Assembly: GCA_943788505.1 (NCBI GenBank)
Contig: CALSQR010000002.1
Location: forward strand, 569,213-633,212
DNA length: 64,000 nt
Reading direction: 5' to 3'
DNA from: an uncultured bacterium
GTDB lineage: Bacteria > Bacteroidota > Rhodothermia > Rhodothermales > UBA10348
Shown here: positions 1 through 64,000 of the stretch, piece by piece
How the letters are laid out: the number at the start of each line of letters is the position of its first letter
How positions within the stretch are numbered: the first letter of the stretch is position 1
Position numbers and translations under genes: made by a program
Notes under the pieces: model-generated
What the model saw: only the letters and a program-made list of their open reading frames with translations
The model's database searches: none
What the model was told of the DNA's origin: nothing

Positions 1-386
1 TCCTTGATGAACGCCTCGTCATCATTGCTGAGGATAAAGGTGAGGCCATCGGATTTGCGGTGCTTTTACCCGATTTGAATTATGCGTTCAAGACGCTTAA
101 GAATGGCCGCCTTTTCCCTACGGGACTATTCAAGCTTCTATTTCTTACTACATCGGGTGTCATTCGGGAAGGCAGATTGCCTTTGATGGGTGTGAAACGA
201 AGCCATCAAGGTCGCGCGATTGACACTCTTCTCGTAGGAGAGGTCGTTCGCAATGGAATAGGAATGGGCATCGAAGGATGCGATATGAGCTGGATTTTAG
301 ATTCCAATCCAGCTATGAAAAACTCCCTCGAAAGTATGGGAGGCTTTAAGGACAAGGAGTACGCCATGTTTGAAAAAGGACTTTAA
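1..386 (+). CDS. C-terminal part of a GNAT-like acyltransferase (gene begins upstream of window)
   Basis: The ORF stays open in frame from position 3 (LDERLVIIAEDKGEAIGFAV...). A GNAT motif-A-like segment VKRSHQGRAIDTLL is present. The stop overlaps the HAD gene start. Confidence 0.4.
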   Translation, partial: LDERLVIIAEDKGEAIGFAVLLPDLNYAFKTLKNGRLFPTGLFKLLFLTTSGVIREGRLPLMGVKRSHQGRAIDTLLVGEVVRNGIGMGIEGCDMSWILDSNPAMKNSLESMGGFKDKEYAMFEKGL

Positions 387-1125
387 GGTGACAAACAAAA
401 ACTGGGACATCCAATTCGTCTATTTCGATTTGGACGATACCCTGCTTGACCATTCGTACGCAGAACATCTTGCACTGAAGGATTTGCACGAGGACGCCAC
501 CCTGCCACTCGTCGCAAGGTCTTTCGGCGACGTCCACCAAGCCTATCGCAAAATCAATCCTGTCGTATGGAAAAAGTACTCTGCCGGTGAGTTCACGAAG
601 GTTCAGGCTAAAGTTGGCCGATTTGAGCAGTTGCTTGGCGCCCTTGATCTTCCATCGCCGCGCTCAAACAGTAACGAGCATTCAGACTCAGCCATCGAAT
701 TAGCAGACCGATATCTGGCATGCTATGCTGATCACTGGCGCCCTATCGATGGGGCTTTTGAGAGCTTTGAGCTAATCGCTGCCTCATTACCCGTAGGCAT
801 TCTGACGAACGGGTTTTCAGAGATCCAACGGGCGAAGCTAAAACGCTTTCCAGAGTTAGCTGATCGTTCTAACGCCCTCGTGATTAGTGAGGAAATTGGC
901 CACCTGAAGCCAGACCTACGACTGTTTGAAAAGGCCGCCGCCGACGCCGGTGTGTCTCCTTCTTCCATCCTCTATGTCGGAGATTCCCTTCACTCCGACG
1001 TAGGCGGCGGCCTAGGCGCCGGTTGGAAGGTCGCCTGGTTTACCGATCAGAGTCATGACTCTGACAATGTGATGACCTTCAAAGAGTGGGACAAATTAGA
1101 TCGCGTCATTGGATTGACTCGCTGA
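370..1125 (+). CDS. HAD-superfamily hydrolase
   Basis: 251-aa ORF with the N-terminal motif FDLDDTLLD (HAD motif I) and later KPD and GDSxxSD motifs. Confidence 0.75.
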   Translation: MKKDFKVTNKNWDIQFVYFDLDDTLLDHSYAEHLALKDLHEDATLPLVARSFGDVHQAYRKINPVVWKKYSAGEFTKVQAKVGRFEQLLGALDLPSPRSNSNEHSDSAIELADRYLACYADHWRPIDGAFESFELIAASLPVGILTNGFSEIQRAKLKRFPELADRSNALVISEEIGHLKPDLRLFEKAAADAGVSPSSILYVGDSLHSDVGGGLGAGWKVAWFTDQSHDSDNVMTFKEWDKLDRVIGLTR

Positions 1126-2102
1126 CCGGGATCCTGCTTTTTAGCCACAAAAATGTTCGGGCAAAAAAAAAGCCGTCCACTTGGGACAGCTTCTTTTCTG
1201 CTCTTGACACGTGAACCTCCCCTGATTTGGTTGCTCCACCTAAGCGGATCGTCCGCATCAGTATGCGGGAGGTTCGAGTCTAGGTTGAAGTCAGTTTCCG
1301 GCGAACCGGATTCTGATAACGCCTGCTCGTGCAGTCAAAGACAATCGTTGCCGATAGTCGTCAATGCCGGTAGCTTGCGCTGTCCTTATCGTATGGGCAC
1401 ACGACAAAGACGAAAACCCACAGGACTTACAGTCGTCGGGATGCCGACCCTTTCGGAATCGGTCGCTCGATGACCGGCGGCGATCCTTGGCCAGTTTGCT
1501 TCCGAAGAAGCACTCGGGCCCTTTCCTGCCACGGTTCCGACGGCAGCGAGTGGAGCGGCTTTTTAGACCGAAGTCTGAAAGCATCCATCGTCCGTCCGTC
1601 AGGTGCTGTGATCTACAGCGTTACGCCGGGACGTTTCGTCTGTTGATCAACTTGCAATTCCTTACCGTATAGTACTACTTCAGCCTAAGCTTTTGTATTT
1701 CCATCCAGCATCCTGTCCCGAACCGGGGATCATCTGCCGTCCGACCTAGCTTCTTGCGAAGCTGATCTTCGAACATCCTCCCGTCCCGTTCAAGGCTCGA
1801 ACCGATTCCTGTACATCGCCCGAAGGCTCTGTTCAATCATCACCAGTCCGAAGGCATCCTGCTTCCCTCCCTTTCGGGTGGGTTGGCTTACCTCATGCAG
1901 CCTAGATACTCAGTCGCGTCAAGGAACGGTGCCGTTAGGCACTGGGAATATTATATGCCGACTACAGAACGGAGTCAACAATAGGAGGGGCTGTTTCCTT
2001 CCACAAGAAATTCACACCACTTAGTGCATAAGTGTGCATAACGCTGCTAATAACTCATCAGACTCTAGGTGGTGGCACGCAAAGCGAGACCCCTAGATGC
2101 GC

Positions 2103-2135
2103 AAAAAGCCCGGTCTGTTCAGACCGAGCTTTTTG
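2103..2135. terminator. Bidirectional rho-independent terminator (A5-hairpin-T5)
   Basis: aaaaagcccggtc...gaccgagcttttt; the stem arms are gcccggtc and gaccgagc, flanked by an A-run and a T-run. Confidence 0.55.
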
Positions 2136-2321
2136 GTGCCCATAGTCACTACGCGACTGAGCGCTTCCATTGGGAAACGCAATCTCAGGCGGCATGAGTA
2201 AAAGCAAGATACGCAGGACGATTTCGAATTACAACAATACAATAACGGTCATAAATGCAAAATCGCTGTTTACCAACAAGCAGCCTCACAATCCCTCGAC
2301 ATCCTGCTACCGCAATAACGG

Positions 2322-2966
2322 TTAAAATCCGATCTGGCGAAGGAAGGTACCTAGCGCAGTAGGCTCCAGAAGTAGGGTTATAATTAGTCCACCAATCGCT
2401 CCGCCGAGATGTGCTTCATGAGCCACTCGACCTATACCCCCAGTTTCCCGTTTACGCATTGCCATCACTGAAAAGACAATGAAACCTAACGCAAACAGCC
2501 AAGCGGGAATACCAACGGCAAAAAACAAATAGATCCGCTGAAAGGGGTGGAACAGGCAAAAAGAAAACAACAGACCTGAAATAGCTCCTGAAGCTCCTAC
2601 AGCTGAGTATCCTGGCGTATCGCGATGCATCCACAGGGTAAGCGCATGGGCTGAGAGTTCAGCTCCAAAGTACACAGCAAGAAAAAACAGAGATCCGATT
2701 CGTGCTTCGAGGACTGGACCAAAGAAAAATAGCGTAATCATGTTGAAGGCAAGGTGCCCCAAACTCCCGTGCACAAAACCTCCAGTGATCATACGGTACC
2801 ATTCCTTGTTCTCCGTAATACGCTTAGGCGTGAAGGAGAGCTTCTGAATCAGTGCCTGATCAAAGTAGAGAGCATAGCCACTCACTAGAACATTGATAAG
2901 CAGTAGGAAGAGCGTGAAAGGGGTATCGTAAAACAAGGGGGCGTACCTAAGGTGATGATGCTTCAC
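2322..2966 (-). CDS. Rhomboid-family intramembrane serine protease
   Basis: 214 aa with multiple TM segments. GxSG-like motif (GASGAISG) and the conserved His region AHLGGAIGG. Confidence 0.8.
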   Translation of the reverse strand: MKHHHLRYAPLFYDTPFTLFLLLINVLVSGYALYFDQALIQKLSFTPKRITENKEWYRMITGGFVHGSLGHLAFNMITLFFFGPVLEARIGSLFFLAVYFGAELSAHALTLWMHRDTPGYSAVGASGAISGLLFSFCLFHPFQRIYLFFAVGIPAWLFALGFIVFSVMAMRKRETGGIGRVAHEAHLGGAIGGLIITLLLEPTALGTFLRQIGF

Positions 2967-3032
2967 GATGTACGTCGAACAATCCTTTCTTGATTCGTCA
3001 ATCTCTTCTCCGGGCGCATCGTATTCGGGATC

Positions 3033-3761
3033 TCATGTAGATAACGTTTCACTGTAGCGCTTCCGATATTTCTCCTGGACTAGTGCTCTAAACCGAGCAT
3101 ACCTCATCCTGAGGGCCGCCTCTGTGCAACCCGTGAGTTCCTCGATTTCCCGATACGTCATGGGATGTAGACCGGTACGATACATGATAAGTCGTTGCGT
3201 CAGATCATCGGCTTGCCCTATACAGGCCAGTGAAAAACGAAGTTGCTCCATTTGCTCATCGTTCAACGACTCAAATACTCTACCGTTAGGCAGGCTAGTA
3301 TTCCATGAGGAATCGACCATAGACTCCTCATTCATTCCCAAATCGGTCCAGAGTGACTCCCGGCCTTCCCGTTGACGCTTTCGCTTGAGGAAACGGAAAA
3401 GATTATTGCGGCACATTCTGCGTACGTAATGCTCATGGTTTCTGATTTTTTTCCAGTGTCGCTGAAACTCTAAGAGTGTCTCGCCGGCAAGATCTTCAGC
3501 TTCTGTATGCGTCAAAATGGGTTCGCGGCGAGCGCGCGAAGTATAGTAGTCCGATGCATATGTGTACACGATCAAAAAAAGCTCATCTCTTTTTAGCGTG
3601 TTCGCTGATCCGTACGACGCCAAATCATGTATGTCGTTGGGCTCGTCGTTTCTCGGATGAGCAGGACGGTCAGGAGCCTTTTTAGAATGGGACAGAGAAC
3701 GAGATGACCAACTTTGAGGGAAACATTCCATGGTCGAATGGTGGGATTTGGGAGTCTTCAC
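3033..3761 (-). CDS. ECF-type RNA polymerase sigma-70 factor (with N-terminal extension or a later start)
   Basis: Region 2 reads AEDLAGETLLEF...RNNLFRFLKRKRQRE. Region 4 HTH reads MTYREIEELTGCTEAALRMRYARFRAL. Confidence 0.75.
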   Translation of the reverse strand: MKTPKSHHSTMECFPQSWSSRSLSHSKKAPDRPAHPRNDEPNDIHDLASYGSANTLKRDELFLIVYTYASDYYTSRARREPILTHTEAEDLAGETLLEFQRHWKKIRNHEHYVRRMCRNNLFRFLKRKRQREGRESLWTDLGMNEESMVDSSWNTSLPNGRVFESLNDEQMEQLRFSLACIGQADDLTQRLIMYRTGLHPMTYREIEELTGCTEAALRMRYARFRALVQEKYRKRYSETLST

Positions 3762-3926
3762 TAGTCCTTTTATTCATAGACACACGCGGACCCCTTGCAT
3801 AACCACACATTCTGTCAGACCATCCGATATCTGGGAAACCCGGCTACAACTCGAGTGGGGTTTTTCCCATTGTGTGTTTGACGGACGCAGGCTACTCTAA
3901 AGTAGATCTTCCATAGAGGTAACATC

Positions 3927-4388
3927 ATGAAACTCCTTTTCGCTACCGATCTCGCAGAACCAAGAAGCGTAACCGACCAGATTCAACGTCTAGCATTAAA
4001 ACTGGAGGCTGAGCTGTTCGTCCTGCATGTACACATCCCCACTCCGACTACGCCGCTTGGCGTAGATCCGCTGAGCGGTTTCGGAGAGGTTGCGTATGCG
4101 TTGTACGATCCGGCCGTGGAAGAATCCACCGTGGAGGCTGAACGACACGACTTCGACACGTTTGTAAAAGATCGATTCAGCATGACTGTCAGACCTGCCC
4201 TGCATGAGGGGGATCCGGCTAGAGTCATTCTAGATGATGCGGAGCGCTTAGACATGGACATGATCCTGCTTGCCAAACGTAGACATTCAGCCATTGAAAG
4301 AATGCTACTTGGGTCAGTTACCAATACGGTAGCTCGAGAGGCCAAACAACCTGTCATTCTGCTACCTATCCACGAAGAGAAGTCCTGA
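3927..4388 (+). CDS. Universal stress protein (UspA family)
   Basis: 153 aa with an Usp fold pattern. The C-terminus has the G-x2-G-x9-GS-like segment LLGSVTNTV. Confidence 0.8.
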   Translation: MKLLFATDLAEPRSVTDQIQRLALKLEAELFVLHVHIPTPTTPLGVDPLSGFGEVAYALYDPAVEESTVEAERHDFDTFVKDRFSMTVRPALHEGDPARVILDDAERLDMDMILLAKRRHSAIERMLLGSVTNTVAREAKQPVILLPIHEEKS

Positions 4389-4411
4389 CCCCGATACGGA
4401 GTAGGAATGGC

Positions 4412-6403
4412 TTACTGCCGCCCATCCTGACTGTAATCCTTCCAGGAAACCGTTGCGTCATCCAGGAAGTCAATGAATTCAGAGATGCTCATCAACGCAC
4501 TCTGCCTGGCAATCAATTGCCGATCAGATGGTCTGGCAATCGCATACGTCGGTAAGGCGGGCGTACCGGTTAAAGCCATCTGGAACGCGTGAAAGCCGTC
4601 TCCTTTTTCCAGGTCGTCTGTGTAGAGTCGTAAAGGCACGAACGATTCTGTTAATCGACGTTTTACCTCGGGCTCAGGGAACACGTTTGCTTCCATATCC
4701 CGGCAATTAGTGCACGTCCAGCCTGAAAAATCAACCATAACTGGAATGCCGCGACGATCCGCTTCGGCAAATGCGCCTTCGATATCATCGACGAACCAGC
4801 CTTCATCATGATTCTCGTCAGCCGCATCCACCCCAAGCATAGTTAAAAAGCGCGTATCAGCTGCCTGTCGTGGTGGAAGGTAGGCGTCAAGAGACCCCAA
4901 AGACTTGCCGATTAGTCCTGGCATCATCCAGATAGCAAGACCGAAAATGCCTACAGCTAGCACTCGGCGAGCGGGGCCTGGACGCTGTTGTGGACCATCT
5001 CCATCCAAGCGAAGCCATCCCCAGAGATAGGCTCCTGCCAGCAAGAAGAACAGCACTACTAGTGCAACACCCAGTGTCCTTGGGAGCACGCCCAAGCGCC
5101 AAACTAAATCTGCGTTCGATAGGAATTTTACGGCAGCTGCCAGTTCCACAAACCCGAGAACGACTTTCATCGAATTCATCCAGGTCCCAGACTTCGGCAA
5201 TCTGTCAAGTGCTTTGGGGAAAAGTGCTAGTAGTACAAAGGGTAGAGCAAACGTTGCACTATAGACCATCATACCAAGGAGCGGGTAGATCCATGTCCCC
5301 ATCGAGGCCGCTGCCAACAAACCGCCAACGAAGGGTGCTGTGCACGAGAATGAAACGAGGGTTAGAGTAAGCCCCATAAAGAGTACGCCTGCCCATCCTT
5401 GCTCTTCTCCACCTCGCGCATTGATCCATGTCAAAATTGATGATGGAACACGTATTTCGTAGAGCCCCAAAAGAGATAGCGCAAAACCGACCAGCACAAA
5501 CGCAATAAAAAGGTTGACCCACGGATTAGCAGCAATACTTTGTGCGCCTGCAGCCCCTACCAGAACCGCCATGGCGATTCCGATAGCGGTAAACGTCGCC
5601 ACAATGGATAACCCATATACAATGGCCAACTTCACTGCCCGTGACCTCGAGTGGCCTTGCTTGGTGAAATAAGACACCGTCAGGGGTATCATTGGGAATA
5701 CACACGGGGTTAACAGGGAGGCTAATCCTGCGCCAATAGCGAGCAAAAGAAATGGCAACAGACCACCCGAGCGGTACGTGTCGTAATCAGAAGGTGATGC
5801 AACCAAACTGACCTGTCGAGTACGGGCAATATCCTCTGGAGCCGCTGTACAAGCTATACATGTCGGGTCAATAGACAGCGACGTATGTACTTCCATGATC
5901 GTGGGACGCAGGCAGACTCCAATCTCGTCGTTACATAATTGGAAGCGCACATCTAATGGGATGTCAACCGTGGCGGTCAGCGAATCAGTCGAAGTGACTG
6001 CTGTATAGAATGTTGCCTCCCCATAGAACCAAAGTAGATCCATTTCGAAAATTGGATCTCTACCTTTTTTTGGTCCTGCCTGCCCGATCTGACCAGACCA
6101 TTCTATACCAGAGATTGAGTCTGGCATAGACATAGTAACTCCGACTGGACGAGTCAGAACATCTTCCAAGGATGGTAACGAAGAATCCAATGCGTACATC
6201 TTCCAGTCATCCGCTACGGTTGCTGTCAGTTTAATGACGCTGGTGCCGCCAGCTCCAATGTTGGACGGGACCGGTCTAGACGACCACGACACATATTCTT
6301 CGGGCCCCTTGATGTCTGGTCCAAATTGGGCATACGCTAAGCTCATTGGCAGTAGCACAACCAATAGAGATAGACTCTGGAATGATCGAAGAAGTCGAGC
6401 CAT
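4412..6403 (-). CDS. dsbD: Thiol:disulfide interchange protein DsbD (cytochrome c biogenesis transmembrane protein)
   Basis: 663 aa with an N-terminal signal peptide. The central multi-TM core contains CVFPMIPL. The C-terminal thioredoxin-like domain has a CxxC motif (CTNC). Confidence 0.8.
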   Translation of the reverse strand: MARLLRSFQSLSLLVVLLPMSLAYAQFGPDIKGPEEYVSWSSRPVPSNIGAGGTSVIKLTATVADDWKMYALDSSLPSLEDVLTRPVGVTMSMPDSISGIEWSGQIGQAGPKKGRDPIFEMDLLWFYGEATFYTAVTSTDSLTATVDIPLDVRFQLCNDEIGVCLRPTIMEVHTSLSIDPTCIACTAAPEDIARTRQVSLVASPSDYDTYRSGGLLPFLLLAIGAGLASLLTPCVFPMIPLTVSYFTKQGHSRSRAVKLAIVYGLSIVATFTAIGIAMAVLVGAAGAQSIAANPWVNLFIAFVLVGFALSLLGLYEIRVPSSILTWINARGGEEQGWAGVLFMGLTLTLVSFSCTAPFVGGLLAAASMGTWIYPLLGMMVYSATFALPFVLLALFPKALDRLPKSGTWMNSMKVVLGFVELAAAVKFLSNADLVWRLGVLPRTLGVALVVLFFLLAGAYLWGWLRLDGDGPQQRPGPARRVLAVGIFGLAIWMMPGLIGKSLGSLDAYLPPRQAADTRFLTMLGVDAADENHDEGWFVDDIEGAFAEADRRGIPVMVDFSGWTCTNCRDMEANVFPEPEVKRRLTESFVPLRLYTDDLEKGDGFHAFQMALTGTPALPTYAIARPSDRQLIARQSALMSISEFIDFLDDATVSWKDYSQDGRQ

Positions 6404-6434
6404 GGCGTGTTATTAGGCAAGGGGTTAAAACGAG

Positions 6435-6476
6435 AACAGGGTATCCGCGGACGTCACCGTCAACGAATACCCTGTT
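6435..6476 (-). terminator. Hairpin downstream of rplI (putative terminator)
   Basis: 10-bp inverted repeat aacagggtat ... ataccctgtt; a T-run follows on the minus strand. Confidence 0.35.
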
Positions 6477-6508
6477 TCAAGGTTGCCGGCAGTGCCGGTT
6501 GGTTGCGC

Positions 6509-6964
6509 TTAGGCGCTTGCCGTTTCAGGCTCGACGCGAATCTTAATCTCTGCAACCACTTCAGGATGGATCTTGACCGAGGCCGTGAACACACCTGTGT
6601 GCTTGATATCTTCAGAGAGCTCCACCTTACGGCGGTCAACGTCAATACCGTGGGAAGCAAGGCCTTCCGCGACCTGAGCTGCTGTTACGGAACCAAAGAT
6701 GCGATTCTCTTCGCCAACTTTTGCAAGGATGAGAACTTCGACACTGGCCATTTCCTTGGCGAGTGCTTCCGCGTCTTCCTTTTTCTTGGCAATCTTGCGT
6801 GATGACTGACGACGTTCTTCCTGCCAAGCTTTCACTACGTTGCTCGTAGCGATGCGGGCGAATCCACGGGGGATCAGGAAGTTGCGACCGTATCCGTCCT
6901 TGACGGTAACGATGCTGCCTGCTTCACCCAGGTTATCGACGTCTTCAAGAAGAAGTACTTTCAT
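6509..6964 (-). CDS. rplI: 50S ribosomal protein L9
   Basis: 151 aa, MKVLLLEDVDNLGEAGSIVTVKDGYGRNFLIP is the canonical L9 N-terminus. Confidence 0.9.
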   Translation of the reverse strand: MKVLLLEDVDNLGEAGSIVTVKDGYGRNFLIPRGFARIATSNVVKAWQEERRQSSRKIAKKKEDAEALAKEMASVEVLILAKVGEENRIFGSVTAAQVAEGLASHGIDVDRRKVELSEDIKHTGVFTASVKIHPEVVAEIKIRVEPETASA

Positions 6965-7004
6965 GATACTGTCGGGCTGTGACGGAGGGACCGTCCGTTA
7001 CGGA

Positions 7005-7211
7005 TTACTTGAGTGAGTCGGCGACAAACGGAATCAGGGAAAGATGACGAGCACGCTTGACTGCGCGTGTCAGCTGACGCTGGAATTTCGCTGAAACGTT
7101 AGTTATGCGGCGAGGCAGAATCTTGCCCTGCTCATTCAGATACCGCTTCAGCAGATCCGTGTCCTTGTAATCGACGTAAGCCGGCTCGACGAATTTTGAG
7201 TTCGATGACAT
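7005..7211 (-). CDS. rpsR: 30S ribosomal protein S18
   Basis: 68 aa; contains the S18 signature [41 protein letters not shown]. Confidence 0.9.
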
Positions 7212-7215
7212 ATTC

Positions 7216-7632
7216 TTATTCAGTCTCTTCGGTTGCTGGTTCAGGAGCAGATTCAGGAGCAGGAGCAGGAGCAGCGGCTTCTTTAGCTTCAGCTGCGCGT
7301 CGTGTTTTCGACTCCTCGTAGTGACGGATCATTTTCGCATCTAGACGCAAGGTCATGTAACGAAGAATGTTGTCGTCGATTTCCAGTGTGCGTTCCAGAC
7401 GCGGGATGAGCGTGCCGGCTGAACGGAAATACATGTTTACGTAGTATCCGTTGCGCTTTTTCTGGATTGGAAAAGACAGGCGGCGTGCGCCCCACTCGTC
7501 CACTTCGATGATGTCACCACCGGCATCCGAGATGTAAGTAGTAATCCGGGTAACCAGATCTTTTACCTGCTCGTCGGAAATAACCGAATTGACGATGTAC
7601 GTCAGTTCGTATGTGTTTTGTGTTGTAGCCAT
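7216..7632 (-). CDS. rpsF: 30S ribosomal protein S6 (with acidic/PA-rich C-terminal tail)
   Basis: 138 aa starting YELTYIVNS..., an S6 fold. It lies directly upstream of rpsR. Confidence 0.9.
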
Positions 7633-7830
7633 AGATCCCCTTGGATGTTGATGGGCTATGCCCCGCGACTCAGACCTGTCTCAGTCCATCGTGCGGAACA
7701 GGGATTGTACAGAATTACAAAATACGGCAGTGGTATACGATATCCACTAGCACGAGCCCAATTCGCCGAATCTCAACAGCAACCTACATTTCAGACTGGG
7801 ACGCAAAGCCCAATTGAGGCTGCCTTATTC

Positions 7831-8907
7831 CTACATATTGGCCAAACGATCAGCGTTTTCTGCCGTTCGTAGTGCTTTAAGGATATCGTCAATATCGCCG
7901 TTCATGACCTTCTCAAGCGCGTGATTCTTGTCATCGCCTTCCAATCTATGGTCAGTCACGCGCCCTTGGGGCCAATTATATGTCCTGATCTTTGCACTTC
8001 GGTCCCCTGTTGATACTTGCGACTTGCGTGCTTCACTTCGCTCAGATTCAATCTTCGCAAGTTCGAAGTCATACAGCCTAGATCGAAGAACACGCAGTGC
8101 TTTGTCCTTGTTTTTATGCTGACTCTTTTCGTCCTGACAGGTCACAACAAGTCCGCTTGGGATGTGCGTAATGCGGACAGCTGAGTCCGTAGTGTTGACG
8201 CTCTGCCCACCTGGGCCACTCGAGCGGTATACGTCGATCTTTAGATCATTTGGATGAATGTCGACATCTACTTCTTCCGCTTCAGGCAGGACGGCCACAG
8301 TGGCTGCCGATGTGTGGATTCTACCGCTCGACTCGGTCGCTGGAACGCGCTGAACGCGATGAACTCCAGACTCGTATTTCATCATACCAAACGCATCGGG
8401 TCCGCTGATACTGAAGACGATTTCCTTAAATCCTCCTTGCGTGCCAAGGCTAGTGCTGATCAACTCGGTCTTCCATCCCATTCGTTCCGCCACTCGCTCG
8501 TACAATCGGTATAGATCGCCAGCAAATAGAGCCGCTTCGTCTCCACCCGTACCAGCTCGTATTTCTATGATGGCATCCTTGGTGTCTTCGGGGTTCTTAG
8601 GGATGAGCATTAACCGAAGACCCGTCTCCATTCCAGGGAGGCTTGCCTGAAGCTCCTCCAATTCTGCTTTGGCCATCTCAACCAAATCATCTTCCTCACC
8701 GGAGGCAGCAAGTTCTTTCAGGTCATTGATCTCGTTGACCTGACCGAGATAGAGATCAATTTTCCTTACCACCTCCTTAAGAGATGAGTGCTCCCGGCCC
8801 AGATCCGCCATACGACGGGGATCCGTAGCTACTTCAGGATTCGACATTTCCTGATTTATATCCGCGAAACGACGTCGGAAGCTTTCGAGAATGTCAGGAT
8901 TGATCAT
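7831..8907 (-). CDS. prfA: Peptide chain release factor 1
   Basis: 358 aa with the GGQ motif (SGPGGQSVN), a PxT-type tripeptide (PAT) and the RF1 core sequence. Confidence 0.9.
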
Positions 8908-9164
8908 TGTCAGGGGAGTGATGAAGAAGGGCGATGTACGCGAGGTGGGGAAATTGGTTCAGGTCGAAACCTTGGATCAAGGTGAGACAGGAATTCGCAC
9001 TCTGAGACTCGAAATTCTGGAAATTTTATGGATTGATACGCAAAAAAGGGGAATCCCAACGTAATCCTCTTTGTGTCCGGTCCAAATTCTGAACTGGCAC
9101 GCTTTGTGCAATACGCAGATCGTCTGGACATCCGCTCACCGCCTACCTCGTATTTCGACGCGCC

Positions 9165-9560
9165 ATGCTCGCATCTCCCTACTACCGGATAACCACCAAC
9201 AACTCAGTTCGTGGAATCATCCTTTGGATGGTGACTTGTTTCACCGTTTTCTATGTCATTGACGGACTCGCAACGCGACCCAAAGGGGTTGAGGTTGAGA
9301 AATTCCGAAAAATGGGAATGAATGATGAGCAGGTATTGGCGATGGCATTGCAGAAGGCGAATGAATCAACGGAAGTAATGTGGTGGATCAACGACCGGGA
9401 AACCTACCTCGTATTTGATACGACCCGTGACTACCGAATCAGTGAGGCAACTCTCGTCGCCTTTGATTTAAAACTTGATCGGCGCAACGAATGGGGTATT
9501 GAGTCATCGACTCCCATCGCAGTATTCCGTCAAAAGGCAGCAGGAATCAGAGCCCCATAA
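9165..9560 (+). CDS. Hypothetical small protein
   Basis: 131-aa ORF with no recognisable motif; it may be a spurious call. Confidence 0.2.
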   Translation: MLASPYYRITTNNSVRGIILWMVTCFTVFYVIDGLATRPKGVEVEKFRKMGMNDEQVLAMALQKANESTEVMWWINDRETYLVFDTTRDYRISEATLVAFDLKLDRRNEWGIESSTPIAVFRQKAAGIRAP

Positions 9561-9624
9561 AGTTGGACGTGCATATCGGTCACATTCGATAGACCCAAGC
9601 ATGCAGCCTGCCTTCTCCCGCCAA

Positions 9625-11457
9625 CTACTCGACCGTTACGCTCTTGGCAAGATTGCGTGGCTGATCAACATCACATCCCCTCAAGACGGCAATGTGGTAC
9701 GAGAGTAGTTGCAATGGAATCACGGTCAGTAACGGACTCAGCAATTCAAGCGTCTTTGGGACATGGATGACATGTTCGCACAAATGATCAAGTTCTCCCG
9801 GCTCTGCATCTGTAACTACGATGACAACACCATCTCGGGCCACAACTTCTTCAATGTTTGAAACCACCTTCTCATAGGTACTATCCTTCATGGCCACGAA
9901 TACGACCGGCATAAACTGATCAATTAGGGCGATGGGGCCGTGCTTCATCTCAGCCGCGGGGTAGCCCTCTGCATGGATATAGGATATCTCTTTCAGTTTC
10001 AACGCTCCCTCGAGGGCCACAGGAAAGTTTGGACCTCGACCCAGATACAGAAAATTCGATGCGTATCGGAAAAGCTTTGCGATCGATTCGATGTTCTCTG
10101 CATTTTTCAGAACCGTCTTGATCTGGGCAGGAATAGCGCGCAGAGCCGTGACGTATTCACTCATTTGAGCATCATCAAGCGTGTTATTGCATCCCAGTCT
10201 AAGCGCAATCTGAGCAAGCACCGTTACTTGAGCGGTAAATGCCTTTGTTGACGCAACACCTATTTCAGGGCCTGCATGCAAGTAAACACCAGCATCTGTT
10301 TCGCGAGCGATCGTTGAACCGACCGTGTTGCAAATACCATACACCGGTACATTCTGACTCTGTGCCTCGCGAACTGCGGCTAGCGTATCTGCGGTTTCCC
10401 CACTTTGCGAGATAACAAGCACTGCATCGTCGGGACGAAGAATGGGATTGCGATATCGAAATTCGGACGCGTACTCCACTTCTACAGGGATCCTGACCAA
10501 TGATTCGATCAAGTATTCCCCAACAAGCGCCGCATGCCAGGATGTACCACAGGCACAAATGACAATGCGGGAGGCATTACGAAGGGACTCTACGGCATCC
10601 ATCAGACCACCAAGCTGGACCCAGGGCTCTGCGTCGTAGAGCCGTCCACGCATGGCATTTTCCAAGGAATCGGGCTGCTCCATGATTTCCTTGAGCATGA
10701 AATGCTCAAACCCGCCTTTTTCGATCTGCTCCAGATCCCACTCGAGTTCGTGAATCTTTTTGTTGAGCTTTACCTCGTCGACCGAAAACACCTTGAATCC
10801 GTTTCGGCGGATTACGACTAGTTCACCATCGTTCAAATAGACGACTTTGCGGGTGTATTCGATGATTGGAGCAGCATCTGAGCCCAAAAAGTATTCGTCT
10901 TCCCCTACACCTAGGATCAGCGGGGATCCCTTGCGCGCTGCAATCAACATGTCCGGATCATCCCTCGACACAAGCGCAATGCCATACGTACCATGCACCT
11001 GACTCAGTGCCTGACGAACCGCTTTCCCCAGGGAAAGACCCGTTCGCTTGTGGACGTCTTCAATCAGACGAACCAACACTTCCGTATCTGTCTGGGAAGA
11101 AAATGTGTAGCCACGCCCCGACAACATGTCTCTGAGCGATGTGTAATTCTCAATGATGCCGTTGTGAACGAGTGCAAACGAGCCATCTGTGCTCTCGTGT
11201 GGATGTGCATTTACGTCGTTGGGGGGTCCGTGAGTTGCCCAGCGAGTATGACCGATTCCGAGGCAGCCCCTCAATGGTGACTGATCAAGCGATTCAGATA
11301 GCTTCGCGATCTTGCCGCTTTTCTTTCGGACGGCTAGACCATCATTGACAATGGCTATACCCGCAGAGTCGTAACCACGGTATTCAAGCCGAGATAATCC
11401 CTTAATGAGAATCTCTTGAGCTTGACGCTCTCCGATATATCCTACGATACCACACAT
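9625..11457 (-). CDS. glmS: Glutamine--fructose-6-phosphate aminotransferase
   Basis: Starts MCGIVGYIG, the N-terminal Cys nucleophile. Two SIS domains and a C-terminal ...VDQPRNLAKSVTVE. The start was moved 10 codons inside the track ORF. Confidence 0.9.
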   Translation of the reverse strand: MCGIVGYIGERQAQEILIKGLSRLEYRGYDSAGIAIVNDGLAVRKKSGKIAKLSESLDQSPLRGCLGIGHTRWATHGPPNDVNAHPHESTDGSFALVHNGIIENYTSLRDMLSGRGYTFSSQTDTEVLVRLIEDVHKRTGLSLGKAVRQALSQVHGTYGIALVSRDDPDMLIAARKGSPLILGVGEDEYFLGSDAAPIIEYTRKVVYLNDGELVVIRRNGFKVFSVDEVKLNKKIHELEWDLEQIEKGGFEHFMLKEIMEQPDSLENAMRGRLYDAEPWVQLGGLMDAVESLRNASRIVICACGTSWHAALVGEYLIESLVRIPVEVEYASEFRYRNPILRPDDAVLVISQSGETADTLAAVREAQSQNVPVYGICNTVGSTIARETDAGVYLHAGPEIGVASTKAFTAQVTVLAQIALRLGCNNTLDDAQMSEYVTALRAIPAQIKTVLKNAENIESIAKLFRYASNFLYLGRGPNFPVALEGALKLKEISYIHAEGYPAAEMKHGPIALIDQFMPVVFVAMKDSTYEKVVSNIEEVVARDGVVIVVTDAEPGELDHLCEHVIHVPKTLELLSPLLTVIPLQLLSYHIAVLRGCDVDQPRNLAKSVTVE

Positions 11458-11552
11458 ACGAGGATGGGGAATGGACGGCCAACACAAAAGTCAGCCGTGA
11501 AGTAAGTTTTGCTGCATTATCTGCCTTTTTACCAGCAACAATCCTGCCGATT

Positions 11553-12581
11553 TCAGTCGGTTCTGCTAGGCATAGTTCGACCAACAGCCTTTGCGATATC
11601 TCTCACTTGTGACATGAGCTCATCGAACTGATCGAAAAAGAGAGATTGCGGACCATCGGAAAGGGCGACATCCGGATCAGGATGCACTTCGATCATGAGC
11701 CCGTCTGCTCCCGCAGCTACTCCAGCTCGTGCCATTGGCATGACCTTGTTTCGAAGCCCCGTGCCATGGCTGGGATCTACGATGATGGGGAGATGACTTC
11801 GGGACTTGATGACCGGCACTGCAGATAAATCGAGCGTATTCCGGGTATAGGGTTCAAACGTACGAATCCCTCGTTCGCATAAGACGACATTAGGATTGTT
11901 TTCTGCCAGAATGTATTCCGCGCTCATCAACCACTCTTTTATGGTTGCAGACAAACCACGCTTGAGAAGGACGGGCAGCCCTGTCTGGCCAGCAACTCGT
12001 AACAAGGGATAGTTTTGCATGTTGCGAGCTCCAATCTGAATCATATCGGCATACTGACCGATGACATCTGCCTGAGCTGGCTCCATCATCTCCGTGACCA
12101 CTTTCAGGCCATGAGCATCAGCCGCCTCTCGCATCATGATCAGGCCATTCTCCCCCAGACCCTGAAAAGCGTAGGGCGACGAACGAGGTTTGAAGGAGCC
12201 GCCACGTAAAATCGTTGCACCTGCCTTTGCGACTGCTGCAGCTGAAGAGTGGATCTGTTCTTCGGACTCTACTGAACAAGGCCCAGCCATTACGACGAGT
12301 TCGTTGCCACCAATAATGACGTCGCCAACTTTAGCCTCAGTGGGTTCACTTTTCCAGGCGCGGCTGGCAAACTTATACGGTTCAGAAACCCGATGAACAT
12401 CCGAGACGCCATCGAGCAATTCTATATGGCGTGGATCGAATTCGGGATGGACACCTACGGCACCCAATACGGTCCGTTCACTTCCACTGGATCGGTGAAC
12501 ATCAAATCCGTGATCATTTAGCGCCGCTATTACGGACTCGATCTGAGACTCATTGGCCCCGACCTGCATGACTACAACCAT
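11553..12581 (-). CDS. 3-deoxy-7-phosphoheptulonate (DAHP) synthase, class I-beta with N-terminal regulatory ferredoxin-like domain
   Basis: The core resembles the KDO8P/DAHP synthase family ([13 protein letters not shown]..., HPDPD). The N-terminal ~75 aa form an extra domain, as in Thermotoga-type DAHPS. Confidence 0.8.
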
Positions 12582-12586
12582 CAGGA

Positions 12587-13879
12587 CTACCCTCCGATCT
12601 GTACCAAATGGTACGATTTCTTGCCTTTGCGAAGCACAAACAACTCACCTTCGATAGCTTGATCGATCGTCATGCGAGCATTTTCATCTTCAATGCGCTC
12701 TCCATTGAGAAATAATCCTCCTTGTCGGATGAGCCGTCGGGCCTCACCATTTGATGAGGTGATCTCAGCCTGAGAGCATACGTCGAGCATTCCCATTCCC
12801 TCTCCTTCGAGGGCTTCCTTAGCTAACATGATCGATGGGACGTCCTCAAAAATGTCCCTCAAGTCCTTCACTCCTAGGTTTTCCATTGAGCCACCAAAAA
12901 GTACCTTCGAGGCCATCTCTGACTTCGCGAGCTCGCTCTCACCGTGCAGCGCTGTCGTGATATGGCGCGCCAGCGTTCGCTGCGCCTCACGAGCTCCTGG
13001 ACGCTCGTTCACTTCAGCCTCAAGGCCGTCAATCTCTTCGCGAGAGAGCCATGTAAAGGATTTTAGGTAGTGGATAACGTCGCGATCGTCCGTGTTCATC
13101 CAGAACTGATAGAACTTGTACGGAGACGTGAGTTCTGGATCGAGCCAAACGTTTCCAGCTTCGGACTTGCCGAACTTAGTACCGGATGCATTCGTGACGA
13201 GCGGGAAGACGAGACCGTGAGCCTTGTTACCATTCACCCGACGAATCAGATCTGTACCCGCAAGGATATTTCCCCATTGATCTGATCCACCCATCTGAAG
13301 CGAACAATCTCCACGCCGATTCAGCTCGAGGAAGTCATAGGCCTGTAGCATCATGTAGGTGAACTCCGTGTACGAAATACCATCTTCCGACTCGATCCGC
13401 CTTTTGACGGATTCTTTGGACAGCATGTAGTTCACGGTGAAATGCTTTCCCGTATCGCGCAGGAAATCGATCAGCTGCAATTGACCGAGCCAGTCATGAT
13501 TATTTTCGATGCGCGCAGGATTGCCTTCCCGTTCGAAGTCGAGAAAATGAGATAACTGGGCTTTGATGCCCGCAATATTCTCTTCGACTTTCTCCTTATT
13601 TAGCAGTTGACGCTCAGCCGTCTTTCCACTCGGGTCGCCAATAAGGCCGGTTCCTCCGCCAACTAGTGCAATCGGGGTGTGCCCAAAACGCTGTAGGCGC
13701 GCCAATCCCATGATGGGCAGTAAGGAGCCGACATGCAGGCTGGCTGCCGTAGGATCAAATCCGATGTAGGCCGTGACCGACTCTTTTGCGAGCAGGTCCT
13801 TCAGACCCGGCGTTGCATCGTAGAGCAAGCCCCGCCATTCGAATTCGTCGTAGATGTTGCCCTTGGCACTCATGGTCAC
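12587..13879 (-). CDS. tyrS: Tyrosine--tRNA ligase
   Basis: HIGH-type motif (LHVGSLLPI), KMSKS-type motif (KFGKS) and a C-terminal S4 domain. Confidence 0.9.
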   Translation of the reverse strand: MTMSAKGNIYDEFEWRGLLYDATPGLKDLLAKESVTAYIGFDPTAASLHVGSLLPIMGLARLQRFGHTPIALVGGGTGLIGDPSGKTAERQLLNKEKVEENIAGIKAQLSHFLDFEREGNPARIENNHDWLGQLQLIDFLRDTGKHFTVNYMLSKESVKRRIESEDGISYTEFTYMMLQAYDFLELNRRGDCSLQMGGSDQWGNILAGTDLIRRVNGNKAHGLVFPLVTNASGTKFGKSEAGNVWLDPELTSPYKFYQFWMNTDDRDVIHYLKSFTWLSREEIDGLEAEVNERPGAREAQRTLARHITTALHGESELAKSEMASKVLFGGSMENLGVKDLRDIFEDVPSIMLAKEALEGEGMGMLDVCSQAEITSSNGEARRLIRQGGLFLNGERIEDENARMTIDQAIEGELFVLRKGKKSYHLVQIGG

Positions 13880-13966
13880 GGAAGATTGTCGTTCGGAAAA
13901 TTAAGATGAACCGGCATTCCGGATCAAAAAATGGCCTTGTAGACCCTTGGAATCGAGGGCAGTTCC

Positions 13967-15031
13967 TTAGCGATATCGCTCAAGTCTGAAGTTTTCTCCA
14001 AGATAACGGCGGCGTACCTCCGGATCCGAGGCTAATGCTTCGGCCGTGCCTTGCTTGAGGATCATACCTTCGTAGAGCAAATAGGCACGATCTGTAATGG
14101 CAAGGGTTTCATGAACGTTATGATCTGTGATCAGCACGCCGATTCCTCGCTCTTTCAAGCGAGCCACTATAGACTGAATATCCTCCACTGCAATAGGGTC
14201 AACCCCTGCAAACGGCTCGTCCAGCAAAAAGAAGGATGGCTTTGTAGCCAACGCACGAGCAATTTCAGTCCGCCTACGCTCCCCACCGGAGAGCGTATAT
14301 CCTTTTGAATGTCGAACTTTTTCGAGGCCAAATTCGCGAATCAAGTCTTCAACCCGCTCCTTGCGGTCATTTCTCGAAATGTCTTGATACTCGAGGACGG
14401 CCGACAAATTCTCTTCCACACTCAGGTGGGAAAATATCGACGCTTCTTGAGCCAGGTATCCAATTCCACGCCGAGCCCTCTCATACATTGGAAGATCTGT
14501 GATGTCTTCGTCACCTAGACGGACTCTTCCTCCATCCGGACGAATCATTCCCACGATCATATAGAAGGTCGTCGTTTTTCCTGCTCCATTCGGACCAAGT
14601 AATCCAACGATTTCGCCTTGGCGGACAGTCAGTTCGATGGCTTTTACAACGGAACGCTTGCGATACCGCTTAATCAGCCCATCCGCTTTCAACTCCAGCG
14701 TACCTGGCGCAAACACTCTTTCCGGGGCCTCAAGCGACTCATGCATGGTCGTCGATTTACGAACAATCTCATCCATCACCGGATCGATAAGATGCTCTTC
14801 TCCCGGCCCAGCCGGAAGCACAGCACTATTGGGAATCATCCGATACGCCTGCCTCCAAGCGTTTACGGCTTTGTCTTCTTGTAATTCGGCTTCATACGCC
14901 TGGGCCAGCAGCACGTGTGCAATGACGTAGGTCGGCACCATTTCAACGAGGCCTTCCAACATGGGAATGGCCTTCCCAGGTTGCCCTGCCTTGAAATGCT
15001 CAAACGCCTGTTCTATTTCGCTCAGTGCCAT
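13967..15031 (-). CDS. lptB: LPS export ABC transporter ATP-binding protein LptB with ~100-aa N-terminal extension
   Basis: Walker A (GPNGAGKTT), signature motif (LSGGERRR), Walker B ([10 protein letters not shown]) and the LptB-like C-terminus. The N-terminal ~100 aa are TPR/helical-like, so the start could alternatively be the internal MHESL. Confidence 0.75.
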
Positions 15032-15080
15032 GGAGGCTGTGTTGTGCCAGTTGGACGATGAGAGATAATTGCTTTGAAAG

Positions 15081-16502
15081 TCATCTCGAAGAACTCACGG
15101 TCGTTCGCTCGAGATACGCATCCCAGAACTGGGCACCTGTGCGGCGCCGATTCGGGCGATCTTCAGGGGTGAAGATAAAGCCCGGCAGATTGGCGAGTTG
15201 ATCGAGGAGAGCCCCTGAATAATAGGTGCCCTCGACCCCCTCATAAAACGCGACTCGATCCAAGGCACCTGCCGTAAAGGTAAACGTCATGCCATCCCCT
15301 GATGCTTTAGCACCAACCGACCCTCCGTTTTCTTCAGATTCGAAAAAGAAAACAGCTTCCGCATTGTCCGAAATAGCCAAAGAGCGGAGAGAATCAGCGA
15401 CCATGACCGCTATTAGGGTCTGTCCCCTGAGTTGGTTTGTGCGTCCTGACATTGAATCTGGGGTAGCGACAAACACATTACCTACGCCAAAAATCGAGTC
15501 AGCTAGAGCGCCAGAGGTAATTCTAAGGTCGTCAGATCGCATCTGAGTATCTTGTACCCAAGCCATAGGTTGGCCAAAAATACGGGCTTCAGTACGATCA
15601 TTACTCGAATCCTGAGTGGTTAAGGAGTCCGCCCGAAGGTCATAGGAAGGGGCAGACACGACAACCGAATCAACCGCCGTCATACTCCCATCCGGTCGAA
15701 TCGTAAACCGGGATGCAACCATGAAAACCGAGTCTTGAGCGGCATCGTCTAGGCGGGCAAGTCGAGCCGAACCACTGACCACGACTAAATCCCTTCCAGC
15801 ATCCCTGAATAGCGAATCTGCTACCATAAAGACACGAATTGAGTCTTCCATGGATGCACGAAGCGCTGCAATATGCCCCCATGCCCACGATTCGCCTGAC
15901 TCTCTAAGATGCACGACTGAATCAGCATTCACCGTCATGTCCTCCTGTGTCAGGACCACTTGTTGAGAGAAGGTAGCCCTGTTTTCCTTCGACATATACA
16001 CTGCCTGTTGGGCAACGAGCGTCGCTGCACTGTCCTCATACGTCACACCGTCAACAAACGCTGTACGCTCCTCATTGGAGAAATAGGTGGCAGAAGGGGC
16101 ACGCAGAACTACCGACCCATCCGTCAGACTCACGTTACCCTCGGCCAAACCGATTTTCGTTTCCTTTTGGTACCGGACACGATCGGCGCGAATGGTATCA
16201 CCCTTTTCGATGATCTCGACATCACCCCAAAAACGGATAAAACCGGTACCCTCATCCATTCCATTCCGTGCTTTGAGTCGAAACTCATCCTGAATGAACA
16301 CGGGCCTGAGCCAATCTGAAATAGTTCTGTCCCCAACCGTTCTGACTGAAAGCGAATCGAAGCTCACTTGCACTTCTCTGGTTTCCTCTTGAGCTATCGA
16401 GGGCTGAGCTGTACCCAAGAAAAGGACCAACAGAGCACTTAAGGATCCGGTCTGCAATAATATGTGAGCTCGTCTATTCATCTTCGACAAGTACAGTACC
16501 AC
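15081..16502 (-). CDS. OstA/LptA-like periplasmic protein (enlarged)
   Basis: Signal peptide and a beta-rich 473-aa protein immediately upstream of lptB. The assignment rests on position and composition. Confidence 0.4.
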
Positions 16503-17043
16503 TCACTCTAGCTAGAGAGAAGTCAGCTAGATTCTCGTCTGCATCGAGACCATATCCTGAAAGCTGTTCAGTGGGTGTCGTAATGGTGGCAAAACCTGGA
16601 GTAGAAACACGGGCTGTGAGTTCTGACCAGGATAGGTGCTCGCTTTGAACACTGCGATCCGATCCGGAAAGAACCTGAACATCGCCTCGTGCCTCGAAAC
16701 GACGCGCTCGTTCTTGGTAGGTAATCTGCTGACTCGTAACGACAGCTGAGGTATCCCCATCAGCATCAAAAATTATGACGGTAACTCGGCCAATCTGCTC
16801 ATCAGCTCCAGAAAGTATCATCCACGTACTATCAGGCGTTTCCCACCGAGCCATATACTCCGCATTCATGGTCAGGCGTTGCTTTCCATCTTCCATGATT
16901 TGCATAGACGTATTCCAGCTCTCAGATGCCGGAGCGTTCTCCTCTTTGAGCGTCTGTACAGTCACGCCAGAATCGTGCATCCTGCAGGCCAGCGCCAGCG
17001 GAAGCAAAATTAGTAGAGTGGGTAGAGTACGTGCGAGGGTCAT
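16474..17043 (-). CDS. LptC-like protein
   Basis: 189 aa with an N-terminal anchor, upstream of and overlapping the lptA-like gene. The assignment is positional. Confidence 0.35.
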   Translation of the reverse strand: MTLARTLPTLLILLPLALACRMHDSGVTVQTLKEENAPASESWNTSMQIMEDGKQRLTMNAEYMARWETPDSTWMILSGADEQIGRVTVIIFDADGDTSAVVTSQQITYQERARRFEARGDVQVLSGSDRSVQSEHLSWSELTARVSTPGFATITTPTEQLSGYGLDADENLADFSLARVSGTVLVEDE

Positions 17044-17106
17044 ATGAAAGCAGTCAAGAGTTCGTCAGATGATACGCAGCCAGATAATACACTTTCTCGT
17101 TGGACA

Positions 17107-17976
17107 CTATAGTTGCAGCATTTCTCCTGGCAGCGCAATACCCCAGTTCGACGTGGCAGCCGATGATGTTTCGGCTAGCAAAGTGGCAAACCGATCACAC
17201 GTCTCTTCTAGGGACATAACAGGACCATCGCTAATCGGTGCATATATAGCTGCGGCCACATTGTTGCTTTCGGTTGTTGTTTTCGTCGCCTGAGAGTCTT
17301 TAACAGCATTCACTATCGGGCGGTCCATATCGTTTCCGCTCGAAGCACACCCGACAATCAGATCACACAATGAAATATCCTGACCTGTCGAATTAAATAC
17401 ATAGGATTCATCGTCCTTCCCAAGACGGAAAATGAATTCCGTCGTTGCCGCCAAGTCGACATCCCAAATAGAAATAGGTAACAAGGAGGCTAGGCTTAAC
17501 CCGTTGCAGCAATCCACTAATGCATTGATTCGAGGAAACGCTGATTCAGATGCTGCGCGCAGCAAGTATTCCGAAGCCGGCTTTGCTCTACCCGTAGGTT
17601 TGTACAAACCATTCCGAAATACATCCCGAATGAGTTTTCGGTACTCATCTTGTGCGGGAGACAATCCTGCAGCCCTCTCCTTGAGGGTTTCTTCGATCAA
17701 CTGCTCCAAACCAGGAAGCACTGCGCTCGCCGTAACCCCTTGAGCAACTACTATTCCAAGGCGAAGAGCCTCTGGTCCATCGTGGTGAAATTGAAGTGCC
17801 ATCGAGTCGGTATATTGAGTGAGGGGACAGATGTAGCATTGAACGGCGTCGATGAAACGTGTTTCCCTTCGAGAGATGCTCTGTTTGCCCCCTTGAACAT
17901 GCTTTAGTTTACACCGGGTTAGCCGATAATCAACCCTGATACTTAGTGTAAAACAAGCACACCACTGGTTATGCAA
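17107..17976 (-). CDS. B3/4 (tRNA-binding-like) domain protein
   Basis: The segment NALVDCCNGLSLASLLPISIWDVD resembles the B3/4 domain core (N-LVD--N-VSL--G-P-H-FD-D). Confidence 0.5.
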   Translation of the reverse strand: MHNQWCACFTLSIRVDYRLTRCKLKHVQGGKQSISRRETRFIDAVQCYICPLTQYTDSMALQFHHDGPEALRLGIVVAQGVTASAVLPGLEQLIEETLKERAAGLSPAQDEYRKLIRDVFRNGLYKPTGRAKPASEYLLRAASESAFPRINALVDCCNGLSLASLLPISIWDVDLAATTEFIFRLGKDDESYVFNSTGQDISLCDLIVGCASSGNDMDRPIVNAVKDSQATKTTTESNNVAAAIYAPISDGPVMSLEETCDRFATLLAETSSAATSNWGIALPGEMLQL

Positions 17977-18324
17977 GCGACAACAATGAACTTTCTAATC
18001 GAACCGATCACGCACGATACTATCGTGATCAGGGTCGGAAAGGCCCTAGATTTCCGCAATGCTGCGGATTTCAAAGCAGCAGCCCAGGAGCAAGTCCGCA
18101 ATGGAATCAGGAGCTTTGTTCTGGATTTCACTGATACTGGCATCTTGGATTCGACGGGTCTTGGATCCATCTTTTCCCTCTATCGCCAGGTCTCTCCTAT
18201 GAGTGGCCAGGTAGTATTCGCATCTGTTTCCCGACCGGTACAGGTCGTCGTGCAGTTGACTCGCACCTATAAGGTATTCCGTCAATTCCCGTCTGTGGAA
18301 GCTGCTCGCGAAGCGCTACGATAG
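17971..18324 (+). CDS. STAS-domain anti-sigma-factor antagonist (SpoIIAA/RsbV-like)
   Basis: 117 aa with a DFTDTGILDSTGLG region, the putative phosphorylatable Ser in the DSTGLG context. Confidence 0.75.
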   Translation: MQATTMNFLIEPITHDTIVIRVGKALDFRNAADFKAAAQEQVRNGIRSFVLDFTDTGILDSTGLGSIFSLYRQVSPMSGQVVFASVSRPVQVVVQLTRTYKVFRQFPSVEAAREALR

Positions 18325-18364
18325 ATCCCTCTGATTTAACCACTCAGTTTTCTACCCGGAAAAC

Positions 18365-18781
18365 ATGGAAGTCACCAGACAAAACTTCAATCATCTGGAT
18401 GCTGTGATTGACGAGCTGCATGCACTCTTCGAGTCGTGGGAGCAGGAGGACGCACTGCTTTCTCATCTCGATCCGAATACGATTCAGCTTTTCCGTCTTG
18501 CCGTTCATGAATGGGTGGCTAACCTAGTTCAGCACGCGGATTTTACTGATCGCGAACCGGAACTCGTCTTGGATGTGATTCCGAATGGCCAGCGCGTCCG
18601 CTGCGTAATTGAAGACAATTCTGAAGGATTCGCTTTTCCAGAACAACTGGATGTCCAGCGAAGTGCCTTGACCCCCTTCCCCGAACGTGGAATGGGACTC
18701 CTCATGCTCAACGCCGCAACTGAGTATTTCGAATACTCTGAGACCGATGATGGTCGTCGGCGCCCTGAGTTCACCGTTTGA
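18365..18781 (+). CDS. Anti-sigma regulatory factor / serine kinase (RsbW/SpoIIAB-like HATPase)
   Basis: N-box-like EWVANLVQH and G-box-like ERGMGLLML, in a 138-aa protein. Confidence 0.7.
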   Translation: MEVTRQNFNHLDAVIDELHALFESWEQEDALLSHLDPNTIQLFRLAVHEWVANLVQHADFTDREPELVLDVIPNGQRVRCVIEDNSEGFAFPEQLDVQRSALTPFPERGMGLLMLNAATEYFEYSETDDGRRRPEFTV

Positions 18782-18795
18782 GCTGATGCAGACCA

Positions 18796-19985
18796 ATGGC
18801 TCAACATTCCATTCTCATAGTAGAGGATGAGCACACCCTGCGTCGGCTCTTAGAGTACCGACTGGGCAAGCAGTATGACGTCCGTACCGCATCGAATGGC
18901 GAAGAGGCCATCGAGCGTGTCAACGAAGAACTGCCAAACCTCATCATTTCCGACATCATGATGCCTAAAATGGATGGCTTTGCCTTGCAGGCAGCCCTCC
19001 AGGAAAGGCAAGACACCCGGGCTATCCCGTTCATCTTCTTGACTGCCAAAGCGGATGAGACCAGCCTCCTTAAAGGCCGTCGTACAGGTGTAGACGATTA
19101 CATCACAAAACCCTTTGACATTGACCAGTTGTTATCAAGGGTAGACCGACTGCTCGATCGCACGGCGATGTTCCAAAATCAGTTGGATGCGAAGATTGGA
19201 CATGACTTCTCGCAGAAACTGATGCCCAAAAACTCCCTGACGTACCTGGCTATCGGGCATGGTTCCACACATCACCTCGTGAACACGGTGGTGGGGATAT
19301 CTTTGACTGGACTCAACCACGTCCGGGCACCTATTTCATCACAATTGGTGATGTCATGGGCAAAGGCCTTCAGGCCAAATTTTACGCCTTTAGCTTCCTT
19401 GGCTACATCCGTTCGACGCTACACACGATGTTGCAGACAACAGACTCGCCAGCTGAACTGATGAAGCGGGTGAATCAAGTCCTTATGGATGATCCACCAC
19501 TTGAGGACACATTCGCATCCCTCCTGCTCCTGCGATGGGAGCCTGAGCGCAATCTAATCACCTATGCAAATGCGGGACATTGCCGCCCAGTCCTGATTGG
19601 ACCGCGCGGACCAGAAATTGTCACGTATTCAGACATGATTCTGGGTCTTGATGAGGATGCTGAATTCAAGGACACGTCTATCATTATGCAACCGGGCTCT
19701 GCCTTAGTCTCTTACACAGACGGACTGCTCGAACAGAACATGAACTCGGGCGAACAGCTCGGCGAAGATAGCGTCATGAAAGCCGTATCCGGAGCATTCG
19801 GAAATGGTCACCCTGTCGACCGGTTGATCAGCAATGTGCTTGATGACAGCGCGGTCCGAGAGTTCGGCGATGACATCCTGCTCTTCTGGCTCGAACGCGA
19901 AACGTCCAGAGAAAGGGAAAGGCCTACGCCTCGCTGGTTTTCTCCCTTCGGAGAAGGACGCGAGTCAGGAGCGAGTACAGTATGA
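18796..19985 (+). pseudogene. Response-regulator receiver + PP2C (SpoIIE/RsbU-like) phosphatase, interrupted by a 1-nt frameshift in an A5 run
   Basis: The receiver domain (ILIVEDEHTL...DIMMPKMDG...) is in frame 1 up to QKLMPKN. The PP2C part (LPDVPGYRAWFHTSPREHGGGDIFDW...GDVMGKG...) continues in frame 0 from 19206. The switch point is cccaaaaactccc at 19225-19237, and one extra A restores a 397-aa protein. Confidence 0.7.
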
Positions 19986-19987
19986 AT

Positions 19988-20021
19988 AATGCGCGCCGGT
20001 TTACCGGCGCGCATTTTCTTT
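19988..20021 (+). terminator. Rho-independent terminator
   Basis: Perfect 12-bp stem aatgcgcgccgg / ccggcgcgcatt with a ttta loop and a T-rich tail, right after the stop codon. Confidence 0.65.
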
Positions 20022-20177
20022 ATGTGGGTCTCCATCGTTTATCACCTTGCGCAGATCACCTACCCCCCTCGACATTTCAGGCCCCAATTATATCAGGACA
20101 CAGCAAACCATTGAATTTGCTACCTGAATTGCTGTTAATTGCACCCTGAATAGAAGCATGAGTCGAGCTCATATCTG

Positions 20178-20660
20178 ATGCGACGTAAAACGCCAACCAT
20201 TCCCTTAGTCGCCTTTCTAGTTGCAGGCCTCCTGGTCTCCGGCTGTCGCGATTATGCGTTCGACCCCGATGGATCAGCATCACCAACGCGGAATGGTCTT
20301 GTTATCGCCCCAGTGGGTATTCCTTTTGAAGTGGCATATGGCCAAAGCGTTGCTCTGGAAGGAACCGAGTTAGCAATCGAATTTTCGTATGTAGCCGAGG
20401 ATAACAGGTGCGCTAGCAATGTAGACTGCGTTCAAGCGGGCCGAGCAGGCGTCGTCCTGACCCTCACTGACAGTCAGAATGTTCGCTATCAACTTGTGGC
20501 ACATATCCCTGGGCTGGTTGCGACCCCATACCAAGTCAATGACTTAATTCAATTCGACGGGCTCCGATTTCAACTGTTGGAGGTAAGTCCATATCCTCTC
20601 AATGGTGTCGAGCGCGAAGTCAAGGATTATTCGGTGCTGCTGTTGGTCGATTCCCTCTGA
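20178..20660 (+). CDS. Hypothetical lipoprotein
   Basis: Signal peptide with a lipobox (LLVSGC); 160 aa. Confidence 0.4.
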   Translation: MRRKTPTIPLVAFLVAGLLVSGCRDYAFDPDGSASPTRNGLVIAPVGIPFEVAYGQSVALEGTELAIEFSYVAEDNRCASNVDCVQAGRAGVVLTLTDSQNVRYQLVAHIPGLVATPYQVNDLIQFDGLRFQLLEVSPYPLNGVEREVKDYSVLLLVDSL

Positions 20661-20834
20661 GACATGAACGTTCAAAGGCGTTTAGACCAGTAGATGCAGG
20701 ATTTATAGATCTAGACGCTTCACGCTGGATAACCAGATGATTCACGGCTTCTTCCCCCTCCCTGATGCCTGCTAGGGCAATTTACTGCGTATTTTTGATG
20801 TTCTGAATCGAATCACCAATCTCACGATACGTCC

Positions 20835-21266
20835 ATGGCCATCGAACGTACCCTTGCCATACTCAAGCCGGACTGCGTCCGCAAAAACCTGATCGGCAAA
20901 GTAGTCGCCCACATCCAGGAAGCTGGCTTCACCGTCCGCGCAATGAAGTTGGTTCAGCTCTCCCGAGCAGAAGCAGAAGGCTTCTATGCTGTTCACAAGG
21001 ACCGCCCGTTCTTCGGTGAGTTAGTTGATTTCATGACATCCGGCCCATGCGTCCCGATCGTCCTCGAAAAAGAGAATGCAGTTGCAGACTACCGCACGCT
21101 TATTGGCGCTACGGATCCTGCAGAAGCAGAAGAGGGTACGATCCGGAAACTGTACGCTGACAACAAGGGCCAGAACATTGTCCACGGATCGGATTCCGTA
21201 GAGAATGGCCGGCTGGAGTCGAACTATTATTTCCCGGAATTCGAAATCATCAACAACGCAGGCTGA
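20835..21266 (+). CDS. ndk: Nucleoside diphosphate kinase
   Basis: [10 protein letters not shown], the active-site His region NIVHGSDS and the YYFPEFE C-terminus. Confidence 0.9.
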
Positions 21267-22542
21267 CCTCGTCACCCTAGTTGCAGCCGTCATCTTGGTA
21301 ACAGGATGGACCGCTTGTGATATTCCCAGTGGCGGAGCGGATCGATCGATCCGCTCCGCCACTGTCGTTCATACCGGTGCTGATGTCCTCGTAGCATCCG
21401 GATTCGAAGCACTTGACGGTATGCAGGTGGGGTTGATTGTAAACCACACCTCACGATCGGGAGAAAATCATCTCATCGACCTGATGGATGCAGCACCCAA
21501 CGTGGAGGTAGGCGCCCTTTTCGGACCGGAGCATGGAATCCGCGGGGATGAAGATGCTGGGGCAGTCATTGATGATGGCGTGGACGATGCAACCGGAGCG
21601 CCTGTCTACAGTCTGTATGGGTCGGTGCGACGCCCAACACCTGACATGATGCAGGGCCTAGATGCCCTCATTTTCGATATTCAGGATGTCGGTTCGCGTT
21701 TCTATACATTCATCTCCACCATGGGTCTCTCGATGCAGTCTGCTGCAGAGGCAGGTGTCCCATTTGTCGTCTTGGATCGGCCCAACCCTCTGGGAGGGGT
21801 CAGGATGGAAGGATTTGTCCGTGACTCTTCCCTCGTTTCCTTCGTCTCACAGTACCCGATCCCAGTCCGTCACGGCCTCACCGTCGGCGAACTCGCACAG
21901 ATGATCCGAGGAGAAGGTTGGATTCCAGGCATAGAAGAGCTCGACCTTCGCGTAATACAGATGTCAGACTGGAACCGGGACATGATGTGGCCTGAGACCG
22001 GATTAGAATGGATTCCCACTAGTCCCAATCTTCCTACCTTCGAATCAGCTCTTATTTATGCTGGAACGTGTTTTATTGAGGCTACGACCGCAAGTGAAGG
22101 ACGTGGCACGCCATTACCTTTCCTCACGATCGGTGCGCCTTGGTTAGATACAGAGGCTTTAGTAAACGACCTAGACCAATGGGAGCCGGAAGGAGTCAGT
22201 TTCAAAGCAGGCTCCATAACTCCAATCAGTATTCCCGGCGCCTCCACGAATCCAAAATGGAAGGATGCAGCTATCCAAACGTTGCAAATTAAGGTGATTC
22301 AGCCGGACTCGGTCCATGCAGTGTCCTTGGGGCTTGATCTAGTGGCGCGTATGTATGCACTCGCTCCCGATTCTGCGAAGGCAGACTTCTTCAATGAGCG
22401 ATGGATGGCTTTGCTTTCTGGTTCTACCCAGACGGTTGACCTGCTGAAAGGCGGAATGGATCAGTCTGCCTTTGAATGGACGTGGCGGGATGATATCGAA
22501 CGCTTTGCTGCGTTACGAACGTCCTACCTGCTCTACGACTAA
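21205..22542 (+). CDS. DUF1343-family protein (NamZ-like exo-beta-N-acetylmuramidase)
   Basis: Contains VNHTS...[10 protein letters not shown] and a lipoprotein-like N-terminus (LVTGWTAC). The track start overlaps ndk by 62 nt, so the true start is probably a non-ATG codon downstream. Confidence 0.6.
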
Positions 22543-22835
22543 GCGCTTTCAGCTTGCTGGCTTGAAGTAGCCTTAGGGCGCCACAAAATGGCCCAGATGA
22601 TTTCGAGATACCCTCCCAGAATTAGAACGGGAGCGATATACAACGAAATAAATCCATCAACTTGGTTATCCATCCGCATGATCACGTAGCCGCCGATGAT
22701 CATGACAAGCCCGATGATCAGCAGAACGTAGTTTTTCTTCTGAAAAACCATAGCGCTTCGCTTTCGGCCCTGGCGGGAACGCCGCGAAGGGCGGTTGCGG
22801 TTCGATTGTGATTTCCGGTCGGCCATAGCCGTCAT
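22539..22835 (-). CDS. Small membrane protein (2 TM), hypothetical
   Basis: 98 aa with a basic N-terminus followed by two hydrophobic helices. Confidence 0.3.
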   Translation of the reverse strand: MTAMADRKSQSNRNRPSRRSRQGRKRSAMVFQKKNYVLLIIGLVMIIGGYVIMRMDNQVDGFISLYIAPVLILGGYLEIIWAILWRPKATSSQQAESA

Positions 22836-22998
22836 TCAGACTGGTTGCGGAGGAGATTCAATGGGTAATGTCGGGCTTCGCCTGCACGCACTCCCTCGTT
22901 GCCCCTCCAAAACACTCGCCCCAAGTGCAGGTTCCTCTACCAATTTTCTGTTTTTTGCCCCGATCGGGTTCGTAGATTGCGAACCCATCCAATACACC

Positions 22999-23469
22999 AT
23001 GCCTGCATTTCTACGCATTTTCCTGACGGGCCTCGGCATCTTCCTGATCCAATGGCTCATTCTTGGACGTCTCACACTATGGGGCGCCTTCCCTGATGCC
23101 GTATTGCTTTTCGTGGCGTGGCTAGGCGTTCGGAAAGGACGCCAGTGGGGCGCAGTAGGCGGGTTCGTCTTCGGATTCCTGATGGATGCAGTCTATGACA
23201 CGTGGGGACTACATATGCTGGTTAAGACGCTAATTAGCTTCACCCTAGGGCTGTTTCCCAGTTCAGAACGGGAAGGCCTGCTGATCCTTCCAAGACAGGC
23301 TTTGCTGGGTGGCTTAGTGGTTGCGTTGGTCCATAACGGCATTTTTGTGACGATGCTAGCTCTTCAAGCTGGAGCCCGAAACGCCTTCTTGGTTACTGGA
23401 CTGTGGATTGGCTCGGCCATCTACACCGCCTTCCTAGGCACGTTTACATCGCTTTTTTCCTATCGTTGA
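22999..23469 (+). CDS. MreD-like rod-shape membrane protein
   Basis: Start set at MPAFLRIF. Multi-TM protein with a ...GFLMDAVYDTWGLHML... pattern typical of MreD. No mreBC is adjacent. Confidence 0.45.
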   Translation: MPAFLRIFLTGLGIFLIQWLILGRLTLWGAFPDAVLLFVAWLGVRKGRQWGAVGGFVFGFLMDAVYDTWGLHMLVKTLISFTLGLFPSSEREGLLILPRQALLGGLVVALVHNGIFVTMLALQAGARNAFLVTGLWIGSAIYTAFLGTFTSLFSYR

Positions 23470-23645
23470 TGGTTACCGGTTTATGGAAAGGCGTTCAACT
23501 GCCTCGAATGGCCCTCATCTCGTGAATTGATCGTGGATCGACTGACCCTACCCAAGTAGACAGTTGCCTTCCGCCCGTGAAAGAGTGTATTTTTGCGGCT
23601 TGCTTCCCAAGTTTGGCCCTTCGTCGGCCATCCTATGAGGTATCT

Positions 23646-23718
23646 GGGGCTATAGCTCAGCTGGTAGAGCGCTTGAATGGCATTCAAGAGGTCAGCGGTT
23701 CGACTCCGCTTAGCTCCA
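23646..23718 (+). tRNA. tRNA-Ala (anticodon GGC)
   Basis: Cloverleaf GGGGCTA-TA-GCTCAGCTGGTAGAGC-G-CTTGA-ATGGCAT-TCAAG-AGGTC-AGCGGTTCGACTCCGCT-TAGCTCC-A, with a G3:U70 pair. CCA is not encoded. Confidence 0.9.
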
Positions 23719-23723
23719 CATTT

Positions 23724-23763
23724 TGATCCCGCATCAGAATTGATCCCGCATCAAAATTGATTC
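23724..23763. repeat. Tandem 17-bp direct repeat (2.3 copies) immediately 3' of tRNA-Ala
   Basis: tgatcccgcatcagaat / tgatcccgcatcaaaat / tgattc. Confidence 0.5.
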
Positions 23764-24065
23764 TGCCTTGGTAACCCTAACCTGCTGACTAACAGCGAGT
23801 TGGGGTTTTTTACTATCAGAAGATCGTGGTGAGTAACAACTCATCGTGTACGCTCCGTATGGGGTCCTCAACAAATACTACCGCTTGCGCCCAGACGCCA
23901 TGCTATGAGTATCTTAGTCCACTTCAAGTGCGTTGCGCAGGTGTCGTTAGCCGTCTTGCCGCACCACAAACATCTGCGTTGCGAGGGCAAACGTCAATTC
24001 TAAGCGCCCTTACCCCGTGCATTTGTTGATGGGAGATGGTATTGTACGATCGAACCTAGCACATC

Positions 24066-24602
24066 GTGGCAAATCCATCACATATCGCACAACTGGACCA
24101 GGGCATTTTGTCCTGGAACCAATGGAGAGAAGCACATCCTGATGTGGTCCCGGATTTGACCGGAGCTGACCTCACGGGGCGGATGCTGCAAGGGATTAAT
24201 TTATCCGGTGCTAACCTCAAGGGAACGCTCTTTACAGTCGCTGAGCTAGAAAAAGCGAATCTCGACCGCGCTGACCTGAGTGGAGGTAACCTTACCGGTG
24301 CGGATCTAAGCCAATTGACGGCCCGATCTGCCATTTTTATTGGTGTTGACCTGAGCTATGCCACTCTAACTTTTGCGGACTTCTCCAATTCCGACTTCAC
24401 CGGATGCCGATTCTCCGAGGCTATTCTGTTTAACACGGTGCTCAAGAATGCTAAAATGATCGGAACGCATTTCCGAGAAACCATTCTAACCGGCTGTGAC
24501 TGCTCTGGGGCTATTTTTACTGACGCCCATCTGATCGATGTGAGCATCGAAGGGGCGATCATGCCAATTGACATGCCCAAGATTTACCGCTCGGAAGACT
24601 GA
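24066..24602 (+). CDS. Pentapeptide-repeat protein
   Basis: Repeating A(D/N)L(S/T)G pentapeptides (ADLTGADLTG..., ANLKGT, ADLSGGNLTGADLSQ). Confidence 0.75.
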   Translation: MANPSHIAQLDQGILSWNQWREAHPDVVPDLTGADLTGRMLQGINLSGANLKGTLFTVAELEKANLDRADLSGGNLTGADLSQLTARSAIFIGVDLSYATLTFADFSNSDFTGCRFSEAILFNTVLKNAKMIGTHFRETILTGCDCSGAIFTDAHLIDVSIEGAIMPIDMPKIYRSED

Positions 24603-24655
24603 GCTCGTCACCTGTCTGAGACGAATGGATAGCGATAGGAAAGGCCTGTTACCGG

Positions 24656-26878
24656 TTAACGAATGAACGTATAGGTGTATTTCAGCAGGACGGTCCGATT
24701 GCGGGAAACGGGCAATGCCGGTGACTCCCGGAAACGATCAGAATTAAGGTTTTCCGTATACACGATCCAAAGATCATTGCCTTCTGCCATATTGTAACGG
24801 AACCGCACATTTGACGCAATAATATTGGATGATGTGTTGTACTGAACGAACGAATTGAGTGCCAACTTAGTGTTCAGCCCTATCTGGCTGCGTACTCCGA
24901 CCAAATGGATGTTTGCCGTTTGATCCCTATCCGGAAATTCAAGCCGTGTAAACTGGTAGCTCCCTGCTAGTTCAAGAAATCTATTTACGTTCCATGTCGG
25001 GTCGAACGAAATACCATAGCGCCAACCATCAAAAAATGAACCGGCATCAACAGATGTACTTCCTCTGAATAGGCTCCCATCAGCCATTGAATACCTAGCC
25101 TCCCATTCGACATATTCATGACGCCCCGCAGGAACGGATGTGTTTCCCGGAAATGAGAGTGGTTCGAGCAAATCCTCGATCAGAAAATTAGCACTGGATC
25201 TCGCGGACGCACCTGTTTTGAAATCAAAATCCCAGCTTGCTCCTGCGCGCAACGATTCGAGCGAACCGTCCTCATTTCTGAGGTAGATACTGCCGTAGGT
25301 GGACCCGTCATGAGTCTTCAACGCTGCTTCGTCCGAAAGCAACCAGCCATACTGAACGTCCCATGAGTACTGAGTAAAGTCTGTTCGCTGAACGAAACCA
25401 ATTCCCGGATTAAAGTCACGCCCAGAACGCGTTACCCCGGAGCGATAGGACCAACCAATATCTGTGCGGCGCTGTAACTGAGCCGAAGCAAAAGAGGCAT
25501 CGACGAAATCGAACCCATTCGCATCAATTAGATCATCATCAAAGGTCTGCGAAAACTTCAGATCCAGATATTCGAATCCACCCAATTTGAATGTACCGTC
25601 GGTACCATAGGCAAAATTCCACGACCCGTCATCGCCCAGCCGACTTGTGGCAAGAACACCTGCGAAAGACTTATCATTCACTACCCGGCGACGCAATCGG
25701 ACCACACCAAAGTTCTCTGAAGGCTCTCCGCCGGAAGCTTCGGTCTGCATATCAATCACGCCTAGGTCCCACATACCAACGCGTCCCACCACACGACCAC
25801 CGCCAAGAATTCGCACGGTTCCGCCGTCGTTGATGCCGATTTGTCTACTGTGAAAAAGGCGGTCCCTACGTCCTGTAGAAAATTCAAACAAGCCCGATCG
25901 TTCTTGAAAAAATTGCCTTTTCTCGGGGAAAAACAGGGAAAATCGTGATAAATTAACCTGCTGATCATCAGCCTCTACTTGGGCAAAATCTGTATTGATC
26001 GTCCCGTCGAAGGTCAGATTACTGTTGAAAGCATACTTAAAGTCCAATCCGGCCTGCCTAGTCAGATCGTTGGAGAACTCATAGTCTGTTTCAGCTTCAT
26101 TCAGTGAGTTCACACCCGTGCTACCGCCGGTTACGTACGGTGTCACGTAAAAGGGCTTCTGACTTTCAATGCCCTCAAGCATAACTTTTGCTGCTTGAGA
26201 GGGCTTCGCAAAACCCAAGCTCCAGTTCGGCGGAATGAGTGGATAGATCTGCCGCTCGCTTTTGCGTGAGATGTAACGATAGGCAATCATGCCCATCACC
26301 ACTTGCCCGTTCTCCTCTTGGAAAGAAAGACTAGAAAAAGGGATCCGCATTTCAGCAAACCACCCCTCCTCATTTCGTACCGTTTTGACATCCCAAAATG
26401 TATTCCATGAACTGTTGATGGCTCCTCCACCGAAGGATCCACCTCCATAGCCATTAGCATCGTCTGAAATGGCATAGTCAAACCGTACACCCGTTGGCGA
26501 AGTGTAAAACCAAAGCGCATTCTCGTTGTCATTAAACGAATCTAACACAATGGCAAAGGTGTCATCGCCCGAATATCTGTCCCGGTAGAGCGTGTTAGCG
26601 CGTATTTGATCTGGTTCGGAGTCGTACATCCTGCCGCCTACGTATATGAAATCATTGTCGTAGGCCACTCGTATCTCGGTACGCTCTGTCATCTGCCCAC
26701 CCGAAACGGGCTCGTACATCTGAAGAGGCAAAGGCTCTATAGCCTGCCAAGCCGCTTCGTCGGGCATTCCATCTAAATCGATAGGCCCAGCGAGACGAGA
26801 AAGTAAGGTTGGGACTTGGGCCTGAGCCGCTCCAGTCACTAGTAGGAACAGCAGCAAGAAGCCAAAAATACGGGACAT
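24656..26878 (-). CDS. Large secreted/outer-membrane protein, DUF5916/CBM9-like
   Basis: Signal peptide (start moved to MSRIFGFLLLFLLVTGAAQAQ) followed by ~730 aa of beta-rich sequence with an aromatic C-terminus. The family assignment is tentative. Confidence 0.4.
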   Translation of the reverse strand: MSRIFGFLLLFLLVTGAAQAQVPTLLSRLAGPIDLDGMPDEAAWQAIEPLPLQMYEPVSGGQMTERTEIRVAYDNDFIYVGGRMYDSEPDQIRANTLYRDRYSGDDTFAIVLDSFNDNENALWFYTSPTGVRFDYAISDDANGYGGGSFGGGAINSSWNTFWDVKTVRNEEGWFAEMRIPFSSLSFQEENGQVVMGMIAYRYISRKSERQIYPLIPPNWSLGFAKPSQAAKVMLEGIESQKPFYVTPYVTGGSTGVNSLNEAETDYEFSNDLTRQAGLDFKYAFNSNLTFDGTINTDFAQVEADDQQVNLSRFSLFFPEKRQFFQERSGLFEFSTGRRDRLFHSRQIGINDGGTVRILGGGRVVGRVGMWDLGVIDMQTEASGGEPSENFGVVRLRRRVVNDKSFAGVLATSRLGDDGSWNFAYGTDGTFKLGGFEYLDLKFSQTFDDDLIDANGFDFVDASFASAQLQRRTDIGWSYRSGVTRSGRDFNPGIGFVQRTDFTQYSWDVQYGWLLSDEAALKTHDGSTYGSIYLRNEDGSLESLRAGASWDFDFKTGASARSSANFLIEDLLEPLSFPGNTSVPAGRHEYVEWEARYSMADGSLFRGSTSVDAGSFFDGWRYGISFDPTWNVNRFLELAGSYQFTRLEFPDRDQTANIHLVGVRSQIGLNTKLALNSFVQYNTSSNIIASNVRFRYNMAEGNDLWIVYTENLNSDRFRESPALPVSRNRTVLLKYTYTFIR

Positions 26879-26889
26879 GGTGAAGGGTA

Positions 26890-28110
26890 TCAGTAAACAG
26901 CGATGGAAGGATCGATTTCGCGGGCCCAAGCAATGATGCCGCCAGCGAGATTATTTACATCGGTATAGCCCTGTTGTAGCATCCAAGAAACAACGGATGC
27001 CGAACGGGCCCCAGAACGACACATGACAACAATTCTAGCGTCGCGGTCCGGAGCAACTTCTGAAAGACGTGAGGCTATTTCTCCCATTGGCACCAGAGTG
27101 CCTCCTAGATCAGCAATAGTCAATTCTTCCGGCTGACGGACGTCCAGAAGTAGAAACTTCTCTTCCATTTGCTGCATGGAATGAAGCTGCTTCACGGATA
27201 CTTCCGGAATGCGGGGAGAAAAGAACATATTTTTGGTTTTGGGTGGGTTGATGCCGCCGAACGCTGTACCCTCCCCAACGGATCCCGAAGCGGGCTCAGA
27301 GCCTGCCTTTGAGCCCATAGAGGAACAGAACAGATCGTAGTCAATCAATGATGTCTGTGTTGGACGGTCTCCGCAGACAGCACATTCCGGATCGCGCGGA
27401 ACGCGAAGGGTGCGCATGTCCATGGTCAGCGCATCCACCATTAGGAGCTTGCCAGCGAGGGTCTCTCCCATTGAGGTAATTGATTTAATCACCTCGTTCG
27501 CTTGCAACGTACCTACGATACCAGGAAGAACGCCCAGAACCCCACCCTCTGCGCACGATGGAACGCTACCAGGCGGAGGTGGCTCAGGAAAAAGACACCG
27601 GTAACACGGCCCTCCCTCGGTTCCAAAGACCGATACTTGTCCATCAAATCGGAAGATGGAAGCATATACATTCGGTCGGCCAACGAAGACGCACGCATCG
27701 TTGACGAGATACCTCGTAGCAAAATTATCCGTGCCATCAGCCACGATATCATACCGCTCTATGATCTCCATGGCATTATCCGAGGTGAGTCTGAAGGGGT
27801 ATACCTCCAAGTCGATGAGCGGGTTGATGTCGCTCAACCGATCTCGTGCCGCTTCAACTTTTAATCGCCCCTCGTCCGATGATCCGAAAAGGATCTGGCG
27901 ATGCAGGTTACTTCGGTCTACAACGTCATCATCCACAATCCCAATACGACCAACTCCAGCAGCAGCTAGATAGAGAAGCACAGGAGAACCTAACCCCCCA
28001 GCGCCCACCACAAGAACGGAAGCATTCTTCAGGCGCAACTGTCCTTCTTCTCCCAGTTGAGGAAGCATCACGTGGCGGCTGTATCGGGTACGTTCTTCTG
28101 GAGTAAGCAT
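26890..28110 (-). CDS. Molybdopterin/thiamine-synthase adenylyltransferase MoeZ/MoeB-ThiF with C-terminal rhodanese domain
   Basis: RYSRHVMLPQLGEEGQ, a GAGGLGSP Rossmann motif, two CxxC pairs (CYRC, CAVC) and a C-terminal rhodanese with MCRSG. The start was moved to MLTPEE. Confidence 0.8.
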   Translation of the reverse strand: MLTPEERTRYSRHVMLPQLGEEGQLRLKNASVLVVGAGGLGSPVLLYLAAAGVGRIGIVDDDVVDRSNLHRQILFGSSDEGRLKVEAARDRLSDINPLIDLEVYPFRLTSDNAMEIIERYDIVADGTDNFATRYLVNDACVFVGRPNVYASIFRFDGQVSVFGTEGGPCYRCLFPEPPPPGSVPSCAEGGVLGVLPGIVGTLQANEVIKSITSMGETLAGKLLMVDALTMDMRTLRVPRDPECAVCGDRPTQTSLIDYDLFCSSMGSKAGSEPASGSVGEGTAFGGINPPKTKNMFFSPRIPEVSVKQLHSMQQMEEKFLLLDVRQPEELTIADLGGTLVPMGEIASRLSEVAPDRDARIVVMCRSGARSASVVSWMLQQGYTDVNNLAGGIIAWAREIDPSIAVY

Positions 28111-28239
28111 CGGTCGATAAGCTGACGATCTATGTTTGGTCTTGACTGCGTATTTGGCGATACTTCCATGACTTGCATCCTGCTCTATCAGAGCGGATTG
28201 CTTCAACGATTGCCTTTCAATTTGGTCCCGACCAGCCCC

Positions 28240-29406
28240 ATGACGGATTCCATTTATATCATCGGCGCACTGAGTGCCGTCATTTTCTTGACTGAACTAC
28301 TCGTCCGGAAGACGTGGATGAAACACCTGGGCACTGCGATCCTGGTAATTGTTTTCACTGCGGTCCTAGCGAACCTTGGACTACTCCCAACGGGGTCAAC
28401 GGCGGATAACCCCGTTCCTGCATACGACTTCATTTTTAGCACAATTGCTCCGCTGGCAATTTTTTGGTTGCTCTTGCCTGTCAATTTGCGGGACATCTTG
28501 AAAGCCGGAAAAAAGCTGATTTTATTCTTCCTTTTCGGTTCGATGGCCACGGCAGTAGGTGTCTTCGTCGGGATGTGGGTTATCGACGGAGCAGAGACTA
28601 TTGGCCCCCTCTATAATGCATTGGGCGGCATGTTTGTCGGCACCTACACAGGTGGAAGCGTGAATTTCAACTCCATTGGCCTCCATTACAACATGATGCA
28701 GGAGGGCGTGCTCTACGGTGGGGCCATCGTTGTAGACAATATCATCACAACGTTCTGGATGATTACAACGCTCTCCATTCCCAAGCTTCTCTCCCATGTA
28801 TGGCCGAAGCGAACGGGCCAGGAAGTCTCCGACTACATGGGGGAAGTGACTATGGGCATCGAAGAAGATTCTGAAACGATCCACCCTATCGACCTGGGTA
28901 TCCTTCTTGCACTTGGTTTGGGTTCTGTCTGGCTATCAGAGCAAATCGGCATGTTTATGCCATCAATTCCAACGGCGCTTATCCTGACAGTGATCGCTCT
29001 AATCCTAGCACAGGTGCCTCAAATTTCTAAGCTGCCAGGCCTCAAAGTACTCGGTATGTTTGCCGTGTATCTCTTCCTGTGTGTGATTGGTGCATATTGT
29101 GATTTAGCCGCCTTAGGACAGTTGGGATCACTCGGAGTCTCACTCCTCATATTCACGGCCGTAACGGTCACCATCCACGGTATTCTCGTCTACGGTTTGG
29201 CTTATGTCATGAAAGTGAACCCTGTAATTGCCTCCATTGCCTCTCAGGCCAATGTGGGTGGTGGTACCTCTGCACTTGCCCTCGCTCGCAGTTTCGGCAG
29301 AGAAGATCTTGTCTTGCCGTCCATCCTGATTGGATCGTTGGGATATGCCGTGGGCACCTTCCTAGGGTTCTGGGTCGCAGAAAGCTGGCTTCCGCTGTTA
29401 GGTTAA
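28240..29406 (+). CDS. Integral membrane protein (about 10 TM; DUF819-like)
   Basis: Highly hydrophobic throughout. The start is ambiguous: 28132 is the track start and 28240 the preferred one. Confidence 0.4.
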   Translation: MTDSIYIIGALSAVIFLTELLVRKTWMKHLGTAILVIVFTAVLANLGLLPTGSTADNPVPAYDFIFSTIAPLAIFWLLLPVNLRDILKAGKKLILFFLFGSMATAVGVFVGMWVIDGAETIGPLYNALGGMFVGTYTGGSVNFNSIGLHYNMMQEGVLYGGAIVVDNIITTFWMITTLSIPKLLSHVWPKRTGQEVSDYMGEVTMGIEEDSETIHPIDLGILLALGLGSVWLSEQIGMFMPSIPTALILTVIALILAQVPQISKLPGLKVLGMFAVYLFLCVIGAYCDLAALGQLGSLGVSLLIFTAVTVTIHGILVYGLAYVMKVNPVIASIASQANVGGGTSALALARSFGREDLVLPSILIGSLGYAVGTFLGFWVAESWLPLLG

Positions 29407-29414
29407 ACCCCGAC

Positions 29415-30287
29415 TCAAAGACCAAAGAAGTCTACTATTTCTTCGGCCGCGAATTTGGGCCATTGATGGCCGCCTTGCCTGATTTCATCAAGTCGTAGCT
29501 TTGACCCCTCTCTACAAGATGAAACGGTGCGCACCGTTCGCGAGACACTGTGGGTCGTCTTTGTCTCTTGCGCAATACCTACCTCGGTACAGTCCGATAC
29601 GCTGCGCCAGAAAAAGAACGTGTCGAGCACGCTAAGTGTGGCGTAGAGGCCGCTTGGAACACCTGTCCACGGAAGCACATCATCATTTTCCCCGTGCATC
29701 ATCATGATGTCCTGCCTTCCAGTGGGGTCACAAATCGTTGCCACGGGGATGGACATCATGCCAGCTACCATAGCGGATCCAGCAAACACATCACTCCGCT
29801 CGCAAGCGAGTCGATGGGTAAATAGGGCGCCTTGCGAATAGCCGATTGCATAAATCTTGCTGGTGTCAACATTGAAATCTTGGTCTACCCGCTCAATCAG
29901 CTCGTCGACAAATCCGACATCATCCACACCGTCGATATCAGGGCGCGTGCAATTGCAGCCTTCGGCCCAATTTGGCCCACTCGCAGAAGGATAAGCCACT
30001 AAGAAATTTCGATTGTCAGCTTCCCTGTCAAGTCTCGCAAATTCCTGAAAGCCGGGACCAGAATCACCCGCGCCGTGAAACGCTATCACGAGCGGCATGC
30101 TCGCATCGGCTGAGGCAGACGAAGGAGTATAAAGTTCGAAAAACCGATTGCCGCCATCGACCAAGACACTGTGCCGAACCGTCTGAGCTGAGTCACCATT
30201 GGCGTCACATCCAGACATGGCGATGCACAATGTCAGCACCATCAAGCGCAGTGAAAAAAAATCAAATGACGATAGGGGCGACGGCAT
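29415..30287 (-). CDS. Secreted alpha/beta-hydrolase esterase (PHB-depolymerase/feruloyl-esterase-like), lipoprotein
   Basis: Signal peptide with a lipobox (MSGC). AFHGAGDSG oxyanion region and GYSQGA nucleophile elbow. Confidence 0.6.
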   Translation of the reverse strand: MPSPLSSFDFFSLRLMVLTLCIAMSGCDANGDSAQTVRHSVLVDGGNRFFELYTPSSASADASMPLVIAFHGAGDSGPGFQEFARLDREADNRNFLVAYPSASGPNWAEGCNCTRPDIDGVDDVGFVDELIERVDQDFNVDTSKIYAIGYSQGALFTHRLACERSDVFAGSAMVAGMMSIPVATICDPTGRQDIMMMHGENDDVLPWTGVPSGLYATLSVLDTFFFWRSVSDCTEVGIAQETKTTHSVSRTVRTVSSCREGSKLRLDEIRQGGHQWPKFAAEEIVDFFGL

Positions 30288-30399
30288 ACGTTGTTGGGCG
30301 AGTAGTTTACAGCGAGATCATTCTAGGAAAAGTCAGTACAGGAAAAGATTACGCTCTGTCGGGAATGTTACGCATGAACTGGCCAACCAAAACAGGTAT

Positions 30400-30586
30400 T
30401 TCCATTTCCACAAAACACGAGCACCATAACCCGCCTTTCTTATTATATAAGGCATATATTTTTTCACTATAATTTATTTAGGCTTAATGGGGGTTATCTA
30501 TTATTGTTTTACCAACCGCCAATTTTGGTCCTGCAACCTAACGATTCGAGGATCGTACCGGTAATAGATTTCACGGAGGACGTCTC
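30400..30586 (+). promoter_or_regulatory. AT-rich putative promoter region upstream of the NfeD-flotillin operon
   Basis: Locally very AT-rich (ttattatataaggcatatattttttcactataatttattt) within otherwise ~55% GC DNA. Confidence 0.25.
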
Positions 30587-31207
30587 ATGGATTCAGTTTA
30601 TCTCATCAGCCTGATTGTTGGAGGCTTTTTCGTCCTTTTGTCCATCTTCGGAAGTGGAGAAAACGGGTCCGATTCGGATCACGACTTCGATGCCGATCAC
30701 GATATGGACTTGGGCGGTGATGTTGACGTAGATCATGATGTCGATTTTTCCAGCGATGCCGACCACGATTTTGGAGACGTTGCCAGCGGAGGCCCCGATT
30801 TTGTTGACCTATTCAGCATTCGCGCTCTATTCCTTTTTGCTGCTTTTTTTGGATTGACAGGCGTAGTCCTTGGCGCCACCGGTACGGCAGAACCCTTCGT
30901 AGCGCTTCTTTCGACATCAACGGGCCTTCTCGTCGGGCTTGGAGGCAATTGGATCATCAAGCGTTTTGCCTACGCCCAAGTTTCCAGTCTCGTAACCCCC
31001 GAATTTCTCAAGGGAAGAACGGCCCGCGTGGTCCTTCCTATAGAAGCTGAGCGCAACGGCAAGATCATTTTGGAAACGGGAGGCAGAAAGCTGCAGCTTA
31101 CCGCTCGTCTTTTTGAACCCGAACAAATGGAAGCCCTCAAAACGGGGGAAGAAGTGGTCGTACTGCGCATGGATGGGCGAATAGCCGAGGTGATTCGTCC
31201 AGATTAA
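30587..31207 (+). CDS. NfeD/YqiJ-like membrane protein with Asp/His-rich N-terminal repeat region and C-terminal OB-fold
   Basis: N-terminal TM helix, then DSDHDFDADHDMDLGGDVDVDHDVDFSSDADHDFGD, a second TM region and a C-terminal beta-rich ~60 aa. It is paired with the downstream flotillin gene. Confidence 0.6.
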   Translation: MDSVYLISLIVGGFFVLLSIFGSGENGSDSDHDFDADHDMDLGGDVDVDHDVDFSSDADHDFGDVASGGPDFVDLFSIRALFLFAAFFGLTGVVLGATGTAEPFVALLSTSTGLLVGLGGNWIIKRFAYAQVSSLVTPEFLKGRTARVVLPIEAERNGKIILETGGRKLQLTARLFEPEQMEALKTGEEVVVLRMDGRIAEVIRPD

Positions 31208-31352
31208 GGCCGCGGCCGTAGCGCAAGACCAACCAACGCTTTCATTTCTACCACAAACCGCAGTTCATATTATTTATAATTAACATCGTTAAACACCTTG
31301 CTCCGGACCTCTTGATGTATTTGTCTGGACACCAACCACTACGGAGTCGCCT

Positions 31353-32648
31353 ATGGAACTCATGATCATTCCCGCCATCCTGATTTTGGGAACGCTAGCC
31401 ATTCTCGGAATCATCAGAGCCAATTTAAAGATCTGTCAACCGAATGAAGTACTGATTTTTTCCGGTAGAAAACGCCGACTAGGGGATGGATCAGCCGTCG
31501 GTTATCGTGTCATCCAGGGCGGACGCGGATTTCGCATACCCATCATTGAAAAGGTCGACAGGATCCAATTGAATACGATTCCAATCGATCTTACGGTCTC
31601 TAATGCCTATTCAAAAGGAGGCATTCCACTCGTCGTACGCGCTATTGCCAACGTAAAGATATCCTCCAATGAGACGGAGCTGAACAACGCCGTTGAGCGA
31701 TTGCTTGGTAAGTCCCTAGACGAGGTTCAAACAATTGCCAAAGAAACGCTCGAGGGAAACCTGCGCGGTGTGGTTGCTTCATTGACACCGGAAGAGGTCA
31801 ACGAAGACCGTCTAAAGTTTGCTCGAGAGTTGTTGGACGAAGCGGACAACGACCTTGGGGTGTTAGGTCTGCAGTTGGATACCCTGAAGATTCAGAGTGT
31901 CGAAGACGACCGAGGCTACCTTGATGCTATCGGGCGTCAGAGCACAGCCCATATCATCGCGTCGGCTGAAGTCGTAGAGGCCCAGAAGCGTGAGCAGGCA
32001 AAACTGGCTGAAGCTAAGGCTGACCTAGAGGTCACACGAGCACAGAATGAAGTCCGAATGCTGCGAGCCACATTGGCGGCTAATGCTGAAGCTGAAGAAG
32101 CTAAAATTGGCGTCGCAGCCCAGGTTGCTGAAGCAATAGCCCAGCAGGAATTGGCAGAGCAGGAAATTCTACTTTCTGAAAAGCGCCAGCGGGCTGACGT
32201 CATTGTGGTGGCCGAAGCAGAAAGGCTCGCGAAGGAAGAAGTGGCTAAGGGTAATGCCGCTAGAATCTTCGAAGACGGTCAAGCAGAAGTCAACGTCTTA
32301 GCCAAGAAGTTGGACCTATGGAAGGAAGCAGGTTCTGATGCCGAGCGCCTTTTCCTAATTCAGATGCTACCAGACATCCTCAAAGAAGTAATTAAGACGG
32401 TCGATAACCTTACGATCGACAAACTTACCGTGGTGGATAGCGGGCAAGGCGGCTCAGGAGCGGGCGTGCCAGCCGTCTTCAGTCAGATAGCTGGAGCTAC
32501 CCCAGCCCTTCTGGAAAGTCTCAAGGCATCTACGGGAGTAGATATTGCTGGCTTACTTAGCAGGGCGTCTACAAGCCAAGACGAAGACAACACTAGCGGT
32601 GTGAGAACGATCAAGGGTCAGTCATCCTCAGACGAGGCGTCAGCCTAA
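31353..32648 (+). CDS. Flotillin-like SPFH/band-7 protein (YqiK-like)
   Basis: N-terminal TM helix, an SPFH domain (ICQPNEVLIFSGRK...RIPIIEKVDRIQLNTIPIDL) and a long Ala/Glu-rich coiled coil. Confidence 0.8.
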   Translation: MELMIIPAILILGTLAILGIIRANLKICQPNEVLIFSGRKRRLGDGSAVGYRVIQGGRGFRIPIIEKVDRIQLNTIPIDLTVSNAYSKGGIPLVVRAIANVKISSNETELNNAVERLLGKSLDEVQTIAKETLEGNLRGVVASLTPEEVNEDRLKFARELLDEADNDLGVLGLQLDTLKIQSVEDDRGYLDAIGRQSTAHIIASAEVVEAQKREQAKLAEAKADLEVTRAQNEVRMLRATLAANAEAEEAKIGVAAQVAEAIAQQELAEQEILLSEKRQRADVIVVAEAERLAKEEVAKGNAARIFEDGQAEVNVLAKKLDLWKEAGSDAERLFLIQMLPDILKEVIKTVDNLTIDKLTVVDSGQGGSGAGVPAVFSQIAGATPALLESLKASTGVDIAGLLSRASTSQDEDNTSGVRTIKGQSSSDEASA

Positions 32649-32695
32649 CAGACTAACGAAGACTGATTCATTAAAGAATGGTAGGCTTCAGTGTT

Positions 32696-32733
32696 GTGGC
32701 GGTTTGCTTCTAGCAAACCGCCACAAGATTTTT
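32696..32733. terminator. Rho-independent terminator (12-bp perfect stem)
   Basis: gtggcggtttgc ttcta gcaaaccgccac followed by aagattttt. Confidence 0.7.
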
Positions 32734-32766
32734 AGAGCAAACCTGGCCGAAACGTCACTTGTAGAA

Positions 32767-33393
32767 TCAAGCGGCTGTGATCTGAGGGGCGGCGCCACCA
32801 CGAAGGGCCTCTTCAAAAGCATGTACCCAGTCCGAAGCGACGTGAAGCCGCATACTGTCCAAGTAGACGCCAGCAACAGCCGTTCCTTTAACCAAGCTTC
32901 CTATTCCCATCATACAGCCTAGGACCATCTCCTGCGTGGAGCGCCGACCCAGAGATAGGCTGCCAACATTCGAAAACCAGGTTGGATGAATAGCCATAAG
33001 AAGATGAGCAATGTCAATGGCTGCTTCTCTCCCGCGGCCCGTACGGATTCGATGTAGAGCATCATAACCACCATAGACAAGGACAAGAGCATCCTGATTC
33101 CTTCCCGACCCACAGTATGCGGGACCAAGGCAAACAGCGATACGACGCGCGCCGCACGTAAGAATGATGTCAACGGGCATTTCGCCATCCGGTGTAGCGA
33201 CCCACTCGTCTGCATGCACCTCTATTTCCTGACGCAGAACACCCCGTAGACAGCTCGCCGTTTCTGTAGCCAATCCGGATGCGTGATCCATTGGACGCAT
33301 CGGGGCAGCATGAGGAACGCGGGATAGAGGAGCGCGGTCGGCGGCACGATTGCGGATCCATTCGATAGTTGGGTAGGCAGTAACTCGGGACAT
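32767..33393 (-). CDS. Hypothetical protein
   Basis: 208-aa ORF, the only long frame in this region, with no recognised motif. Confidence 0.3.
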   Translation of the reverse strand: MSRVTAYPTIEWIRNRAADRAPLSRVPHAAPMRPMDHASGLATETASCLRGVLRQEIEVHADEWVATPDGEMPVDIILTCGARRIAVCLGPAYCGSGRNQDALVLVYGGYDALHRIRTGRGREAAIDIAHLLMAIHPTWFSNVGSLSLGRRSTQEMVLGCMMGIGSLVKGTAVAGVYLDSMRLHVASDWVHAFEEALRGGAAPQITAA

Positions 33394-33534
33394 AATCTTT
33401 ACCGTATTCGGGGTGTCGTTTTGGTCTCGAACCCATAATACAGTGAGGGGTGTGACACCTTTTTGTCATACCCCTCAAAATACTTTTTCAAATCGCTTCA
33501 AATGCCGCACTAACTTGATCGAGATGCCAGTACG

Positions 33535-35874
33535 TCAATACAGAGGGCGGCCAAAACGAAGGTATGTGCCGCCTCCCGTGCCATGAGCTACGTCAATTCG
33601 GAAAGGCAGGCCGAACGGATAGGACAGACCAATACCCGCTTCGTGATGTAATCCGCCGAAGGTACCCAGATCTGGGTCAGAGGAAAACGCATGTCCACCA
33701 AAGACATGAATGCCCCAGCCTTTGTCAGCAAACACCCACAGCCCAAGCTTTTCAAAAAGGGACGTTGTAAAGTCGTGGGTCCAGAATACCCCGAGTAGTT
33801 CGTCCGCCAGAAAGCGCCCGTTCGATAAGGTCCTGAATCCGGCAAAATTTGAAAATGGCCCAGCAGATCCTGACAAAGAGAACTGTCGCTGTACTGGAAG
33901 GGAGCCGTGGCTCGTGCCAGCGATCGTGGTGATGCGAAGCCAGTTGGGCCGGCTTCGGTTTCGATAAAAGGTGGTCAACCGGGCCGTTCCTCGCGCTTCC
34001 CATCGACGAAAATCAAAATCGGAATTCAGCCATGCTCCAGGAGAGCGCTCAAACAACACATCAAGGGATATCTTTTTTCGATCACCTAGCCGGGTCTGAA
34101 CTTCCAACGACCGAAGATCTCCATCGTCGATAGCTGGGTTCTCCCGCTGCACATTTCTGAATAGCCAGCCGTTAAAGTCGCTAAGCTTTTCGAGAGAACG
34201 ATGACGCTCGAGATTGATCGATGTGGACAATAGCATGGGCAAACGAGGGTGTACAAGGTCTAGGCTCACCCGTTGCTTCCTCAGATCATAGTAGTCGTAA
34301 ATGTCATCCCACCCGAAGTACGTAGCCATTCCAGGTACAAATCGACCCAGCCCCTCCTCACGCGCAACAACCGAGGTTGCGTCAGATGAAAAAAGTCCCA
34401 GGTATCCGTTGATCGGGCCAACTGCCCATGGAATACTTACTTCTGCTTTGTAGGACGGGCGGGCACGTTCCACAGAATACCCTCCGGAGACGCGCCATTT
34501 CCCACCATCTCCTATGCCCCCGCCGTATCCCAAGCCGGGTTGCCATCCATCGACCCGATTATACCAGAACCAATCCCCTCCTGTAATTCTATTAACCAGC
34601 CTGAGTCGACCCTTGGGACTCAAGTCTTCCTCCGCTTCTTCTGTTACGTCCACAGCCGTATAGTTGGCGAGCAAGCCTTCGGGACGAAATGCCCGCTCCA
34701 AACGCATCGTCGGGTCCATCGTAGCGATCTGTTCCGCTTCTCGTGGAGTGGCTGGGATGTAGGATGGATTACGAAGGAAGAGATCCCCGTTGAATCGGGC
34801 AAGCGGATCCACCACGACCGGCGAACCCTTAATGGCTAGAGAATCTGGAACTGGCGGATTGACCGCATGCAATGACATCCCGGAGACCTGTTCGTATCGA
34901 GCCGTTGGGTATGTGGCACCTGCTCTACCAAACTCCACGGTTCCCTGTACAAACAGACTCCGTGGGAGCCAGAGTGAATCTCCTACCTCGAAAAAGCGCT
35001 GCTCCATATACACCTCATGGAGCTTCACCGGTGGCGTAATGTCGGTGCTTGGCCATGGGCGGGCATTTACCTGAACAACGGCAAATGTAGAATCGAGTAC
35101 CGCCATATAGCCTGAAAACGTCGGGCGCGTGGTGCTCTTGGGTGAGAAATAGATATCGATTACTCGCTGGTCATCAAATTCCCTGCTAGGACCCATGGTG
35201 AAATCATAGAATTCCAGTGCATTTGGGTGAAGAGGCCCCGCGTAGCTTGCCCCGAGCACCTCGATCGTGTCATCGAGCAGGTCAGGTACGGGATGTGGAC
35301 CAGCAAAACGGAACAGTCCACTTCGTGCTGGTTCCGATCGCTCTGCTCGGATCACCTCACGTGACCCTCCTTCGGGCGTCCACCAAGATCCCCGAACACT
35401 TTCGTTCATTTGAACCAAGTCAAAGTCGGAGTACAGTAGGAATCGGGTATACGTATCCGCGTAGGTTGCCCTCAAATGACGCCGCATCCGTTGCTTGGCT
35501 GCGATGGCATTTCGCACGATCCCTTCCGCAGGATTCTCTCCGGAAACAACCACCTCCCCAAGATTTACAGCGACCGCTTCTAGAGCAATTTCTAGCGCTG
35601 CCACATTGTCCCGTGTGACTGAGACTATCTGGCTACGATATCCGATAAATCGAACTTCTAGACGGGCGGGCAATGCTGGAATAGTCATCAGAAACTGCCC
35701 ACTTGTGTTGGCCACCGTTCCCCGAATCGTGCCTTCTAGCTGAATCGTGGCATGGGGCAAGGGTCGTCCATCTCTAGCATCCAGGATGGTGCCACGCACC
35801 ACAACCTGCCCATTAACGGCCAATGGCGTCAAAAGGAGAGCGAATAGGAAAATAAGGTGGATCCGATTCATCAT
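33535..35874 (-). CDS. Outer-membrane protein with CarboxypepD_reg-like N-terminal domain (DUF5686-like)
   Basis: Signal peptide, then VVRGTILDARDGRPLPHATIQLEGTIRGTVANTSGQF, a CarbopepD_reg pattern. A long beta-rich C-terminus follows. Confidence 0.4.
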   Translation of the reverse strand: MMNRIHLIFLFALLLTPLAVNGQVVVRGTILDARDGRPLPHATIQLEGTIRGTVANTSGQFLMTIPALPARLEVRFIGYRSQIVSVTRDNVAALEIALEAVAVNLGEVVVSGENPAEGIVRNAIAAKQRMRRHLRATYADTYTRFLLYSDFDLVQMNESVRGSWWTPEGGSREVIRAERSEPARSGLFRFAGPHPVPDLLDDTIEVLGASYAGPLHPNALEFYDFTMGPSREFDDQRVIDIYFSPKSTTRPTFSGYMAVLDSTFAVVQVNARPWPSTDITPPVKLHEVYMEQRFFEVGDSLWLPRSLFVQGTVEFGRAGATYPTARYEQVSGMSLHAVNPPVPDSLAIKGSPVVVDPLARFNGDLFLRNPSYIPATPREAEQIATMDPTMRLERAFRPEGLLANYTAVDVTEEAEEDLSPKGRLRLVNRITGGDWFWYNRVDGWQPGLGYGGGIGDGGKWRVSGGYSVERARPSYKAEVSIPWAVGPINGYLGLFSSDATSVVAREEGLGRFVPGMATYFGWDDIYDYYDLRKQRVSLDLVHPRLPMLLSTSINLERHRSLEKLSDFNGWLFRNVQRENPAIDDGDLRSLEVQTRLGDRKKISLDVLFERSPGAWLNSDFDFRRWEARGTARLTTFYRNRSRPNWLRITTIAGTSHGSLPVQRQFSLSGSAGPFSNFAGFRTLSNGRFLADELLGVFWTHDFTTSLFEKLGLWVFADKGWGIHVFGGHAFSSDPDLGTFGGLHHEAGIGLSYPFGLPFRIDVAHGTGGGTYLRFGRPLY

Positions 35875-35893
35875 ATGGCTTTATCATACAATC

Positions 35894-36166
35894 ATGTATC
35901 AACTCATAGGAAAACAAGTCAGAGTTCACCTTTACAGCCGTGAAGGGATTGCTGTCGGAACTATTACCGGCAGGGTTGCCGATGTATCTGAGGGCGTAGA
36001 GGTCTCTGCTGGCATGAAAAAGGATCTCGTATTCGTAGTCGACATCGACTCGGGAGATCCCGAAACGCCGTACAAAAATAGTGCAGGGATGGAAGGAGAA
36101 TCATGGTTCGCCATCCAGGACGTCGAGGTTATCGACGATACAAATCCACGCCTATTCTCCAATTAA
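35894..36166 (+). CDS. Hypothetical small protein
   Basis: 90 aa counted from MYQLIGK; no motif was recognised. Confidence 0.2.
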   Translation: MYQLIGKQVRVHLYSREGIAVGTITGRVADVSEGVEVSAGMKKDLVFVVDIDSGDPETPYKNSAGMEGESWFAIQDVEVIDDTNPRLFSN

Positions 36167-36234
36167 TGCTCCTCTACGCAGGGCAAGTCTACGGATAGTT
36201 GCTTTTAATGTAACGGTGTAAGTTACTTTATCGT

Positions 36235-36810
36235 ATGTCTGACACACGCTATTCAACAGCCCTGCATATCCTCGTCTTGCTTTCAGCAGAGCGCGACGAG
36301 CACCATACCTCAACGTCTATTGCCGAGCAGTTGGGCACCAATCCTGTGGTCGTGAGACGTTTGATGGCAGACCTCTCGCGAAGCGGGCTCGTAGAGACGC
36401 GCCGTGGTGCTGGTGGCGGTGTATCACTCAAAATGGATCCCTCTGAGATCTCGCTGGGCGAATTAGCTGATGTGATTGAAGCTGACCTCACGTTTGATGC
36501 GCACAAACTGCCAGATGAGATAGCTGATCCGGCTGATGTCCCGATGAATGGTGCAGATCTGGCTTTGGGCCCGCAGGATGACGGAAAAGATCATCTCCCA
36601 GATGCTATTCTACGGACGATTGAAGCGCAGCGACGCGAATTACACACCGCTGCTATCATTCAAATGGACAGGATGACGTTGAAAGACCTTACACAGGCCG
36701 CGACATTACGTGCTGACCTCGCGACGCTCGTTGCCAGAGGACTTTCTGATGCTGATATTCGCTCCGGCTACCATATCGAGAGCGGACGACTAGTGCCGAA
36801 CGAGCCATGA
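36235..36810 (+). CDS. Rrf2-family transcriptional regulator (extended C-terminus)
   Basis: YSTALHILVLLS...TSTSIAEQLGTNPVVVRRLMADLSRSGLVETRRGAGGG is the Rrf2 wHTH signature. Confidence 0.7.
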   Translation: MSDTRYSTALHILVLLSAERDEHHTSTSIAEQLGTNPVVVRRLMADLSRSGLVETRRGAGGGVSLKMDPSEISLGELADVIEADLTFDAHKLPDEIADPADVPMNGADLALGPQDDGKDHLPDAILRTIEAQRRELHTAAIIQMDRMTLKDLTQAATLRADLATLVARGLSDADIRSGYHIESGRLVPNEP

Positions 36811-36964
36811 GGTTGGGAGACTAGCATCGGATTGTTTGGTGTTGATTTGCTCGGTATTGAATAGATGCAAATGACCAAGGATAGCCGCATTGCGTGAGTA
36901 ACAGTTGGCGGAGTCTGGTTACCCAAAGCCACACGCTACTTGATTACCGTTCACGATTGGTTTT

Positions 36965-39454
36965 TTGAACGGTTTTCCCCATCAGCCCACATCGATTTCC
37001 TGGTTATCTGATCTGTCTCCTCTCTCATCCATAGTTCAAACGCTACCCGAGCACTTGAGCGAAAGGGCGCGGCCACTGTCGAATCGCGAGTCTAATCCGA
37101 AAGGGACATTCGTTTTGTATTGGATGCATCATGCGGTGCGTGCCGATGAAAATCCAGCACTAGATACTGCGGTTGCACTGGGCACGATTATGGATTGCCC
37201 TCTTTTGGTGTATCAAGGGCTTTCTGGCAATCACCCATTCAATTCCGATCGGCATCACACCTTCATTTTAGAAGGCGCTCGTGACGTGCACTTTCAACTG
37301 AAGGAACGAGGCATCAGGCATGCCTTCCACCTCGGTCAAAACCCGTCTATTCCTGGGCCACTGCGCAATCTGATTGACACGGCAAGTGTAGTAGTGACAG
37401 AGGACTATCCAGCACCTCCATTCAAGCGATGGACCCAACGTTTGCATGATGAGTCATCGACCCCCTTTCTGCTCGTAGACGCACACTGCATATTGCCGAT
37501 GCAGCAGGTCGGCAAAGGATATGGCCGAGCCTACCACTTCAGGAATAGGATTGGCGATGAGGTACTTGATCGAGCATCTCGTGCGTGGCCACTCATAGAC
37601 GCTACCCCTGCATCGCCGTCAATTAGTGAAGTAGGGTTTGAGCCTATTGATTGGGAATCGGCCAGGATTTGTGACCTAGTTGCTGCGTGCCAGATTGATC
37701 ATTCCATTGGTCCTGTACCCCACACAGTTGGCGGATCCTTGGCAGGGTACAGCCGATGGGGCGTTTTCCTTGAGCACGGGCTTACTCGATACGCCCGGCA
37801 TCGTAATGATCCGACTGCCGAGCATGGCGTGAGCCGTATGAGTGCCTATCTGCATCACGGACACGTATCGCCTTTTCGACTTGCGCGAGAAGCAGCCATT
37901 AAGGGGTCAGAAGGCGCAACAAAATTTCTGGACGAGTTGCTGATCTGGCGCGAGCTTGCTTTCAATCTTTGCTTTTACAACGACGGCCTTTCAACCCTTG
38001 AGATCTTACCCGATTGGGCCCGAAAGACCTTCGCTGCGCACGAAACGGATGAACGAGAGTCGACCTATTCGTGGGAAGAACTTGCTCGGGCTAAAACTGC
38101 TGATCCATTGTGGAATGCAGCCCAAACCTCGCTGGTTATCCATGGCGAGCTGCACAATAATGTCCGGATGACATGGGGAAAGGCTGTACTGGGATGGACT
38201 CGGAACGCAGAAGAAGCCTTAGAAATGCTCTTAGACCTAAATCACCGATATGCGCTTGATGGATCAGATCCGAACTCATGGGCAGGAATTCTGTGGTGCC
38301 TCGGCCTTCTCGATCGACCATTTTTCCCAGAGCGGCCCATTCTAGGCTCCGTTCGACCGCGATCATCGAAACGACATGCCGAGCGGATGGATATGTCCGC
38401 TTATGAGCGCAAAGTCTCTCGGCCGGCCCGGCCTGATAGCCCGACCGTAGCTGTCATTGGCGCCGGGCCGGCCGGTCTCATGGCCGCCCGGACCCTGCGA
38501 GACCATGGCCTTGAAACGACGGTATTCGACAAAGGACGGGGTCCGGGCGGCCGCACCTCCACCCGCAGAGATGCTGACCGTTCATTCGATCATGGTGCAC
38601 CCTTTTTCACCCTTACTGATCCCCGTCTCTCCCGGCTGAAAGAATCCTGGAAAGATCAAGGCTTGATCGCTCCTTGGCCAGCGCCAAGCCAAGAACCCCA
38701 AACTTGGACGGCAATCCCCACGATGAGCGCGCTGGCTAAGCATCTCGCCAGTGATTGCAGGCTACTCACCAATACACGCGTAACATCTCTGAACAGGAAA
38801 GATGATGAGTGGTGGATCTCGGCTGAGCAGTTATCCGACGAGCAGACGTACGGACCTTTCGATGCCGTCATTGTAGCGATTCCACCCGAACAAGCAGCTG
38901 ACCTCGTCTCTGCATCGGCCCACCTCCATGACACAGCAACATCCGTGCATTCAGAAGCGGTTTGGTGCGCTGCCATTACGCTTGGTGAGGGCCTTTCGGT
39001 ATCAGAAAACGTAATGAACTCTGCGTCTGGCCCCCTGTCATTGGCCATTAAGAACTCAGCAAAACCCGGCCGCGACGCAGGTGAAACGTGGGTTCTTCAT
39101 GCGAGGGCCGATTGGACTGCGGCGAATATGGAAGCTGAGCGCGAGGACGTCATCGCAAACCTCTGTCGAGAATTTTTCGACATGGTGGGTTGTGCTCCAC
39201 AAGAAATTACCCATTCCATGGCTCATCGGTGGAAGTATGCCCAGGCATCTAACCCCTTGAAAATCGAAAGTGATTGGGATGAGGAGCTCCGCCTGGGGCT
39301 TTGCGGCGAATGGCTACATGGCGGCAGTATCGAAGGCGCCTTGCTTTCTGGCATGGCGGCTGCCGGACGAATAGTGGGTATGCCGCCCATTCGGATGATA
39401 TCTGTCGGCACCGGTTTACAACAGAATCTCTTCTCGCTGGAGGGATCTAAATGA
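36965..39454 (+). CDS. Fusion protein: class II CPD photolyase (N, ~1-500) + renalase-like NAD(P)/FAD-dependent oxidoreductase (C, ~505-829)
   Basis: N-terminal class II photolyase motifs VLYWMHHAVRADENPAL, SRMSAYLHHGHVSPFRLAR, LIWRELAFNLCFYND, DPLWNAAQ, NNVRMTWGK and DPNSWAGILWCLGLLDRPF. There is no stop or start codon before the C-terminal part, which has a Rossmann motif VAVIGAGPAGLMAARTL plus FDKGRGPGGRTSTRR and FDHGAPFFT (renalase-like). Confidence 0.75.
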   Translation: MNGFPHQPTSISWLSDLSPLSSIVQTLPEHLSERARPLSNRESNPKGTFVLYWMHHAVRADENPALDTAVALGTIMDCPLLVYQGLSGNHPFNSDRHHTFILEGARDVHFQLKERGIRHAFHLGQNPSIPGPLRNLIDTASVVVTEDYPAPPFKRWTQRLHDESSTPFLLVDAHCILPMQQVGKGYGRAYHFRNRIGDEVLDRASRAWPLIDATPASPSISEVGFEPIDWESARICDLVAACQIDHSIGPVPHTVGGSLAGYSRWGVFLEHGLTRYARHRNDPTAEHGVSRMSAYLHHGHVSPFRLAREAAIKGSEGATKFLDELLIWRELAFNLCFYNDGLSTLEILPDWARKTFAAHETDERESTYSWEELARAKTADPLWNAAQTSLVIHGELHNNVRMTWGKAVLGWTRNAEEALEMLLDLNHRYALDGSDPNSWAGILWCLGLLDRPFFPERPILGSVRPRSSKRHAERMDMSAYERKVSRPARPDSPTVAVIGAGPAGLMAARTLRDHGLETTVFDKGRGPGGRTSTRRDADRSFDHGAPFFTLTDPRLSRLKESWKDQGLIAPWPAPSQEPQTWTAIPTMSALAKHLASDCRLLTNTRVTSLNRKDDEWWISAEQLSDEQTYGPFDAVIVAIPPEQAADLVSASAHLHDTATSVHSEAVWCAAITLGEGLSVSENVMNSASGPLSLAIKNSAKPGRDAGETWVLHARADWTAANMEAEREDVIANLCREFFDMVGCAPQEITHSMAHRWKYAQASNPLKIESDWDEELRLGLCGEWLHGGSIEGALLSGMAAAGRIVGMPPIRMISVGTGLQQNLFSLEGSK

Positions 39455-40110
39455 GCGCAAACGAACCCAGCAGCTTGATCATTGGAATTGACCTCTCAGG
39501 CCCATCAAATCCCGCTGACACTGTTGTAAGCCTATTCAGCGAATACACTGATCGGCTCGAATATATCGGGCATTATGAGCATTGCTCTGACGCTGACATC
39601 GTCCGACTCCTAGAAAAAGCCTCGTCCCACCTTCATGTGACCATCGGATTAGATGCACCGTTGTCCTATCAGGACGGAGGCGGAGATCGGATGAGCGATC
39701 GGTCGCTCAGAAAAGTACTCATGGGTGCTGGGATGCCCTCTGGAACGGTCATGACGCCAACCATGACGCGCATGGCGTATCTGACGTTGCGGGGAATCAC
39801 GATAGCGCGTCTTCTACGATCATTACATGCTGATGCTAACATCGTTGAAGTCCATCCGCATGGCAGTATGGCCTTAGCAGGTGCGCCCATCGAATTGGTC
39901 CGTACTATGAAAGCGGAGGCAGCAAGCCGTCAGGGACTTGCTCATTGGCTTGGCTCACAAGGCCTTGCTAGACTACCTGAAGGGCCACATTCAGATCACG
40001 TGATTGCCTCAATTGGCTGTGCTTTTGCAGCCTGGCTCTGGCAAACCGGCCGAAGTACTTGGAAAGCTGCAGCTATCCCGCCTCATCACCCGTTTGACTT
40101 CGCCTGCTGA
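39451..40110 (+). CDS. DUF429-like protein (predicted RNase-H-fold)
   Basis: IGIDLSGPSN N-terminus. The start overlaps the upstream stop in an ATGA arrangement. Confidence 0.45.
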   Translation: MSANEPSSLIIGIDLSGPSNPADTVVSLFSEYTDRLEYIGHYEHCSDADIVRLLEKASSHLHVTIGLDAPLSYQDGGGDRMSDRSLRKVLMGAGMPSGTVMTPTMTRMAYLTLRGITIARLLRSLHADANIVEVHPHGSMALAGAPIELVRTMKAEAASRQGLAHWLGSQGLARLPEGPHSDHVIASIGCAFAAWLWQTGRSTWKAAAIPPHHPFDFAC

Positions 40111-40137
40111 ACGACTTCTCTATCCCGTTTAAAACGT

Positions 40138-41376
40138 ATGACCCCACACGTTCTCATTATTGGTGCCGGCCTTTCCGGACTAAACTGCGCTCTTGAGCTG
40201 CAGAAAAAGGATATACCGTTCACTATTCTGGACTCCTCTGATGCGGTCGGTGGCCGTATCAGGACGGATAACATCGATGGCTTCCGCCTTGATCGGGGAT
40301 TTCAGATTTTTCTTACCGCCTACCCCGAAGCCCGCGCAGTACTGGATTATGATGAGCTGAATCTGCATTCATTTAGACCCGGGGCTATGGTTCGGCTAAA
40401 CGGGAAATTCCGCCTTTTATCGGACCCCCTGCGTCGTCCCCAAGATGTCTTTTCAACCCTGTTTTCCGGAGTGGGCACACTGCGAGATAAATTGAAGGTC
40501 GCAATGATGAGGAGGACTCAAGATGGTAGCATGTCTACCGGTCCAGAAACCTCCATCATGGAAAAGCTGCAGACGACTTGGGGCTTTTCGGCTGGTATGA
40601 TCGATAGTTTTTTCAAGCCCTTCCTTGGGGGCATCACGCTCGATGAAAACCTGGGTACGTCTAGCCGTTTCTTCGATTTTGTGATGGGAATGTTTACTAA
40701 AGGGAAGGCTTCCTTTCCAGCAGGGGGCATGCAAGCCATTCCAGAGCAAATGGCAGCCAAACTGCCAGCCGAATCCATCATTCTAAAGGCTCGCGTGACA
40801 GCCATCAACGGATCCCACGAGGTCATTTTAGAAGATGGCCGGCGATTCGAAGGAAGCCACGTCGTACTTGCCACAGGCATGACCGATGCTCTGGCACTGG
40901 ACCCTGGAGCTACTGAGCGCACATGGAACGGTACCACGTGTCACTACTTCGCAGCCGACGCAGCGCCGTTCAATGAACCGGTCCTCCTATTAAATGGTGA
41001 GCCCGGCCGAAGTAGCGGATCAATCAATTCCATCGTCGTCCCGTCGAATGTGGCGCCTGGGTATGCGCCAAAGGGACAGCATCTCATCTGCCTTAGTAGT
41101 ATTGGCGTTGACGAGTCAGATGCTTCGAAACATCGTGAGCGGGTCCTAACGGAGGCTGCCTCCTGGTTTGGAGACGAGGTAAGTACCTGGCGGCATCTCC
41201 AGACCTACCGAATTACCCATGCTCTTCCGCGCATGGATACGCTTCCCGATTCTCCTCCTATCAGAGTGCTTGACTCGGGAATAATCCAATGTGGCGACCA
41301 TCTTTCCACCTCTTCCATTAATGGTGCATTGGCCTCTGGACGCCATGCAGCGGACCATCTACAACAGACTCTTTGA
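40138..41376 (+). CDS. NAD(P)/FAD-dependent oxidoreductase (amine-oxidase/desaturase-like)
   Basis: Rossmann motif VLIIGAGLSGLNCALEL followed by LDSSDAVGGRIRT. Confidence 0.7.
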   Translation: MTPHVLIIGAGLSGLNCALELQKKDIPFTILDSSDAVGGRIRTDNIDGFRLDRGFQIFLTAYPEARAVLDYDELNLHSFRPGAMVRLNGKFRLLSDPLRRPQDVFSTLFSGVGTLRDKLKVAMMRRTQDGSMSTGPETSIMEKLQTTWGFSAGMIDSFFKPFLGGITLDENLGTSSRFFDFVMGMFTKGKASFPAGGMQAIPEQMAAKLPAESIILKARVTAINGSHEVILEDGRRFEGSHVVLATGMTDALALDPGATERTWNGTTCHYFAADAAPFNEPVLLLNGEPGRSSGSINSIVVPSNVAPGYAPKGQHLICLSSIGVDESDASKHRERVLTEAASWFGDEVSTWRHLQTYRITHALPRMDTLPDSPPIRVLDSGIIQCGDHLSTSSINGALASGRHAADHLQQTL

Positions 41377-42125
41377 CTATGACATCTCCTGACTCTCCAG
41401 TCGTCATCATTCTTGGTGCTACCGGCGGCATTGGCTCCGAAGTCGTGAATCGCCTATCAGCCCGTGGTTGCAACCTTGTCCTGGCGGCACGCAACGAGAC
41501 TAATCTCAGCTTGTTGGCAACTCGCACCGGCGCAATGGCCATACCAACGGATGCAACAGATCCCGATCAAGTCCAAGCACTTGTTCAACAAACGGTACAG
41601 CATTTTGGGCGGATAGACGCAGTCGTTAATTGTGTCGGATCTATCCTGCTTAAGCCAGCCCACTTGACATCAATCGATGAATACAGGGAGACGATGGCTC
41701 TCAACCTGGACTCTGCCTTCTTCGTCGTCAAGCATGTCAGCCGAGCTATGATGAAAACCGGTGGGTCCATTGTCTTGTGCTCATCTGCCGTCGCTCGCAC
41801 GGGCCTGTTTAACCACGAAGCCATTGCAGCCGCCAAGTCTGGGATCGAAGGACTGGTCAGAGCCGCAGCTGCCACTTATGCTCAACGAGGCATCCGCGTA
41901 AACTGCGTTGCTCCTGGCTTAGTAGAAACACCACTAAGTGCGCGCTTGACCGCTAATGAGGCTTCCCGGGCCACTTCCGAAGCTATGCATGCACTCGGGA
42001 AACTAGGTACTCCAGGGGATGTGGCTGAAGCGATCGATTGGTTAGTCGATGGCACCCGAAGTAGCTGGGTTACGGGGCAGGTAATTGGAGTCGACGGCGG
42101 GTTAGGATCTGTTCGCCCTCGCTAA
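41373..42125 (+). CDS. Short-chain dehydrogenase/reductase (SDR)
   Basis: TGGIG cofactor motif, NCVG, a catalytic YxxxK-type region (AAAKSG) and an ATGA overlap with the upstream gene. Confidence 0.8.
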   Translation: MTMTSPDSPVVIILGATGGIGSEVVNRLSARGCNLVLAARNETNLSLLATRTGAMAIPTDATDPDQVQALVQQTVQHFGRIDAVVNCVGSILLKPAHLTSIDEYRETMALNLDSAFFVVKHVSRAMMKTGGSIVLCSSAVARTGLFNHEAIAAAKSGIEGLVRAAAATYAQRGIRVNCVAPGLVETPLSARLTANEASRATSEAMHALGKLGTPGDVAEAIDWLVDGTRSSWVTGQVIGVDGGLGSVRPR

Positions 42126-43082
42126 CGTGGGCGTACCCGTGTCGCGAATTCTGTCTGTTGCGGCTACTAATTCGCGCGTGATGCCCGGCTCATGGGAAGA
42201 ATGACCGGCGTCGGGCACAATGACGAGAGAAGACTCTGGCCACCGCTCATGCAGGTCGAGGGCGCTCGCTACGGGGCAGACGATGTCGTACCGGCCGTGT
42301 ACGATAAACGTTGGAATATGCCGAATCGCGTCGACTCGTTGCAGGAGAAGATCATCTGGATCTAGTCGCACATTCCTGAAATAGTGGGACTCCAAGCGGG
42401 CTGCACACCATGCTTTATCCAAATCGTGGAAAAAGGCCTCGAATTCCGGATTGGACATCAAGGTACAAGAAGCCCCTTCGTACACACTCCAGACCCGGGC
42501 CGCTTCGCGAGCCACATCCTTATCCTCATCGTGGAAGAGATTCCAATAGGCTTCCAGTAAATCTCCCCGTTGATCTTCGGGAATGTGCTCTGCAAACACT
42601 TTCCAACGCTCAGGCTGGATAAGTCGCATACCGTAGAGCCACCACTGAATTTCTTCGTCGCGCAGCAGCCAGATGCCTCGAATCGTGAGTGTTCGTACGG
42701 AAGCGGGTCTTTCCTGCGCATAGTAAAGTGAGAGCGTACTCCCCCATGATCCACCGAACACGTGCCAGGTATCAATCCCCATGTATTCACGGAGGGTTTC
42801 AATATCCTGCACTAGATGGTCGATCGTGTTTTCGCGCACTTCGCCCGGAGGTGTTGATCGTGGAGCACCTCGCTGATCAAATAGAATCACCCGGAAGTGG
42901 GATGGATCAAAAAAGCGCCGATCGGTTTCCGTCGCTCCAGCACCTGGGCCTCCATGGATAAATACGATGGGCTCCCCTTTCGGATTGCCACACTCCTCCC
43001 AATACAGCGTGTGCAGATCATCAACTGGCAACATGCCGCTGCGAATGGGCGTGATCTCTGGGTAGAAGTGTTCGTTGGCCAT
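42102..43082 (-). CDS. pip: Proline iminopeptidase (alpha/beta hydrolase)
   Basis: HGGPGAG, the GGSWGSTL nucleophile elbow and the typical pip length of 326 aa. Confidence 0.8.
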   Translation of the reverse strand: MANEHFYPEITPIRSGMLPVDDLHTLYWEECGNPKGEPIVFIHGGPGAGATETDRRFFDPSHFRVILFDQRGAPRSTPPGEVRENTIDHLVQDIETLREYMGIDTWHVFGGSWGSTLSLYYAQERPASVRTLTIRGIWLLRDEEIQWWLYGMRLIQPERWKVFAEHIPEDQRGDLLEAYWNLFHDEDKDVAREAARVWSVYEGASCTLMSNPEFEAFFHDLDKAWCAARLESHYFRNVRLDPDDLLLQRVDAIRHIPTFIVHGRYDIVCPVASALDLHERWPESSLVIVPDAGHSSHEPGITRELVAATDRIRDTGTPTLARANRS

Positions 43083-43151
43083 GGAATTGGACTGCAGTTT
43101 TGATTCAGAGTAAGTTACTATCCGCTGGTCTGCCTATCTGCATCAAACAGG

Positions 43152-43781
43152 TTGATTTACATGACATCCGAATTCATGCTCTACCTGCGCCTGGGATTTG
43201 AACATATTTCCGACCTGAATGGATATGATCACATCCTTTTCGTGATCGCACTGGCTGCCGTCTACCCGTTGAAGGAGTGGCGGCATCTTCTAATTCTCGT
43301 GACCGCATTCACGATTGGCCACTCCATCACACTTGCCATGGCCACGCTTGGCTGGCTCGCAGTGGATTCCGATCTGATTGAAATGCTGATCCCTGTCACC
43401 ATTTTCATCACGGCCGTCATCAACATAGCAGAACGGTTTGCCAGTGACGCAGAAAAGGCGTTGCAACGAGATTGGCGTATGAAATATGCGCTGGCGCTGG
43501 GATTCGGCCTGATCCACGGCTTGGGCTTTTCCAACTACCTTCGCGCGTTACTCGGGACAGGCGAAAACCTTGTCTTACCATTGTTTTCATTCAATGTTGG
43601 ATTAGAAATTGGCCAACTTGTCATACTTGTCATTACATTTGTAATATCGGCCGGAGTGATCTGGATTTTAGACTGGGTTCTGAACCGGTTCAATCGGCCC
43701 GTTGCGAATACCCAGCGTAACTGGGCAGCGGGGCTTTCTGTTGTGATTGCCATCCTTGCCCTGACCATGATATGGTCCTAG
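43152..43781 (+). CDS. HupE/UreJ-family membrane protein
   Basis: 209 aa, about 6 TM, with a His-containing N-terminal motif (GFEHI..DHILF). Confidence 0.55.
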   Translation: MIYMTSEFMLYLRLGFEHISDLNGYDHILFVIALAAVYPLKEWRHLLILVTAFTIGHSITLAMATLGWLAVDSDLIEMLIPVTIFITAVINIAERFASDAEKALQRDWRMKYALALGFGLIHGLGFSNYLRALLGTGENLVLPLFSFNVGLEIGQLVILVITFVISAGVIWILDWVLNRFNRPVANTQRNWAAGLSVVIAILALTMIWS

Positions 43782-43847
43782 CCAGGTCCTTCTTAGGATC
43801 CGTAAGACCTACTGAGAGGCTGCACTGCAACCGTTAACCATACGCAC

Positions 43848-45986
43848 GTGCCAGCTATGAAAGCTTATCTGTTTACGACTTTCACCCTCCTATTGGTCGT
43901 CCTTTTCGCCCTCCCAACTGCCTCCGCTCAGAATTGGCGGAATATCGAAGGGGACATAGCGTCAGGCAACCATTCGATATTCAGGCCGCTTGCTGATTGG
44001 CCAGATGCAAACGATTACCGCTCCGCTTCCGGTGCTCCAGGAGCTCGCTACTGGCAACAACGCGCCGACTATGTGATCGAGGCTGAGATCGACACTGTAA
44101 ACCATGTAATGACAGGTAGCGAACGGATTACGTATCACAATAACTCTCCGGACGAACTTGGATTCCTGTGGGTTCAGCTCGACCAGAACGTGCGCTCACT
44201 CGAGCATAGTCGTTCCTATCAGATGCAGGGTGCCTTGCCGGAAAACATCAGTCCAGGATTCAGACGCTTCGTCGGCGTTGGACAATTTGATGGCGGGTAC
44301 GAGATAACCCGAGTCCAGTTGGTAGATGATGCTGGTCGCCTCGTCGACACATCCTTCCGAATCCGCGACACCATTATGCGTGTCAATCTTGCCGAACCAC
44401 TAGCTGCTGGATCAAGCATGTCCTTTGATATCGATTGGTCCTATCGCATTCCGGACAGCGGACGTGGAGGAAAGGAAATGGTGCGCGATGGTTGGCTCTA
44501 TGAAATGGCTCAGTGGTTTCCCCGCATGTCTGTTTATGACGATGTGAATGGCTGGCAAACGGAGCAATTCATCGGGCGAGGAGAATTCTACCTCAACTTC
44601 GGCGATTATGACGTTAAGTTAACCGTTCCTTGGAATCACATCGTTGATGCAACGGGCGAATTACAGAACCCGGAAGATGTACTTACCGAAGACCAAATGC
44701 AGCGTCTGGAAGCTGCGTACCAGAGCGAAGAACCTGTATATATCGTTGGGCCAGATGAGGTTATGACACCAGAGTCTCGTCCAGTTCAGCGCGGTATGTT
44801 GACTTGGCATTACGTAGCCAAAGATGTACGCGACTTCGCATGGGCCTCATCCAAAACCGATATATGGGATGCTGCCGGATACGACTACAAAGATGGCGGC
44901 CCCATTGTGAAAGCCCACTCCTTGTATCCAAAAGACGCGTCTCCACTGTGGGACAAGGTCTCTACACGTGCAACGATCGTGACACTCGAGTCTTATGGCG
45001 ACATGTCGCTTCGCTATCCGTATCCCAAGGCCGTTAACGTGAACGGACCCGTAGGAGGTATGGAATACCCGATGATTGCTTTCTGTGGTGCCCGTCCGGG
45101 ACCCGATGGAACGTATTCGGACGGAGTAGAGCGCGCCCTGATTGGCGTTACGATTCACGAAGTTGGTCATAACTGGGTGCCAATGATCATCGCGTCGGAT
45201 GAACGCAAGTGGACCTGGATGGATGAAGGGCTAAACACCTTCTTGCAGTACTACGCAGAGCAGATATATGCCATGAAGTTTAATGGCACGGATGTTTGGA
45301 CGCAGACCACGGATGGTACCTACCCATCACGCCGTGGCCCCGCACCACTGATTGTACCGTACATGAAGGACCCCAACCAGGTGCCCATCATGACCGAGTC
45401 CGATCTGATCCAGAATAACTTTGGCAACAACGGCTATGCCAAGCCAGCAGCTGGCCTGTACATGCTTCGCGAGCATATTCTGGGCGCGGATGTTTTTGAT
45501 GACGCCTTCCGCGAGTACTCACGCCGGTGGGCCTTCCGCCATCCACAGCCTGCCGACTTCTTCCGCTCCATGGAGGAAGCAGCCGGAGAGAACTTGAATT
45601 GGTTCTGGAGAAGCTGGTTCTACACGACGTATGCAAACGACCAGGCATTAGCCGCCGTCACGGAACAGTCCGCTGATTCTCTACTCGGCTCGACCGAAAA
45701 CGGGGAGTGGTACTACCGTGTCAAAGTGGACAACGAAGGCCAGCAAATCATGCCGATTCATTTGCGTGTGACGTACGAAGATGGATCGGATGATATGATC
45801 CAGCTTCCGGCTGATGTTTGGCGTAGCAATGAACTCACCTTTACTAAAGGATTCTTCTCCGACAAGAAAGTCATGAAAGTGGAGCTCGATCCGCTCGGTG
45901 CCTTCGCTGATATCGATCCGAGCGACAACGAATGGAACGCACCCGAGGTCGAGACGGAACAGGAAGAAACCGGAGGTGGTTTCTGA
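43848..45986 (+). CDS. Secreted M1-family zinc metallopeptidase
   Basis: Signal peptide, a GAMEN-like GGMEYPM and HEVGHNW-x17-E (HExxH+E) zinc-binding arrangement. Confidence 0.7.
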   Translation: MPAMKAYLFTTFTLLLVVLFALPTASAQNWRNIEGDIASGNHSIFRPLADWPDANDYRSASGAPGARYWQQRADYVIEAEIDTVNHVMTGSERITYHNNSPDELGFLWVQLDQNVRSLEHSRSYQMQGALPENISPGFRRFVGVGQFDGGYEITRVQLVDDAGRLVDTSFRIRDTIMRVNLAEPLAAGSSMSFDIDWSYRIPDSGRGGKEMVRDGWLYEMAQWFPRMSVYDDVNGWQTEQFIGRGEFYLNFGDYDVKLTVPWNHIVDATGELQNPEDVLTEDQMQRLEAAYQSEEPVYIVGPDEVMTPESRPVQRGMLTWHYVAKDVRDFAWASSKTDIWDAAGYDYKDGGPIVKAHSLYPKDASPLWDKVSTRATIVTLESYGDMSLRYPYPKAVNVNGPVGGMEYPMIAFCGARPGPDGTYSDGVERALIGVTIHEVGHNWVPMIIASDERKWTWMDEGLNTFLQYYAEQIYAMKFNGTDVWTQTTDGTYPSRRGPAPLIVPYMKDPNQVPIMTESDLIQNNFGNNGYAKPAAGLYMLREHILGADVFDDAFREYSRRWAFRHPQPADFFRSMEEAAGENLNWFWRSWFYTTYANDQALAAVTEQSADSLLGSTENGEWYYRVKVDNEGQQIMPIHLRVTYEDGSDDMIQLPADVWRSNELTFTKGFFSDKKVMKVELDPLGAFADIDPSDNEWNAPEVETEQEETGGGF

Positions 45987-46006
45987 TCTGACATCCTATT
46001 GCGGAT

Positions 46007-46048
46007 AATAGGTGCGGCGGCCTGCGGCCGCCGCACCTATTCCGTTTA
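46007..46048 (+). terminator. Rho-independent terminator (16-bp perfect stem)
   Basis: aataggtgcggcggcc tgc ggccgccgcacctatt followed by ccgttt. Confidence 0.55.
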
Positions 46049-46052
46049 TACC

Positions 46053-46595
46053 ATGCTTCAACTGCTGACATCCATATTCCTCGCCCTTCTCCTCATCGTT
46101 AACGGCGACACCTCACCTGCTGCATTAAGCGATGATGAGGCCCCTCGTCACGATTTCCACGTTACGTATAGTCGGATGGCCGTCGAAAACGACATGGCCG
46201 TAGTCCGAATTCGCTTATTCAAGGACGACCTTTCTGAAGCGCTCAGCAAACGGCTGGATCGAGACGTTATCGTAGATATTTCCCCTGAAAGCGACTCGTT
46301 ATTTCAGGTGTACTTCAATGAAAGCGTTTCACTGGTCGTTGGCGAGGAAACCTTGGCGGGCAACCTGGTCGGCAGCGGGGAAGAGTACGTTGGAAAAGAG
46401 CCAATGTGGTGGTATCTACTCGAATTCAAGGCCGATGGCCCCATTGAAGGATTCACTATCTCCCAGAAAATCCTCTCTGAGATGTTTCCCGAGCAAAAAA
46501 ACATTGTCCAGGTTCAACATTTCCCCAGCGAGAAGACGTACTCCTTGTATTGTGTTGAGGACTCATGGGAATACGAAGTCTCTTTTACGGACTGA
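46053..46595 (+). CDS. Hypothetical secreted protein
   Basis: Start moved to MLQLLTSIFLALLLIVNG, a signal peptide, because the track start overlaps the terminator. Confidence 0.3.
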   Translation: MLQLLTSIFLALLLIVNGDTSPAALSDDEAPRHDFHVTYSRMAVENDMAVVRIRLFKDDLSEALSKRLDRDVIVDISPESDSLFQVYFNESVSLVVGEETLAGNLVGSGEEYVGKEPMWWYLLEFKADGPIEGFTISQKILSEMFPEQKNIVQVQHFPSEKTYSLYCVEDSWEYEVSFTD

Positions 46596-46709
46596 CCGTA
46601 ACTGCGATGCGAACCACGTCACTTAAGGTTTCACAAGCAACTTGATTGCTCAACCGCTGTTGACACCATACGGAACATCGGTTTCTTCCGGATCCATTCC
46701 CCCCTGACC

Positions 46710-47810
46710 GTGCCTGTTTACCTTCATGCTGCCCGGACCATCGTCCCGGAAACCTCCTATACCCAGGATGAGGCAGGCGAAGTCATGCTACGCTCGCTGG
46801 ATCCTGAAAGCCGTGCTGGACGGCTTGTCCGGCGCATCTACCGGCATTCTGGCATCGAGAAACGGCACAGCGTCATTCGCGACTTGAAAGAGCCGGCCGA
46901 TGGCAACTTGTTCTTTTCGAAGGAGGGCAAGTTCTTATCCCCCTCTACCGGCACTCGGAATGACGTCTACGCCCGGGAGTCACGTCCGCTCTTTGTAGCA
47001 GCTGCGAAGGCTGCCATCGACGCGAGCCCCGAGCATGAGGCCTATGACGTTACGCATGTCATTACGGTGTCCTGCACCGGATTCAATGCGCCCGGACCCG
47101 ACTATTTTATTGTTCGAGACCTGGGTTTGAAGCCGGAAGTCCGCCGCTTTCACATCGGCTTTATGGGTTGCTATGCCGCGTTCCCAGCGCTCCGCATGGC
47201 CCAGGCCTTCTGTGAAGCAGACCCGAATGCGGTTGTGTTGATCGTCTGTTTGGAGCTCTGCTCCTTGCATTTGGAACCGTCCGAAGAAATCGACGACATC
47301 CTGGCCTTTTCTGTGTTCGCAGATGGTGCTGCCGGTGTCATTGTAAGCGCCCGAGAACCCGGTTCGAAGGGCGCGCTGCGCATTGACGCTCTAGAATCAA
47401 CTATCGCACCGGACAGCGAAAGTGACATGGCCTGGACGATTGGAGATAAAGGATTCAAAATGGTCCTCTCCACGTATGTGCCGAAGGTCCTGGAATCCAA
47501 CGTGAAAGACGTCGTGGATAGCGTCCTCACGCCATCGGGACATACGATGGAAGACATCGACCAATGGGCGATCCACCCCGGCGGTCGCGCCATTCTTGAC
47601 CATGTGGCTAGTGGTCTTGACCTAGCTGCCGATGCACTCGATACCTCACGCGCCGTTCTACGCGATTATGGCAATATGAGCAGCGCAACCGTCCTGTTCG
47701 TACTCTCTGCCATGCTGGATGACGAAGCCGTCAAGGAAGATGACCATATTTTGGCGATGGCGTTCGGACCCGGCCTCACCGTTGAAACAGGTCTTTTTAC
47801 ACGCGTCTGA
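46710..47810 (+). CDS. Type III polyketide synthase (chalcone/stilbene synthase family)
   Basis: Active-site Cys context (VSCTGFNAPGPD), the GFMGCYAAFPALRMA segment and His/Asn regions (IHPGGRAILD, FGPGLT). Confidence 0.85.
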   Translation: MPVYLHAARTIVPETSYTQDEAGEVMLRSLDPESRAGRLVRRIYRHSGIEKRHSVIRDLKEPADGNLFFSKEGKFLSPSTGTRNDVYARESRPLFVAAAKAAIDASPEHEAYDVTHVITVSCTGFNAPGPDYFIVRDLGLKPEVRRFHIGFMGCYAAFPALRMAQAFCEADPNAVVLIVCLELCSLHLEPSEEIDDILAFSVFADGAAGVIVSAREPGSKGALRIDALESTIAPDSESDMAWTIGDKGFKMVLSTYVPKVLESNVKDVVDSVLTPSGHTMEDIDQWAIHPGGRAILDHVASGLDLAADALDTSRAVLRDYGNMSSATVLFVLSAMLDDEAVKEDDHILAMAFGPGLTVETGLFTRV

Positions 47811-48506
47811 ATGCCCACTCTGTTCTTGTCATCCCGCCGCGAGGATCTCGTCGAGCTCATGGACGATCCGGAGTGCGACAGGGAGTTGCTGGAAAACACC
47901 TACCGGTGGTTCGAAAAACTGAACCCTCTTCTGGCCAGGTGGCGAAGCGTCTACTGCCATAGAATTCGCCCCTTGCTCGACCCAACCACGTCGACCCGCA
48001 TTCTTGATGTTGGTTGCGGTGGTGGCGACTTGGCCAGGCAGTTGGCTCGATGGGCAGCACAAGATGGCCTGAAGGCTGACATCACAGGCATCGACCCCGA
48101 CCCCAGAGCGATACACTTCGCCCAGTCTCGACCGAATCCAGACGATGTCCACTTCTTGGAACTCCATTCAGCGGATCTGGCGCGCCGAAATGCGACGTTC
48201 GATATTATCCTGTCCAACCACGTCCTGCATCATATCAAAGATGAGCATTTGGTCGGGCTGATGAAGGATTGCGAAGCCTTGAACGCCCGGCTCGTGATCC
48301 ACAATGACATCAATCGAGATGACCTTGCATGGCTGCTGTTCTGGCCAGTTGGCCTCGTTTGTAGGAAGTCCTTCATCTTGTCCGATGGTTTGCGCTCCAT
48401 CCGCCGTTCCCGGACCGCCCACGAACTCGACCGGATCGCACAAACCGGCTGGTCAGTCGAGCGTCTTTTCCCGTTCCGCTGTCTCCTCATCTTTGAATCG
48501 GAATGA
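47811..48506 (+). CDS. SAM-dependent methyltransferase
   Basis: Motif I ILDVGCGGGDLARQL. The gene directly abuts the PKS stop codon. Confidence 0.7.
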   Translation: MPTLFLSSRREDLVELMDDPECDRELLENTYRWFEKLNPLLARWRSVYCHRIRPLLDPTTSTRILDVGCGGGDLARQLARWAAQDGLKADITGIDPDPRAIHFAQSRPNPDDVHFLELHSADLARRNATFDIILSNHVLHHIKDEHLVGLMKDCEALNARLVIHNDINRDDLAWLLFWPVGLVCRKSFILSDGLRSIRRSRTAHELDRIAQTGWSVERLFPFRCLLIFESE

Positions 48507-49648
48507 CCAGTAACGTGATCATTGTGGGTGGTGGGCCAATCGGGCTATATCTGGGGTGTCTTCTCCGCAATAAGGGACTCGAATGTCTGATTCTCGAAAA
48601 GCGGGTCGAGCGCAGCACCCACTCTCGCTCCATCGGCATCCACCCACCCGCGCTTCGCCAGTTGGCACAAGTCGGCATTGCAGATGATCTCGTCAAAAGA
48701 GGCATCAGGGTTAAGGAGGGTGATGGCTATCTCGGCTCCAAGCCCCTGGGAAGCTTGCCCTTCTCATTGTTGCCGCCTCCTTACTCATTTGTGCTGACCC
48801 TTCCACAACACGAAACGGAATCGCTCCTGGAAGCCCGCTACATTGAGCTTGGCGGTCGATTGGAGAAAGGAGTCAGTGTGACAGGACTGGAACAGGACGC
48901 GGGCTCGGTCGATGTCATCGCAACGAGATCTTCAGGCGAAGAGAGGCTAACCTGCGATTGGCTCATCGGCTGTGATGGCCGAAACAGCACGGTCCGGGGC
49001 CTCCTTTCCATTCCGATGCTCGGATCGTCCTACAACGACCATTACATGATGGGAGACTTTGAGGAGGCTCGAGAGCAGTCCGCTCGCGCAGCAATCCATC
49101 TGGGTTCGAAAGGGGTCGTAGAGTCGTTCCCCTTGGGCCATGGGCTCCGACGATGGGTCGCACGGGTCGAGCAGCCCCACAAGAGCGCTACCCATGCAGA
49201 TCTCGTGGGCTTGCTCACTAGGCACGTTCAAGAACGGACTGGTGTGACTCTGGCTCATGACGCCTGTATCATGACAAGTGCCTTCACAGCCGAACGATTC
49301 GAAGCCAAGGAATTCGCTTCCGGCCGCGTTATCCTAGCAGGCGATGCCGCGCACATCATCAGCCCCATTGGCGGACAGGGCATGAATCTCGGATGGCTGG
49401 ATGCCCAACTACTTGCTGAACTGCTTCACTCGAAGGACGGAGTTGCACTCAAACCCGAAGCAATTCAAGCAGCCTACGAGCCCGTTCGACGCCGATCTTT
49501 CCGCCGGGCTGCCCGCCGAGCAGAACTGAATATGTGGATGGGGCGGTCAGGATGGCTCTACCCCGCGCGTGCGCTCATGGCGCGACTGATACTGAGCCGA
49601 CCATTGCGCGGCTATTTCGTTCGGCTATTCACTATGCAGGACCTTTGA
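48503..49648 (+). CDS. FAD-dependent monooxygenase (UbiH/aromatic-ring hydroxylase family)
   Basis: Rossmann motif VIIVGGGPIGLYLGCLL, a DG motif (CDGRNSTVR) and the GD motif (AGDAAHIISPIGGQGMNLG). The start overlaps the methyltransferase stop in an ATGA arrangement. Confidence 0.8.
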   Translation: MTSNVIIVGGGPIGLYLGCLLRNKGLECLILEKRVERSTHSRSIGIHPPALRQLAQVGIADDLVKRGIRVKEGDGYLGSKPLGSLPFSLLPPPYSFVLTLPQHETESLLEARYIELGGRLEKGVSVTGLEQDAGSVDVIATRSSGEERLTCDWLIGCDGRNSTVRGLLSIPMLGSSYNDHYMMGDFEEAREQSARAAIHLGSKGVVESFPLGHGLRRWVARVEQPHKSATHADLVGLLTRHVQERTGVTLAHDACIMTSAFTAERFEAKEFASGRVILAGDAAHIISPIGGQGMNLGWLDAQLLAELLHSKDGVALKPEAIQAAYEPVRRRSFRRAARRAELNMWMGRSGWLYPARALMARLILSRPLRGYFVRLFTMQDL

Positions 49649-49780
49649 AAACCGTTATTCGACTAGGAAAAAGGGCCCCTTAGGTCAATTGTGATTTTTC
49701 TGCATTCGGGCGAACGCTATTGCACTCGATGTCGCCCGGAAGCACCTTTGCGCTTGTGACCAAACCATAAAATCACCACG

Positions 49781-50308
49781 TTGAACACACCCTCGGACCG
49801 ACAAAGCAGCCTCATTCGAGCTACCCGACCGGACGACCTCCAAGAGCTCCTTTCAATTGAATCAAGCTCATTCAGTGGCGACAGAATTTCGTCCCGCTCC
49901 TTTGTGCGATTTCTGCGGCAGCCCTCCTCAAGGATTCTAGTCGCTGAAATGTCAGACCACAGCATCACTGGATATGCCCTGGTCCTGCTTCGTCGTAATT
50001 CCCGTAAAGCACGGCTTTATTCAATTGCTGTTGACCCCGTTCATCGTGGCTCTGGAGTTGGTACGCAGCTTTTAGGAGCCATTGAGTCCACCGTACGCGA
50101 AATGCACTGCCTCGAACTATCGTTAGAAGTTCGGACGGACAATACTGCTGCCATCGACATATATCAGCGGCACGGGTTTGTGGTCAGCTCTACGAAGCCG
50201 AATTACTACGAGGATGGAGCCGGAGCACTCGTTCTGCAAAAGTCGTTTTCTACGTTCGTTCCAGGACACCATCATGATAGGTCCCTCCCGGCGTGCGGTT
50301 GTCGTTGA
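49781..50308 (+). CDS. GNAT-family N-acetyltransferase (RimI-like)
   Basis: Motif A: IAVDPVHRGSGVGTQLL. Confidence 0.65.
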   Translation: MNTPSDRQSSLIRATRPDDLQELLSIESSSFSGDRISSRSFVRFLRQPSSRILVAEMSDHSITGYALVLLRRNSRKARLYSIAVDPVHRGSGVGTQLLGAIESTVREMHCLELSLEVRTDNTAAIDIYQRHGFVVSSTKPNYYEDGAGALVLQKSFSTFVPGHHHDRSLPACGCR

Positions 50309-50550
50309 CAACAACCTTGGGGACTCCGGAATCAGTTCCTGTAGGGATCAAACCCGGGTGAAAGGTCTGTGCCATTCCAGGCCGGGAGGTCAGGCCATTA
50401 GTCAACAGAAAGACACTGAAGCAAAGCGATAGGAGGAAGCGGCTCATGGTGATTAGAAGGTATTGGTCCAAGCGGGGTGGGATTACTCTCGCCGGGTAAA
50501 TTGGATGATTCCTACATCAACTACAACCCACAGACCCCAACGACGGAGTT

Positions 50551-50576
50551 GGTTGCATGAACCGGTTGCATGAACC
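50551..50576. repeat. Tandem 13-bp direct repeat (x2)
   Basis: ggttgcatgaacc ggttgcatgaacc. Confidence 0.4.
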
Positions 50577-50593
50577 ACCCGTCCTTCGTTCTA

Positions 50594-50629
50594 CAAAAAA
50601 ACGCTCTTCCCGATATCGAAAAGAGCGTT
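50594..50629 (-). terminator. Rho-independent terminator on minus strand, immediately 3' of the tRNA fragment
   Basis: Stem aacgctctt / aagagcgtt with an A7 run on the plus strand, which is a U7 tail on minus-strand RNA. Confidence 0.55.
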
Positions 50630-50651
50630 CGTGACCGCTAGATGGTCAATG

Positions 50652-50696
50652 TGGAGCCAATGAGCGGACTCGAACCGCTGACCTGCTCATTACGAA
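50652..50696 (-). other. tRNA 3'-half fragment (anticodon loop to CCA; anticodon-loop sequence UUCGUAA suggests tRNA-Thr(CGU)), attR-like
   Basis: Minus-strand sequence ttcgtaa-TGAGC-AGGTC-AGCGG-TTCGAGT-CCGCT-CATTGGC-T-CCA. The T-arm, 3' acceptor strand and CCA are perfect, but there is no D-arm or 5' acceptor strand upstream. Confidence 0.6.
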
Positions 50697-51376
50697 AAAG
50701 TGGCGACGGTGGCGACAATGGCCCCGAATAGCCATATACGCCTATTCCGATATGTATACCAGGGTAGATCAGGGTAGCTTTGGACGATAAGTCGGGAACC
50801 CCTTCGGGAACCACTTCAAGCACCCATAAGAACTTCGGGGCGGGAACGACGAATCGAATCCAACGATCCTGAAAATACTCTGATCAGAAAACAGCGACTG
50901 CCTGTAGACCTGCTTTCCTAGCCACGAATTTCCACTATTGCGCGGCTGAAAAGAAGGAAAGCTTACAAGTTCTCACAAATTTCCGAGGTCACTCAAGAAG
51001 GTTTCGATCAATCGTTTGCTGGACTTATTCAAGTAAGCCCAGAACCCTACAATAATGATCGCGGTGTAAGCTTCCCTACAGTGGGCGAACTCGAATGGTG
51101 GAAAAACCCCTTACCTTCGAACCATGCTGAATTTCCGACTCAGTGAGACGAAGATCGTTTCCGTCCGCGTCCGCAATGCGCGCGGAGAAAAGGTCAACCC
51201 CCGCTGGAGCACCCTCCATCAAGAGAACCATCACCGTTCTCAATTTCATTGACGCATGTGTGACAATGTACACGGCAATCGTCCGTGAGATTGCCGGAAA
51301 GGACGCCAAAAATGATCTGGGTAACAGTTTTCCGATATTCAGCGGCAGGGCGATCAGCGTGTGGCGACTTGAGAGG

Positions 51377-51718
51377 CTACACGGCATCGTCACCTCTTTC
51401 ACCAGAAGATACGCGGACTGCATCCAGTACCGGCGTGACGTAGATCTTACCGTCCCCACGGAGACCCGTATGGGCCTCTCGTTGGATGATTTCAATGATC
51501 TCATCCACCATGCTGTCCTCGACCACGGTTTCGATCTTGACAACGGCGACGTAATCCACCAAGTCTTCGGTAAAGCTGTGGGGCACGTCTTGAGCCCGAC
51601 TACGGCCGAATCCTTTCATGTCGCAGATACTCACTCCCGTGAGCCCTTCAATGTGGTGAAAGGCACGCGTCACGGCGGAGAGCTTGTGTGGCTTGATGTA
51701 GGCTTGGATCTGTTTCAT
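51377..51718 (-). CDS. P-II family (GlnB-like) signal-transduction protein, czc-associated
   Basis: 113 aa closely matching GlnB-like motifs (IKPHKL, KGFGRSRAQ, GDGKIYVTPVLDAVRV..GE.GDDA). The stop overlaps the czcA start. Confidence 0.8.
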   Translation of the reverse strand: MKQIQAYIKPHKLSAVTRAFHHIEGLTGVSICDMKGFGRSRAQDVPHSFTEDLVDYVAVVKIETVVEDSMVDEIIEIIQREAHTGLRGDGKIYVTPVLDAVRVSSGERGDDAV

Positions 51719-54700
51719 GGTTTTCTAGTGACTTGAGTAATGGATTCGGATGGTGGGGGACCGTCGCTGAACCATCGGTAAAGTGCCGGCACGACCAGCA
51801 GCGTCAGCACGGTGGAGGTGACAAGGCCGCCGACCACGACGGTTGCCAAGGGGCGCTGGACTTCGCTTCCCGTCGTCGTGGAAAAGAGGAGCGGAATGAG
51901 TCCGAGCGCGGTAGTAACAGCCGTCATAAGGACCGGGCGCAGGCGCAGGAGGGCACCGTCCACACTTGCCCGGTCCATAGGCGTGCCGTCCCGAATGAGC
52001 TGGTTGAGGTAGGTGACCAGCACCATTCCATTTTCCAGCGCGATCCCGAATAAGGCAATGAACCCGACCGACGCGGGGACTGAAAGGTTCTGGCCCGTTA
52101 TCCAGAGCGCTACAATGCCGCCCACAAGCGCCAGCGGAATGTTGAGCATGATGAGCGCTGCGTTCTTCAGCGAGTTGAAACTCGCGTACAGCATGAGCAA
52201 CACGATCAGAAGCGTGATGGGCACGACCACCATGAGCCGCTTGTTGGCTTCCTGTTGCAACCGGAATTGCCCACCCCATGTGGTAAGATAACCGGTCGGG
52301 AGCTCCACCTCCGAACGGATGACCTTTTGGGCCTCCGCTACGAATGAGCCAATGTCCCTGCCCTCCACATTCAGCTGGACGGTAATGAAGCGCTGGTTGT
52401 CCTGCCTCGTGATTTGTCGCGGTCCGACGACCTCGACAATCGTGGCCAGCGCGCCCAGTGGGACGGTACCTCCTCCGGGGAGCGGAATGAGGAGATTGGA
52501 AATGGCCTCCGGCGTTGAGCGCGCCTCCTCTTCGAAGCGGACATAGATGGGGAATCGGCGGATGCCTTCAAAAATCTGACCAGCCTCGGCCCCTCCAATG
52601 GCCGTGGCCACGGTACGCTGCACATCCGCCACGTTGATACCGTACCGGGCGATGGCTTGGCGATCGATGTCAATTTGGAGCTGGGGCGTGCCCGTGATTT
52701 GATCGGCTTGAACGTCGGCGGCGCCTTCCACGGTGTTCAAGGCAGCTGCAATTTCATCCGCCTTTGATTTGAGCAGGTCGAGATCGTCGCCAAACAGTTT
52801 GATAGCAAGCTCGGCCTTTACACCCTCGAGGAGTTCATCCACCGTCATCTGGATCGGCTGGCTGAAGTTTGTCAATACGCCCGGCACCTCACCCAACTCG
52901 TCGCGAATGGCGGAGAGCAGTTCGGCTTGGTTGTCAAACCGCCACTCGTCTTCCGGCGATAGCACCAGGTATATTTCGGCGGAGTTGATGGGGTCGGCGT
53001 GTGCGCCCACTTCGCCGCGACCGATGCGACTGACGACATCCGTGATTTCAGGAATGGCCATCAAGCGGCGTTCCACACGCAGCGTGGTCGCTTTGCTCTC
53101 CGTGATCGAAATGGACGGCGCCATGGTCAATCGCATGACGATGGTCCCCTCCTGAAGGGTTGGCGTGAATTCACTCCCGAGCTGCGGGAAGACGACGGCG
53201 CCGACTACAAGGAGCCCGGCAGCGAGGCCGACAGCCCAAGACCGGTGCCGGACAAAGGTGGCCACGATGGGGCGGTACCAGCCCGTAATCCGGTCCAGCA
53301 GTCGGTTGGCCAAGGGTTCCTTTCCGGGCTTTCCGTTGCTGGACTGCGTCTGTGGGGAGCGCATGAAGAAATGCGAGAGTACCGGGGCCAGCACAATCGC
53401 ATACACGAGCGATCCCAGCATGGCCAGCGCGACCGTGTAGGCCAACGGCCGAAAGGTCTTACCCTCGACGCCCTGCAGTGTGAAGAGAGGCAGGAATACA
53501 ACGATGATAATGAGCACGGCGAATGCCACGGGTCGTGCTACTTCGGCACAGGCCCGCGCCACGACGTGTACGCGGGGCTCTTCCGGACCGGCCTCTTTGA
53601 GCATCCTGTCCACGTTTTCAACCATGACAATGGCCCCGTCCACCATCATTCCGATGGCGATGGCCAAGCCTCCAAGGCTCATGAGGTTCGCCGATATGTT
53701 GAACTGCCCCATGAAGATGGCCGCAAACAGGACCGAGAACGGAATGGCAAGGGCGACCACGACGCTCGGACGCCACGAACCCATGAAAGCCACCAGAACC
53801 AGAAGAACCAGGAGAATTCCCTGCCAGAGCGCGGTTGTGACCGTCGCGACGGCAGCCTCCACGAGCGTTTTCTGCTCGTAGTAGGGGACGATGTTGACGC
53901 CCTCGGGAAGCGCCTCGTTGATGGCAGCGAGTCTGGTCTCGACACGGCCAATGACGGTCGAGGAATTGGTGCCATACAGCTTGACGACCATACCCGAGAC
54001 GACTTCTTCAACGCCGCCGCGTGTCTGCAGGCCGCGCCGGATGGCGCCGCCAACCTGGACGGTGGCCACATCTTTCACGAAAACCGGCGTGCCGTCGGCC
54101 GTTCTGACCACAACGTTTTCGAGGTCGGTTATGCCAGTGGCGAGTCCGACGGATCGGACCACGAACTGCTCCGCATTCTGCTCGATGTACTGCGCGCCAA
54201 CATTGAGATTGTTTTCCTCGAGCGCATGTGTCACCTCTGCCAGCGTGACGCGGTACTGGAGTAGGGCCTCCGGCCGGACCACGACCTGGAATTGCCGCTC
54301 GTATCCCCCGATTCCAAGGACCTCTGTCACCCCAGGAACGGTCTGGAGACTCGTTTTCACGATCCAGTCCTGCATCGTGCGCAGTTCCTCGAGCGAATAT
54401 TGGCCTGTCGTATCGTCCAGATAGTAGAACAGGACCAGGCCCATTCCAGTCGAAATCGGTCCCATTTCGGGCTCGCCGAACCCGGGAGGGATGGTCTCAC
54501 GCGCCTCGTTGAGCCGCTCTCCGACGAGTTGGCGGGCGAAGTAAATGTCCGTTCCGTCTTCGAAATAGACGTTGACGACGGACAGGCCGAAGTTCGAAAC
54601 AGAGCGGACCTGCTCCACATTGGGAAGCCCGTTCATGGCGGTCTCGACGGGATACGTCACGTAACGCTCAACTTCCGCGGGGGCGAGGCCTTCCGTGACG

Positions 54701-54888
54701 GTAAAGACCTGGACGAGAGAGGGAGAAACGTCAGGAAAGGCGTCGATCGGGAGGCCCCGATACGTCCACCAACCGGCGACAATAACGATGGCACCGAGGA
54801 CGAGCACGAGGAGCTTGCTCTGCAGCGTAAATTGGATAATTTTGTTCATATCAGTGGGCATGGCCTCCTTCCAATTCGCTCTTACCAA
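51715..54888 (-). CDS. czcA: Heavy-metal efflux RND transporter, CzcA/CusA family
   Basis: 1057 aa, 12 TM and two large periplasmic loops, with typical HME-RND segments (AIGMMVDGAIVMVEN, LALENGMVLV). Confidence 0.9.
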   Translation of the reverse strand: MVRANWKEAMPTDMNKIIQFTLQSKLLVLVLGAIVIVAGWWTYRGLPIDAFPDVSPSLVQVFTVTEGLAPAEVERYVTYPVETAMNGLPNVEQVRSVSNFGLSVVNVYFEDGTDIYFARQLVGERLNEARETIPPGFGEPEMGPISTGMGLVLFYYLDDTTGQYSLEELRTMQDWIVKTSLQTVPGVTEVLGIGGYERQFQVVVRPEALLQYRVTLAEVTHALEENNLNVGAQYIEQNAEQFVVRSVGLATGITDLENVVVRTADGTPVFVKDVATVQVGGAIRRGLQTRGGVEEVVSGMVVKLYGTNSSTVIGRVETRLAAINEALPEGVNIVPYYEQKTLVEAAVATVTTALWQGILLVLLVLVAFMGSWRPSVVVALAIPFSVLFAAIFMGQFNISANLMSLGGLAIAIGMMVDGAIVMVENVDRMLKEAGPEEPRVHVVARACAEVARPVAFAVLIIIVVFLPLFTLQGVEGKTFRPLAYTVALAMLGSLVYAIVLAPVLSHFFMRSPQTQSSNGKPGKEPLANRLLDRITGWYRPIVATFVRHRSWAVGLAAGLLVVGAVVFPQLGSEFTPTLQEGTIVMRLTMAPSISITESKATTLRVERRLMAIPEITDVVSRIGRGEVGAHADPINSAEIYLVLSPEDEWRFDNQAELLSAIRDELGEVPGVLTNFSQPIQMTVDELLEGVKAELAIKLFGDDLDLLKSKADEIAAALNTVEGAADVQADQITGTPQLQIDIDRQAIARYGINVADVQRTVATAIGGAEAGQIFEGIRRFPIYVRFEEEARSTPEAISNLLIPLPGGGTVPLGALATIVEVVGPRQITRQDNQRFITVQLNVEGRDIGSFVAEAQKVIRSEVELPTGYLTTWGGQFRLQQEANKRLMVVVPITLLIVLLMLYASFNSLKNAALIMLNIPLALVGGIVALWITGQNLSVPASVGFIALFGIALENGMVLVTYLNQLIRDGTPMDRASVDGALLRLRPVLMTAVTTALGLIPLLFSTTTGSEVQRPLATVVVGGLVTSTVLTLLVVPALYRWFSDGPPPSESITQVTRKP

Positions 54889-56107
54889 GCTCCGCCTTCA
54901 GCGCAAACACCCCGGAGGCGACGTAGCGCTCGCCTGGCTCCAGGCCACTTGAAATGGCCACCTGACCACCCGCGCGGTCGCCTGCTTGGACAGCACGCGG
55001 CTTGAACCCTTCCTCTGTCTGCACGAATACGACGGTCCTGCCCTCGACATCGACCAGCGCCGTGGCAGGGATCAACACGGCTACCTCAACGGCATTGATG
55101 GTCAGTAGACCGGTCACGAACTGACCGGGTCGCAGTCTGCCGGCTGGATTCGGGACAACGGTGCGGGCAATGGCTGTTCGGGTCTCCTCCCCGACTATGG
55201 GGCGGACATAGGAGATGGTTCCGCGAGTGCGGGGCTGCCCCGCACCGGCGTCAATGACAACTTCCTGACCCTCCCGGACGGTACCCAGATCCCGCTGATA
55301 AACCGAGAGGTCAGCCCAGACGGTGGACAGATCGGCCACTTCGAACGCCTCGGTGGCAGCTTCGACGGCCTCCCCGACTACGATGTGTTTCTCGATTACG
55401 CTTCCCGAAATGGGAGCGGTAAGGGGGTAGGCCACCAAGCTGCGTTCTTCTTCGCGAGGCAACGCTTCGATGTAGTCATCAGAAAAACCCAGTGCAATGA
55501 GTTTTTGACGCGCGGACCGCGTCCGGATACGCGCTTCGGCGTTCGCTTGTCGGGCTTCCAGGAAGTCGGCCTCGGAGGTGATTTCCTGATTATACAGTCG
55601 TTCTTCCCGCTCGAATGACGCGCGGGCCAGTTCCTGACGTTCGATTGCCGCGAGATAGTCCGCCTTGAGGTCTGCCAGCTCCCGGCTCTCAATGACCGCC
55701 ATGGTTTGACCGGCCTGGACATAGCTGCCCACGTTCGCACTTACGCTCCTGACAACGCCGGAAACGCGAGGGGTAACATGGGCATACCGGTCTTCGTTGG
55801 CACGTATTTCACCAGGAAGATTCTTCTCGACCGACATGGTGCCCGGTCCGGCTGTTTGGACATCAATCCCGAACTCCTCGATCTCCTCGGCGGTCAGCGT
55901 GACGAGATCTACTGCCTCGCCCGTTCCTTCGCCCGCCTGTTCGACTATCGGGACAGCAATCCTGTTTTCTGCGGTCCCGTACGGGCCGGGCGCAAGCCAC
56001 CAGACGACAAGGACGATTGCCAACAGTCCGATTCCCGTGGCGACCAGCTTCGCCCGACGGCTCATGGACTTCAGTTGGGTTATGGTGTTCTTGGTATTCA
56101 TGGTCAA
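54851..56107 (-). CDS. czcB: RND efflux membrane-fusion (periplasmic adaptor) protein, CzcB-like
   Basis: N-terminal TM helix, coiled-coil and beta-barrel MFP architecture. The gene overlaps the czcA start. Confidence 0.8.
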   Translation of the reverse strand: MTMNTKNTITQLKSMSRRAKLVATGIGLLAIVLVVWWLAPGPYGTAENRIAVPIVEQAGEGTGEAVDLVTLTAEEIEEFGIDVQTAGPGTMSVEKNLPGEIRANEDRYAHVTPRVSGVVRSVSANVGSYVQAGQTMAVIESRELADLKADYLAAIERQELARASFEREERLYNQEITSEADFLEARQANAEARIRTRSARQKLIALGFSDDYIEALPREEERSLVAYPLTAPISGSVIEKHIVVGEAVEAATEAFEVADLSTVWADLSVYQRDLGTVREGQEVVIDAGAGQPRTRGTISYVRPIVGEETRTAIARTVVPNPAGRLRPGQFVTGLLTINAVEVAVLIPATALVDVEGRTVVFVQTEEGFKPRAVQAGDRAGGQVAISSGLEPGERYVASGVFALKAELGKSELEGGHAH

Positions 56108-57474
56108 TTCTGGTTCGGGAGGATGCTACGAAGGGCATCTTCCACGGCGTGGATAGGGGTGGCAATAAGCCGCTCGACAGCTGCGCGCGCCTGGTGATAG
56201 TCTGCCAAGGCGTCGATGTAGGCGTTCTGCGTCTCGATGAGGGCACTCTGTGCGTCAAGTACGTTGAGCAGGTCGAACTCTCCTTCGTGGTAGCCCGTGA
56301 GGATGCCTTCAGAAGCTGCTCTGGCATTAGGAAGCGCATCGTCCCGCAGCATGCGCGCGGCATCGACCGACACAGCCAGCGTGCCGTAAAGGGTGGTGAG
56401 CTCCCACTCGGCACGCAGCAACGCCGATTCAGCGTCAGCTTCTACGGCCGAAATGCGTGCCTCGGCGGCCCGGATGGCACCTCTGTTCGTGTCGAGAAAG
56501 GGGATCGGAATCGAAATGCCCGATGTGACGGCGGCCTCTCCCACTTCATTGAAATAGGCTGCGCCGAAACGGAACGTGGGGTCCGGAATTCGGCTGGCGC
56601 GTTCCAAGCGGGCGTGTGCACGTGCCTCGTCAAGGATGGCGGCGTATTGCGCCAATTCCGGATTGAGTTGCAGGAGCGGGGTGAGTCTCTCGAGTTCTGG
56701 CACCGGGGCGAGCGTGGAGAGGTCCCCCTCCACGTCGATGGCAGCCGCTTCACCCCCGAAAGTGGAAGCGAGGCGGGCTCGGGCACTGAGCACGGCCCGG
56801 CGCGCGCGCTCAAGGACGGTCACGGCCGTCACGGCCGCAACGCGAGCCCGGCGAGCCTCTAGTGGAGAGACGGCTCCTTCGGCCGCTCGACGTTCAACCG
56901 CATCGGCCAGCCGTCTGGCAATCTCTCCCTGCTCTTCTGCGAGAGCAAGCCGCGCTTCTGCCGCCAACACGGACGTGAAAGCCTGACGGACCTCCGTGAC
57001 GACATTTAGCCGCGTCGATTCGACGTCCCACGCGGCACGGTCCGAGCTGCGCGCGGCCACATCGGCGCGGGCGCGACGGTCGCCGCCCAGCTCCAATGTT
57101 TGTGAGAATCCTCCGCCGACTTCCAGTGACTGGACGCCTGACCGCGATCCACTACCGCCAAACTCATGGACCCCGGCTTCCAGCTCCGGGTTGGGCGGCC
57201 GGCCCGCCTGGTAGGCGTCGTGTTCCCGGGCTTGCAGTTCGAAGGAAGCGGACCGGAGGGTCGGATTGTGTTGGATGGCGAGGGCGACTGCCTCGGCCAG
57301 GGTGAGCGGGCCTTCCAGCGTGACCGGGTCGTCGATACTCTCCACCGGGTGCGCGGAAATGAGGGGACGGGGCTCCGGATAGGAGGCGTTGTACGAGGAT
57401 GCGCAGCCAGCAGACATGCCAGCCAGCACAACCAGGACCGACGCAAGCGTCGGCCCGACAGGGTTGCGGATCAT
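56104..57474 (-). CDS. czcC: Outer-membrane efflux protein, TolC/CzcC family (lipoprotein)
   Basis: Lipobox (LAGMSAGC) and two long helical repeats typical of OEP. The gene overlaps the czcB start. Confidence 0.75.
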   Translation of the reverse strand: MIRNPVGPTLASVLVVLAGMSAGCASSYNASYPEPRPLISAHPVESIDDPVTLEGPLTLAEAVALAIQHNPTLRSASFELQAREHDAYQAGRPPNPELEAGVHEFGGSGSRSGVQSLEVGGGFSQTLELGGDRRARADVAARSSDRAAWDVESTRLNVVTEVRQAFTSVLAAEARLALAEEQGEIARRLADAVERRAAEGAVSPLEARRARVAAVTAVTVLERARRAVLSARARLASTFGGEAAAIDVEGDLSTLAPVPELERLTPLLQLNPELAQYAAILDEARAHARLERASRIPDPTFRFGAAYFNEVGEAAVTSGISIPIPFLDTNRGAIRAAEARISAVEADAESALLRAEWELTTLYGTLAVSVDAARMLRDDALPNARAASEGILTGYHEGEFDLLNVLDAQSALIETQNAYIDALADYHQARAAVERLIATPIHAVEDALRSILPNQN

Positions 57475-57561
57475 AGGACTTGTATTCTTGATCGTGTATG
57501 ATTCCGCCAGGAACGCTCACGAACGTGAGCGCCAGACGGATGAACGGGGATCAAGAAAGGC

Positions 57562-57921
57562 TCAGATCAGCAAGACGACGCTGCGATGGAGCGGGGTTTG
57601 TCCGTACGTCGCAGGAGGCGCGGTACGGGCTGGGGGAAGGGAATGAACCGGGGCCGGGAGGTACTCCGCGACCGCGATGATTGCAAACGATGCAGGACCA
57701 CTTTCCGTCTTGAACGAGCTGCACTTGGCATCATTGCCCGTCGGAATGGGTACATCCACGCAGTCTTCTGCATGTTCGATTTCCGCTTCCACATGCCCGT
57801 CCATCCCGAAACAAAGCACGACGTTGCTGACGTGCGGCCCGAGGGGGGCGAGCGTCATAAGCGCCATCAGCAGCCAGGCTACTGGGGCCAAACGCGCCTT
57901 GATGGTCTGGATATGGGGCAT
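57562..57921 (-). CDS. Small secreted His/Cys-containing protein (possible periplasmic metal-binding), first gene of czc operon
   Basis: Start placed at MPHIQ..., giving a signal peptide. Contains HVSNVVLCFGMDGHVEAEIEHAEDC. Confidence 0.3.
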   Translation of the reverse strand: MPHIQTIKARLAPVAWLLMALMTLAPLGPHVSNVVLCFGMDGHVEAEIEHAEDCVDVPIPTGNDAKCSSFKTESGPASFAIIAVAEYLPAPVHSLPPARTAPPATYGQTPLHRSVVLLI

Positions 57922-58196
57922 GAAAAGGACGGGTGGTCTGGGTAGTCGGTCACACCGACGATCCCCTTGGTAGCGTTTCCATGGAGCAAAGTTCCTGTGT
58001 TCGCGTTTCCGTGACATCCGGCAGCGGCGCCTGCCAGCAGTCAGCAGTCAGCTGAGAGTGTTTTTCACCGTATTGCATTGTACTGGATTCATATGGATGC
58101 ATATTCCGCTGTTCCTGTCCACCCATTCTGATCCAACAGTTCTAGTAATTCCGACTGTTTGTTACCAGGACGCAGCATGTTGATGATGTTGGAGCT

Positions 58197-58337
58197 TCAG
58201 GATTTCTCCTGGATCGATTCAGGTTTCACGCCATTGCGTTTTCGAAGCGAATCGTGATTGAGCGTAATTCGGTTTGCGTTGTGTACGAGTCGATCCAAGA
58301 TGGCGTCTGCCATTGTGGCATCACCTATTGCAGTGTG
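58197..58337 (-). pseudogene. IstB-like (IS21 helper ATPase) C-terminal fragment
   Basis: The minus-frame translation ...[34 protein letters not shown]...* matches the IstB C-terminus (ILDRLLHH...I.G.SYRLK). No upstream ATPase core is present. Confidence 0.45.
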
Positions 58338-58453
58338 TCATCCTGCAACTGTCTTTCGTTGAGAATTGTGACGACGCCCATATTGAACACGAGACCCAGA
58401 GCGTATCCTCCGGCCTTTCCTACGCATTGAGCTCCTCCCGTTAATTTACCCAG

Positions 58454-58663
58454 TCAGAAGTAGAGAATCGGGCGTCTTTCGGTGATATTCGTGGGCATAT
58501 GCTGATATGGCTTGGACTCTTTCAGGGGCTGTAGCTCGTCCAGCCGCTTGATGAACAGCAGATAGGTCAACTGTTCGATGACCGACAGCGGGTTCGAGAT
58601 GCCGCCAGACCACATCGTGTCCCATATGCGGTCGACCTTGGATTTGAGTTCGCCTGTGATCAT
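58454..58663 (-). pseudogene. N-terminal fragment of a type I R-M HsdM-like / N6-adenine DNA methyltransferase
   Basis: 69 aa reading ELKSKVDRIWDTMWSGGISNPLSVIEQLTYLLFIKRLDE, which fits the HsdM N-terminal domain. The ORF stops before any catalytic domain. Confidence 0.5.
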
Positions 58664-58927
58664 GCGTTTCTGTCGTTTGGAAGGGCCTGATACTTATGAA
58701 TGACGATAAGACCTGATTTCTCAACGCTCATTGTTGATCAAGGTAACACCGCCTGCGTCACTGATTTCGTCTCGAGAAATCTTGGGAAGGGCGTGTCCCC
58801 TGCGACCCCGGACGGGTAGCTACCCATAATGATCATAGAAGGTGGAAGTATACAAACCAGCTGCGTCCGCTCGCTACTCAGCGACCGCCTTCCGCGGACA
58901 GTAGCCCCAGACACGTAGGGAATTAAA

Positions 58928-59401
58928 GTGTCTGAATCTTACCGGCCCGTACCGGGCCATTCACATTACATCGTGTCCAATTCCGGCATCGTACAGAGCT
59001 TACCAAGGGAAATCAGAACGATCCACGGGGTTACCCGAAAACTCCACGGCAAAGTGCTGTCTCCAAGTCAAACTCAAGACGGATACAGAAAGGTCGCCAT
59101 TTGCGGTATGGGGAAGTCACGAACTCTCTATGTTCACTTTCTTGTAGCTATGGCCTGGCTTGGTCCTCCACCAGGCCCAGTTGGCTGTCGCCGGGGTGAA
59201 TACCAAGTCCATCACATCAACGGCGCTCGAACGGATAACAGAGTCGTCAATCTCCAGTGGATCCTGGTCGAGGATCACCATCGATTGCCTCGACGGAAGC
59301 GAATGAAAGGGTCGGAGACTTTAAAACCTCAGGCTCAAGATCGCAAACCGATTCAAGGACACGAACGTGCTTCCAGGTCACGCCCGCAATCACATCTTTA
59401 A
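58928..59401 (+). CDS. HNH homing-type endonuclease (NUMOD4 + HNH_3), probably C-terminally disrupted
   Basis: YIVSNSGIVQSL...GYRKV (NUMOD4-like) and HHINGARTDNRVVNLQWI (HNH). The sequence after about 59270 is low-complexity and basic, which is atypical. Confidence 0.65.
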   Translation: MSESYRPVPGHSHYIVSNSGIVQSLPREIRTIHGVTRKLHGKVLSPSQTQDGYRKVAICGMGKSRTLYVHFLVAMAWLGPPPGPVGCRRGEYQVHHINGARTDNRVVNLQWILVEDHHRLPRRKRMKGSETLKPQAQDRKPIQGHERASRSRPQSHL

Positions 59402-59549
59402 CCGTCCGAATATGGATGTCGAATTCAATTGCGAGGTCTTGATTGGAAGTCCCTTGCGATGCCTTTCTGCGGAGATCTTGGACTCGAGGCTCGTTAAGTT
59501 TGGATCTGCCATTTTGAGATCCTGTCGGGATGTATCGGGATTTCTGCAC
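59364..59549 (-). pseudogene. HNH-endonuclease C-terminal HTH-tail fragment in inverted orientation
   Basis: Minus-strand translation GSQNGRSKLNEPRVQDLRRKASQGTSNQDLAIEFDIHIRTVKDVIAGVTWKHV matches the usual tail after an HNH motif. It is bounded upstream by a stop codon and starts at GTG. Confidence 0.45.
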
Positions 59550-59763
59550 TTAGGTCGTCCAATAGATGTGAAGGTGTGACTCCTATTATGCGATGCGAAT
59601 AGCTTGGCGATATCGTTTCGCCAGTTTTGACACTATTCGCCCCGATGCCACATCGCATATCCTTTGCGGCAAGAATCACCAGAGTATCAGTTTACACTGA
59701 CCCTACATAGTTCGTTACGCCCCCCCCCCCGGGGGTCAAAATCAACGAACTCCAATCATGTAC

Positions 59764-59796
59764 GAAGCCCCGACACCAAACAGGTGTCGGGGCTTC
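59764..59796. other. Perfect 14-bp stem-loop (terminator-like)
   Basis: gaagccccgacacc aaaca ggtgtcggggcttc followed by tgcatttctg. Confidence 0.4.
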
Positions 59797-59874
59797 TGCA
59801 TTTCTGCCCGGATTTACCGGGCAAGGCGGTGCTTGAACACTGCCATTTCAACCATCAAACGCATTTGAGGTGCG

Positions 59875-60440
59875 ATATGATGACTTCAACAAAGGTACGT
59901 CACGACCTATCAAACAGTGACGCCAAAGAGACTCAAGACGAATACACTCGCCGTCTTGTCACCGAGGCCAAGCTTTGGAGCAGCTATGCCCAGCGCAACA
60001 GCAACTTGGGTGCAAGCAGACTCAGCAACATGGCATTGGAAGCAACAGCCTTCTGTTTGAGACACAACGCCGCGTCGATTGCCATACCAACCAAGCTGGT
60101 TGGTACTAAATCTCTCCAGGAAGCGCTTGAGTCGCTTGTAATGGCTCAGGCGGCTCCATGGCGCCAATTAGAACTAACGGCGTCCAGAGGGCGCATAGAA
60201 GCCTATTACGAAGGCGTTCTCCTCGGCTGGCTATGGTCTGGCCACGTCTGGGTGTGGCCTCTTTTGACGGTAGGGATTGAAGCCAGGTTGATTGCAGTGA
60301 CGGGTACAGATGCCGACTGGAAGTGGCTCGGGTGCAATGTGGTCTTAACCAATGTGGCAAAGGCCATTGACGCCGTCACCGTACGAATGTCGACACAGGA
60401 GACAACCGACATAACTCACTTGAGCCGTGTGAAAGGATAG
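59875..60440 (+). CDS. Hypothetical protein (island cargo, upstream of RadC-like gene)
   Basis: 188 aa from MMTSTKV. The longer track ORF (59664) would run through a C11G5 homopolymer and the hairpin, so it was rejected. Confidence 0.3.
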
Positions 60441-60535
60441 GCGAACTGGTAGGCCAATCAATTTCAAAACAACCAGCCAATATGAAGGGCCGGGGTGCAA
60501 TGCATCTCGGCCCTTCTCCATTTAGGAGAATTACC

Positions 60536-61003
60536 ATGAACGATCAAATGAACATCTTTTCAGAAAGTGTCCCTCAGTACTCCGTTCGCCTCGTTCGCGA
60601 ACGGCCAGTTGATGGGCCACTCATCATCAATCCTATCAGTGCTACGGATGCTGCAACCGAGATCCTACAGGACTATGACAGGGAAGTGTTTCTAGCACTC
60701 TTTCTTTCAACCAGCGGGAAGCTCTGTGGCTTCAACATCTGTCACATAGGTTCGCTTTCTGAAAGCCTGGTTCGAATTGCGGACGTCTTCAAAGCAGCCA
60801 TCCTATCCAATGCTGCTGCTGTGATATTCGCTCATAACCACCCATCCGGTAATCCGGAGCCTAGCAAGGAAGACATTGCCGTGACGAAAAGGCTGGTCGT
60901 AGCAGGGGACATCATTGGGATACCCGTGCGTGACCATGTGATTATTACATCTCGGGGTGAGTCTACCAGTCTTGCCATGAGAGGGTACCTAGTCCTGGAT
61001 TGA
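60536..61003 (+). CDS. RadC-like JAB/MPN-domain protein (UPF0758)
   Basis: JAMM motif region HNHPSGNPEPSKEDIAVTKRL and good spacing to an AGGAGA ribosome-binding site before the ATG at 60536. Confidence 0.75.
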   Translation: MNDQMNIFSESVPQYSVRLVRERPVDGPLIINPISATDAATEILQDYDREVFLALFLSTSGKLCGFNICHIGSLSESLVRIADVFKAAILSNAAAVIFAHNHPSGNPEPSKEDIAVTKRLVVAGDIIGIPVRDHVIITSRGESTSLAMRGYLVLD

Positions 61004-62045
61004 GCTGCCGGTTGATCGGCCGGGATATCGTGTCCCGGCCTATCGACGCTCTTTTCGTTGTACTGTCTGCCTCCCCAACATTGTCACGTGTGTAGATGTC
61101 ACAGCAAGGCGGCCTGAAGAAACAACGCGGCGTGGTGACCAAAACGTGCGAATAGTCACTTTTACAATCGCCGACCCAGCATGTGAGAGAGCACAAGCTG
61201 GAAGAAATAGTCAGCCTATTTCACCATCGATGGTGCTCAAATCGCTGTAGTGGTTCATGGTAAGTGAATCACATGTTTTCATCCGCACGTCCTAGTGCGA
61301 TGTTGATCACTGGCCGCTCTAAGAATCATAGAAGCCCTTAGTTAAGCATCCCTTTGTTCTTGGTCCGGGATTTGTTTGGCCTGTCCCGGAATCCGGTGGT
61401 GAGAATGATCTTGATAAGCGTCTATCCAGGTTGTCTGTCCAGAATGGCTTGTTGACCCAGTCAATCAATACCTGCTGTCCCACCGTCTTTTGTGTGCTTA
61501 CAAGGCTAGCCTAGCCAGTCAAGGCAGTTGGTGGAGACTGATAATCTGGTATGGCCCCCTTCTAGAGCCGCCTTCGACAATATTAACGGTGTGGGGACGG
61601 GGAGCAAAGCAGACACGGCGGTAGTCAAGCAAACTCGGCCCGGTGCTCTCAGTCAGCCGAATTTATCCCCACGAGAATCTTTTGCCCTATCTGGCCCAAT
61701 GACCGTCGCACGGTAAAAGTTTAGCCGGGACTTCGCCGAATGCCCGATAGGAAGGTTGTCTACTTGCATTATGTGCTTCTCAATATTAAAAGGTGTAGAT
61801 ACATTTTCAGGCCTCAGTAAACTCAGAATGCCGGCCCCAGGAGAAGCGGTACCACGGGTCAACTTTGCGGTAAGAGTCAAAAGCGTCAATGTCTATTAAT
61901 CTAGTCACTGCTCCGCCGCAAGAGGGCTTCGCGACCCCCGATTAGTCACCCTTCTAGGAGTGCGGATCATCAGCGAAACCATGGGGTGTAGAGAGAACAA
62001 TATCATTCCGATTAGGGTAAGTAATCGGAAGAAAACACGGTACAG

Positions 62046-63029
62046 ATGAGCACACAAACTGACCCCACCGTACGCGTTCCAGCATCGCTTGTAAGCGCCA
62101 GTAACTCTGCCCAAGAGTACGCCCAGGCAGCACGTTCAAAGAACACCAAGAGGGCCTACCGGGCCTCCTGGAGAGACTTCGAAGACTGGTGCGAGCAAGT
62201 GGGTATAGTCGCTCTTCCTGCAACGCCTGAGACGGTCGCTATGTACCTATCCGCTCGCGCGTTACAGCTAAAAGTGGGTACGCTGGGCCACCGTCTTGCA
62301 GCGATCGCCGTTGCTCACAAAGTGGCCGGCTATCCCAATCCCACATCAAAGCGGGAAGAACCGCTTGCTAGCATATGGGCGGGCATTAAGCGTAAAAGGG
62401 GACAGCGCAAGACTCAGAAGATGCCGCTACTTGAAGCGCACTTGCGCAAGATCATCAAATTGAAAGACGCGGAAACCCATTCGGCAATTGGCGAGCTCCG
62501 TTGGATCCGTGATCGCGCTCTATTGCTAGTTGGTTTTGCTGGTGCACTTCGGCGTTCCGAACTCGTGGATATCGACATAAAGGATCTGACATTCGACGAG
62601 CGTGGCCTTCGGCTCTATATCCCACGGTCCAAAACGGATGTCGGTGGAGAAGGTGTTGAAATCGGTATTCCGGCAACCGGTACTGCGACGTGCCCAGTGA
62701 GAGCGGTCAAGGAGTGGATGGAAGCCGCTGGGCTTGACGAAGGCAAAGTGTTCAGAGCCGTTCGTCACGGCGGGATCATCACTGAGAGCCTTTCTACACG
62801 GGTCGTGGCGAACCTGGTAAAGCGTTATGCCGGTGACATCGGATTGGACCCAGGAGGCTTTTCAGGGCACAGCCTGCGTTCCGGACTCATCACTCAGGCC
62901 GCTACGAATGGGGCCAGAGAAGTAGACATCATGAGGCATTCGAGGCACAAGTCTGTTCCTGTCCTACGACAGTACGTCCGCAAGGCGACCGTGTGGGAGG
63001 ACAATGCTGCTGCGAAGGCGCTGGGCTGA
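62046..63029 (+). CDS. Tyrosine site-specific recombinase / integrase
   Basis: N-terminal SAM-like domain, followed by the catalytic R...HSLRSG...RHSRH...LRQYV tetrad (R-H-R-Y). Confidence 0.85.
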   Translation: MSTQTDPTVRVPASLVSASNSAQEYAQAARSKNTKRAYRASWRDFEDWCEQVGIVALPATPETVAMYLSARALQLKVGTLGHRLAAIAVAHKVAGYPNPTSKREEPLASIWAGIKRKRGQRKTQKMPLLEAHLRKIIKLKDAETHSAIGELRWIRDRALLLVGFAGALRRSELVDIDIKDLTFDERGLRLYIPRSKTDVGGEGVEIGIPATGTATCPVRAVKEWMEAAGLDEGKVFRAVRHGGIITESLSTRVVANLVKRYAGDIGLDPGGFSGHSLRSGLITQAATNGAREVDIMRHSRHKSVPVLRQYVRKATVWEDNAAAKALG

Positions 63030-63099
63030 CTCCTTAGGTTGCCCAGGCACATTCATATCAATACCATGCAGGGTAAGAAAGTAATCACGTGGTGCTGAA

Positions 63100-63951
63100 A
63101 TGGACCTAGAACAGCTGAATACGCTTTTGGATCATTCTAGAACGTTTTACGATCAAGTAAGAGATACCTCAAGCTCGATTCAACACAGCCCCGTAACAGG
63201 TTCAGTCGCAGCTGTAGAGCTTGAATCGCTGGCTGCTCAAGGCAACCATGTGGCTCTCACCACCGCCTACTCACAGGCATATCTGTATAAAGAAGCAGCA
63301 TTGTGTGGGTTTGATGGCCTCCTTCGAACTCTGACCCCCCCGGCTCTTCCAATCTCTCCATGGTATTGTGCAAGGCCGATATTGGAGGCCTCTGCCCATT
63401 GTTGCTGGCTGGCGGATACCGACATCACGAAAGAGGAGCGCTTGGCTCGATCCTATTCTATCCGGTTCGAATCAGTTTTCCAGATAGGTTTATCAGAAGG
63501 GTTGTGGGGAAGATCACAGAGCGATCTAGTTGATGACAGGCCTTTTCAAGGCATCATCGATTCGGCGAATTCTCTTGGGTTGACAATCAAACGGAATAAC
63601 GGTGGACACTTGCAATGGATAGGTGTCCAGAAACCAAAGTTTTCGGAATTGGTCAAGATGCGCTTGCCAAACGCGAGTCAGTATGGAAAAATGTCACTCA
63701 TCGTGCATGCACATCCTCTAGCCTTGATAAGACGGCTCGCGAGTACCGTTTCTACAGTGCAACATGGCCGTCAAGACCTAATCGAGGGATTACTAGAGAT
63801 CCCTGATGAAGACATCGTACACATCTTAAGGTTCTCGGCAGATGCTTTACTCATTGCCGTTAAGCAAATCTTGATCCTGAACGGCTTTCATGTAGCGCCG
63901 GTCACCGATCATTTGGATTCCTTGATAAACAAAATCGCTCTGCCAGGCTGA
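63100..63951 (+). CDS. Hypothetical protein adjacent to integrase
   Basis: 283-aa ORF with no recognised domain. Confidence 0.35.
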   Translation: MDLEQLNTLLDHSRTFYDQVRDTSSSIQHSPVTGSVAAVELESLAAQGNHVALTTAYSQAYLYKEAALCGFDGLLRTLTPPALPISPWYCARPILEASAHCCWLADTDITKEERLARSYSIRFESVFQIGLSEGLWGRSQSDLVDDRPFQGIIDSANSLGLTIKRNNGGHLQWIGVQKPKFSELVKMRLPNASQYGKMSLIVHAHPLALIRRLASTVSTVQHGRQDLIEGLLEIPDEDIVHILRFSADALLIAVKQILILNGFHVAPVTDHLDSLINKIALPG

Positions 63952-64000
63952 AATGCACTGCATTCGTTGTATTACACCCCTCAAAATGAATGGACAATGC

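Follow-up and report, generated by a model that had tools for sequence, protein, structure and literature searches.

A reproducible one-base frameshift in a receiver-PP2C phosphatase gene, with a second hit in the partner kinase gene, in one near-clonal lineage of an uncultured Rhodothermales bacterium

A gene for a receiver (REC) domain followed by a PP2C phosphatase domain is found in two reading frames in the window, the whole stretch of 64,000 nucleotides from contig CALSQR010000002.1 of an uncultured Rhodothermales bacterium that was analysed here. The question is what the split means. A preliminary description, made from the letters alone, had offered a sequencing error in a homopolymer, a recent inactivation, or a slippage-prone tract acting as a phase switch.

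Translation of window 18600-20200 showed that the REC ORF starts at ATG 18796 in frame 1, reads MAQHS...QKLMPKN and stops at 19459-19461. Frame 0 is open from 19206, after a TGA at 19203-19205, reads ...QKLPDVPGY...GGDIFDW...GDVMGKG... and ends at the TGA stop 19983-19985. After its opening, the PP2C frame reads ...QKLPDVPGYRAWFHTSPREHGGGDIFDW...GDVMGKG.... The sequence and translations thus bore out the description of REC in frame 1 up to QKLMPKN and PP2C in frame 0 from 19206. The PP2C frame is -1 relative to the REC frame, with the junction at the A5 run 19228-19232. When the intact conspecific protein P0001 was used as the tblastn query, its residues 1-146 matched frame 1 at 18796-19233, and residues 145-396 matched the other frame at 19227-19982. 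The shift was placed inside the A-run because the two segments of P0001 meet there, and the run is the sole place where homology crosses between the frames. The two frames had been said to overlap only at 19225-19237; both are in fact open across 19206-19461, and the shift is located at the tract by homology.

The addition of one A gave a REC-PP2C protein of 396 aa, one residue fewer than the 397 aa first counted. Pfam Response_reg matched residues 6-116 of this repaired protein (E 5.6e-27), and Pfam SpoIIE/PP2C matched residues 177-368 (E 1.2e-35, profile positions 2-191 of 192), so the seamless two-domain protein predicted from one inserted A was recovered. The strong terminator noted just past the gene end (at 19988-20021) was also confirmed, with its stem at 19988-20015 and a T-rich tail. 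The features of the split gene are as follows.

18796-19233, + strand: 5' part of the REC-PP2C gene in the original frame, comprising REC, the helical linker and the beginning of the conserved QKLMPK motif (residues 1-146).
19228-19232, + strand: A5 run in which the single base was lost; in the intact allele the run is A6, read as codons AAA AAA (K145 and K146).
19234-19461, + strand: out-of-frame tail of the frame-1 ORF, 75 nonsense residues (SLTYLAIGHG...RQLN) with the stop at 19459-19461; the product is P0121, 221 aa.
19233-19985, + strand: 3' part of the REC-PP2C gene in the -1 frame, with the complete SpoIIE/PP2C catalytic domain and the conserved C-terminal PRWFSPFGEG tail.
19988-20025, + strand: intrinsic terminator closing the operon, with a 12-bp stem (19988-20015, 9 of 12 pairs G-C), a 4-nt loop and a T-rich tail.

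Public annotations also carry a 55-aa ORF at window 19982-20149, which overlaps the PP2C stop codon (ATGA) and spans the entire terminator hairpin. It is probably a spurious gene call because the whole hairpin of the operon terminator lies inside it.

The homology search with the repaired protein returned P0001 and more than 100 further two-domain proteins. P0001 is 396 aa long, is 99% identical to the repaired protein over its full length and was found on 20 contigs. Both Pfam domains were present in one protein of 327-493 aa in 120 of the 120 best homologues listed. The uninterrupted REC-PP2C frame that the sister lineage and every listed homologue have is lacking in the window. In each of the six closest GTDB loci (L009-L014) one continuous match spans both domains, and at the DNA level L009-L012 stay in frame across the junction site. 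The best GTDB representatives are Rhodothermales/Bacteroidota MAGs with 80% amino-acid identity, and Salinibacter showed 58%. An exact 40-mer scan that allowed either A5 or A6 gave zero matches in the GTDB species representatives and JGI metagenome contigs, so the species is apparently missing there in this exact form and its placement in Rhodothermales comes from the orthologues of up to 80% identity. The A-run does not occur in related species, where the same two residues are encoded by AAG AAG, AAA GAC, AAG AAT or AAG AGC. Because the listed homologues are two-domain proteins and L009-L012 are in frame through the site, the fused REC-PP2C gene is taken as the ancestral form. The orthologues, whose comparison had been proposed at the outset, are single in-frame genes and not two separate genes. 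The reverse order of events, with A6 as a secondary repair of an ancestral A5, was rejected by parsimony, as all outgroups are in frame without the run.

The missing A could be a homopolymer error of sequencing or assembly in the source of the window, with the gene intact in the organism. Single-base homopolymer indels are typical of long reads, and the same-lineage contig L007 has two private homopolymer indels elsewhere. However, A5 was found in the window and in six assemblies from six samples (L007 and L089-L093). By the style of their contig names, L089 and L090 are of the SPAdes type, L092 and L093 of the MEGAHIT type and L091 of the Logan type, whereas L007 has a plain "contig_N" name. 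A5 is thus repeated in five SPAdes-, MEGAHIT- or Logan-named assemblies from different samples. The exact 221-aa frameshifted product P0121 was found on 33 contigs from four sources (NCBI, JGI, Logan and ENA), the longest of which is 2.84 Mb. In the collection, 78 blocks index the frameshifted product and 26 index the intact protein. Between the window and the same-lineage contigs that bear short-read-assembler names, there were zero indels over an overlap of approximately 17.6 kb (1-15308 and 18994-21325). A5 also co-segregates with substitutions, including a nonsense SNP, which homopolymer artefacts cannot make. An error in the source therefore has next to no chance of being the explanation. 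The A5 frameshift is genuine and an assembly artefact is excluded, because A5 recurs across samples and assemblies and the same-lineage contigs agree without an indel. The error proposed in the preliminary description is rejected on the six independent assemblies, the 33 contigs and the indel-free 17.6 kb.

The private indels of L007 (ERZ10646634 contig_16492) are located at window 20196 (CC→CCC) and 20754 (C5→C4), and one of them cuts the 160-aa ORF 20178-20660 to 115 aa. Unlike the reproducible A5, they look like true assembly errors.

The A6 allele was found in ten sister-lineage loci (L001-L006 and L099-L102; 20 contigs). The sister lineage with A6 is approximately 99.7-99.9% identical to the window at the DNA level. 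This close intact relative, together with the single in-frame orthologues, supports the recent inactivation that had been among the first proposals.

With both tract lengths present in public data within the same species, the A5/A6 run could be a reversible phase-variation (contingency) switch on the phosphatase, and slipped-strand mispairing classically uses homopolymers. The haplotypes argue against this. At positions 18780, 18898, 19155, 19770 and 19926, the A5 haplotype is G/G/C/A/A and the A6 haplotype is C/A/T/G/G in every locus covering those sites. All 17 sequences that span the site, the window counted, show tract length in perfect linkage with four or five flanking SNPs. The two recombinant products (window haplotype with A6, other haplotype with A5) were absent from an exact-sequence look-up among approximately 15 billion proteins, and none of the samples examined gave both alleles. 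Phase-variable homopolymers are usually approximately 7 nt or more, and a tract of 5-6 nt is below the usual length. The tract is also not conserved in related species. A switch is accordingly highly improbable, and the suggestion of a slippage-prone tract found no support. Because the SNP linkage is perfect and both recombinant products are absent, the data point to one historical deletion rather than a phase switch.

The deletion hits the conserved ...DFSQKLMPK(K)LP... motif, which closes the REC-PP2C linker directly before the catalytic domain. The upstream product keeps REC and the linker whole and adds the 75 out-of-frame residues; its junction with the frameshifted tail reads ...LMPKNSLTYLAIGHG.... 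The receiver pocket residues E10, D11, D53, T83 and K105 are present and invariant across 14 aligned sequences, and the REC domain has no derived amino-acid change in the window lineage. The PP2C motifs GGDIFD, GDVMGKG, YTDG and GDDIL are present in the -1 frame. In the same 14-sequence alignment, D168, D171, D186, G189, D309 and G310 of the PP2C domain are invariant, and D359 and D360 are nearly invariant. One phosphatase change, G326S, is derived in the window lineage, the glycine being kept in 13 of the 13 other aligned sequences.

The GGDxFD and GDV motifs hold metal-binding aspartates in PPM phosphatases. No ATG, GTG or TTG was found in the phosphatase frame from 19206 to 19356; the first is ATG 19356 (M188), the Met within GDVMGKG. 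A stand-alone PP2C from an internal start was considered and set aside, as the lack of a canonical start before 19356 would give a product without GGDxFD and GDV. Public gene calls list "SpoIIE" fragments of 185 or 209 aa, both of which lack these motifs. Because any fragment product would be without GGDxFD and GDV, the first two metal-binding motifs, the phosphatase is probably non-functional in the A5 lineage.

The gene may be down-tuned rather than dead if leaky or programmed -1 ribosomal frameshifting, or transcriptional slippage, occurs at CCC-AAA-AAC. A -1 slip after AAA would read AAA-CUC-CCU and give ...MPKKLPD..., the same as in the intact protein, so that the recoded junction would read ...LMPKKLPDVPGYR...; low-level -1 slippage on C_AAA_AAC could possibly regenerate the exact wild-type protein. 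The PP2C frame is still fully open with its catalytic motifs intact. However, an open frame is expected anyway of a very young pseudogene. The zero frame is AUG CCC AAA AAC, and C_AAA_AAC breaks the canonical X_XXY_YYZ at its first position. The RNA of 19215-19330 (116 nt) folded at -32.3 kcal/mol, no better than its shuffles, which averaged -31.0 (z = -0.37). Transcriptional slippage becomes appreciable at A/T runs of approximately 8 or more, and A5 is shorter. The A-run is missing in orthologues and all listed homologues are in-frame fusions, so there is no sign of an evolved signal. Recoding is therefore very unlikely to keep the gene in use.

A STAS gene, a HATPase_c_2 gene and the REC-PP2C gene, in this order, make up a three-gene operon on one strand, the classic set for partner switching with a phosphatase of the response-regulator (RsbY/RsfR) type. 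The position of STAS and HATPase_c_2 directly upstream of REC-PP2C is conserved in L009-L014. The features upstream of the REC start are as follows.

17971-18324, + strand: STAS anti-sigma-factor antagonist gene, RsbV/SpoIIAA-like, 117 aa (Pfam STAS, E 4.7e-16).
18365-18781, + strand: HATPase_c_2 gene, RsbW/SpoIIAB-like anti-sigma factor/serine kinase (Pfam HATPase_c_2, E 4.1e-10), 138 aa in the window.
18779-18781, + strand: premature TGA in the RsbW-like kinase gene; TCA (Ser139) in the sister lineage and outgroups L009 and L010.
18782-18820, + strand: 3' remnant of the kinase gene, now untranslated (ADADQWLNIPFS plus TAG); it codes for the conserved C-terminal tail and shares 25 nt with the start of the REC ORF.

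The STAS gene is intact and the same in both lineages, with a DSTGLG motif that holds a candidate phospho-serine. Its NCBIfam matches to anti-sigma factor antagonists fall under the curated cut-offs. Neither a sigma factor nor a cognate histidine kinase was found in the gene lists of the operon or its immediate flanks. For the fused REC-PP2C protein, NCBIfam gave no specific family, with sub-threshold REC matches only. The PDB sequence search gave receiver-domain matches only, including P. aeruginosa RssB (3EQ2) through REC alone.

The kinase gene carries a second change. The RsbW-like kinase is 151 aa long in the sister lineage (L001-L006 and L099-L102) and 149-151 aa in five orthologues; in the sixth orthologue, L014, the listed ORF is longer and carries the same tail. 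At position 18780 the window and L007 carry G; the sister-lineage loci that include the site all carry C. Because the sister lineage and outgroups L009 and L010 have TCA, S139* is taken to be derived in the window lineage. It removes a 13-aa kinase tail whose motif SADxDxWLNIPF is kept in six Rhodothermales orthologues, including Salinibacter. The overlap of the kinase tail with the REC start (22-25 nt) is likewise kept in six orthologous operons down to Salinibacter. The 138-aa kinase still holds nearly all its Pfam domain, and may still work. This linked kinase stop at 18779-18781 had escaped the preliminary description.

The split could itself be functional, the N-terminal product (REC, linker and the novel 75-aa tail) persisting as a free-standing receiver that might serve as a phosphate sink or bind and regulate other proteins, with only the phosphatase output lost. 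Bacteria often have single-domain receivers. Here the REC domain is whole, has all residues of the phospho-acceptor pocket and carries no derived amino-acid change in this lineage, and the wide occurrence of the A5 lineage shows that the allele is tolerated, if nothing more. However, there is no sign of selection on the 75-aa tail, and loss of the module accounts better than re-wiring for the concurrent nonsense mutation in the partner kinase. A retained receiver of this kind is decidedly unlikely, and it overlaps the best explanation as regards the phosphatase half.

The best explanation, which we consider very probable, is a genuine and recent conversion of the phosphatase gene into a pseudogene, fixed in the lineage and accompanied by a second hit to its partner kinase; one near-clonal lineage is thus losing an RsbV/RsbW/RsbY-like module that its sister retains. 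The ancestral AAA-AAA run (Lys145-Lys146) at the PP2C start has lost one A. Translation from the REC start now continues for 75 codons out of frame and ends at 19461. In the same lineage, TCA→TGA in the adjacent kinase gene strips the conserved 13-residue tail, and G326S has also arisen there. Both genes are whole in the sister lineage and in all orthologues. Without the phosphatase, the STAS protein would stay phosphorylated after the kinase acts, and the output would be locked in one state. Judging from the sequence, phospho-STAS would no longer be reactivated by the phosphatase route. The sign of the effect on the downstream target would depend on whether the truncated kinase still works. 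The partner-switching module as a whole is probably decaying or selected against; death of the whole module falls short of proof because the Pfam domain is almost entirely present in the 138-aa kinase, which may still work.

The differences between the two lineages are concentrated at this locus. Thirteen fixed lineage differences were found in window 8796-21325 (12.5 kb), and 6 of the 13 lie within 1.15 kb (18780-19926). A related count of 22 events over 21.2 kb gave a Poisson P of approximately 0.0004-0.0014. Among the clustered six, G35S and the synonymous change at L120 arose in the intact lineage, and A378T could not be polarised. The SNP cluster is only partly due to relaxed constraint because changes arose on both lineages; relaxed constraint alone was rejected as the cause, as two of the clustered changes belong to the intact lineage. 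A small recombination import or selection at the locus is possibly behind the cluster.

The frameshift, the kinase nonsense change and G326S could be repeated hits from positive selection to shut the module, with its loss having helped the A5 lineage to spread. The A5 lineage is found in approximately three times as many collection blocks as the intact lineage. We regard this adaptive reading as unlikely; if true, it would be a natural case of adaptive loss of stress signalling in an uncultured environmental bacterium.

The A5 lineage is at least 99.96% identical across samples. Over 6-12.5 kb (window 1-15308 and 18994-24985), contigs from at least 10 samples showed 0-5 substitutions and no indels, so the lineage is near-clonal. 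A look-up with the S6 protein returned A5-lineage contigs only; it shows clonality and the absence of indels and is uninformative on divergence. The intact lineage has several sub-haplotypes, with variable sites at 10053, 17141, 17302, 18419, 18686 and 20295.

Several known systems resemble this module. RsbY of Bacillus cereus is the REC-PP2C phosphatase of the RsbK-RsbY/RsbV-RsbW-SigB partner-switching pathway (PMC4574943). Both proteins have an N-terminal CheY-like receiver and a PP2C/SpoIIE domain, beside genes for a STAS antagonist and an RsbW-like HATPase_c_2 protein. However, the Rhodothermales protein is not a close sequence relative of RsbY and reaches no NCBIfam equivalog, its operon and immediate flanks encode no sigma factor or cognate histidine kinase, and the window gene is frameshifted. 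RsfR of Mycobacterium smegmatis is a REC-PP2C phosphatase that dephosphorylates the anti-SigF antagonist RsfB (PMC10950880). It shares the domain architecture and the two-component input onto a partner-switching phosphatase, whereas the window copy is inactivated. Phosphorylation lowers the activity of RsfR and raises that of RsbY.

RssB of Pseudomonas aeruginosa and E. coli has REC plus a PP2C-like domain (PDB 3EQ2/3F7A; PMC12143880). As in the gene of the window, a helical linker joins its receiver to a PPM-fold domain; the frameshift in the window lies where this linker ends. Similarity to RssB at the sequence level is confined to REC. The phosphatase domain of E. coli RssB is degenerate and the protein serves as a ClpXP adaptor, whereas the Rhodothermales ancestral form has all catalytic motifs.

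Natural loss of such phosphatases has precedents. The 11-bp deletion in rsbU of Staphylococcus aureus 8325 is a natural loss-of-function allele (PMC3786944). SigB-deficient S. aureus within hosts (PMC6748969) and loss of the SigB pathway in evolved Listeria (bioRxiv 10.1101/2022.02.23.481730) are further cases. These cases share with the window a small indel in an activating PP2C phosphatase that is fixed in one lineage while sister strains keep the gene, and rsbU/SigB-type pathways are lost again and again where their cost outweighs the benefit. These are cultured Firmicutes with known phenotypes, whereas the Rhodothermales lineage is known from assemblies alone and has a second hit in the kinase/anti-sigma gene. 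The event is ordinary in kind and new in organism, and is no surprise to a specialist.

For annotation, the ORFs 18796-19461 and 19356/19428-19985 should be recorded as one frameshifted REC-PP2C pseudogene, where public gene calls now list a stand-alone response regulator and a short SpoIIE protein, and the 138-aa kinase should carry a truncated flag. The two lineages are a natural strain pair of approximately 99.7-99.9% identity, one intact and one doubly hit. This pair gives a handle on the function of the Rhodothermales STAS/HATPase_c_2/REC-PP2C module, which is widespread in the order yet uncharacterised. The case also indicates that a short-homopolymer frameshift in a metagenome-derived genome can be shown to be real from public assemblies alone.

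Downstream of the operon, a 34-nt perfect palindrome (GTGGCGGAGCGGATCGATCGATCCGCTCCGCCAC) is located at window 21328-21361, in the 5' end of a NamZ-like ORF (21205-22542) just past a lipoprotein-like signal peptide. Several Logan contigs terminate exactly at this palindrome. In the sister-lineage contig L099/L001, a replacement that is 5 nt shorter occupies the palindrome centre, and as a result the signal peptide and the enzyme body are in different frames.

Follow-up and report, generated by a model that had tools for sequence, protein, structure and literature searches.

Light-induced photolyase gene clusters are already known. To our knowledge, the SDR and flavoprotein genes that accompany the photolyase in them still have no clear function, and what renalase does in the cell has long been a puzzle. 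In Pseudomonas, the experimentally light-induced LitR regulon includes PhrB, an SDR, an FAD oxidoreductase, CryB and FolE, the LitR/CarH-controlled clusters are the P. putida PplR and P. mendocina PmlR regulons, and the LitR operator reads T(G/A)TACA-N12-TGTA(C/T)A (PMC9758184). Renalase oxidises 2- and 6-dihydroNAD(P) to NAD(P)+ (PMC10297141), and NAD(P)H has been documented to act as a reductant when class II photolyases are photoreduced, according to Ignatz et al. 2018 as cited in PMC12723161.

We propose, with a probability of about two in three (0.68), that the genes at 36965–42125 of the window (the whole 64-kb stretch of DNA analyzed, from a Bacteroidota genome) form one light- or UV-responsive photodamage operon, which is driven from a promoter and operator of its own within the leader, is independent of the Rrf2 regulator encoded upstream, and is led by a clamp-docking photolyase-renalase fusion. 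The initial annotation described five same-strand genes, and all five open reading frames were recovered on the plus strand, with each of its family calls (Rrf2, photolyase-renalase fusion, DUF429, FAD oxidoreductase and SDR) backed by profile or PDB matches. The Rrf2-family gene (36235–36810; 191 aa; PF02082, 7.5e-24) is a flanking neighbour. Behind it lie the fusion gene (36965–39454; 829 aa from a TTG start), comprising photolyase, renalase and a C-terminal tail, the DUF429 gene (39451–40110; 219 aa; PF04250, 1.5e-13), the gene for an amine-oxidase-fold FAD oxidoreductase, hereafter AO412 (40138–41376; 412 aa; Amino_oxidase, 4.5e-41), and the SDR gene (41379–42125 from an ATG, 248 aa, or from a TTG at 41373, 250 aa; adh_short_C2, 1.6e-58).

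The junctions between these genes are tight. From the Rrf2 stop to the TTG at 36965 the leader measures 154 nt, close to the ~150 bp first described, and both the 27-nt gap ahead of the flavoprotein gene (40111–40137) and the ATGA start/stop overlap that joins the fusion gene to DUF429 (39451–39454) can be read directly in the sequence. A second ATGA reported at 41373–41376 is in fact TTGA; the first ATG of the SDR gene is at 41379, 2 nt past the flavoprotein stop, so that the two genes either overlap as TTG/TGA or are separated by 2 nt. A Shine-Dalgarno-like GGAGGG (39439–39444, plus strand) sits 6 nt ahead of the DUF429 ATG, within the 3' end of the fusion gene. Since two relatives (L082 and L083) also have an ATGA overlap with an embedded GGAGG, the coupling of the fusion gene to DUF429 exceeds what chance would give. 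The SDR gene ends in a 24-nt overlap with a convergent prolyl aminopeptidase gene (42102–42125). No terminator-like site was found on the plus strand within 36.8–42.1 kb; in a wider consensus scan of 35.8–43.3 kb, promoter counts were at chance level and plus-strand terminators were absent, and an Rfam search of the same region at E ≤ 1 returned no riboswitch or other RNA family. We infer that the genes from 36965 to 42125 are co-transcribed.

The N-terminal part of the fusion protein is a class II-type CPD photolyase domain (residues ~33–485; nt 37061–38419, plus strand). It matches TIGR00591 over residues 33–483 (7.4e-100; 335 bits, below the curated cut-off of 550 bits), the Methanosarcina mazei class II photolyase over residues 48–485 (PDB 2xry; 6e-61) and the rice enzyme (3umv; 7e-55). 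In the 2xry alignment, the equivalents of M. mazei W360, W381, W388, Y345, N403, M379, W305, W421 and E301 are retained in the fusion, and the class II Trp triad (W381-W360-W388), the terminal Tyr345 and the flavin-N5 Asn403 are aligned and identical; W383, W404, W411, N426 and W444 of the fusion are invariant across 20 fusion homologues. Judged by this alignment and the invariant columns, the photolyase domain keeps every residue by which class II enzymes transfer electrons and bind FAD and the lesion. One departure from the M. mazei enzyme is a Thr in place of Y380 beside the proximal Trp (RMTWGK versus RMYWAK). A preprint on homologues of PhrSph98 from Sphingomonas sp. UV9 separated sequences carrying Thr at the Y380 position from the tested PhrSph98 clade for that change, and a figure in it shows an extra COG3380 domain in some homologues. 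At the position of the relatives' ATG the window has CCT (P19), and since the LPxHLxER motif at residues 27–34 is conserved, the start must precede 37043, with TTG 36965, which the NCBI annotation uses, and CTG 37013 as candidates. We therefore regard the start codon as non-canonical or uncertain.

The second half of the fusion (residues ~494–804; nt 38444–39376, plus strand) is a bacterial renalase-type FAD oxidase domain. The closest known proteins of this family (COG3380) are those from Pseudomonas savastanoi pv. phaseolicola (PDB 4zcc, 4zcd and 5krq) and P. syringae (3kkj). Residues 495–804 match 4zcc over its full length (chain residues 5–324; 4.4e-50), the GxGxxG FAD site is present as VIGAGPAG, and the linker that separates the two flavin domains has a constant length in 20 fusion homologues.

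The fusion ends in the pentapeptide QQNLF (residues 819–823; 39419–39433, plus strand). Binding partners of the bacterial β sliding clamp carry a QL[SD]LF-type pentapeptide, or QLxLxL, in an unstructured terminus, and because the tail resembles this consensus we predict that it probably docks on the clamp (DnaN). Tails with QxxLF occur in 65 of 149 fusions, against a mean of 0.9 and a maximum of 4 in 500 shuffles of the same tails, and they include the canonical forms QLSLF and QMSLF as well as the variants QLSIPGL and QLSFPGL. The linker that precedes the motif shows no conservation, and the QxxLF tail is missing in whole clades, such as Desulfobacterales.

Fusions of this kind are widespread. 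The best 120 protein matches to the fusion were all full-length fusions of ~800 aa with 46–57% identity, and full-length fusions were found in at least 80 species genomes from many phyla, including Planctomycetota, Desulfobacterales, Gamma- and Alphaproteobacteria, Bacteroidota/Rhodothermales, Acidobacteriota and Myxococcota; both domains are covered at each of the 80 genome loci retained. Members of the family are currently labelled only as "FAD-dependent oxidoreductase" or "NAD(P)-binding protein", and gene callers often cut them short at an internal Met. Our search of the literature on photolyase with renalase, COG3380 and photolyase clamp-binding motifs found no study of the fusion. Fusions also occur in anaerobe lineages (Desulfobacterales and Ca. 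Kuenenia), which makes O2 questionable as the acceptor.

Across 81 loci, the commonest neighbour of the fusion gene is an SDR (24 loci, often directly adjacent), followed by DPRP/FeS-BCP (15), DUF2867-NmrA (12), Fpg/Nei (8), a second photolyase (6), the AO412 family (6), and SOUL, DUF2256 with DUF3253, and DUF2805 (5 each); folE is also among the genes that adjoin fusion genes across phyla. The gene order of the window, in the form Fusion-DUF429-(FeS-BCP photolyase)-(flavoprotein)-SDR, recurs in relatives. L083 carries Fusion-DUF429-DPRP-AO-SDR and L082 Fusion-DUF429-SDR, each beside an opposite-strand folE, and L084 has Fusion-DUF2256/3253-DPRP-SDR; close SDR orthologues hold the same operon position in L002, L082, L083 and L084. 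In relatives the block further includes genes for an FeS-BCP/CryB-type photolyase (PF04244) and, in divergent orientation, GTP cyclohydrolase I. In a second arrangement, CarH-DUF429-SDR-Fusion (L003 and L004), and likewise in L006, a CarH/LitR-like regulator with an HTH and a B12-binding domain heads the operon in Bacteroidota/Rhodothermaceae. The initial proposal of a light-responsive module gains from these three relatives but not from the window, whose 64 kb contain no DPRP, folE, DUF2256 or CarH-like/LitR gene.

How much of the operon belongs to the photolyase module is the point on which the leading alternative turns. It holds that only the fusion and the SDR form the module and that DUF429 and AO412 are unrelated housekeeping genes caught in the same transcription unit. 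Syntrophotalea carbinolica and two further genomes have DUF429 homologues (~50% identity) in unrelated surroundings, and two of the three AO412 homologues examined do not adjoin photolyases; elsewhere, both families are found mostly in unrelated contexts, including a strict anaerobe. AO412 is missing from L082 and DUF429 from L084, and only genomes whose synteny extends far past the operon (PIP-HupE-M1-PKS; >20 kb) retain the complete order, which makes the conservation of that order weaker evidence of function. Against this, the link between DUF429 and the fusion appears in two distinct gene orders (Fusion-DUF429 within the window's clade, and the CarH-headed order of L003 and L004), and the ATGA overlap with its embedded Shine-Dalgarno element is conserved. 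AO412 homologues, moreover, lie within a few kb of Planctomycetota fusion genes (L031, L036, L062 and L069), and in L089 one adjoins a pair of SDR and photolyase genes. On balance we find a module restricted to the fusion and the SDR doubtful, and prefer to treat all four genes as one operon with a shared role.

The likely activities of the two disputed genes were assessed by profile matches and structure predictions of both proteins. DUF429 (PF04250), no member of which has been characterised (PMC3985635), is predicted to have an RNase H-like fold, with conserved acidic residues present, and the model points to a RuvC-like nuclease. It shares only 8–13% sequence identity with RuvC-family Holliday-junction resolvases, has ~60 extra residues, and differs from them in its invariant motifs GGGDR, VMTPT and HP-DFAC; a PDB sequence search at E ≤ 1 gave no match for it. 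AO412 appears to be a phytoene-desaturase/PPOX-like flavoprotein, and its PDB sequence matches are confined to the Rossmann region. A reading of the operon as a defence system was rejected, since PADLOC returned only a weak match of DUF429 to the candidate PDC-S44 (4.8e-9) and otherwise Rossmann-only matches.

The leader of the operon contains two elements that could serve in its control. The first is a pair of non-coding blocks, GTAAC(A/G)G-N-ACCCAA (36898–36926, plus strand), that align in the window, L002, L082 and L083. A search of the 64 kb for GTAAC-N17-21-ACCCAA gave a single site where 0.04 would be expected, and the pattern holds the same relative place in the three relatives; we suggest that the blocks are a promoter, possibly with ECF-type -35 and -10 elements. 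The second is the palindrome CCGTTCA-N12-TGAACGG (36947–36972, plus strand), a candidate operator whose right arm holds the TTG start at 36965. It is perfect and unique in the window (GTTCA-N10-14-TGAAC once, against 0.27 expected), and in the relatives the repeat lies 67–123 nt upstream of the ATG. CGTTCA-N12-TGAACG is perfect in L082; a single mismatch is present in L083 (N11 spacer) and another in L002 (N12), neither of them compensated, which favours a DNA site over an RNA hairpin, and the hairpin reading was rejected. Upstream of fusion genes outside the window's clade, the palindrome's frequency is near background. We also considered a Bacteroidetes SOS box, and the sequence does not match the known forms GGA-N5-TCC and CTAA-N5-TTAG (PMC8565304).

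The initial annotation had instead placed the operon under the upstream Rrf2 regulator, which would repress or activate it through an inverted repeat in the leader, making the operon an Rrf2 regulon responsive to redox state or light. In favour of this, the Rrf2 gene points the same way and ends just 154 nt ahead of the operon, and GTAAC-N(5-17)-GTTAC is present at exactly two places in the 64 kb, ahead of the Rrf2 gene (36210–36226, N7) and in the leader (36898–36922, N15), against an expectation of 0.15, with one in 100 shuffles reaching two. The Rrf2 gene's own palindrome, AATGTAAC-N7-GTTAC(A/T)TT, is conserved in three genomes. The operon leader shares with it only the GTAAC half-site, which is conserved in relatives; the right half-site GTTAC is kept in none of them, so that the leader repeat is confined to the window, its N15 spacing differs from the N7 of the Rrf2 palindrome, and the variable-spacer search was devised after the data had been seen. 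The inverted repeat sought in the leader fared similarly: a weak one is present at 36840–36877 (11 nt, 82%) but is absent from relatives.

Gene order also speaks against control by Rrf2. In L083 three genes separate the Rrf2 gene from the operon (a sulfatase, a NosD-like gene and the opposite-strand folE), in L002 two genes do so, and in L082 no Rrf2 gene was found within 8 kb upstream of the operon; the regulator is thus 2.5–5 kb away or not nearby, and the leader blocks of the two units differ. Its synteny is with the DUF5686-orf90 side rather than with the operon, and because it stays with those genes in relatives, its adjacency in the window reflects the loss of intervening genes. Nor does the protein suit a redox sensor: it has no cysteine at all, as is also true of its L083 orthologue, so it cannot ligate an Fe-S cluster or act as a thiol sensor, and its best PDB match is the cluster-less YwnA (1xd7; 8e-12). 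Rrf2 is probably neither the operon's controller nor a member of the module, and we judge regulation through it unlikely.

Under the light- or UV-response operon that we favour, the genes would probably be induced by light or UV in this organism, in line with the CarH/LitR-like regulator at the operon head in three relatives. The photolyase half would split pyrimidine dimers using blue light. The renalase half would most likely perform nicotinamide-dinucleotide chemistry linked to the photolyase photochemistry, either by oxidising aberrant 2-/6-dihydro-NAD(P) that arises from one-electron donation by NAD(P)H or from UV-A hits, or by passing on reducing equivalents that keep the photolyase flavin reduced. 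DUF429 would supply a RuvC-like nuclease translationally coupled to the fusion, and the PDS/PPOX-like flavoprotein and the SDR would complete the set, matching the SDR and FAD-oxidoreductase pair of the Pseudomonas LitR regulon. That the photolyase-like half is instead a cryptochrome-like light sensor gating the renalase-type oxidase, in an operon for metabolism or pigment rather than repair, seems to us very improbable: the fixed short linker suggests tightly coupled flavin domains, the downstream flavoprotein and SDR look metabolic, and the photolyase domain scores under the TIGR00591 cut-off with a Y-to-T change, but the class II CPD-binding and catalytic residues are all retained, the neighbours are enriched in DNA repair (Fpg/Nei, other photolyases and RuvC-like DUF429), and the clamp-binding-like tail points to DNA.

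More tentatively, we can picture the fusion as a clamp-tethered, self-servicing photolyase, possible though well short of probable, in which the renalase flavin feeds NAD(P)H electrons into the photolyase electron-transfer chain or at once re-oxidises toxic 2-/6-dihydro-NAD(P) left by one-electron donation during flavin photoreduction, and the protein parks through its QxxLF peptide on the β clamp at UV-stalled forks, where the co-translated DUF429 nuclease would act too. If so, this would be the first physiological context for a bacterial renalase and, as far as we know, the first photolyase recruited via the sliding clamp. The class II photolyase-renalase fusion, found across phyla, offers a Rosetta-stone link between photolyase clusters and the renalase puzzle, and the clamp-binding-like tail with a RuvC-fold partner hints at a possible coupling between photoreactivation and replication forks across many environmental bacteria.

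Compared with known systems, the operon is a variant of the light-inducible photolyase clusters, a likeness to those of Proteobacteria that was drawn at the outset and that the make-up of the LitR regulon in Pseudomonas bears out. The whole set (photolyase, SDR, FAD oxidoreductase, CryB-type PF04244 and GTP cyclohydrolase I) is present in the window's relatives, whereas the window itself has the photolyase, FAD oxidoreductase and SDR without CryB/DPRP, folE or a LitR gene. Its photolyase is class II-type and renalase-fused, unlike the stand-alone PhrB, and DUF429 is added; UfaM/cfa and DUF1365, in turn, were not seen among the recurrent neighbours of fusion genes. The 412-aa flavoprotein parallels the Pseudomonas FAD oxidoreductase by component type, which does not imply orthology. 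The window palindrome has the hexamer-N12-hexamer geometry of the LitR operator and lies between promoter-like blocks and the start codon, like LitR Site 2, yet its sequence differs (CGTTCA/TGAACG versus TGTACA) and the similarity is one of resemblance only. Relative to the M. mazei photolyase and the PhrSph98 clade, the fusion has the N-terminal LPxHLxER motif and adds a ~340-residue C-terminal renalase domain and tail. With bacterial renalase it has in common the motifs GGR-S-RR, D-GAQYFT, NS-KPGR, W-LHA, AHRW-YA and CGDW...EGA-LSG, and it differs in that the domain is attached to a photolyase and followed by a QxxLF tail.

Five open reading frames on the plus strand of the window lay exactly where the initial annotation had placed them, beginning with an Rrf2 regulator gene (36235-36810) and continuing into an operon that encodes an 829-aa photolyase-renalase fusion protein (36965-39454), a DUF429 protein (39451-40110), a 412-aa flavoprotein (40138-41376) and an SDR (41379-42125). 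Searches against Pfam, NCBIfam and the PDB upheld every family call, and NCBI's own labels for these genes are generic (Rrf2 family regulator, FAD-dependent oxidoreductase, DUF429 protein, NAD(P)/FAD-dependent oxidoreductase, SDR). The ATGA overlap between the fusion and DUF429 genes (39451-39454), with GGAGGG 6 nt upstream, and the 27-nt gap that follows DUF429 (40111-40137) were both present as described, but the supposed second ATGA at 41373-41376 reads TTGA; the first ATG of the SDR gene is at 41379, 2 nt past the stop codon of the flavoprotein gene, and the last 24 nt of the SDR gene are shared with a prolyl aminopeptidase gene that converges on it. The operon is real and tightly packed, and the family-level reading of it is correct. 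It is best classed as a variant of the light-inducible photolyase clusters already known, and of most interest in it are the photolyase-renalase fusion, an uncharacterised protein with a clamp-binding-like tail, and its RuvC-fold partner.

The fusion protein joins a class II-type CPD photolyase domain (residues ~33-485; TIGR00591, 7e-100; M. mazei 2xry, 6e-61) to a renalase domain (residues ~494-804), which can be aligned over its whole length with 4zcc, a Pseudomonas renalase (4e-50). Alignment of the photolyase domain showed that it keeps the class II Trp triad, the terminal Tyr, the Asn at flavin N5 and the lesion-pocket residues; its active site is intact, and the second domain is a genuine member of the renalase family. 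The best 120 protein-collection matches were all ~800-aa fusions with 46-57% identity, and scanning a single genome from each species turned up at least 592 loci encoding a relative, 80 of which were kept. Both domains were spanned in 80/80 kept loci, which came from Planctomycetota (including the cultured Stieleria marina), Desulfobacterales, Gamma- and Alphaproteobacteria, Bacteroidota/Rhodothermales, Acidobacteriota, Myxococcota and Ca. Kuenenia. Because the best matches and the kept loci are fusions across phyla, the architecture is no local accident; the inter-domain linker is constant in length, and the fusion is rigid, conserved and widespread. Our literature search found no paper in which a photolyase is paired with a renalase, and the single trace was a preprint on PhrSph98 homologues with a figure legend marking a COG3380 domain on some sequences.

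The ATG start codon of relatives aligns with Pro19 of the window's fusion ORF (CCT, 37019-37021), and a conserved LPxHLxER motif needs initiation upstream of 37043; the start is therefore either TTG 36965, which is NCBI's choice and falls inside a palindrome of the leader, or CTG 37013. Several other pipelines call a 776-aa protein from Met54, truncating the conserved N-terminus (36965-37126), and this form would lack the LPxHLxER motif and some of the residues (VLYWM) of the photolyase domain's first β-strand.

Fusion proteins end in a variable tail after the renalase domain, and Q-x-x-L-F was found in 65 of 149 tails, whereas 500 shuffles of the same tails averaged 0.9 and never gave more than 4. 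The motif takes the forms QLSLF and QMSLF, with variants QLSIPGL and QLSFPGL, and appears in the window as QQNLF (39419-39433, plus strand). The bacterial β-clamp-binding consensus is QL[SD]LF or QLxLxL. Judged by its residues, the tail motif matches this consensus and is a candidate clamp-binding peptide; the tail is unrepresented in some clades, such as Desulfobacterales.

Photodamage and DNA-repair genes are neighbours of fusion genes. Across 81 fusion loci, we counted SDRs in 24, often directly adjacent to the fusion gene, PF04244 DPRP/FeS-BCP photolyase-family proteins in 15, DUF2867-NmrA in 12, Fpg/Nei glycosylases in eight, a second photolyase and the family of the 412-aa flavoprotein in six each, and SOUL, DUF2256+DUF3253 and DUF2805 in five each. 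At one relative's locus, L083, the order is DUF5686 (minus), orf90, Rrf2, sulfatase, NosD and folE (GTP cyclohydrolase I gene, minus), then fusion, DUF429, DPRP, flavoprotein and SDR, then prolyl aminopeptidase (minus), HupE and M1; L002 has the same arrangement minus NosD. Shorter versions are folE (minus) followed by fusion-DUF429-SDR in L082, and fusion-DUF2256/3253-DPRP-SDR in L084. L003 and L004 carry a gene for an HTH + B12-binding regulator ahead of DUF429-SDR-fusion, and in L006 the fusion gene directly follows such a regulator; HTH plus B12-binding is the domain architecture of the CarH/LitR photoreceptors. Against its close relatives L083 and L002, the window shows gene loss at two junctions: the sulfatase, NosD-like (L083 only) and folE genes are gone from the interval separating Rrf2 and the operon (36810/36965), and a photolyase gene of the PF04244 (FeS-BCP) type is gone from the DUF429-flavoprotein junction (40110/40138). 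Neither folE nor DPRP has a copy elsewhere in the 64-kb window, and its operon is a trimmed cluster without them. A second, more distant SDR (E ~1e-26 to 1e-37 against the window SDR) occurs near fusion genes mostly of Pirellulaceae and related Planctomycetota (L025, L032, L048, L052, L062, L067, L071, L076, L079, and L019 from Desulfosarcina), usually directly beside the fusion gene and divergent, on the same strand in L019 and L025; it is a second, independent SDR-fusion pairing.

The structure model of the DUF429 protein is confident (pLDDT 94.7), and family comparison found invariant or near-invariant Asp and His residues in it, in agreement with PMC3985635, which assigns DUF429 to the RuvC clade among the RNase H-like proteins. 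Its subfamily keeps ~50% identity across phyla, and its contexts elsewhere are unrelated. The 412-aa PDS/PPOX-like flavoprotein was modelled with a pLDDT of 93.8, and the SDR is generic by sequence. Homologues of the flavoprotein lie near hemE and a PPOX-like gene (L088, 6001-11135) and near coproporphyrinogen oxidase (L089, 6001-13245), and SOUL haem-binding proteins recur beside fusion genes at the five loci counted, with L004 4390-4959 and L038 2487-3113 also cited in this connection; together these neighbours hint at a link to the handling of porphyrin, a photosensitiser.

The operon had also been described as Rrf2-regulated. The Rrf2 protein resembles YwnA and contains zero cysteines, and in relatives its gene stays with DUF5686 and orf90, not with the operon; the genes that intervene in L083 and L002 are absent from the window. 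Just upstream of its start codon lies a palindrome, AATGTAAC-N7-GTTACTTT (36207-36229), kept as AATGTAAC-N7-GTTACATT in L083 and L002 (consensus AATGTAAC-N7-GTTAC(A/T)TT), which is probably an autoregulatory operator of the Cys-less protein. The operon leader has other elements, conserved in the window, L002, L082 and L083: the blocks GTAAC(A/G)G ... ACCCAA (36898-36926), with one occurrence in the window against 0.04 expected, and the palindrome CGTTCA-N12-TGAACG (36947-36972), which is unique in the window and has uncompensated mismatches in relatives. One half-site of the Rrf2 palindrome, GTAAC, is also present in the leader, where it is part of a GTAAC-N15-GTTAC repeat in the window alone. 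Rrf2 control is conceivable but improbable, and the label should be dropped. Bacteroidetes SOS boxes do not match the leader palindrome in sequence and were rejected as its identity. Two planctomycete loci, L053 (13886-13915, minus) and L065 (11872-11899, plus), each contain a single GTAAC-N-ACCCAA pattern within a few kb of their fusion gene, which may be a chance match or a related promoter.

Other features surround the operon. The 90-aa orf90 (35894-36166, plus), between the DUF5686 and Rrf2 genes, has no Pfam match and is 82% identical to its L083 counterpart, versus 55-57% for its neighbours; it probably encodes a genuine small protein and makes up one unit with Rrf2. A few kb downstream of the operon, genes for a type III polyketide synthase, a methyltransferase and an FAD monooxygenase stand in a row (46710-49648, plus), in the same order as in L082 (L083 ends short of the region), and look like an alkylresorcinol-type lipid or pigment cluster. 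An RND efflux operon (OEP, HlyD-type adaptor, AcrB; 51715-57474, minus) lies in a segment with G+C of 0.60-0.63 versus ~0.52 elsewhere, a few kb from a phage-integrase-family gene (62046-63029, plus), and is possibly a horizontally acquired island.

Renalase oxidises 2- and 6-dihydroNAD(P) isomers (PMC10297141), and NAD(P)H serves as a reductant in class II photolyase photoreduction according to Ignatz et al. 2018 as cited in PMC12723161. We propose that the renalase half may service nicotinamide chemistry tied to flavin photoreduction or UV-A damage, that the tail would dock the fusion on the clamp, and that DUF429 might cut DNA at a branched structure or a damaged one; some small molecule could be the substrate of the PDS/PPOX-like flavoprotein and SDR, as presumed for their counterparts in the Pseudomonas clusters.

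The proposed likeness to proteobacterial light-inducible clusters finds support in the CarH/LitR-like regulators of L003, L004 and L006. It is upheld because the Pseudomonas LitR regulon, light-induced by experiment, comprises a photolyase, an SDR, an FAD oxidoreductase, a CryB-type protein and FolE (PMC9758184), the same gene list as the fusion clusters of the window's relatives. The leader palindrome resembles LitR Site 2 of P. mendocina in its hexamer-N12-hexamer geometry and in lying between the putative promoter and the start codon, but it differs from that site in sequence, and the window is without a LitR gene.

Follow-up and report, generated by a model that had tools for sequence, protein, structure and literature searches.

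A class II photolyase and a renalase-type flavin oxidase encoded in a single bacterial reading frame

Results

The fusion gene and its reading frame

The window, i.e. the whole 64,000-nucleotide stretch of DNA analysed, contains a gene in which a class II CPD photolyase continues, within one open reading frame, into a renalase-type FAD oxidase. The features of this gene and of its neighbours are the following.

36235 to 36810, + strand: Rrf2-family regulator, upstream of the fusion gene; Pfam Rrf2, E 7.5e-24; cysteine-free
36965 to 39454, + strand: complete fusion ORF, from the ORF listing; an 829-aa NCBI record falls within the same 90%-identity cluster
36965 to 38419, + strand: class II CPD photolyase half, aa 1-485, from TIGR00591, the M. 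mazei match and Foldseek; conserved core from about aa 27
38420 to 38443, + strand: fixed-length linker RPARPDSP, aa 486-493, from alignment and model
38444 to 39451, + strand: renalase-type FAD oxidase half, aa 494-829, from PDB, Foldseek and Pfam; the fold ends at about aa 805
39451 to 40110, + strand: DUF429 gene, its start overlapping the fusion stop (ATGA)
40138 to 41376, + strand: second flavin amine-oxidase-family gene, 412 aa; Pfam Amino_oxidase, E 4.5e-41
41373 to 42125, + strand: SDR (short-chain dehydrogenase) gene, with a 4-nt overlap with the preceding gene

The ORF listing of the window reports the fusion gene as a single ORF of 829 codons plus stop, opened by a TTG, in agreement with the uninterrupted frame described in the earlier note; every motif quoted there was found in the translation. 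By our own arithmetic, the random chance of 829 stop-free codons is about (61/64)^829, or 5e-18, and the two other frames of the same strand are interrupted by 34 and 47 stops, several of which fall at the junction. Full-length homologues span 91-99% of the 829-aa protein.

The TTG at 36965 is the sole canonical start 5' of the conserved LPxHLxER motif, and MDA0682859.1, the NCBI record of a protein in the 90%-identity cluster of the fusion, likewise has 829 aa. Database gene calls of the same protein (P0001, 776 aa) mostly start at M54. This choice, made by most gene callers, was rejected, because it removes E33, R34, Y52 and W53, which are invariant or nearly so. The frame had also been said to contain neither a stop nor an ATG between the two halves. 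The junction conceals no stop, but two ATGs do occur in frame, M475 (nt 38387) and M477 (nt 38393), 17-19 codons 5' of the Rossmann strand. Several homologues have Leu at one or both of these positions, so that an internal start is not conserved, and a separate renalase initiated there was judged unlikely.

The photolyase half

Profile, PDB sequence and fold searches all identify the N-terminal half as a class II CPD photolyase, as originally proposed. Its match to TIGR00591 (phr2) spans positions 6-452 of the 453 in the model, with E 7e-100 and a score of 335.4 bits, which is below the curated NCBIfam cut-off of 550.05 and indicates a divergent class II subfamily; this divergence is probably what lies behind the generic NCBI name. 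In the search against PDB sequences, the M. mazei and rice class II enzymes match aa 34-486, with E values from 1e-61 (M. mazei, a full-length match) to 5e-55, whereas the class I photolyase of Thermus reaches only 4e-11. The photolyase fold, an alpha/beta domain followed by a helical FAD domain, is modelled by AlphaFold with a pLDDT of about 95 across this half, and is shared, by Foldseek, with MmCPDII (PDB 2XRY/8OET) and with the rice class II enzyme (3UMV) at TMt 0.85-0.90.

Identity to these class II photolyases is only about 31%. The motifs DPLW, RMTW, VLGW, LNHR and TYSW are identical in the alignment with the M. mazei enzyme, and the residues of the electron-transfer chain, those contacting the lesion and those contacting FAD are held in common. 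Equivalents of R256, N257, E301, W305, Y345, W360, M379, W381, W388, N403 and W421 are all present, and most of them are invariant among the fusions. Kiontke et al. are said to have described, in 2011, a class II-specific tryptophan chain W381-W360-W388, together with Y345 and with Asn403 at the flavin N5; the numbering of W388 and Y345 was confirmed by the mutant entries 5o86 and 5o8d (W388F, Y345F). In an alignment of 78 fusions, W383, W404, W411 and N426 are invariant. The contacts to the CPD lesion, R256, E301, W305, M379 and W421, correspond to R280, E324, W328, M402 and W444 of the fusion protein; the first four are invariant in the same 78 sequences, and W444 is kept in at least 90% of them. 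The subfamily differs from other class II photolyases by motifs of its own, YWMHHAVR, and ELHNN[VL]RMTWGK where class II has GKMHGYMRMYWAK, as well as by the 345-residue flavoenzyme carried on its C-terminus.

The renalase half

From one end to the other, the C-terminal half is homologous to the Pseudomonas renalase of known crystal structure. The PDB entries 4zcc/3kkj are matched with E 5e-50 (query 7-316 against chain 5-324), at 34.5% identity to 4zcc, while the best non-renalase match, protoporphyrinogen oxidase, is limited to the Rossmann motif (E 2e-4). Foldseek superposes this half on 4zcc/4zcd/5krq, the renalase complexes with NADH, NAD+ and NADPH, with TMt 0.89-0.90 and rmsd 1.7-2.0 Å, and Pfam assigns NAD_binding_8 and Amino_oxidase. 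A bacterial renalase structure was reportedly presented by Hoag et al. in 2015. With profile, PDB sequence and fold searches in agreement, the renalase assignment of the earlier note is supported; the other outcome it had considered, a non-enzymatic accessory domain, gives way to an enzyme-type renalase homologue.

The motifs GAGPAG, GGR, FDHGA, HRW and IEGA are present, and the corresponding GxGxxG, GGR, D-x-GA, HRW and EGA are common to 4zcc. Of the 38 columns conserved in at least 95% of the fusions, 35 are identical in 4zcc. The Pseudomonas enzyme, unlike the window one, is stand-alone; the window protein also shows an 11-residue gap opposite 'pllynfhggrl' of 4zcc, and has E782 where at least 90% of the fusions have Asp. 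Over its whole length, it departs from the consensus shared by at least 95% of the fusions at only 5 positions.

The mean pairwise identity among the fusions is 0.47 for the renalase half and 0.60 for the photolyase half, the former being the faster-evolving one. The renalase half of the window is further diverged (0.41), and the clade to which it belongs has, in alignment A1, fewer residues than most fusions after APWPA.

Linker and domain arrangement

In the AlphaFold model the two halves are joined by about 8 residues (R486-P493), placed between the last photolyase helix (H477-484) and the first Rossmann strand (E494-498). A short linker had been expected here, and is found; the stretch first proposed, KVSRPARPDSP, is longer than the one seen in the model. 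The junction alignment of the fusions is free of indels, and exactly 19 residues lie between the columns of Y480 and G499 in 76 of the 78 proteins. For the whole 829-residue chain, the model has a pTM of 0.92 and a mean pLDDT of 91.7. Taken together, the fixed 8-residue linker and the high pTM suggest a defined geometry between the domains, at least as modelled, which is more than mere co-expression would need.

Distribution of the fusion

The same architecture was found, as an intact ORF, in 77 out of 80 genome loci, distributed over at least 8 phyla; the remaining three are cut by contig ends. The uninterrupted ORFs range between 771 and 959 aa and include complete genomes, such as that of the cultured Stieleria marina (NZ_CP036526). 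In 136 cluster representatives (50% identity, E<=1e-30), corresponding to about 140 clusters, a single alignment runs across the junction, and the same protein, or near-identical copies of it, occurs on 39 contigs. These results bear out the earlier view of a genuine single polypeptide, and answer positively the question whether other genomes share it. Judging from the sequences collected, the fusion family is large, old, bacterial, widespread and uncharacterised.

That the ORF is instead an artefact, two adjacent genes run together through an indel of assembly or sequencing, or a decaying gene, has a negligible probability: the in-frame ATGs M475 and M477, just 5' of the linker, are the sole hint in this direction, and against it stand the recurrence in independently assembled genomes, complete ones too, the near-identical copies, the junction kept in frame at fixed length with no stop, and the key residues preserved in both halves.

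Gene neighbourhoods of the fusion

The fusion gene is probably the head of an operon which also comprises the DUF429 gene, the second amine-oxidase-family flavoprotein and the SDR. Operon membership is probable for the DUF429 gene in particular, which adjoins the fusion also in loci L001-L003; no PDB relative of its product was found. The 412-aa flavoprotein, used as an internal control, matches renalase at the dinucleotide-binding motif only (E 1e-4) and, on its sequence, is not a renalase; genes of its family are found close to the fusion in another 6 loci. The Rrf2 family is absent from those recurring beside the fusion elsewhere, and whether the upstream gene belongs to the fusion unit is uncertain. 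A scan for sigma-70 promoters and terminators, between 35.8 and 42.6 kb, gave sites no more numerous than in shuffled sequence, and was therefore uninformative.

Neighbours were counted in the 80 genome loci of the fusion. The SDR family is the commonest, being found in 23 loci in addition to the window. Photolyase-related genes of the FeS-BCP/DPRP type are found near the fusion in 13 loci, further members of the photolyase/cryptochrome family in 6, NmrA-DUF2867 in 10, Fpg/Nei glycosylase in 8 and DUF2256-DUF3253 in 6. The recurring neighbours are, in short, light- and UV-damage genes.

Stand-alone renalase genes and light-stress islands

Linkage between renalase and photolyase-family genes is found also where the two are not fused. 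In two groups of Pseudomonas, a LitR-like MerR regulator and a class I photolyase are encoded about 2.2 kb downstream of a stand-alone renalase gene. Among nine plasmid or chromid loci sampled from other genera, a photolyase-family gene is located within 7 kb of the renalase gene in three (Burkholderia, Novosphingobium and Asticcacaulis), and none within this distance in the other six; by a rough estimate, less than 1% per locus would be expected by chance. The unannotated gap following the Burkholderia renalase gene contains a 548-codon ORF with no Pfam match, and tblastn revealed there, in two separate segments, an FeS-BCP-type photolyase-related gene. Other stand-alone renalase loci adjoin sigmaE-ChrR, FolE, DUF2256 or a rhodopsin operon. 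Since renalase genes already stand beside photolyase-family genes, the fusion may be regarded as making an existing gene linkage permanent.

The genes found around the fusion, namely photolyase, SDR, amine-oxidase-family flavoprotein, DUF2256 and alpha/beta hydrolase, belong to the same families as those of the Pseudomonas LitR/PhrB operon and of the sigmaE-ChrR core regulon known from Rhodobacter, among others. Stand-alone renalase genes are located inside or beside such light- or singlet-oxygen-stress islands in Pseudomonas and Burkholderia. A light regulon of P. putida was reportedly described by Sumi et al. in 2020. The window differs from these islands in lacking DUF1365 and CFA-synthase genes, and LitR, ChrR and ECF sigma genes nearby: no regulator of the LitR/CarH or sigmaE-ChrR type was found between 33.5 and 50.3 kb, and an Rrf2 gene is found upstream instead. 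It does hold a photolyase, an SDR and a flavin amine oxidase; orthology of the latter two with the Pseudomonas or sigmaE-regulon genes is not demonstrated, as identity to the Pseudomonas proteins is only 24% for the window amine oxidase and 29% for the window SDR.

The phrB cluster of Pseudomonas is inducible by light or by singlet oxygen (PMC9758184, PMC11417400, PMC5507510). In P. mendocina, the mapped light-inducible operon begins at PME6650, listed only as a hypothetical protein, and the cluster as described includes no renalase gene, so that this description does not establish light induction of renalase itself.

Discussion

The identity of the two halves and the company they keep make it fairly probable that the protein is a bifunctional, two-flavin enzyme for the repair of light damage, which would split CPDs and re-oxidise 2-/6-dihydroNAD(P), with light as the setting. 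In the photolyase half, blue or near-UV light would excite the reduced FAD, which would split a flipped-out cyclobutane pyrimidine dimer by donating an electron to it. The renalase half would take a hydride from mis-reduced 2- and 6-dihydroNAD(P), returning usable NAD(P)+ and passing the electrons to O2. The halves would handle two consequences of one insult, illumination, and their fusion would hard-wire co-expression. We infer both activities of the fusion, and suppose that its halves act independently and that the renalase substrate is generated by light. According to the literature, 1,2- and 1,6-NAD(P)H are formed when NAD(P)+ is reduced non-specifically, by photochemical or electrochemical means, and renalases oxidise both (PMC7660482).

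Some observations fit this explanation less comfortably. The photolyase half is divergent, scoring below the TIGR00591 cut-off, and the renalase half evolves fast; the fixed linker and the pTM of the model exceed what co-expression would require; and the light-inducible cluster described in P. mendocina lists no renalase gene.

A different substrate for the renalase half is an alternative that we consider unlikely. According to this explanation, the oxidase, although of the renalase family, would act on something other than dihydroNAD(P), for example another reduced heterocycle generated by light, such as an antenna cofactor (deazaflavin or pterin) in its reduced form, or a lesion of the dihydropyrimidine type. 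The low identity to the characterised enzyme, the faster evolution of this half and the shortening after APWPA in the window clade are in line with it, as are the frequent presence of FolE, the first enzyme of pterin synthesis, beside stand-alone homologues, and the 8-HDF deazaflavin antenna present, according to the titles of entries 4cdn/4cdm, in crystals of the M. mazei class II photolyase. Against it, nearly all of the highly conserved positions are identical in the Pseudomonas 2-/6-DHNAD(P) oxidase, the backbone closely follows that of the Pseudomonas renalase in complex with NADH, NAD+ and NADPH, and we know of no alternative substrate for any renalase.

It is more doubtful still that the renalase half serves as a built-in reductase of the photolyase. 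A hydride taken from isomers of NAD(P)H, or from some other dihydropyridine, would then supply electrons to the terminal tryptophan of the photolyase or to its FAD, and the FADH- state would be kept or restored without photoactivation. The constant linker length, the indel-free junction and the confidently fixed arrangement of the domains in the model speak for such a redox relay; renalase genes are also associated with class I, class II, FeS-BCP and FAD_binding_7-only photolyase-family genes, which would fit a common need for reduced FAD. On the other side, characterised renalases, the electrons of which go to O2, pass them on after FAD, and no partner protein of renalases is known to us; most renalase homologues are, in addition, stand-alone, and most of the plasmid loci sampled show no photolyase-family gene close by. 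The final electron acceptor of renalase is given as water in PMC7660482. Slightly more speculative is the full form of the idea, in which the geometry of the flavin domains would be fixed because they communicate, and photodamaged NAD(P)H isomers would recharge the DNA-repair flavin, via the tryptophan chain or via FAD.

The earlier note considered the fusion undescribed, and no paper on a photolyase-renalase fusion was found in the searchable literature; a bioRxiv paper on a two-photolyase operon concerns a different system, not relevant here. To our knowledge, both the physiological role of renalase and the cellular origin of 2-/6-dihydroNAD(P) are unsettled, and we know of no established physiological reductant of photolyase. 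The presence of the fusion across at least 8 phyla, and the repeated linkage of stand-alone renalase genes to photolyase-family genes and to sigmaE-ChrR/LitR islands, point, by guilt of association, to light as a major source of damaged cofactors in bacteria. The redox relay, if true, would provide both a physiological reductant for a photolyase and a general physiological role for renalases. The fusion, as a natural two-flavin protein of apparently fixed geometry, could also help to find out if enzymatic reduction of a photolyase is possible in the dark.

Public databases already contain the fusion sequences in abundance, annotated for example as 'photolyase PhrII' or 'FAD-dependent oxidoreductase'. 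Hundreds of these generically named entries, many of them with truncated start codons, could be re-annotated.

Reading frame and start codon

The ORF listing of the window contains a single ORF, 36965..39454 (+), encoding 829 aa from a TTG start, which bears out the uninterrupted 829-codon frame described in the earlier note; all peptide motifs quoted there were found in its translation. The chance of 829 stop-free codons was calculated here as about 5e-18. The other two + strand frames have 34 and 47 stops, several of them near the junction between the photolyase and the renalase half, so that a single-base indel at the junction would result in a truncated protein. The statement that no ATG separates the halves was not quite correct, two in-frame ATGs (M475 and M477) being present 17-19 codons before the Rossmann strand.

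M54 is the start in most database versions of this protein (entry P0001, 776 aa, on 39 contigs, one of 2.84 Mb). Within the first 54 codons (window 36965-37126), this start leaves out the conserved LPxHLxER motif and residues E33, R34, Y52 and W53, invariant or nearly so in all homologues. A length of 829 aa, equal to the ORF call in the window, is given in an NCBI record for another protein of this 90%-identity cluster. Systematic mis-annotation of the start codon, resulting from the TTG start, appears to lie behind the M54 gene calls.

Assignment of the two halves

The N-terminal half is a class II photolyase, as previously proposed: the NCBIfam model TIGR00591 matches aa 33-483 over nearly its whole length (E 7e-100), and the closest solved relatives are the class II CPD photolyases of Methanosarcina mazei (E 1e-61) and rice (5e-55), class I photolyases matching far more weakly (E 4e-11). 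Residues were read off the sequence alignment in M. mazei numbering, which was self-consistent with the W388F and Y345F mutant entries. R256, N257, E301, W305, Y345, W360, M379, W381, W388, N403 and W421 are all conserved, and most of them are invariant across 78 fusion proteins. Since the TIGR00591 score (335 bits) is under the curated cut-off of 550, this half represents a divergent class II subfamily.

The C-terminal half aligns end to end with Pseudomonas renalase (structures 4zcc and 3kkj, E 5e-50), followed by human renalase (3e-7), and other amine-oxidase-fold enzymes align at the dinucleotide-binding motif only. Among the C-half columns at least 95% conserved in the fusion family, 35 of 38 are identical in 4zcc. 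As a specificity control, the neighbouring 412-aa amine oxidase reached only E 1e-4 against renalase. The assignment as a renalase homologue is supported. Mean pairwise identity among fusions is 0.47 for the renalase half, against 0.60 for the photolyase half; the former evolves faster, and is somewhat more diverged in the window copy (0.41), which in the alignment of fusion proteins does not have the residues present after APWPA in most others.

Distribution of the fusion and junction geometry

Among the matches listed by a word-indexed protein search, 119 further clusters (766-907 aa) showed 46-57% identity at a query coverage of 91-99%, their source names being 'photolyase PhrII', 'FAD-dependent oxidoreductase' or 'NAD(P)-binding protein'. 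A genome scan, with one genome per species, returned 80 loci, 77 of which carry an uninterrupted fusion ORF (771-959 aa), the remaining 3 being cut by contig ends. Among the carriers are many Planctomycetota, Pirellulaceae and others, one of them being the cultured Stieleria marina K23_9 (complete genome); further carriers are Desulfobacterales, Gammaproteobacteria (Chromatiales, Competibacterales, Granulosicoccaceae), Alphaproteobacteria (Geminicoccaceae, Rhodospirillales), Acidobacteriota, Myxococcota and Bacteroidota/Rhodothermales. For a 143-residue query spanning the junction, unbroken matches were obtained to the representatives of 136 clusters at 50% identity (E<=1e-30), and to more below this threshold. 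The one-polypeptide architecture is therefore genuine and, judging from the sequences compared, the fusion is real, old and widespread.

In several cluster representatives of about 410-470 aa (for example P0256, P0263, P0276, P0307, P0311), the junction segment begins at residue 29, so that these proteins would start close to M402, the invariant Met of RMTWGK. Gene calling on contigs cut at the 5' end is a more probable origin than a real shorter isoform.

The alignment of fusions shows no indels at the junction (linker RPARPDSP, aa 486-493), and the last conserved photolyase Tyr is separated from the first Gly of GxGxxG by exactly 19 residues in 76 of the 78 sequences. An artefact as explanation of the fusion is excluded by this indel-free junction, together with the intact ORFs. 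An AlphaFold2 model, built on the 78-sequence alignment, had a mean pLDDT of 91.7 and a pTM of 0.92. By Foldseek, its N-half matched the M. mazei and rice photolyases (TMt 0.85-0.90) and its C-half the complexes of renalase with NAD(P)H (TMt 0.89-0.90, rmsd 1.7-2.0 Å). Among the best 50 matches listed from the PDB, no single one spans both halves. The indel-free junction, the fixed spacing and the modelled pTM suggest a single ancient fusion, with constrained inter-domain geometry.

Genomic surroundings of the fusion

Genes flanking the fusion in the window
36235-36810, + strand: Rrf2-family regulator, 191 aa, cysteine-free, 154 bp upstream of the fusion
39451-40110, + strand: DUF429 gene, its start overlapping the fusion stop (ATGA)
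after the DUF429 gene: amine-oxidase-family gene, 412 aa
3' of the amine-oxidase gene, 4-nt overlap: SDR gene
end of the unit, convergent: alpha/beta hydrolase gene

The DUF429 gene appears to be translationally coupled to the fusion through the ATGA overlap. It also adjoins the fusion in L001 (12448-13098), L002 (2251-2946) and L003 (8427-9122), the three loci of the genome scan that matched the window protein best; no PDB relative of its product was found. Containing no cysteine, the predicted upstream regulator, 191 aa long against a 132-position Pfam model, cannot be an Fe-S-sensing Rrf2 protein, and it is not a recurrent fusion neighbour in the other genomes compared. A consensus promoter and terminator scan around the locus found no excess of sites over shuffled sequence and was uninformative.

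Neighbours were counted by clustering the ORFs of the 80 genome loci and the window, and annotating cluster representatives with Pfam. On predicted gene content, the fusion neighbourhoods are islands of light- and UV-damage genes.

Neighbours of the fusion, number of loci
SDR: 24 (23 genome loci and the window)
FeS-BCP/DPRP photolyase-related proteins: 13
NmrA-DUF2867: 10
Fpg/Nei glycosylase: 8
155-aa membrane protein: 8
Window-type amine oxidase: 7 (window counted)
Additional FAD_binding_7 photolyases/cryptochromes: 6
DUF2256-DUF3253: 6
Alpha/beta hydrolase: 6
SOUL: 5
DUF429: 4 (window counted)

Stand-alone renalase genes

Two Pseudomonas orthologues, P0128 (95% identical to the crystallised renalase) and P0202 (80% identical to the 4zcc query), are each encoded by the first gene of a co-directional array: renalase, DUF2389, DUF523/DUF1722 (RudS-type), MerR/B12-binding (LitR-like), class I photolyase, SnoaL, SDR, amine oxidase, DUF1365, CFA-synthase-like and DUF2878. 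In the literature on this array, PhrB, LitR and RudS are encoded by a light-inducible operon (PMC11417400), and the P. syringae phrB locus lies within a singlet-oxygen-responsive sigma/anti-sigma (ChrR-type) regulon (PMC5507510). The light-inducible transcript mapped in P. mendocina begins at PME6650, listed as hypothetical protein only, and the description of the cluster mentions no renalase gene, so that induction of renalase itself by light is undocumented in the literature examined.

An independent sample consisted of nine stand-alone homologues from plasmids or chromids of other genera. In Burkholderia anthina, the renalase gene lies in an island with an FeS-BCP-type gene, MerR, class I photolyase, an ECF sigma factor, FolE, DUF2256 and CFA synthase/DUF1365. 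In Novosphingobium humi, FeS-BCP, another photolyase-family gene and DUF2256 are found at 1.5-5 kb. On an Asticcacaulis sp. DW145 plasmid (L086, 7923-9095, + strand), the start of a 390-aa protein overlaps the 3' end of the renalase homologue; with the photolyase FAD_binding_7 domain only and no N-terminal alpha/beta domain, it is an unusual truncated member of the cryptochrome/photolyase family. Rhizobium tumorigenes has renalase, then DUF3429, then a sigmaE-ChrR pair, Polymorphobacter a rhodopsin/beta-carotene dioxygenase pair followed by renalase, and the remaining loci FolE, DUF2256, SDR or KatG nearby. A photolyase-family gene thus lies within 7 kb in 3 of the 9 loci; chance expectation per locus is well below 1%, by a rough estimate that allows a few such genes to each genome of 4-6 Mb. 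The photolyase-family partners of stand-alone renalase genes belong to different classes.

In Sphingobium, Asticcacaulis, Burkholderia and two Rhizobium loci (among L085-L092), DUF3429 adjoins or is near the renalase homologue, an arrangement that looks like an uncharacterised module of renalase and DUF3429. Genes for FolE, AarF/UbiB kinase and fasciclin-domain proteins are also recurrent in these loci.

Predicted function

The fusion joins two known flavoenzymes, in the manner of a Rosetta stone, and is best supported as a predicted bifunctional light-damage repair enzyme. Each half would retain its canonical chemistry, CPD photoreversal in the one and 2-/6-dihydroNAD(P) oxidation in the other, and the two would have been fused because both activities are needed under illumination. 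Non-specific photochemical or electrochemical reduction of NAD(P)+ produces 1,2- and 1,6-isomers, potent dehydrogenase inhibitors that are recycled by renalases (PMC7660482). That light is their source in vivo is what we infer here, and is not taken from that paper.

A less likely reading is an electron relay between the two flavins, to which the fixed linker, the high pTM and the linkage of renalase to photolyase-family genes of different classes point. Alternatively, but also less probably, the identity of 34.5% to 4zcc, the faster evolution of the C-half and the frequency of FolE among neighbours suggest a different reduced heterocycle as the substrate of that half. The fusion makes the physiological role of bacterial renalase directly testable, and possibly photolyase-flavin reduction too. 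The view that this is not a described class holds for the literature searched, 7.7 million open-access papers together with bioRxiv, where no description of a photolyase-renalase fusion was found, but the sequences are abundant in public databases under generic names.

Additional observations

On the Burkholderia anthina plasmid NZ_CP071828 (L087, 8083-9539, - strand), a 1.8-kb stretch without listed gene directly follows the renalase homologue. It encodes a photolyase-related protein of FeS-BCP/DPRP type, which tblastn matched as two separate segments; either a frameshifted pseudogene or an error in the sequence is probable. Window 43152-46595 (+), immediately 3' of the photolyase cluster, encodes HupE/UreJ_2, an M1-peptidase-like 712-aa protein and DUF6702. 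In Rhizobium tumorigenes (L092, 6279-6914), a gene annotated 'urease operon accessory protein', with no Pfam match, lies directly upstream of the renalase homologue; its presence there and that of HupE/UreJ_2 near the fusion may be a coincidence. Further downstream in the window, at 46710-49648 (+), tightly packed genes for a type III polyketide synthase (366 aa), a SAM methyltransferase (231 aa) and an FAD_binding_3 monooxygenase (381 aa) resemble an operon for the biosynthesis of a small molecule, perhaps an alkylresorcinol-type or alkylpyrone-type compound.

Follow-up and report, generated by a model that had tools for sequence, protein, structure and literature searches.

Alkylresorcinol-derived lipids alter membranes, with roles in cyst formation in Azotobacter, in beta-lactam tolerance in Streptomyces and, as alternative electron carriers, in mycobacterial biofilms. 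The srsABC genes of Streptomyces griseus (SGR_470-472) and the homologous mycobacterial/Streptomyces 'polyketide quinone' operon pkqABC both encode, in one direction, a type III polyketide synthase (PKS), a methyltransferase (MT) and a flavoprotein hydroxylase. In S. griseus, a resorcinol is methylated and hydroxylated on the way to a quinone (PMC9927152; PMC6669644). Annotation places close homologues of SrsB among the isoprenylcysteine carboxyl methyltransferases (ICMT family; PMC6669644; PMC8779670), and srs-like clusters have been described as carrying an 'FAD-dependent oxygenase' (PMC8779670). For hierridins, recombinant HidA was found to methylate pentadecylresorcinol, and ring hydroxylation by HidB has been proposed (PMC6836626). 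In planctomycetes, co-expression of Gimesia maris t3pks with mtr and fdo gave methyl-alkylresorcinols heavier by 14 Da (PMC10896814).

The window, the whole stretch of 64,000 nucleotides of DNA from an uncultured bacterium of the Rhodothermales that was analyzed here, carries a trio of the same enzyme classes in the srsABC order:

46710..47810, + strand: type III PKS, GTG start, 366 aa, Pfam domains Chal_sti_synt_N and Chal_sti_synt_C
47811..48506, + strand: class-I SAM-dependent methyltransferase (MT), 231 aa, NCBIfam NF004851/PRK06202
48503..49648, + strand: group-A FAD-dependent aromatic monooxygenase (FMO), 381 aa, PF01494

A sequence-only reading of this DNA had placed such a trio at 46710-49648, and three open reading frames were found at precisely those positions, intact and translationally coupled in the order PKS > MT > FMO. 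The gene contacts that it described are also borne out, the MT start codon abutting the PKS stop codon (...GTC TGA ATG CCC, at 47808-47813) and the FMO start lying over the MT stop codon in an ATGA overlap at 48503-48506. When the surroundings of the cassette were scanned for promoters and terminators, matches were no more numerous than in shuffled sequences, and neither the stretch before the PKS gene nor the one after the FMO gene gave a significant fold.

It could be supposed that the three genes are functionally unrelated neighbors brought together by chance, but this is effectively refuted by their co-conservation. Besides the coupling of the genes through the abutting codons and the ATGA overlap, the order PKS > MT > FMO recurs in 61 of the 74 related loci with enough downstream sequence, across phyla and with varying flanking genes; an MT lies downstream of the PKS in 62 loci, and an FMO is the third gene in 61. 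This recurrence is far above chance. The earlier reading had reckoned with the possibility that the genes might not be conserved together in relatives, which was not seen. Loci with the trio come from at least five phyla, represented by Balneolales, Deinococcota (including Deinococcus radiodurans), Gemmatimonadota, Opitutales and Micrococcales. A fourth, universally conserved neighbor was not found in the related loci, where the neighbors are lineage-specific. The cassette had been presented as a compact, probably uncharacterised gene cluster of this lineage: it is compact, and uncharacterised seems right for the PKS clade, but the cassette occurs widely and is not peculiar to one lineage. Found commonly in many bacterial phyla, it is a genuine but rather commonplace cassette.

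Some 660 nt ahead of the PKS gene, between the stop codon of an M1 peptidase gene (45986) and the ATG of a DUF6702 gene (46053), lies a hairpin (~46008-46043) with a 15-bp perfect GC-rich stem (-39.5 kcal/mol, z = -6.7). It had been taken for a strong terminator at 46007-46048; the hairpin exists, but it has no T-run and was not called by the terminator scan. The small secreted protein gene reported next to it is present as well, and encodes the DUF6702 protein. Two related loci (L001 and L081) have DUF6702 together with HupE and M1 peptidase genes, and the remaining ones gave no match to it, so both hairpin and DUF6702 gene were rejected as parts of the cluster and assigned to a HupE - M1 peptidase - DUF6702 block. 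On the other side, a GNAT gene (49781-50308) considered as a fourth cassette gene was rejected because it is missing from 80 of 80 related loci. A second copy of a tRNA-fragment att-like site was searched for within the window and not found.

The first enzyme belongs to the chalcone synthase family, as had been claimed. Both halves exceed the Pfam gathering threshold of 27 bits (Chal_sti_synt_N, PF00195, 5e-24, 85.4 bits; Chal_sti_synt_C, PF02797, 2e-29, 103 bits), and the expected contexts of the catalytic residues are found in GFMGC (Cys154), WAIHPGG (His289) and GNMSS (Asn322). These three residues align with the triad of Mycobacterium tuberculosis PKS18 and are invariant in 31 homologues, and the predicted N-terminus agrees with the consensus N-terminus of 30 homologues. 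The metagenome protein P0001 is a 99%-identical relative. The best NCBIfam match of the PKS is DpgA (NF042429, E 1e-52), and THN synthase (THNS, 1U0M) still reaches 141 bits in the PDB search, which would suit an enzyme primed by a small starter (malonyl-CoA or acetyl-CoA) that makes THN/flaviolin, phloroglucinol or 3,5-dihydroxyphenylacetyl-CoA for subsequent methylation and hydroxylation. We consider such a product highly improbable: the DpgA score, 178.8 bits, is far under the model's cut-off of 425, and no DpgB/C/D-type, P450 or cupin partner genes were found near the cassette. Moreover, related PKS genes from this clade, with identities of 48-52%, adjoin genes for the lipid-handling proteins YceI and MMPL, a MATE pump or a UbiA prenyltransferase, which argues for a lipidic product, and both a tryptophan at the cyclisation-switch position (Trp242) and the grouping of the PKS with proven long-chain alkylresorcinol synthases speak against a small starter. 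The clustering with non-lipid synthases that would have spoken against the earlier reading was not seen, judging by Trp242 and by the DpgA score (179 against 425); the comparison with RppA/THN synthase was made solely by PDB bit score (PKS18 167, THNS 141).

Type III PKS folds are too alike to separate the rival explanations. Trp242 of the window PKS lies at the resorcinol/pyrone switch position. Its counterpart in the alignment is Gly in wild-type ArsC (3VS8) and Trp in mutant G284W (3VS9), a change that switches ArsC from pyrone to resorcinol; PKS11 has Trp at this position, and the pyrone synthase PKS18 has Leu. Trp242 is invariant among relatives of the PKS clade, and a Trp is carried at the same position by all four planctomycetal enzymes with demonstrated C15/C17 alkylresorcinol production (PMC10896814 sequences). 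It is nevertheless not decisive for a resorcinol product; DquA has the resorcinol-type Trp, yet makes pyrones only (PMC9827899). The PKS could accordingly be imagined as an alkylpyrone synthase in the manner of PKS18, ArsC, BpsA or DquA, closing its ring by lactonisation instead of aldol condensation, so that the cassette would produce O-methylated or hydroxylated long-chain alkylpyrones. PKS18, itself an alkylpyrone synthase, is the best full-length PDB match (167 bits), and many bacterial enzymes release mixtures of resorcinols and pyrones. Against this stand the clade-invariant Trp242, where PKS18 has Leu and wild-type ArsC Gly, the precedents for the partner enzymes (HidA/HidB, SrsB/SrsC and G. 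maris mtr), all of which work on resorcinols, and the ring hydroxylase, which makes most sense on a phenol. Pyrones are thus an unlikely outcome.

A phylogeny of the PKS, one of the checks put forward in the sequence-only reading, was built as a coarse neighbor-joining tree with proxies as references, namely PKS18 (from the PDB alignment), the S. ferox PKS and planctomycetal genes. The PKS groups with the HidC-like planctomycetal alkylresorcinol synthases at 100% bootstrap and apart from the SrsA-clade proxy, with S. ferox and PKS18 falling outside. Its identity is ~33-35% to the characterised alkylresorcinol synthases, whose sequences carried OCR noise, having been copied out of the PMC10896814 supplement with frames corrected for each line, so that these values are underestimates and the true ones somewhat higher, and 26% to the likewise noisy S. 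ferox sequence standing in for the SrsA clade.

This placement bears on the idea that the cassette is a true orthologue of srsABC or pkqABC, in which an SrsA-type PKS incorporating methylmalonyl units and orthologues of SrsB and SrsC would make the same methylated alkylquinones. The identical enzyme classes and gene order are in keeping with it, operons of the same order have been reported to be conserved in Actinomycetes (PMC9927152), and the same trio occurs in Micrococcales, with PKS/MT identities of 46-50%. However, the PKS is nearer the HidC-like enzymes than the S. ferox proxy, and the MT differs in family, which makes orthology quite improbable. SrsB-type MTs are annotated as ICMT-family, whereas Pfam finds Methyltransf_25 (9e-16), Methyltransf_23 and Methyltransf_11 in the window MT, and no ICMT domain. 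The MT scores 279.1 bits on NF004851, above the curated cut-off of 243, and carries motif I as VGCGGGD at 67-73. The G. maris mtr product, frame-corrected from the paper's supplement, also has NF004851 as its best match (153 bits, E 6e-45) and gives a colinear full-length alignment with the window MT (E 9e-10). The MT is a class-I Rossmann-type PRK06202 enzyme of the HidA/mtr type, its likeness to HidA being judged through G. maris mtr. The composition had been described as exactly that of srsABC; this stands as far as enzyme classes and gene order go, but does not extend to the protein families, since the MT is not an ICMT and the PKS is nearer the HidC-like synthases.

The third enzyme had been called a UbiH-type FAD hydroxylase. 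That it is an FAD monooxygenase is supported by FAD_binding_3 (PF01494, 1.3e-53, 183 bits) and by the motifs GGGPIG (9-14), CDGRNS (157-162) and GDAAH (280-284), but the UbiH label fits no more than loosely: on the Ubi-OHases model TIGR01988 (UbiH/UbiF/VisC/COQ6) it reaches 118.9 bits against a cut-off of 224.65. In the PDB search it comes nearest to rifampin monooxygenase, OxyS, MtmOIV and PgaE/CabE, with 139 bits for rifampin monooxygenase versus 76 bits for VisC. By homology, the FMO thus appears closest to Rox/OxyS/PgaE rather than to UbiH, and these nearest solved relatives are enzymes that hydroxylate phenolic polyketides.

Gene structure, domains, catalytic residues and co-conservation across phyla are direct observations, and the chemistry outlined here is inferred throughout. 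The cassette probably makes a long-chain lipid derived from an alkylresorcinol, O-methylated and ring-hydroxylated, as a methoxy-alkylhydroquinone/quinone or a hierridin-like compound. This reading fits best because of Trp242 at the ArsC switch position and the MMPL, YceI, MATE and UbiA neighbors of related PKS genes, and the methylated alkylresorcinol/alkylquinone phenolic lipid of the sequence-only reading is accordingly kept as the most likely predicted product, in view of Trp242 and the co-conserved trio. Going by its family, active site and context, the PKS would take a long-chain fatty acyl thioester of the cell's fatty-acid pool as its starter, would add three malonyl-derived units on Cys154 and would cyclise the resulting tetraketide through C2-C7 aldol condensation, yielding a 5-alkylresorcinol or alkylresorcylic acid. 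The soluble PRK06202-family MT, judging from its homology with the mtr/HidA-type enzyme of G. maris, would then O-methylate one or both ring hydroxyls. Finally, as its family and the SrsC and HidB precedents suggest, the FMO would hydroxylate the electron-rich ring, giving either a hierridin-like methoxyphenol or a methoxy-alkylhydroquinone from which oxidation can produce an alkyl-methoxy-benzoquinone. The product may remain in or near the membrane, where membrane robustness, antioxidant protection and auxiliary redox transport are candidate roles.

For the window alone, this is a routine biosynthetic-cluster call, and its useful part is the correction of the srs orthology. As far as the literature search shows, the PKS belongs to a large multi-phylum clade without a characterised member, no known product having been found for any of its members, and finding out what this cassette makes would supply an annotation for hundreds of genomes in one stroke. 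Since the trio is also present in the model organism D. radiodurans, this should be feasible in a host that is easy to work with. A more speculative proposal, to which we give a low probability, is that the PKS > PRK06202-MT > PHBH-type hydroxylase trio forms a distinct uncharacterised phenolic-lipid clade that was passed on horizontally between stress-tolerant lineages (Deinococcus/Trueperaceae, Gemmatimonadota, halophilic Balneolales and Micrococcales), making not an antibiotic-like metabolite but a methoxy-alkyl-benzoquinone as auxiliary membrane redox carrier or antioxidant, and thus a 'polyketide quinone' outside Actinobacteria.

Among known systems, srsABC and pkqABC share with the window, beyond gene order, a PKS with the Cys-His-Asn triad and the resorcinol-associated Trp, and by inference the logic leading from alkylresorcinol through O-methyl ether and hydroxylation to alkylquinone. 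They differ in the MT, ICMT-family for SrsB by annotation of its close homologues and class-I PRK06202 here, and the window PKS appears to lie outside the methylmalonyl-incorporating SrsA/FtpA/PKS10 clade, judged by the S. ferox proxy alone. The third enzyme of the window is a PF01494 group-A monooxygenase; for srs-like clusters, the literature names an 'FAD-dependent oxygenase'. The Azotobacter vinelandii ArsB/ArsC and M. tuberculosis PKS11/PKS18 enzymes have the fold and catalytic triad of the window PKS at ~31% identity, and the ArsB Trp281/ArsC Gly284 switch and the PKS11 Trp are the counterparts of Trp242, with Leu in PKS18; the Ars enzymes act with type I FAS-like ArsA/D partners, of which the cassette has none. 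In Bacillus subtilis bpsAB and Sporomusaceae dquAB, a type III PKS is also followed by an MT modifying long-chain phenolic lipids, but these are two-gene loci with an ICMT-family MT and no hydroxylase, and give mainly pyrones. The D. radiodurans trio on chromosome II (L083), with PKS > class-I MT > FAD oxidoreductase, belongs to the window clade (PKS 52%, MT 48% identity), and a glycosyltransferase and a PLD-like gene come after it; its PGAP annotation is generic, and the literature search found no published product for it.

The hierridin genes hidABC of Cyanobium and the planctomycetal mtr-fdo-t3pks genes (G. maris, Rhodopirellula baltica) combine a C15/C17-alkylresorcinol PKS with a SAM methyltransferase and an FAD oxidoreductase, and are likened to the window trio. 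G. maris mtr and the window MT both score best on NF004851 and align end to end. The planctomycetal PKSs are sister to the window PKS in the rough tree, at an identity of only ~33-35%. In hid and planctomycetal loci the genes usually run MT > oxidoreductase > PKS, unlike those of the window, although hidC > hidA > hidB also exists in cyanobacteria. The third enzymes belong to different subfamilies: G. maris fdo matches the geranylgeranyl-reductase-like model TIGR02032 best and PF01494 weakly, whereas the window FMO is a PF01494 PHBH-type hydroxylase, for which TIGR02032 is not among the best 25 NCBIfam matches and whose alignment with fdo is restricted to the FAD motifs. Altogether, the cassette is an uncharacterised member of an already known phenolic-lipid cassette type, and by homology it appears to pair a HidA-type methyltransferase with a hydroxylase of the PHBH type rather than to be an srs orthologue.

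The cassette consists of three genes on the forward strand, and the coordinates put forward in the sequence-only reading agree exactly with the ORFs found:

46710-47810, + strand, type III polyketide synthase (PKS), GTG start, 366 aa
47811-48506, + strand, class-I SAM methyltransferase (MT), 231 aa
48503-49648, + strand, FAD monooxygenase (FMO), 381 aa

Both claimed junctions can be read in the sequence, the PKS stop directly abutting the MT start (GTC TGA followed by ATG) and the MT and FMO genes overlapping in an ATGA. The GTG start is credible, since the PKS N-terminus (MPVYLH..TIVPETSY) agrees with the consensus N-terminus of 30 homologues. Assignment to chalcone-synthase-family type III PKSs with Cys, His and Asn in place is borne out by the Pfam domains Chal_sti_synt_N and Chal_sti_synt_C and by the catalytic motifs GFMGC (Cys154), WAIHPGG (His289) and GNMSS (Asn322).

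Conservation of the trio was surveyed by scanning one genome per species with a 31-homologue alignment; the best 80 loci were retained and compared with the window proteins by tblastn. The order PKS, MT, FMO on one strand was found in 61 of the 74 loci having enough downstream DNA, with median gaps between aligned segments of adjacent genes of about 19 and 35 nt, and the proposal that the three genes form one unit is upheld by this co-conservation. The lineages concerned are Balneolales, Trueperaceae/Deinococcus, Gemmatimonadota, Opitutales, Micrococcales (Arthrobacter, Curtobacterium, Paenarthrobacter) and unclassified MAGs. Chromosome II of D. radiodurans has the same trio, labeled by PGAP as type III PKS, class I SAM-dependent methyltransferase and NAD(P)/FAD-dependent oxidoreductase. 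Clustering of all neighboring ORFs of the 61 trio loci yielded no fourth universally conserved gene and the neighbors are lineage-specific, so the trio itself is the conserved module. Such neighbors include a MATE efflux gene directly upstream in 29 loci (L080 6594-7982 and 28 others), a glycosyltransferase and a PLD-like gene after the D. radiodurans trio (L083 6839-9579), and a UbiA prenyltransferase after PKS and FMO in a Trueperaceae MAG without MT (L006 10321-11205). Eleven loci lack MT and FMO but have a same-clade PKS, at 48-52% identity. In several loci of this kind (e.g. L057, L058, L060, L068), neighboring ORFs suggest a different module, with a YceI-like lipoprotein upstream and, on the downstream side, a transporter of the MMPL family and a methyltransferase of UbiE type, confirmed by Pfam in L058 only (7373-12789). 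These neighbors of same-clade PKSs are a separate line of evidence, from gene context, that favors a lipidic product.

Upstream of the cassette lies a block of genes syntenic with two related loci, both from uncultured Bacteroidetes/Rhodothermia-like MAGs:

HupE_UreJ_2, M1-family peptidase and DUF6702 block: window 43152-46595; L081 4462-7912; L001 70-2566

In L081 (GCA_028284865.1) the synteny runs from HupE_UreJ_2 through to FMO, and in L001 it begins at the peptidase, with peptidase and DUF6702 common to both. None of the three upstream proteins had a tblastn match in the other loci among the 80, and they were rejected as cluster members, being lineage-specific neighbors. The small secreted protein noted earlier upstream is the DUF6702 protein, with a probable signal peptide, and its gene lies outside the cluster. 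Likewise, the "strong terminator" described there is a real hairpin (about 46008-46043; perfect 15-bp GC-rich stem, 3-nt loop, -39.5 kcal/mol, z = -6.7), but it lacks a T tract and so is not a canonical intrinsic terminator, and it separates the M1 peptidase stop from the DUF6702 start (ATG 46053). Identity between L001 and the window is 82% for the peptidase, 64% for the PKS and 52% for MT and FMO, indicating that the cassette diverges faster than its flank. The downstream GNAT gene is conserved in none of the 80 loci. Further upstream, window 36235-41376 holds an Rrf2-family regulator, then an 829-aa protein that is an unusual fusion of a DNA-photolyase-like N-terminal domain and an amine-oxidase/FAD domain, followed by genes for a DUF429 protein and another flavin amine oxidase.

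Downstream, at 50650-50700 on the - strand, is the 3' half of a tRNA. It has an anticodon loop resembling that of Thr-CGT, the variable loop AGGTC, a T-arm, the acceptor strand and CCA; neither ARAGORN nor Rfam makes a tRNA call there. Just past it is a terminator-like hairpin (50599-50630, - strand; 14-bp stem, T tract), adjoined by a short tandem duplication, GGTTGCATGAACC x2, at 50551-50577. To the right of the fragment, a P-II gene is accompanied by RND efflux genes (AcrB/CzcA-like, MFP, OMF) at a GC of 0.61 against a background of 0.52, and these are followed by HNH/NUMOD4, PD-(D/E)XK, RadC and tyrosine integrase genes, the last of them at 62046-63029. The stretch 51377-63029 looks like an integrated genomic island and the tRNA fragment, which lies some 1 kb past the cassette, like its att-like remnant; no second att copy was found within the window.

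Among solved structures, the PKS is closest to M. tuberculosis PKS18, a long-chain alkylpyrone synthase (167 bits), and THN synthase scores 141 bits; its top NCBIfam match, DpgA (179 bits), is far under the cut-off of 425. The first PDB match of residues 220-298 is the ArsC G284W mutant (3VS9), whose Trp aligns with Trp242 of the window enzyme, wild-type ArsC (3VS8) having Gly there; PKS11 of M. tuberculosis has Trp and PKS18 Leu. The equivalent residue is reported to decide between resorcinol and pyrone formation (PMC9927152; PMC5916927). Trp242 is invariant across all relatives examined and is also present in four planctomycetal enzymes, which make C15/C17 alkylresorcinols in C. glutamicum (Milke et al. 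2024). DquA makes pyrones only, despite having the Trp (PMC9827899). For comparison, codon-optimised genes came from the supplementary material of Milke et al. (2024), where the text was OCR-noisy and reading frames were restored line by line. In that study, the planctomycetal PKSs fell in a HidC-like, malonyl-specific clade and the "S. ferox" enzyme was grouped with SrsA-type methylmalonyl users. The window PKS is about 33-35% identical to the planctomycetal enzymes, a value somewhat lowered by the OCR noise, 26% to the OCR-noisy S. ferox sequence and 31.5% to PKS18. A coarse neighbor-joining tree (362 columns, 100 bootstraps) joined the clade of the window PKS to the HidC-like enzymes with 100% support and left S. 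ferox and PKS18 outside this group. The nearest relatives of the window enzyme within its own clade are L081, L001 and L002, the last also a Bacteroidetes/Rhodothermia-like MAG (63-66% identity, 91-95% bootstrap). The PKS tree shows no obvious agreement with taxonomy, the distribution is patchy across phyla, and cassette GC is raised (0.57, with GC3 0.61-0.68, vs a GC of 0.52 in the remaining left part of the window and surrounding core genes), all compatible with ancient horizontal acquisition and old horizontal spread.

The MT has class-I SAM methyltransferase domains and motif I VGCGGGD, exceeds the curated cut-off of NCBIfam NF004851/PRK06202 (279 bits vs 243), a family with no functional name at NCBI, and matches UbiG structures weakly as its nearest solved relatives. 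SrsB counterparts are annotated as isoprenylcysteine carboxyl methyltransferases (ICMT) in an srs-like cluster whose proteins share 51-63% identity with those of the srs operon (PMC6669644) and in another, for which 100% similarity to the alkylresorcinol cluster of S. griseus is reported (PMC8779670), and BpsB and DquB are likewise ICMT-like (PMC9827899). Because the window MT lacks an ICMT domain and shares with Gimesia maris mtr both NF004851 (best NCBIfam match of mtr, 153 bits, E 6e-45 even with the OCR errors) and an end-to-end alignment (E 9e-10), it is on this evidence probably of HidA/planctomycetal rather than SrsB type. HidA has methyltransferase activity on pentadecylresorcinol in vitro (PMC6836626), and addition of G. 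maris mtr and fdo gave methyl-alkylresorcinols (Milke et al. 2024).

The FMO is a short group-A flavoprotein monooxygenase (FAD_binding_3, 183 bits; GGGPIG, CDGRNS, GDAAH). Its description as UbiH-type is not retained, as it misses the Ubi-hydroxylase cut-off (119 vs 225) and is nearer to rifampin monooxygenase, OxyS, MtmOIV and PgaE/CabE (106-139 bits) than to VisC (76 bits). It aligns with G. maris fdo, of the geranylgeranyl-reductase family, at the FAD motifs only.

Reading the cassette as a phenolic-lipid cluster, as first proposed, is well supported. Its genes, domains, active-site residues and co-conservation are observed directly, and the chemistry is inferred from them. The PKS would condense a long-chain acyl thioester with three malonyl units, aldol closure giving a 5-alkylresorcinol or alkylresorcylic acid; O-methylation and FAD/NAD(P)H-dependent ring hydroxylation would then lead to a methoxy-alkylhydroquinone/quinone or a hierridin-like phenol. 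The sequence does not specify chain length, choice of extender, number of methyl groups or regiochemistry.

Compared with known systems, the cassette has the gene order of srsABC, but its MT differs from annotated SrsB counterparts, so the "srsABC" label holds as analogy and gene order and not as membership. The same order of PKS, MT and oxidoreductase is also a hid variant, hidC-hidA-hidB (PMC8086630), and likeness to the Hid and planctomycetal systems appears to extend to the MT and may extend to the PKS, whereas the G. maris operon has the geranylgeranyl-reductase-like fdo in place of a PHBH-type phenol hydroxylase. In summary, the cassette appears to combine a HidC-sister PKS, a HidA-type MT and a PHBH-type hydroxylase in the SrsC/HidB role. 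No characterised member of this architecture was found in the literature, though many public genomes carry it. The general kind of cassette is already known from Streptomyces, mycobacteria, cyanobacteria and planctomycetes, and the window cassette is an uncharacterised addition to it.
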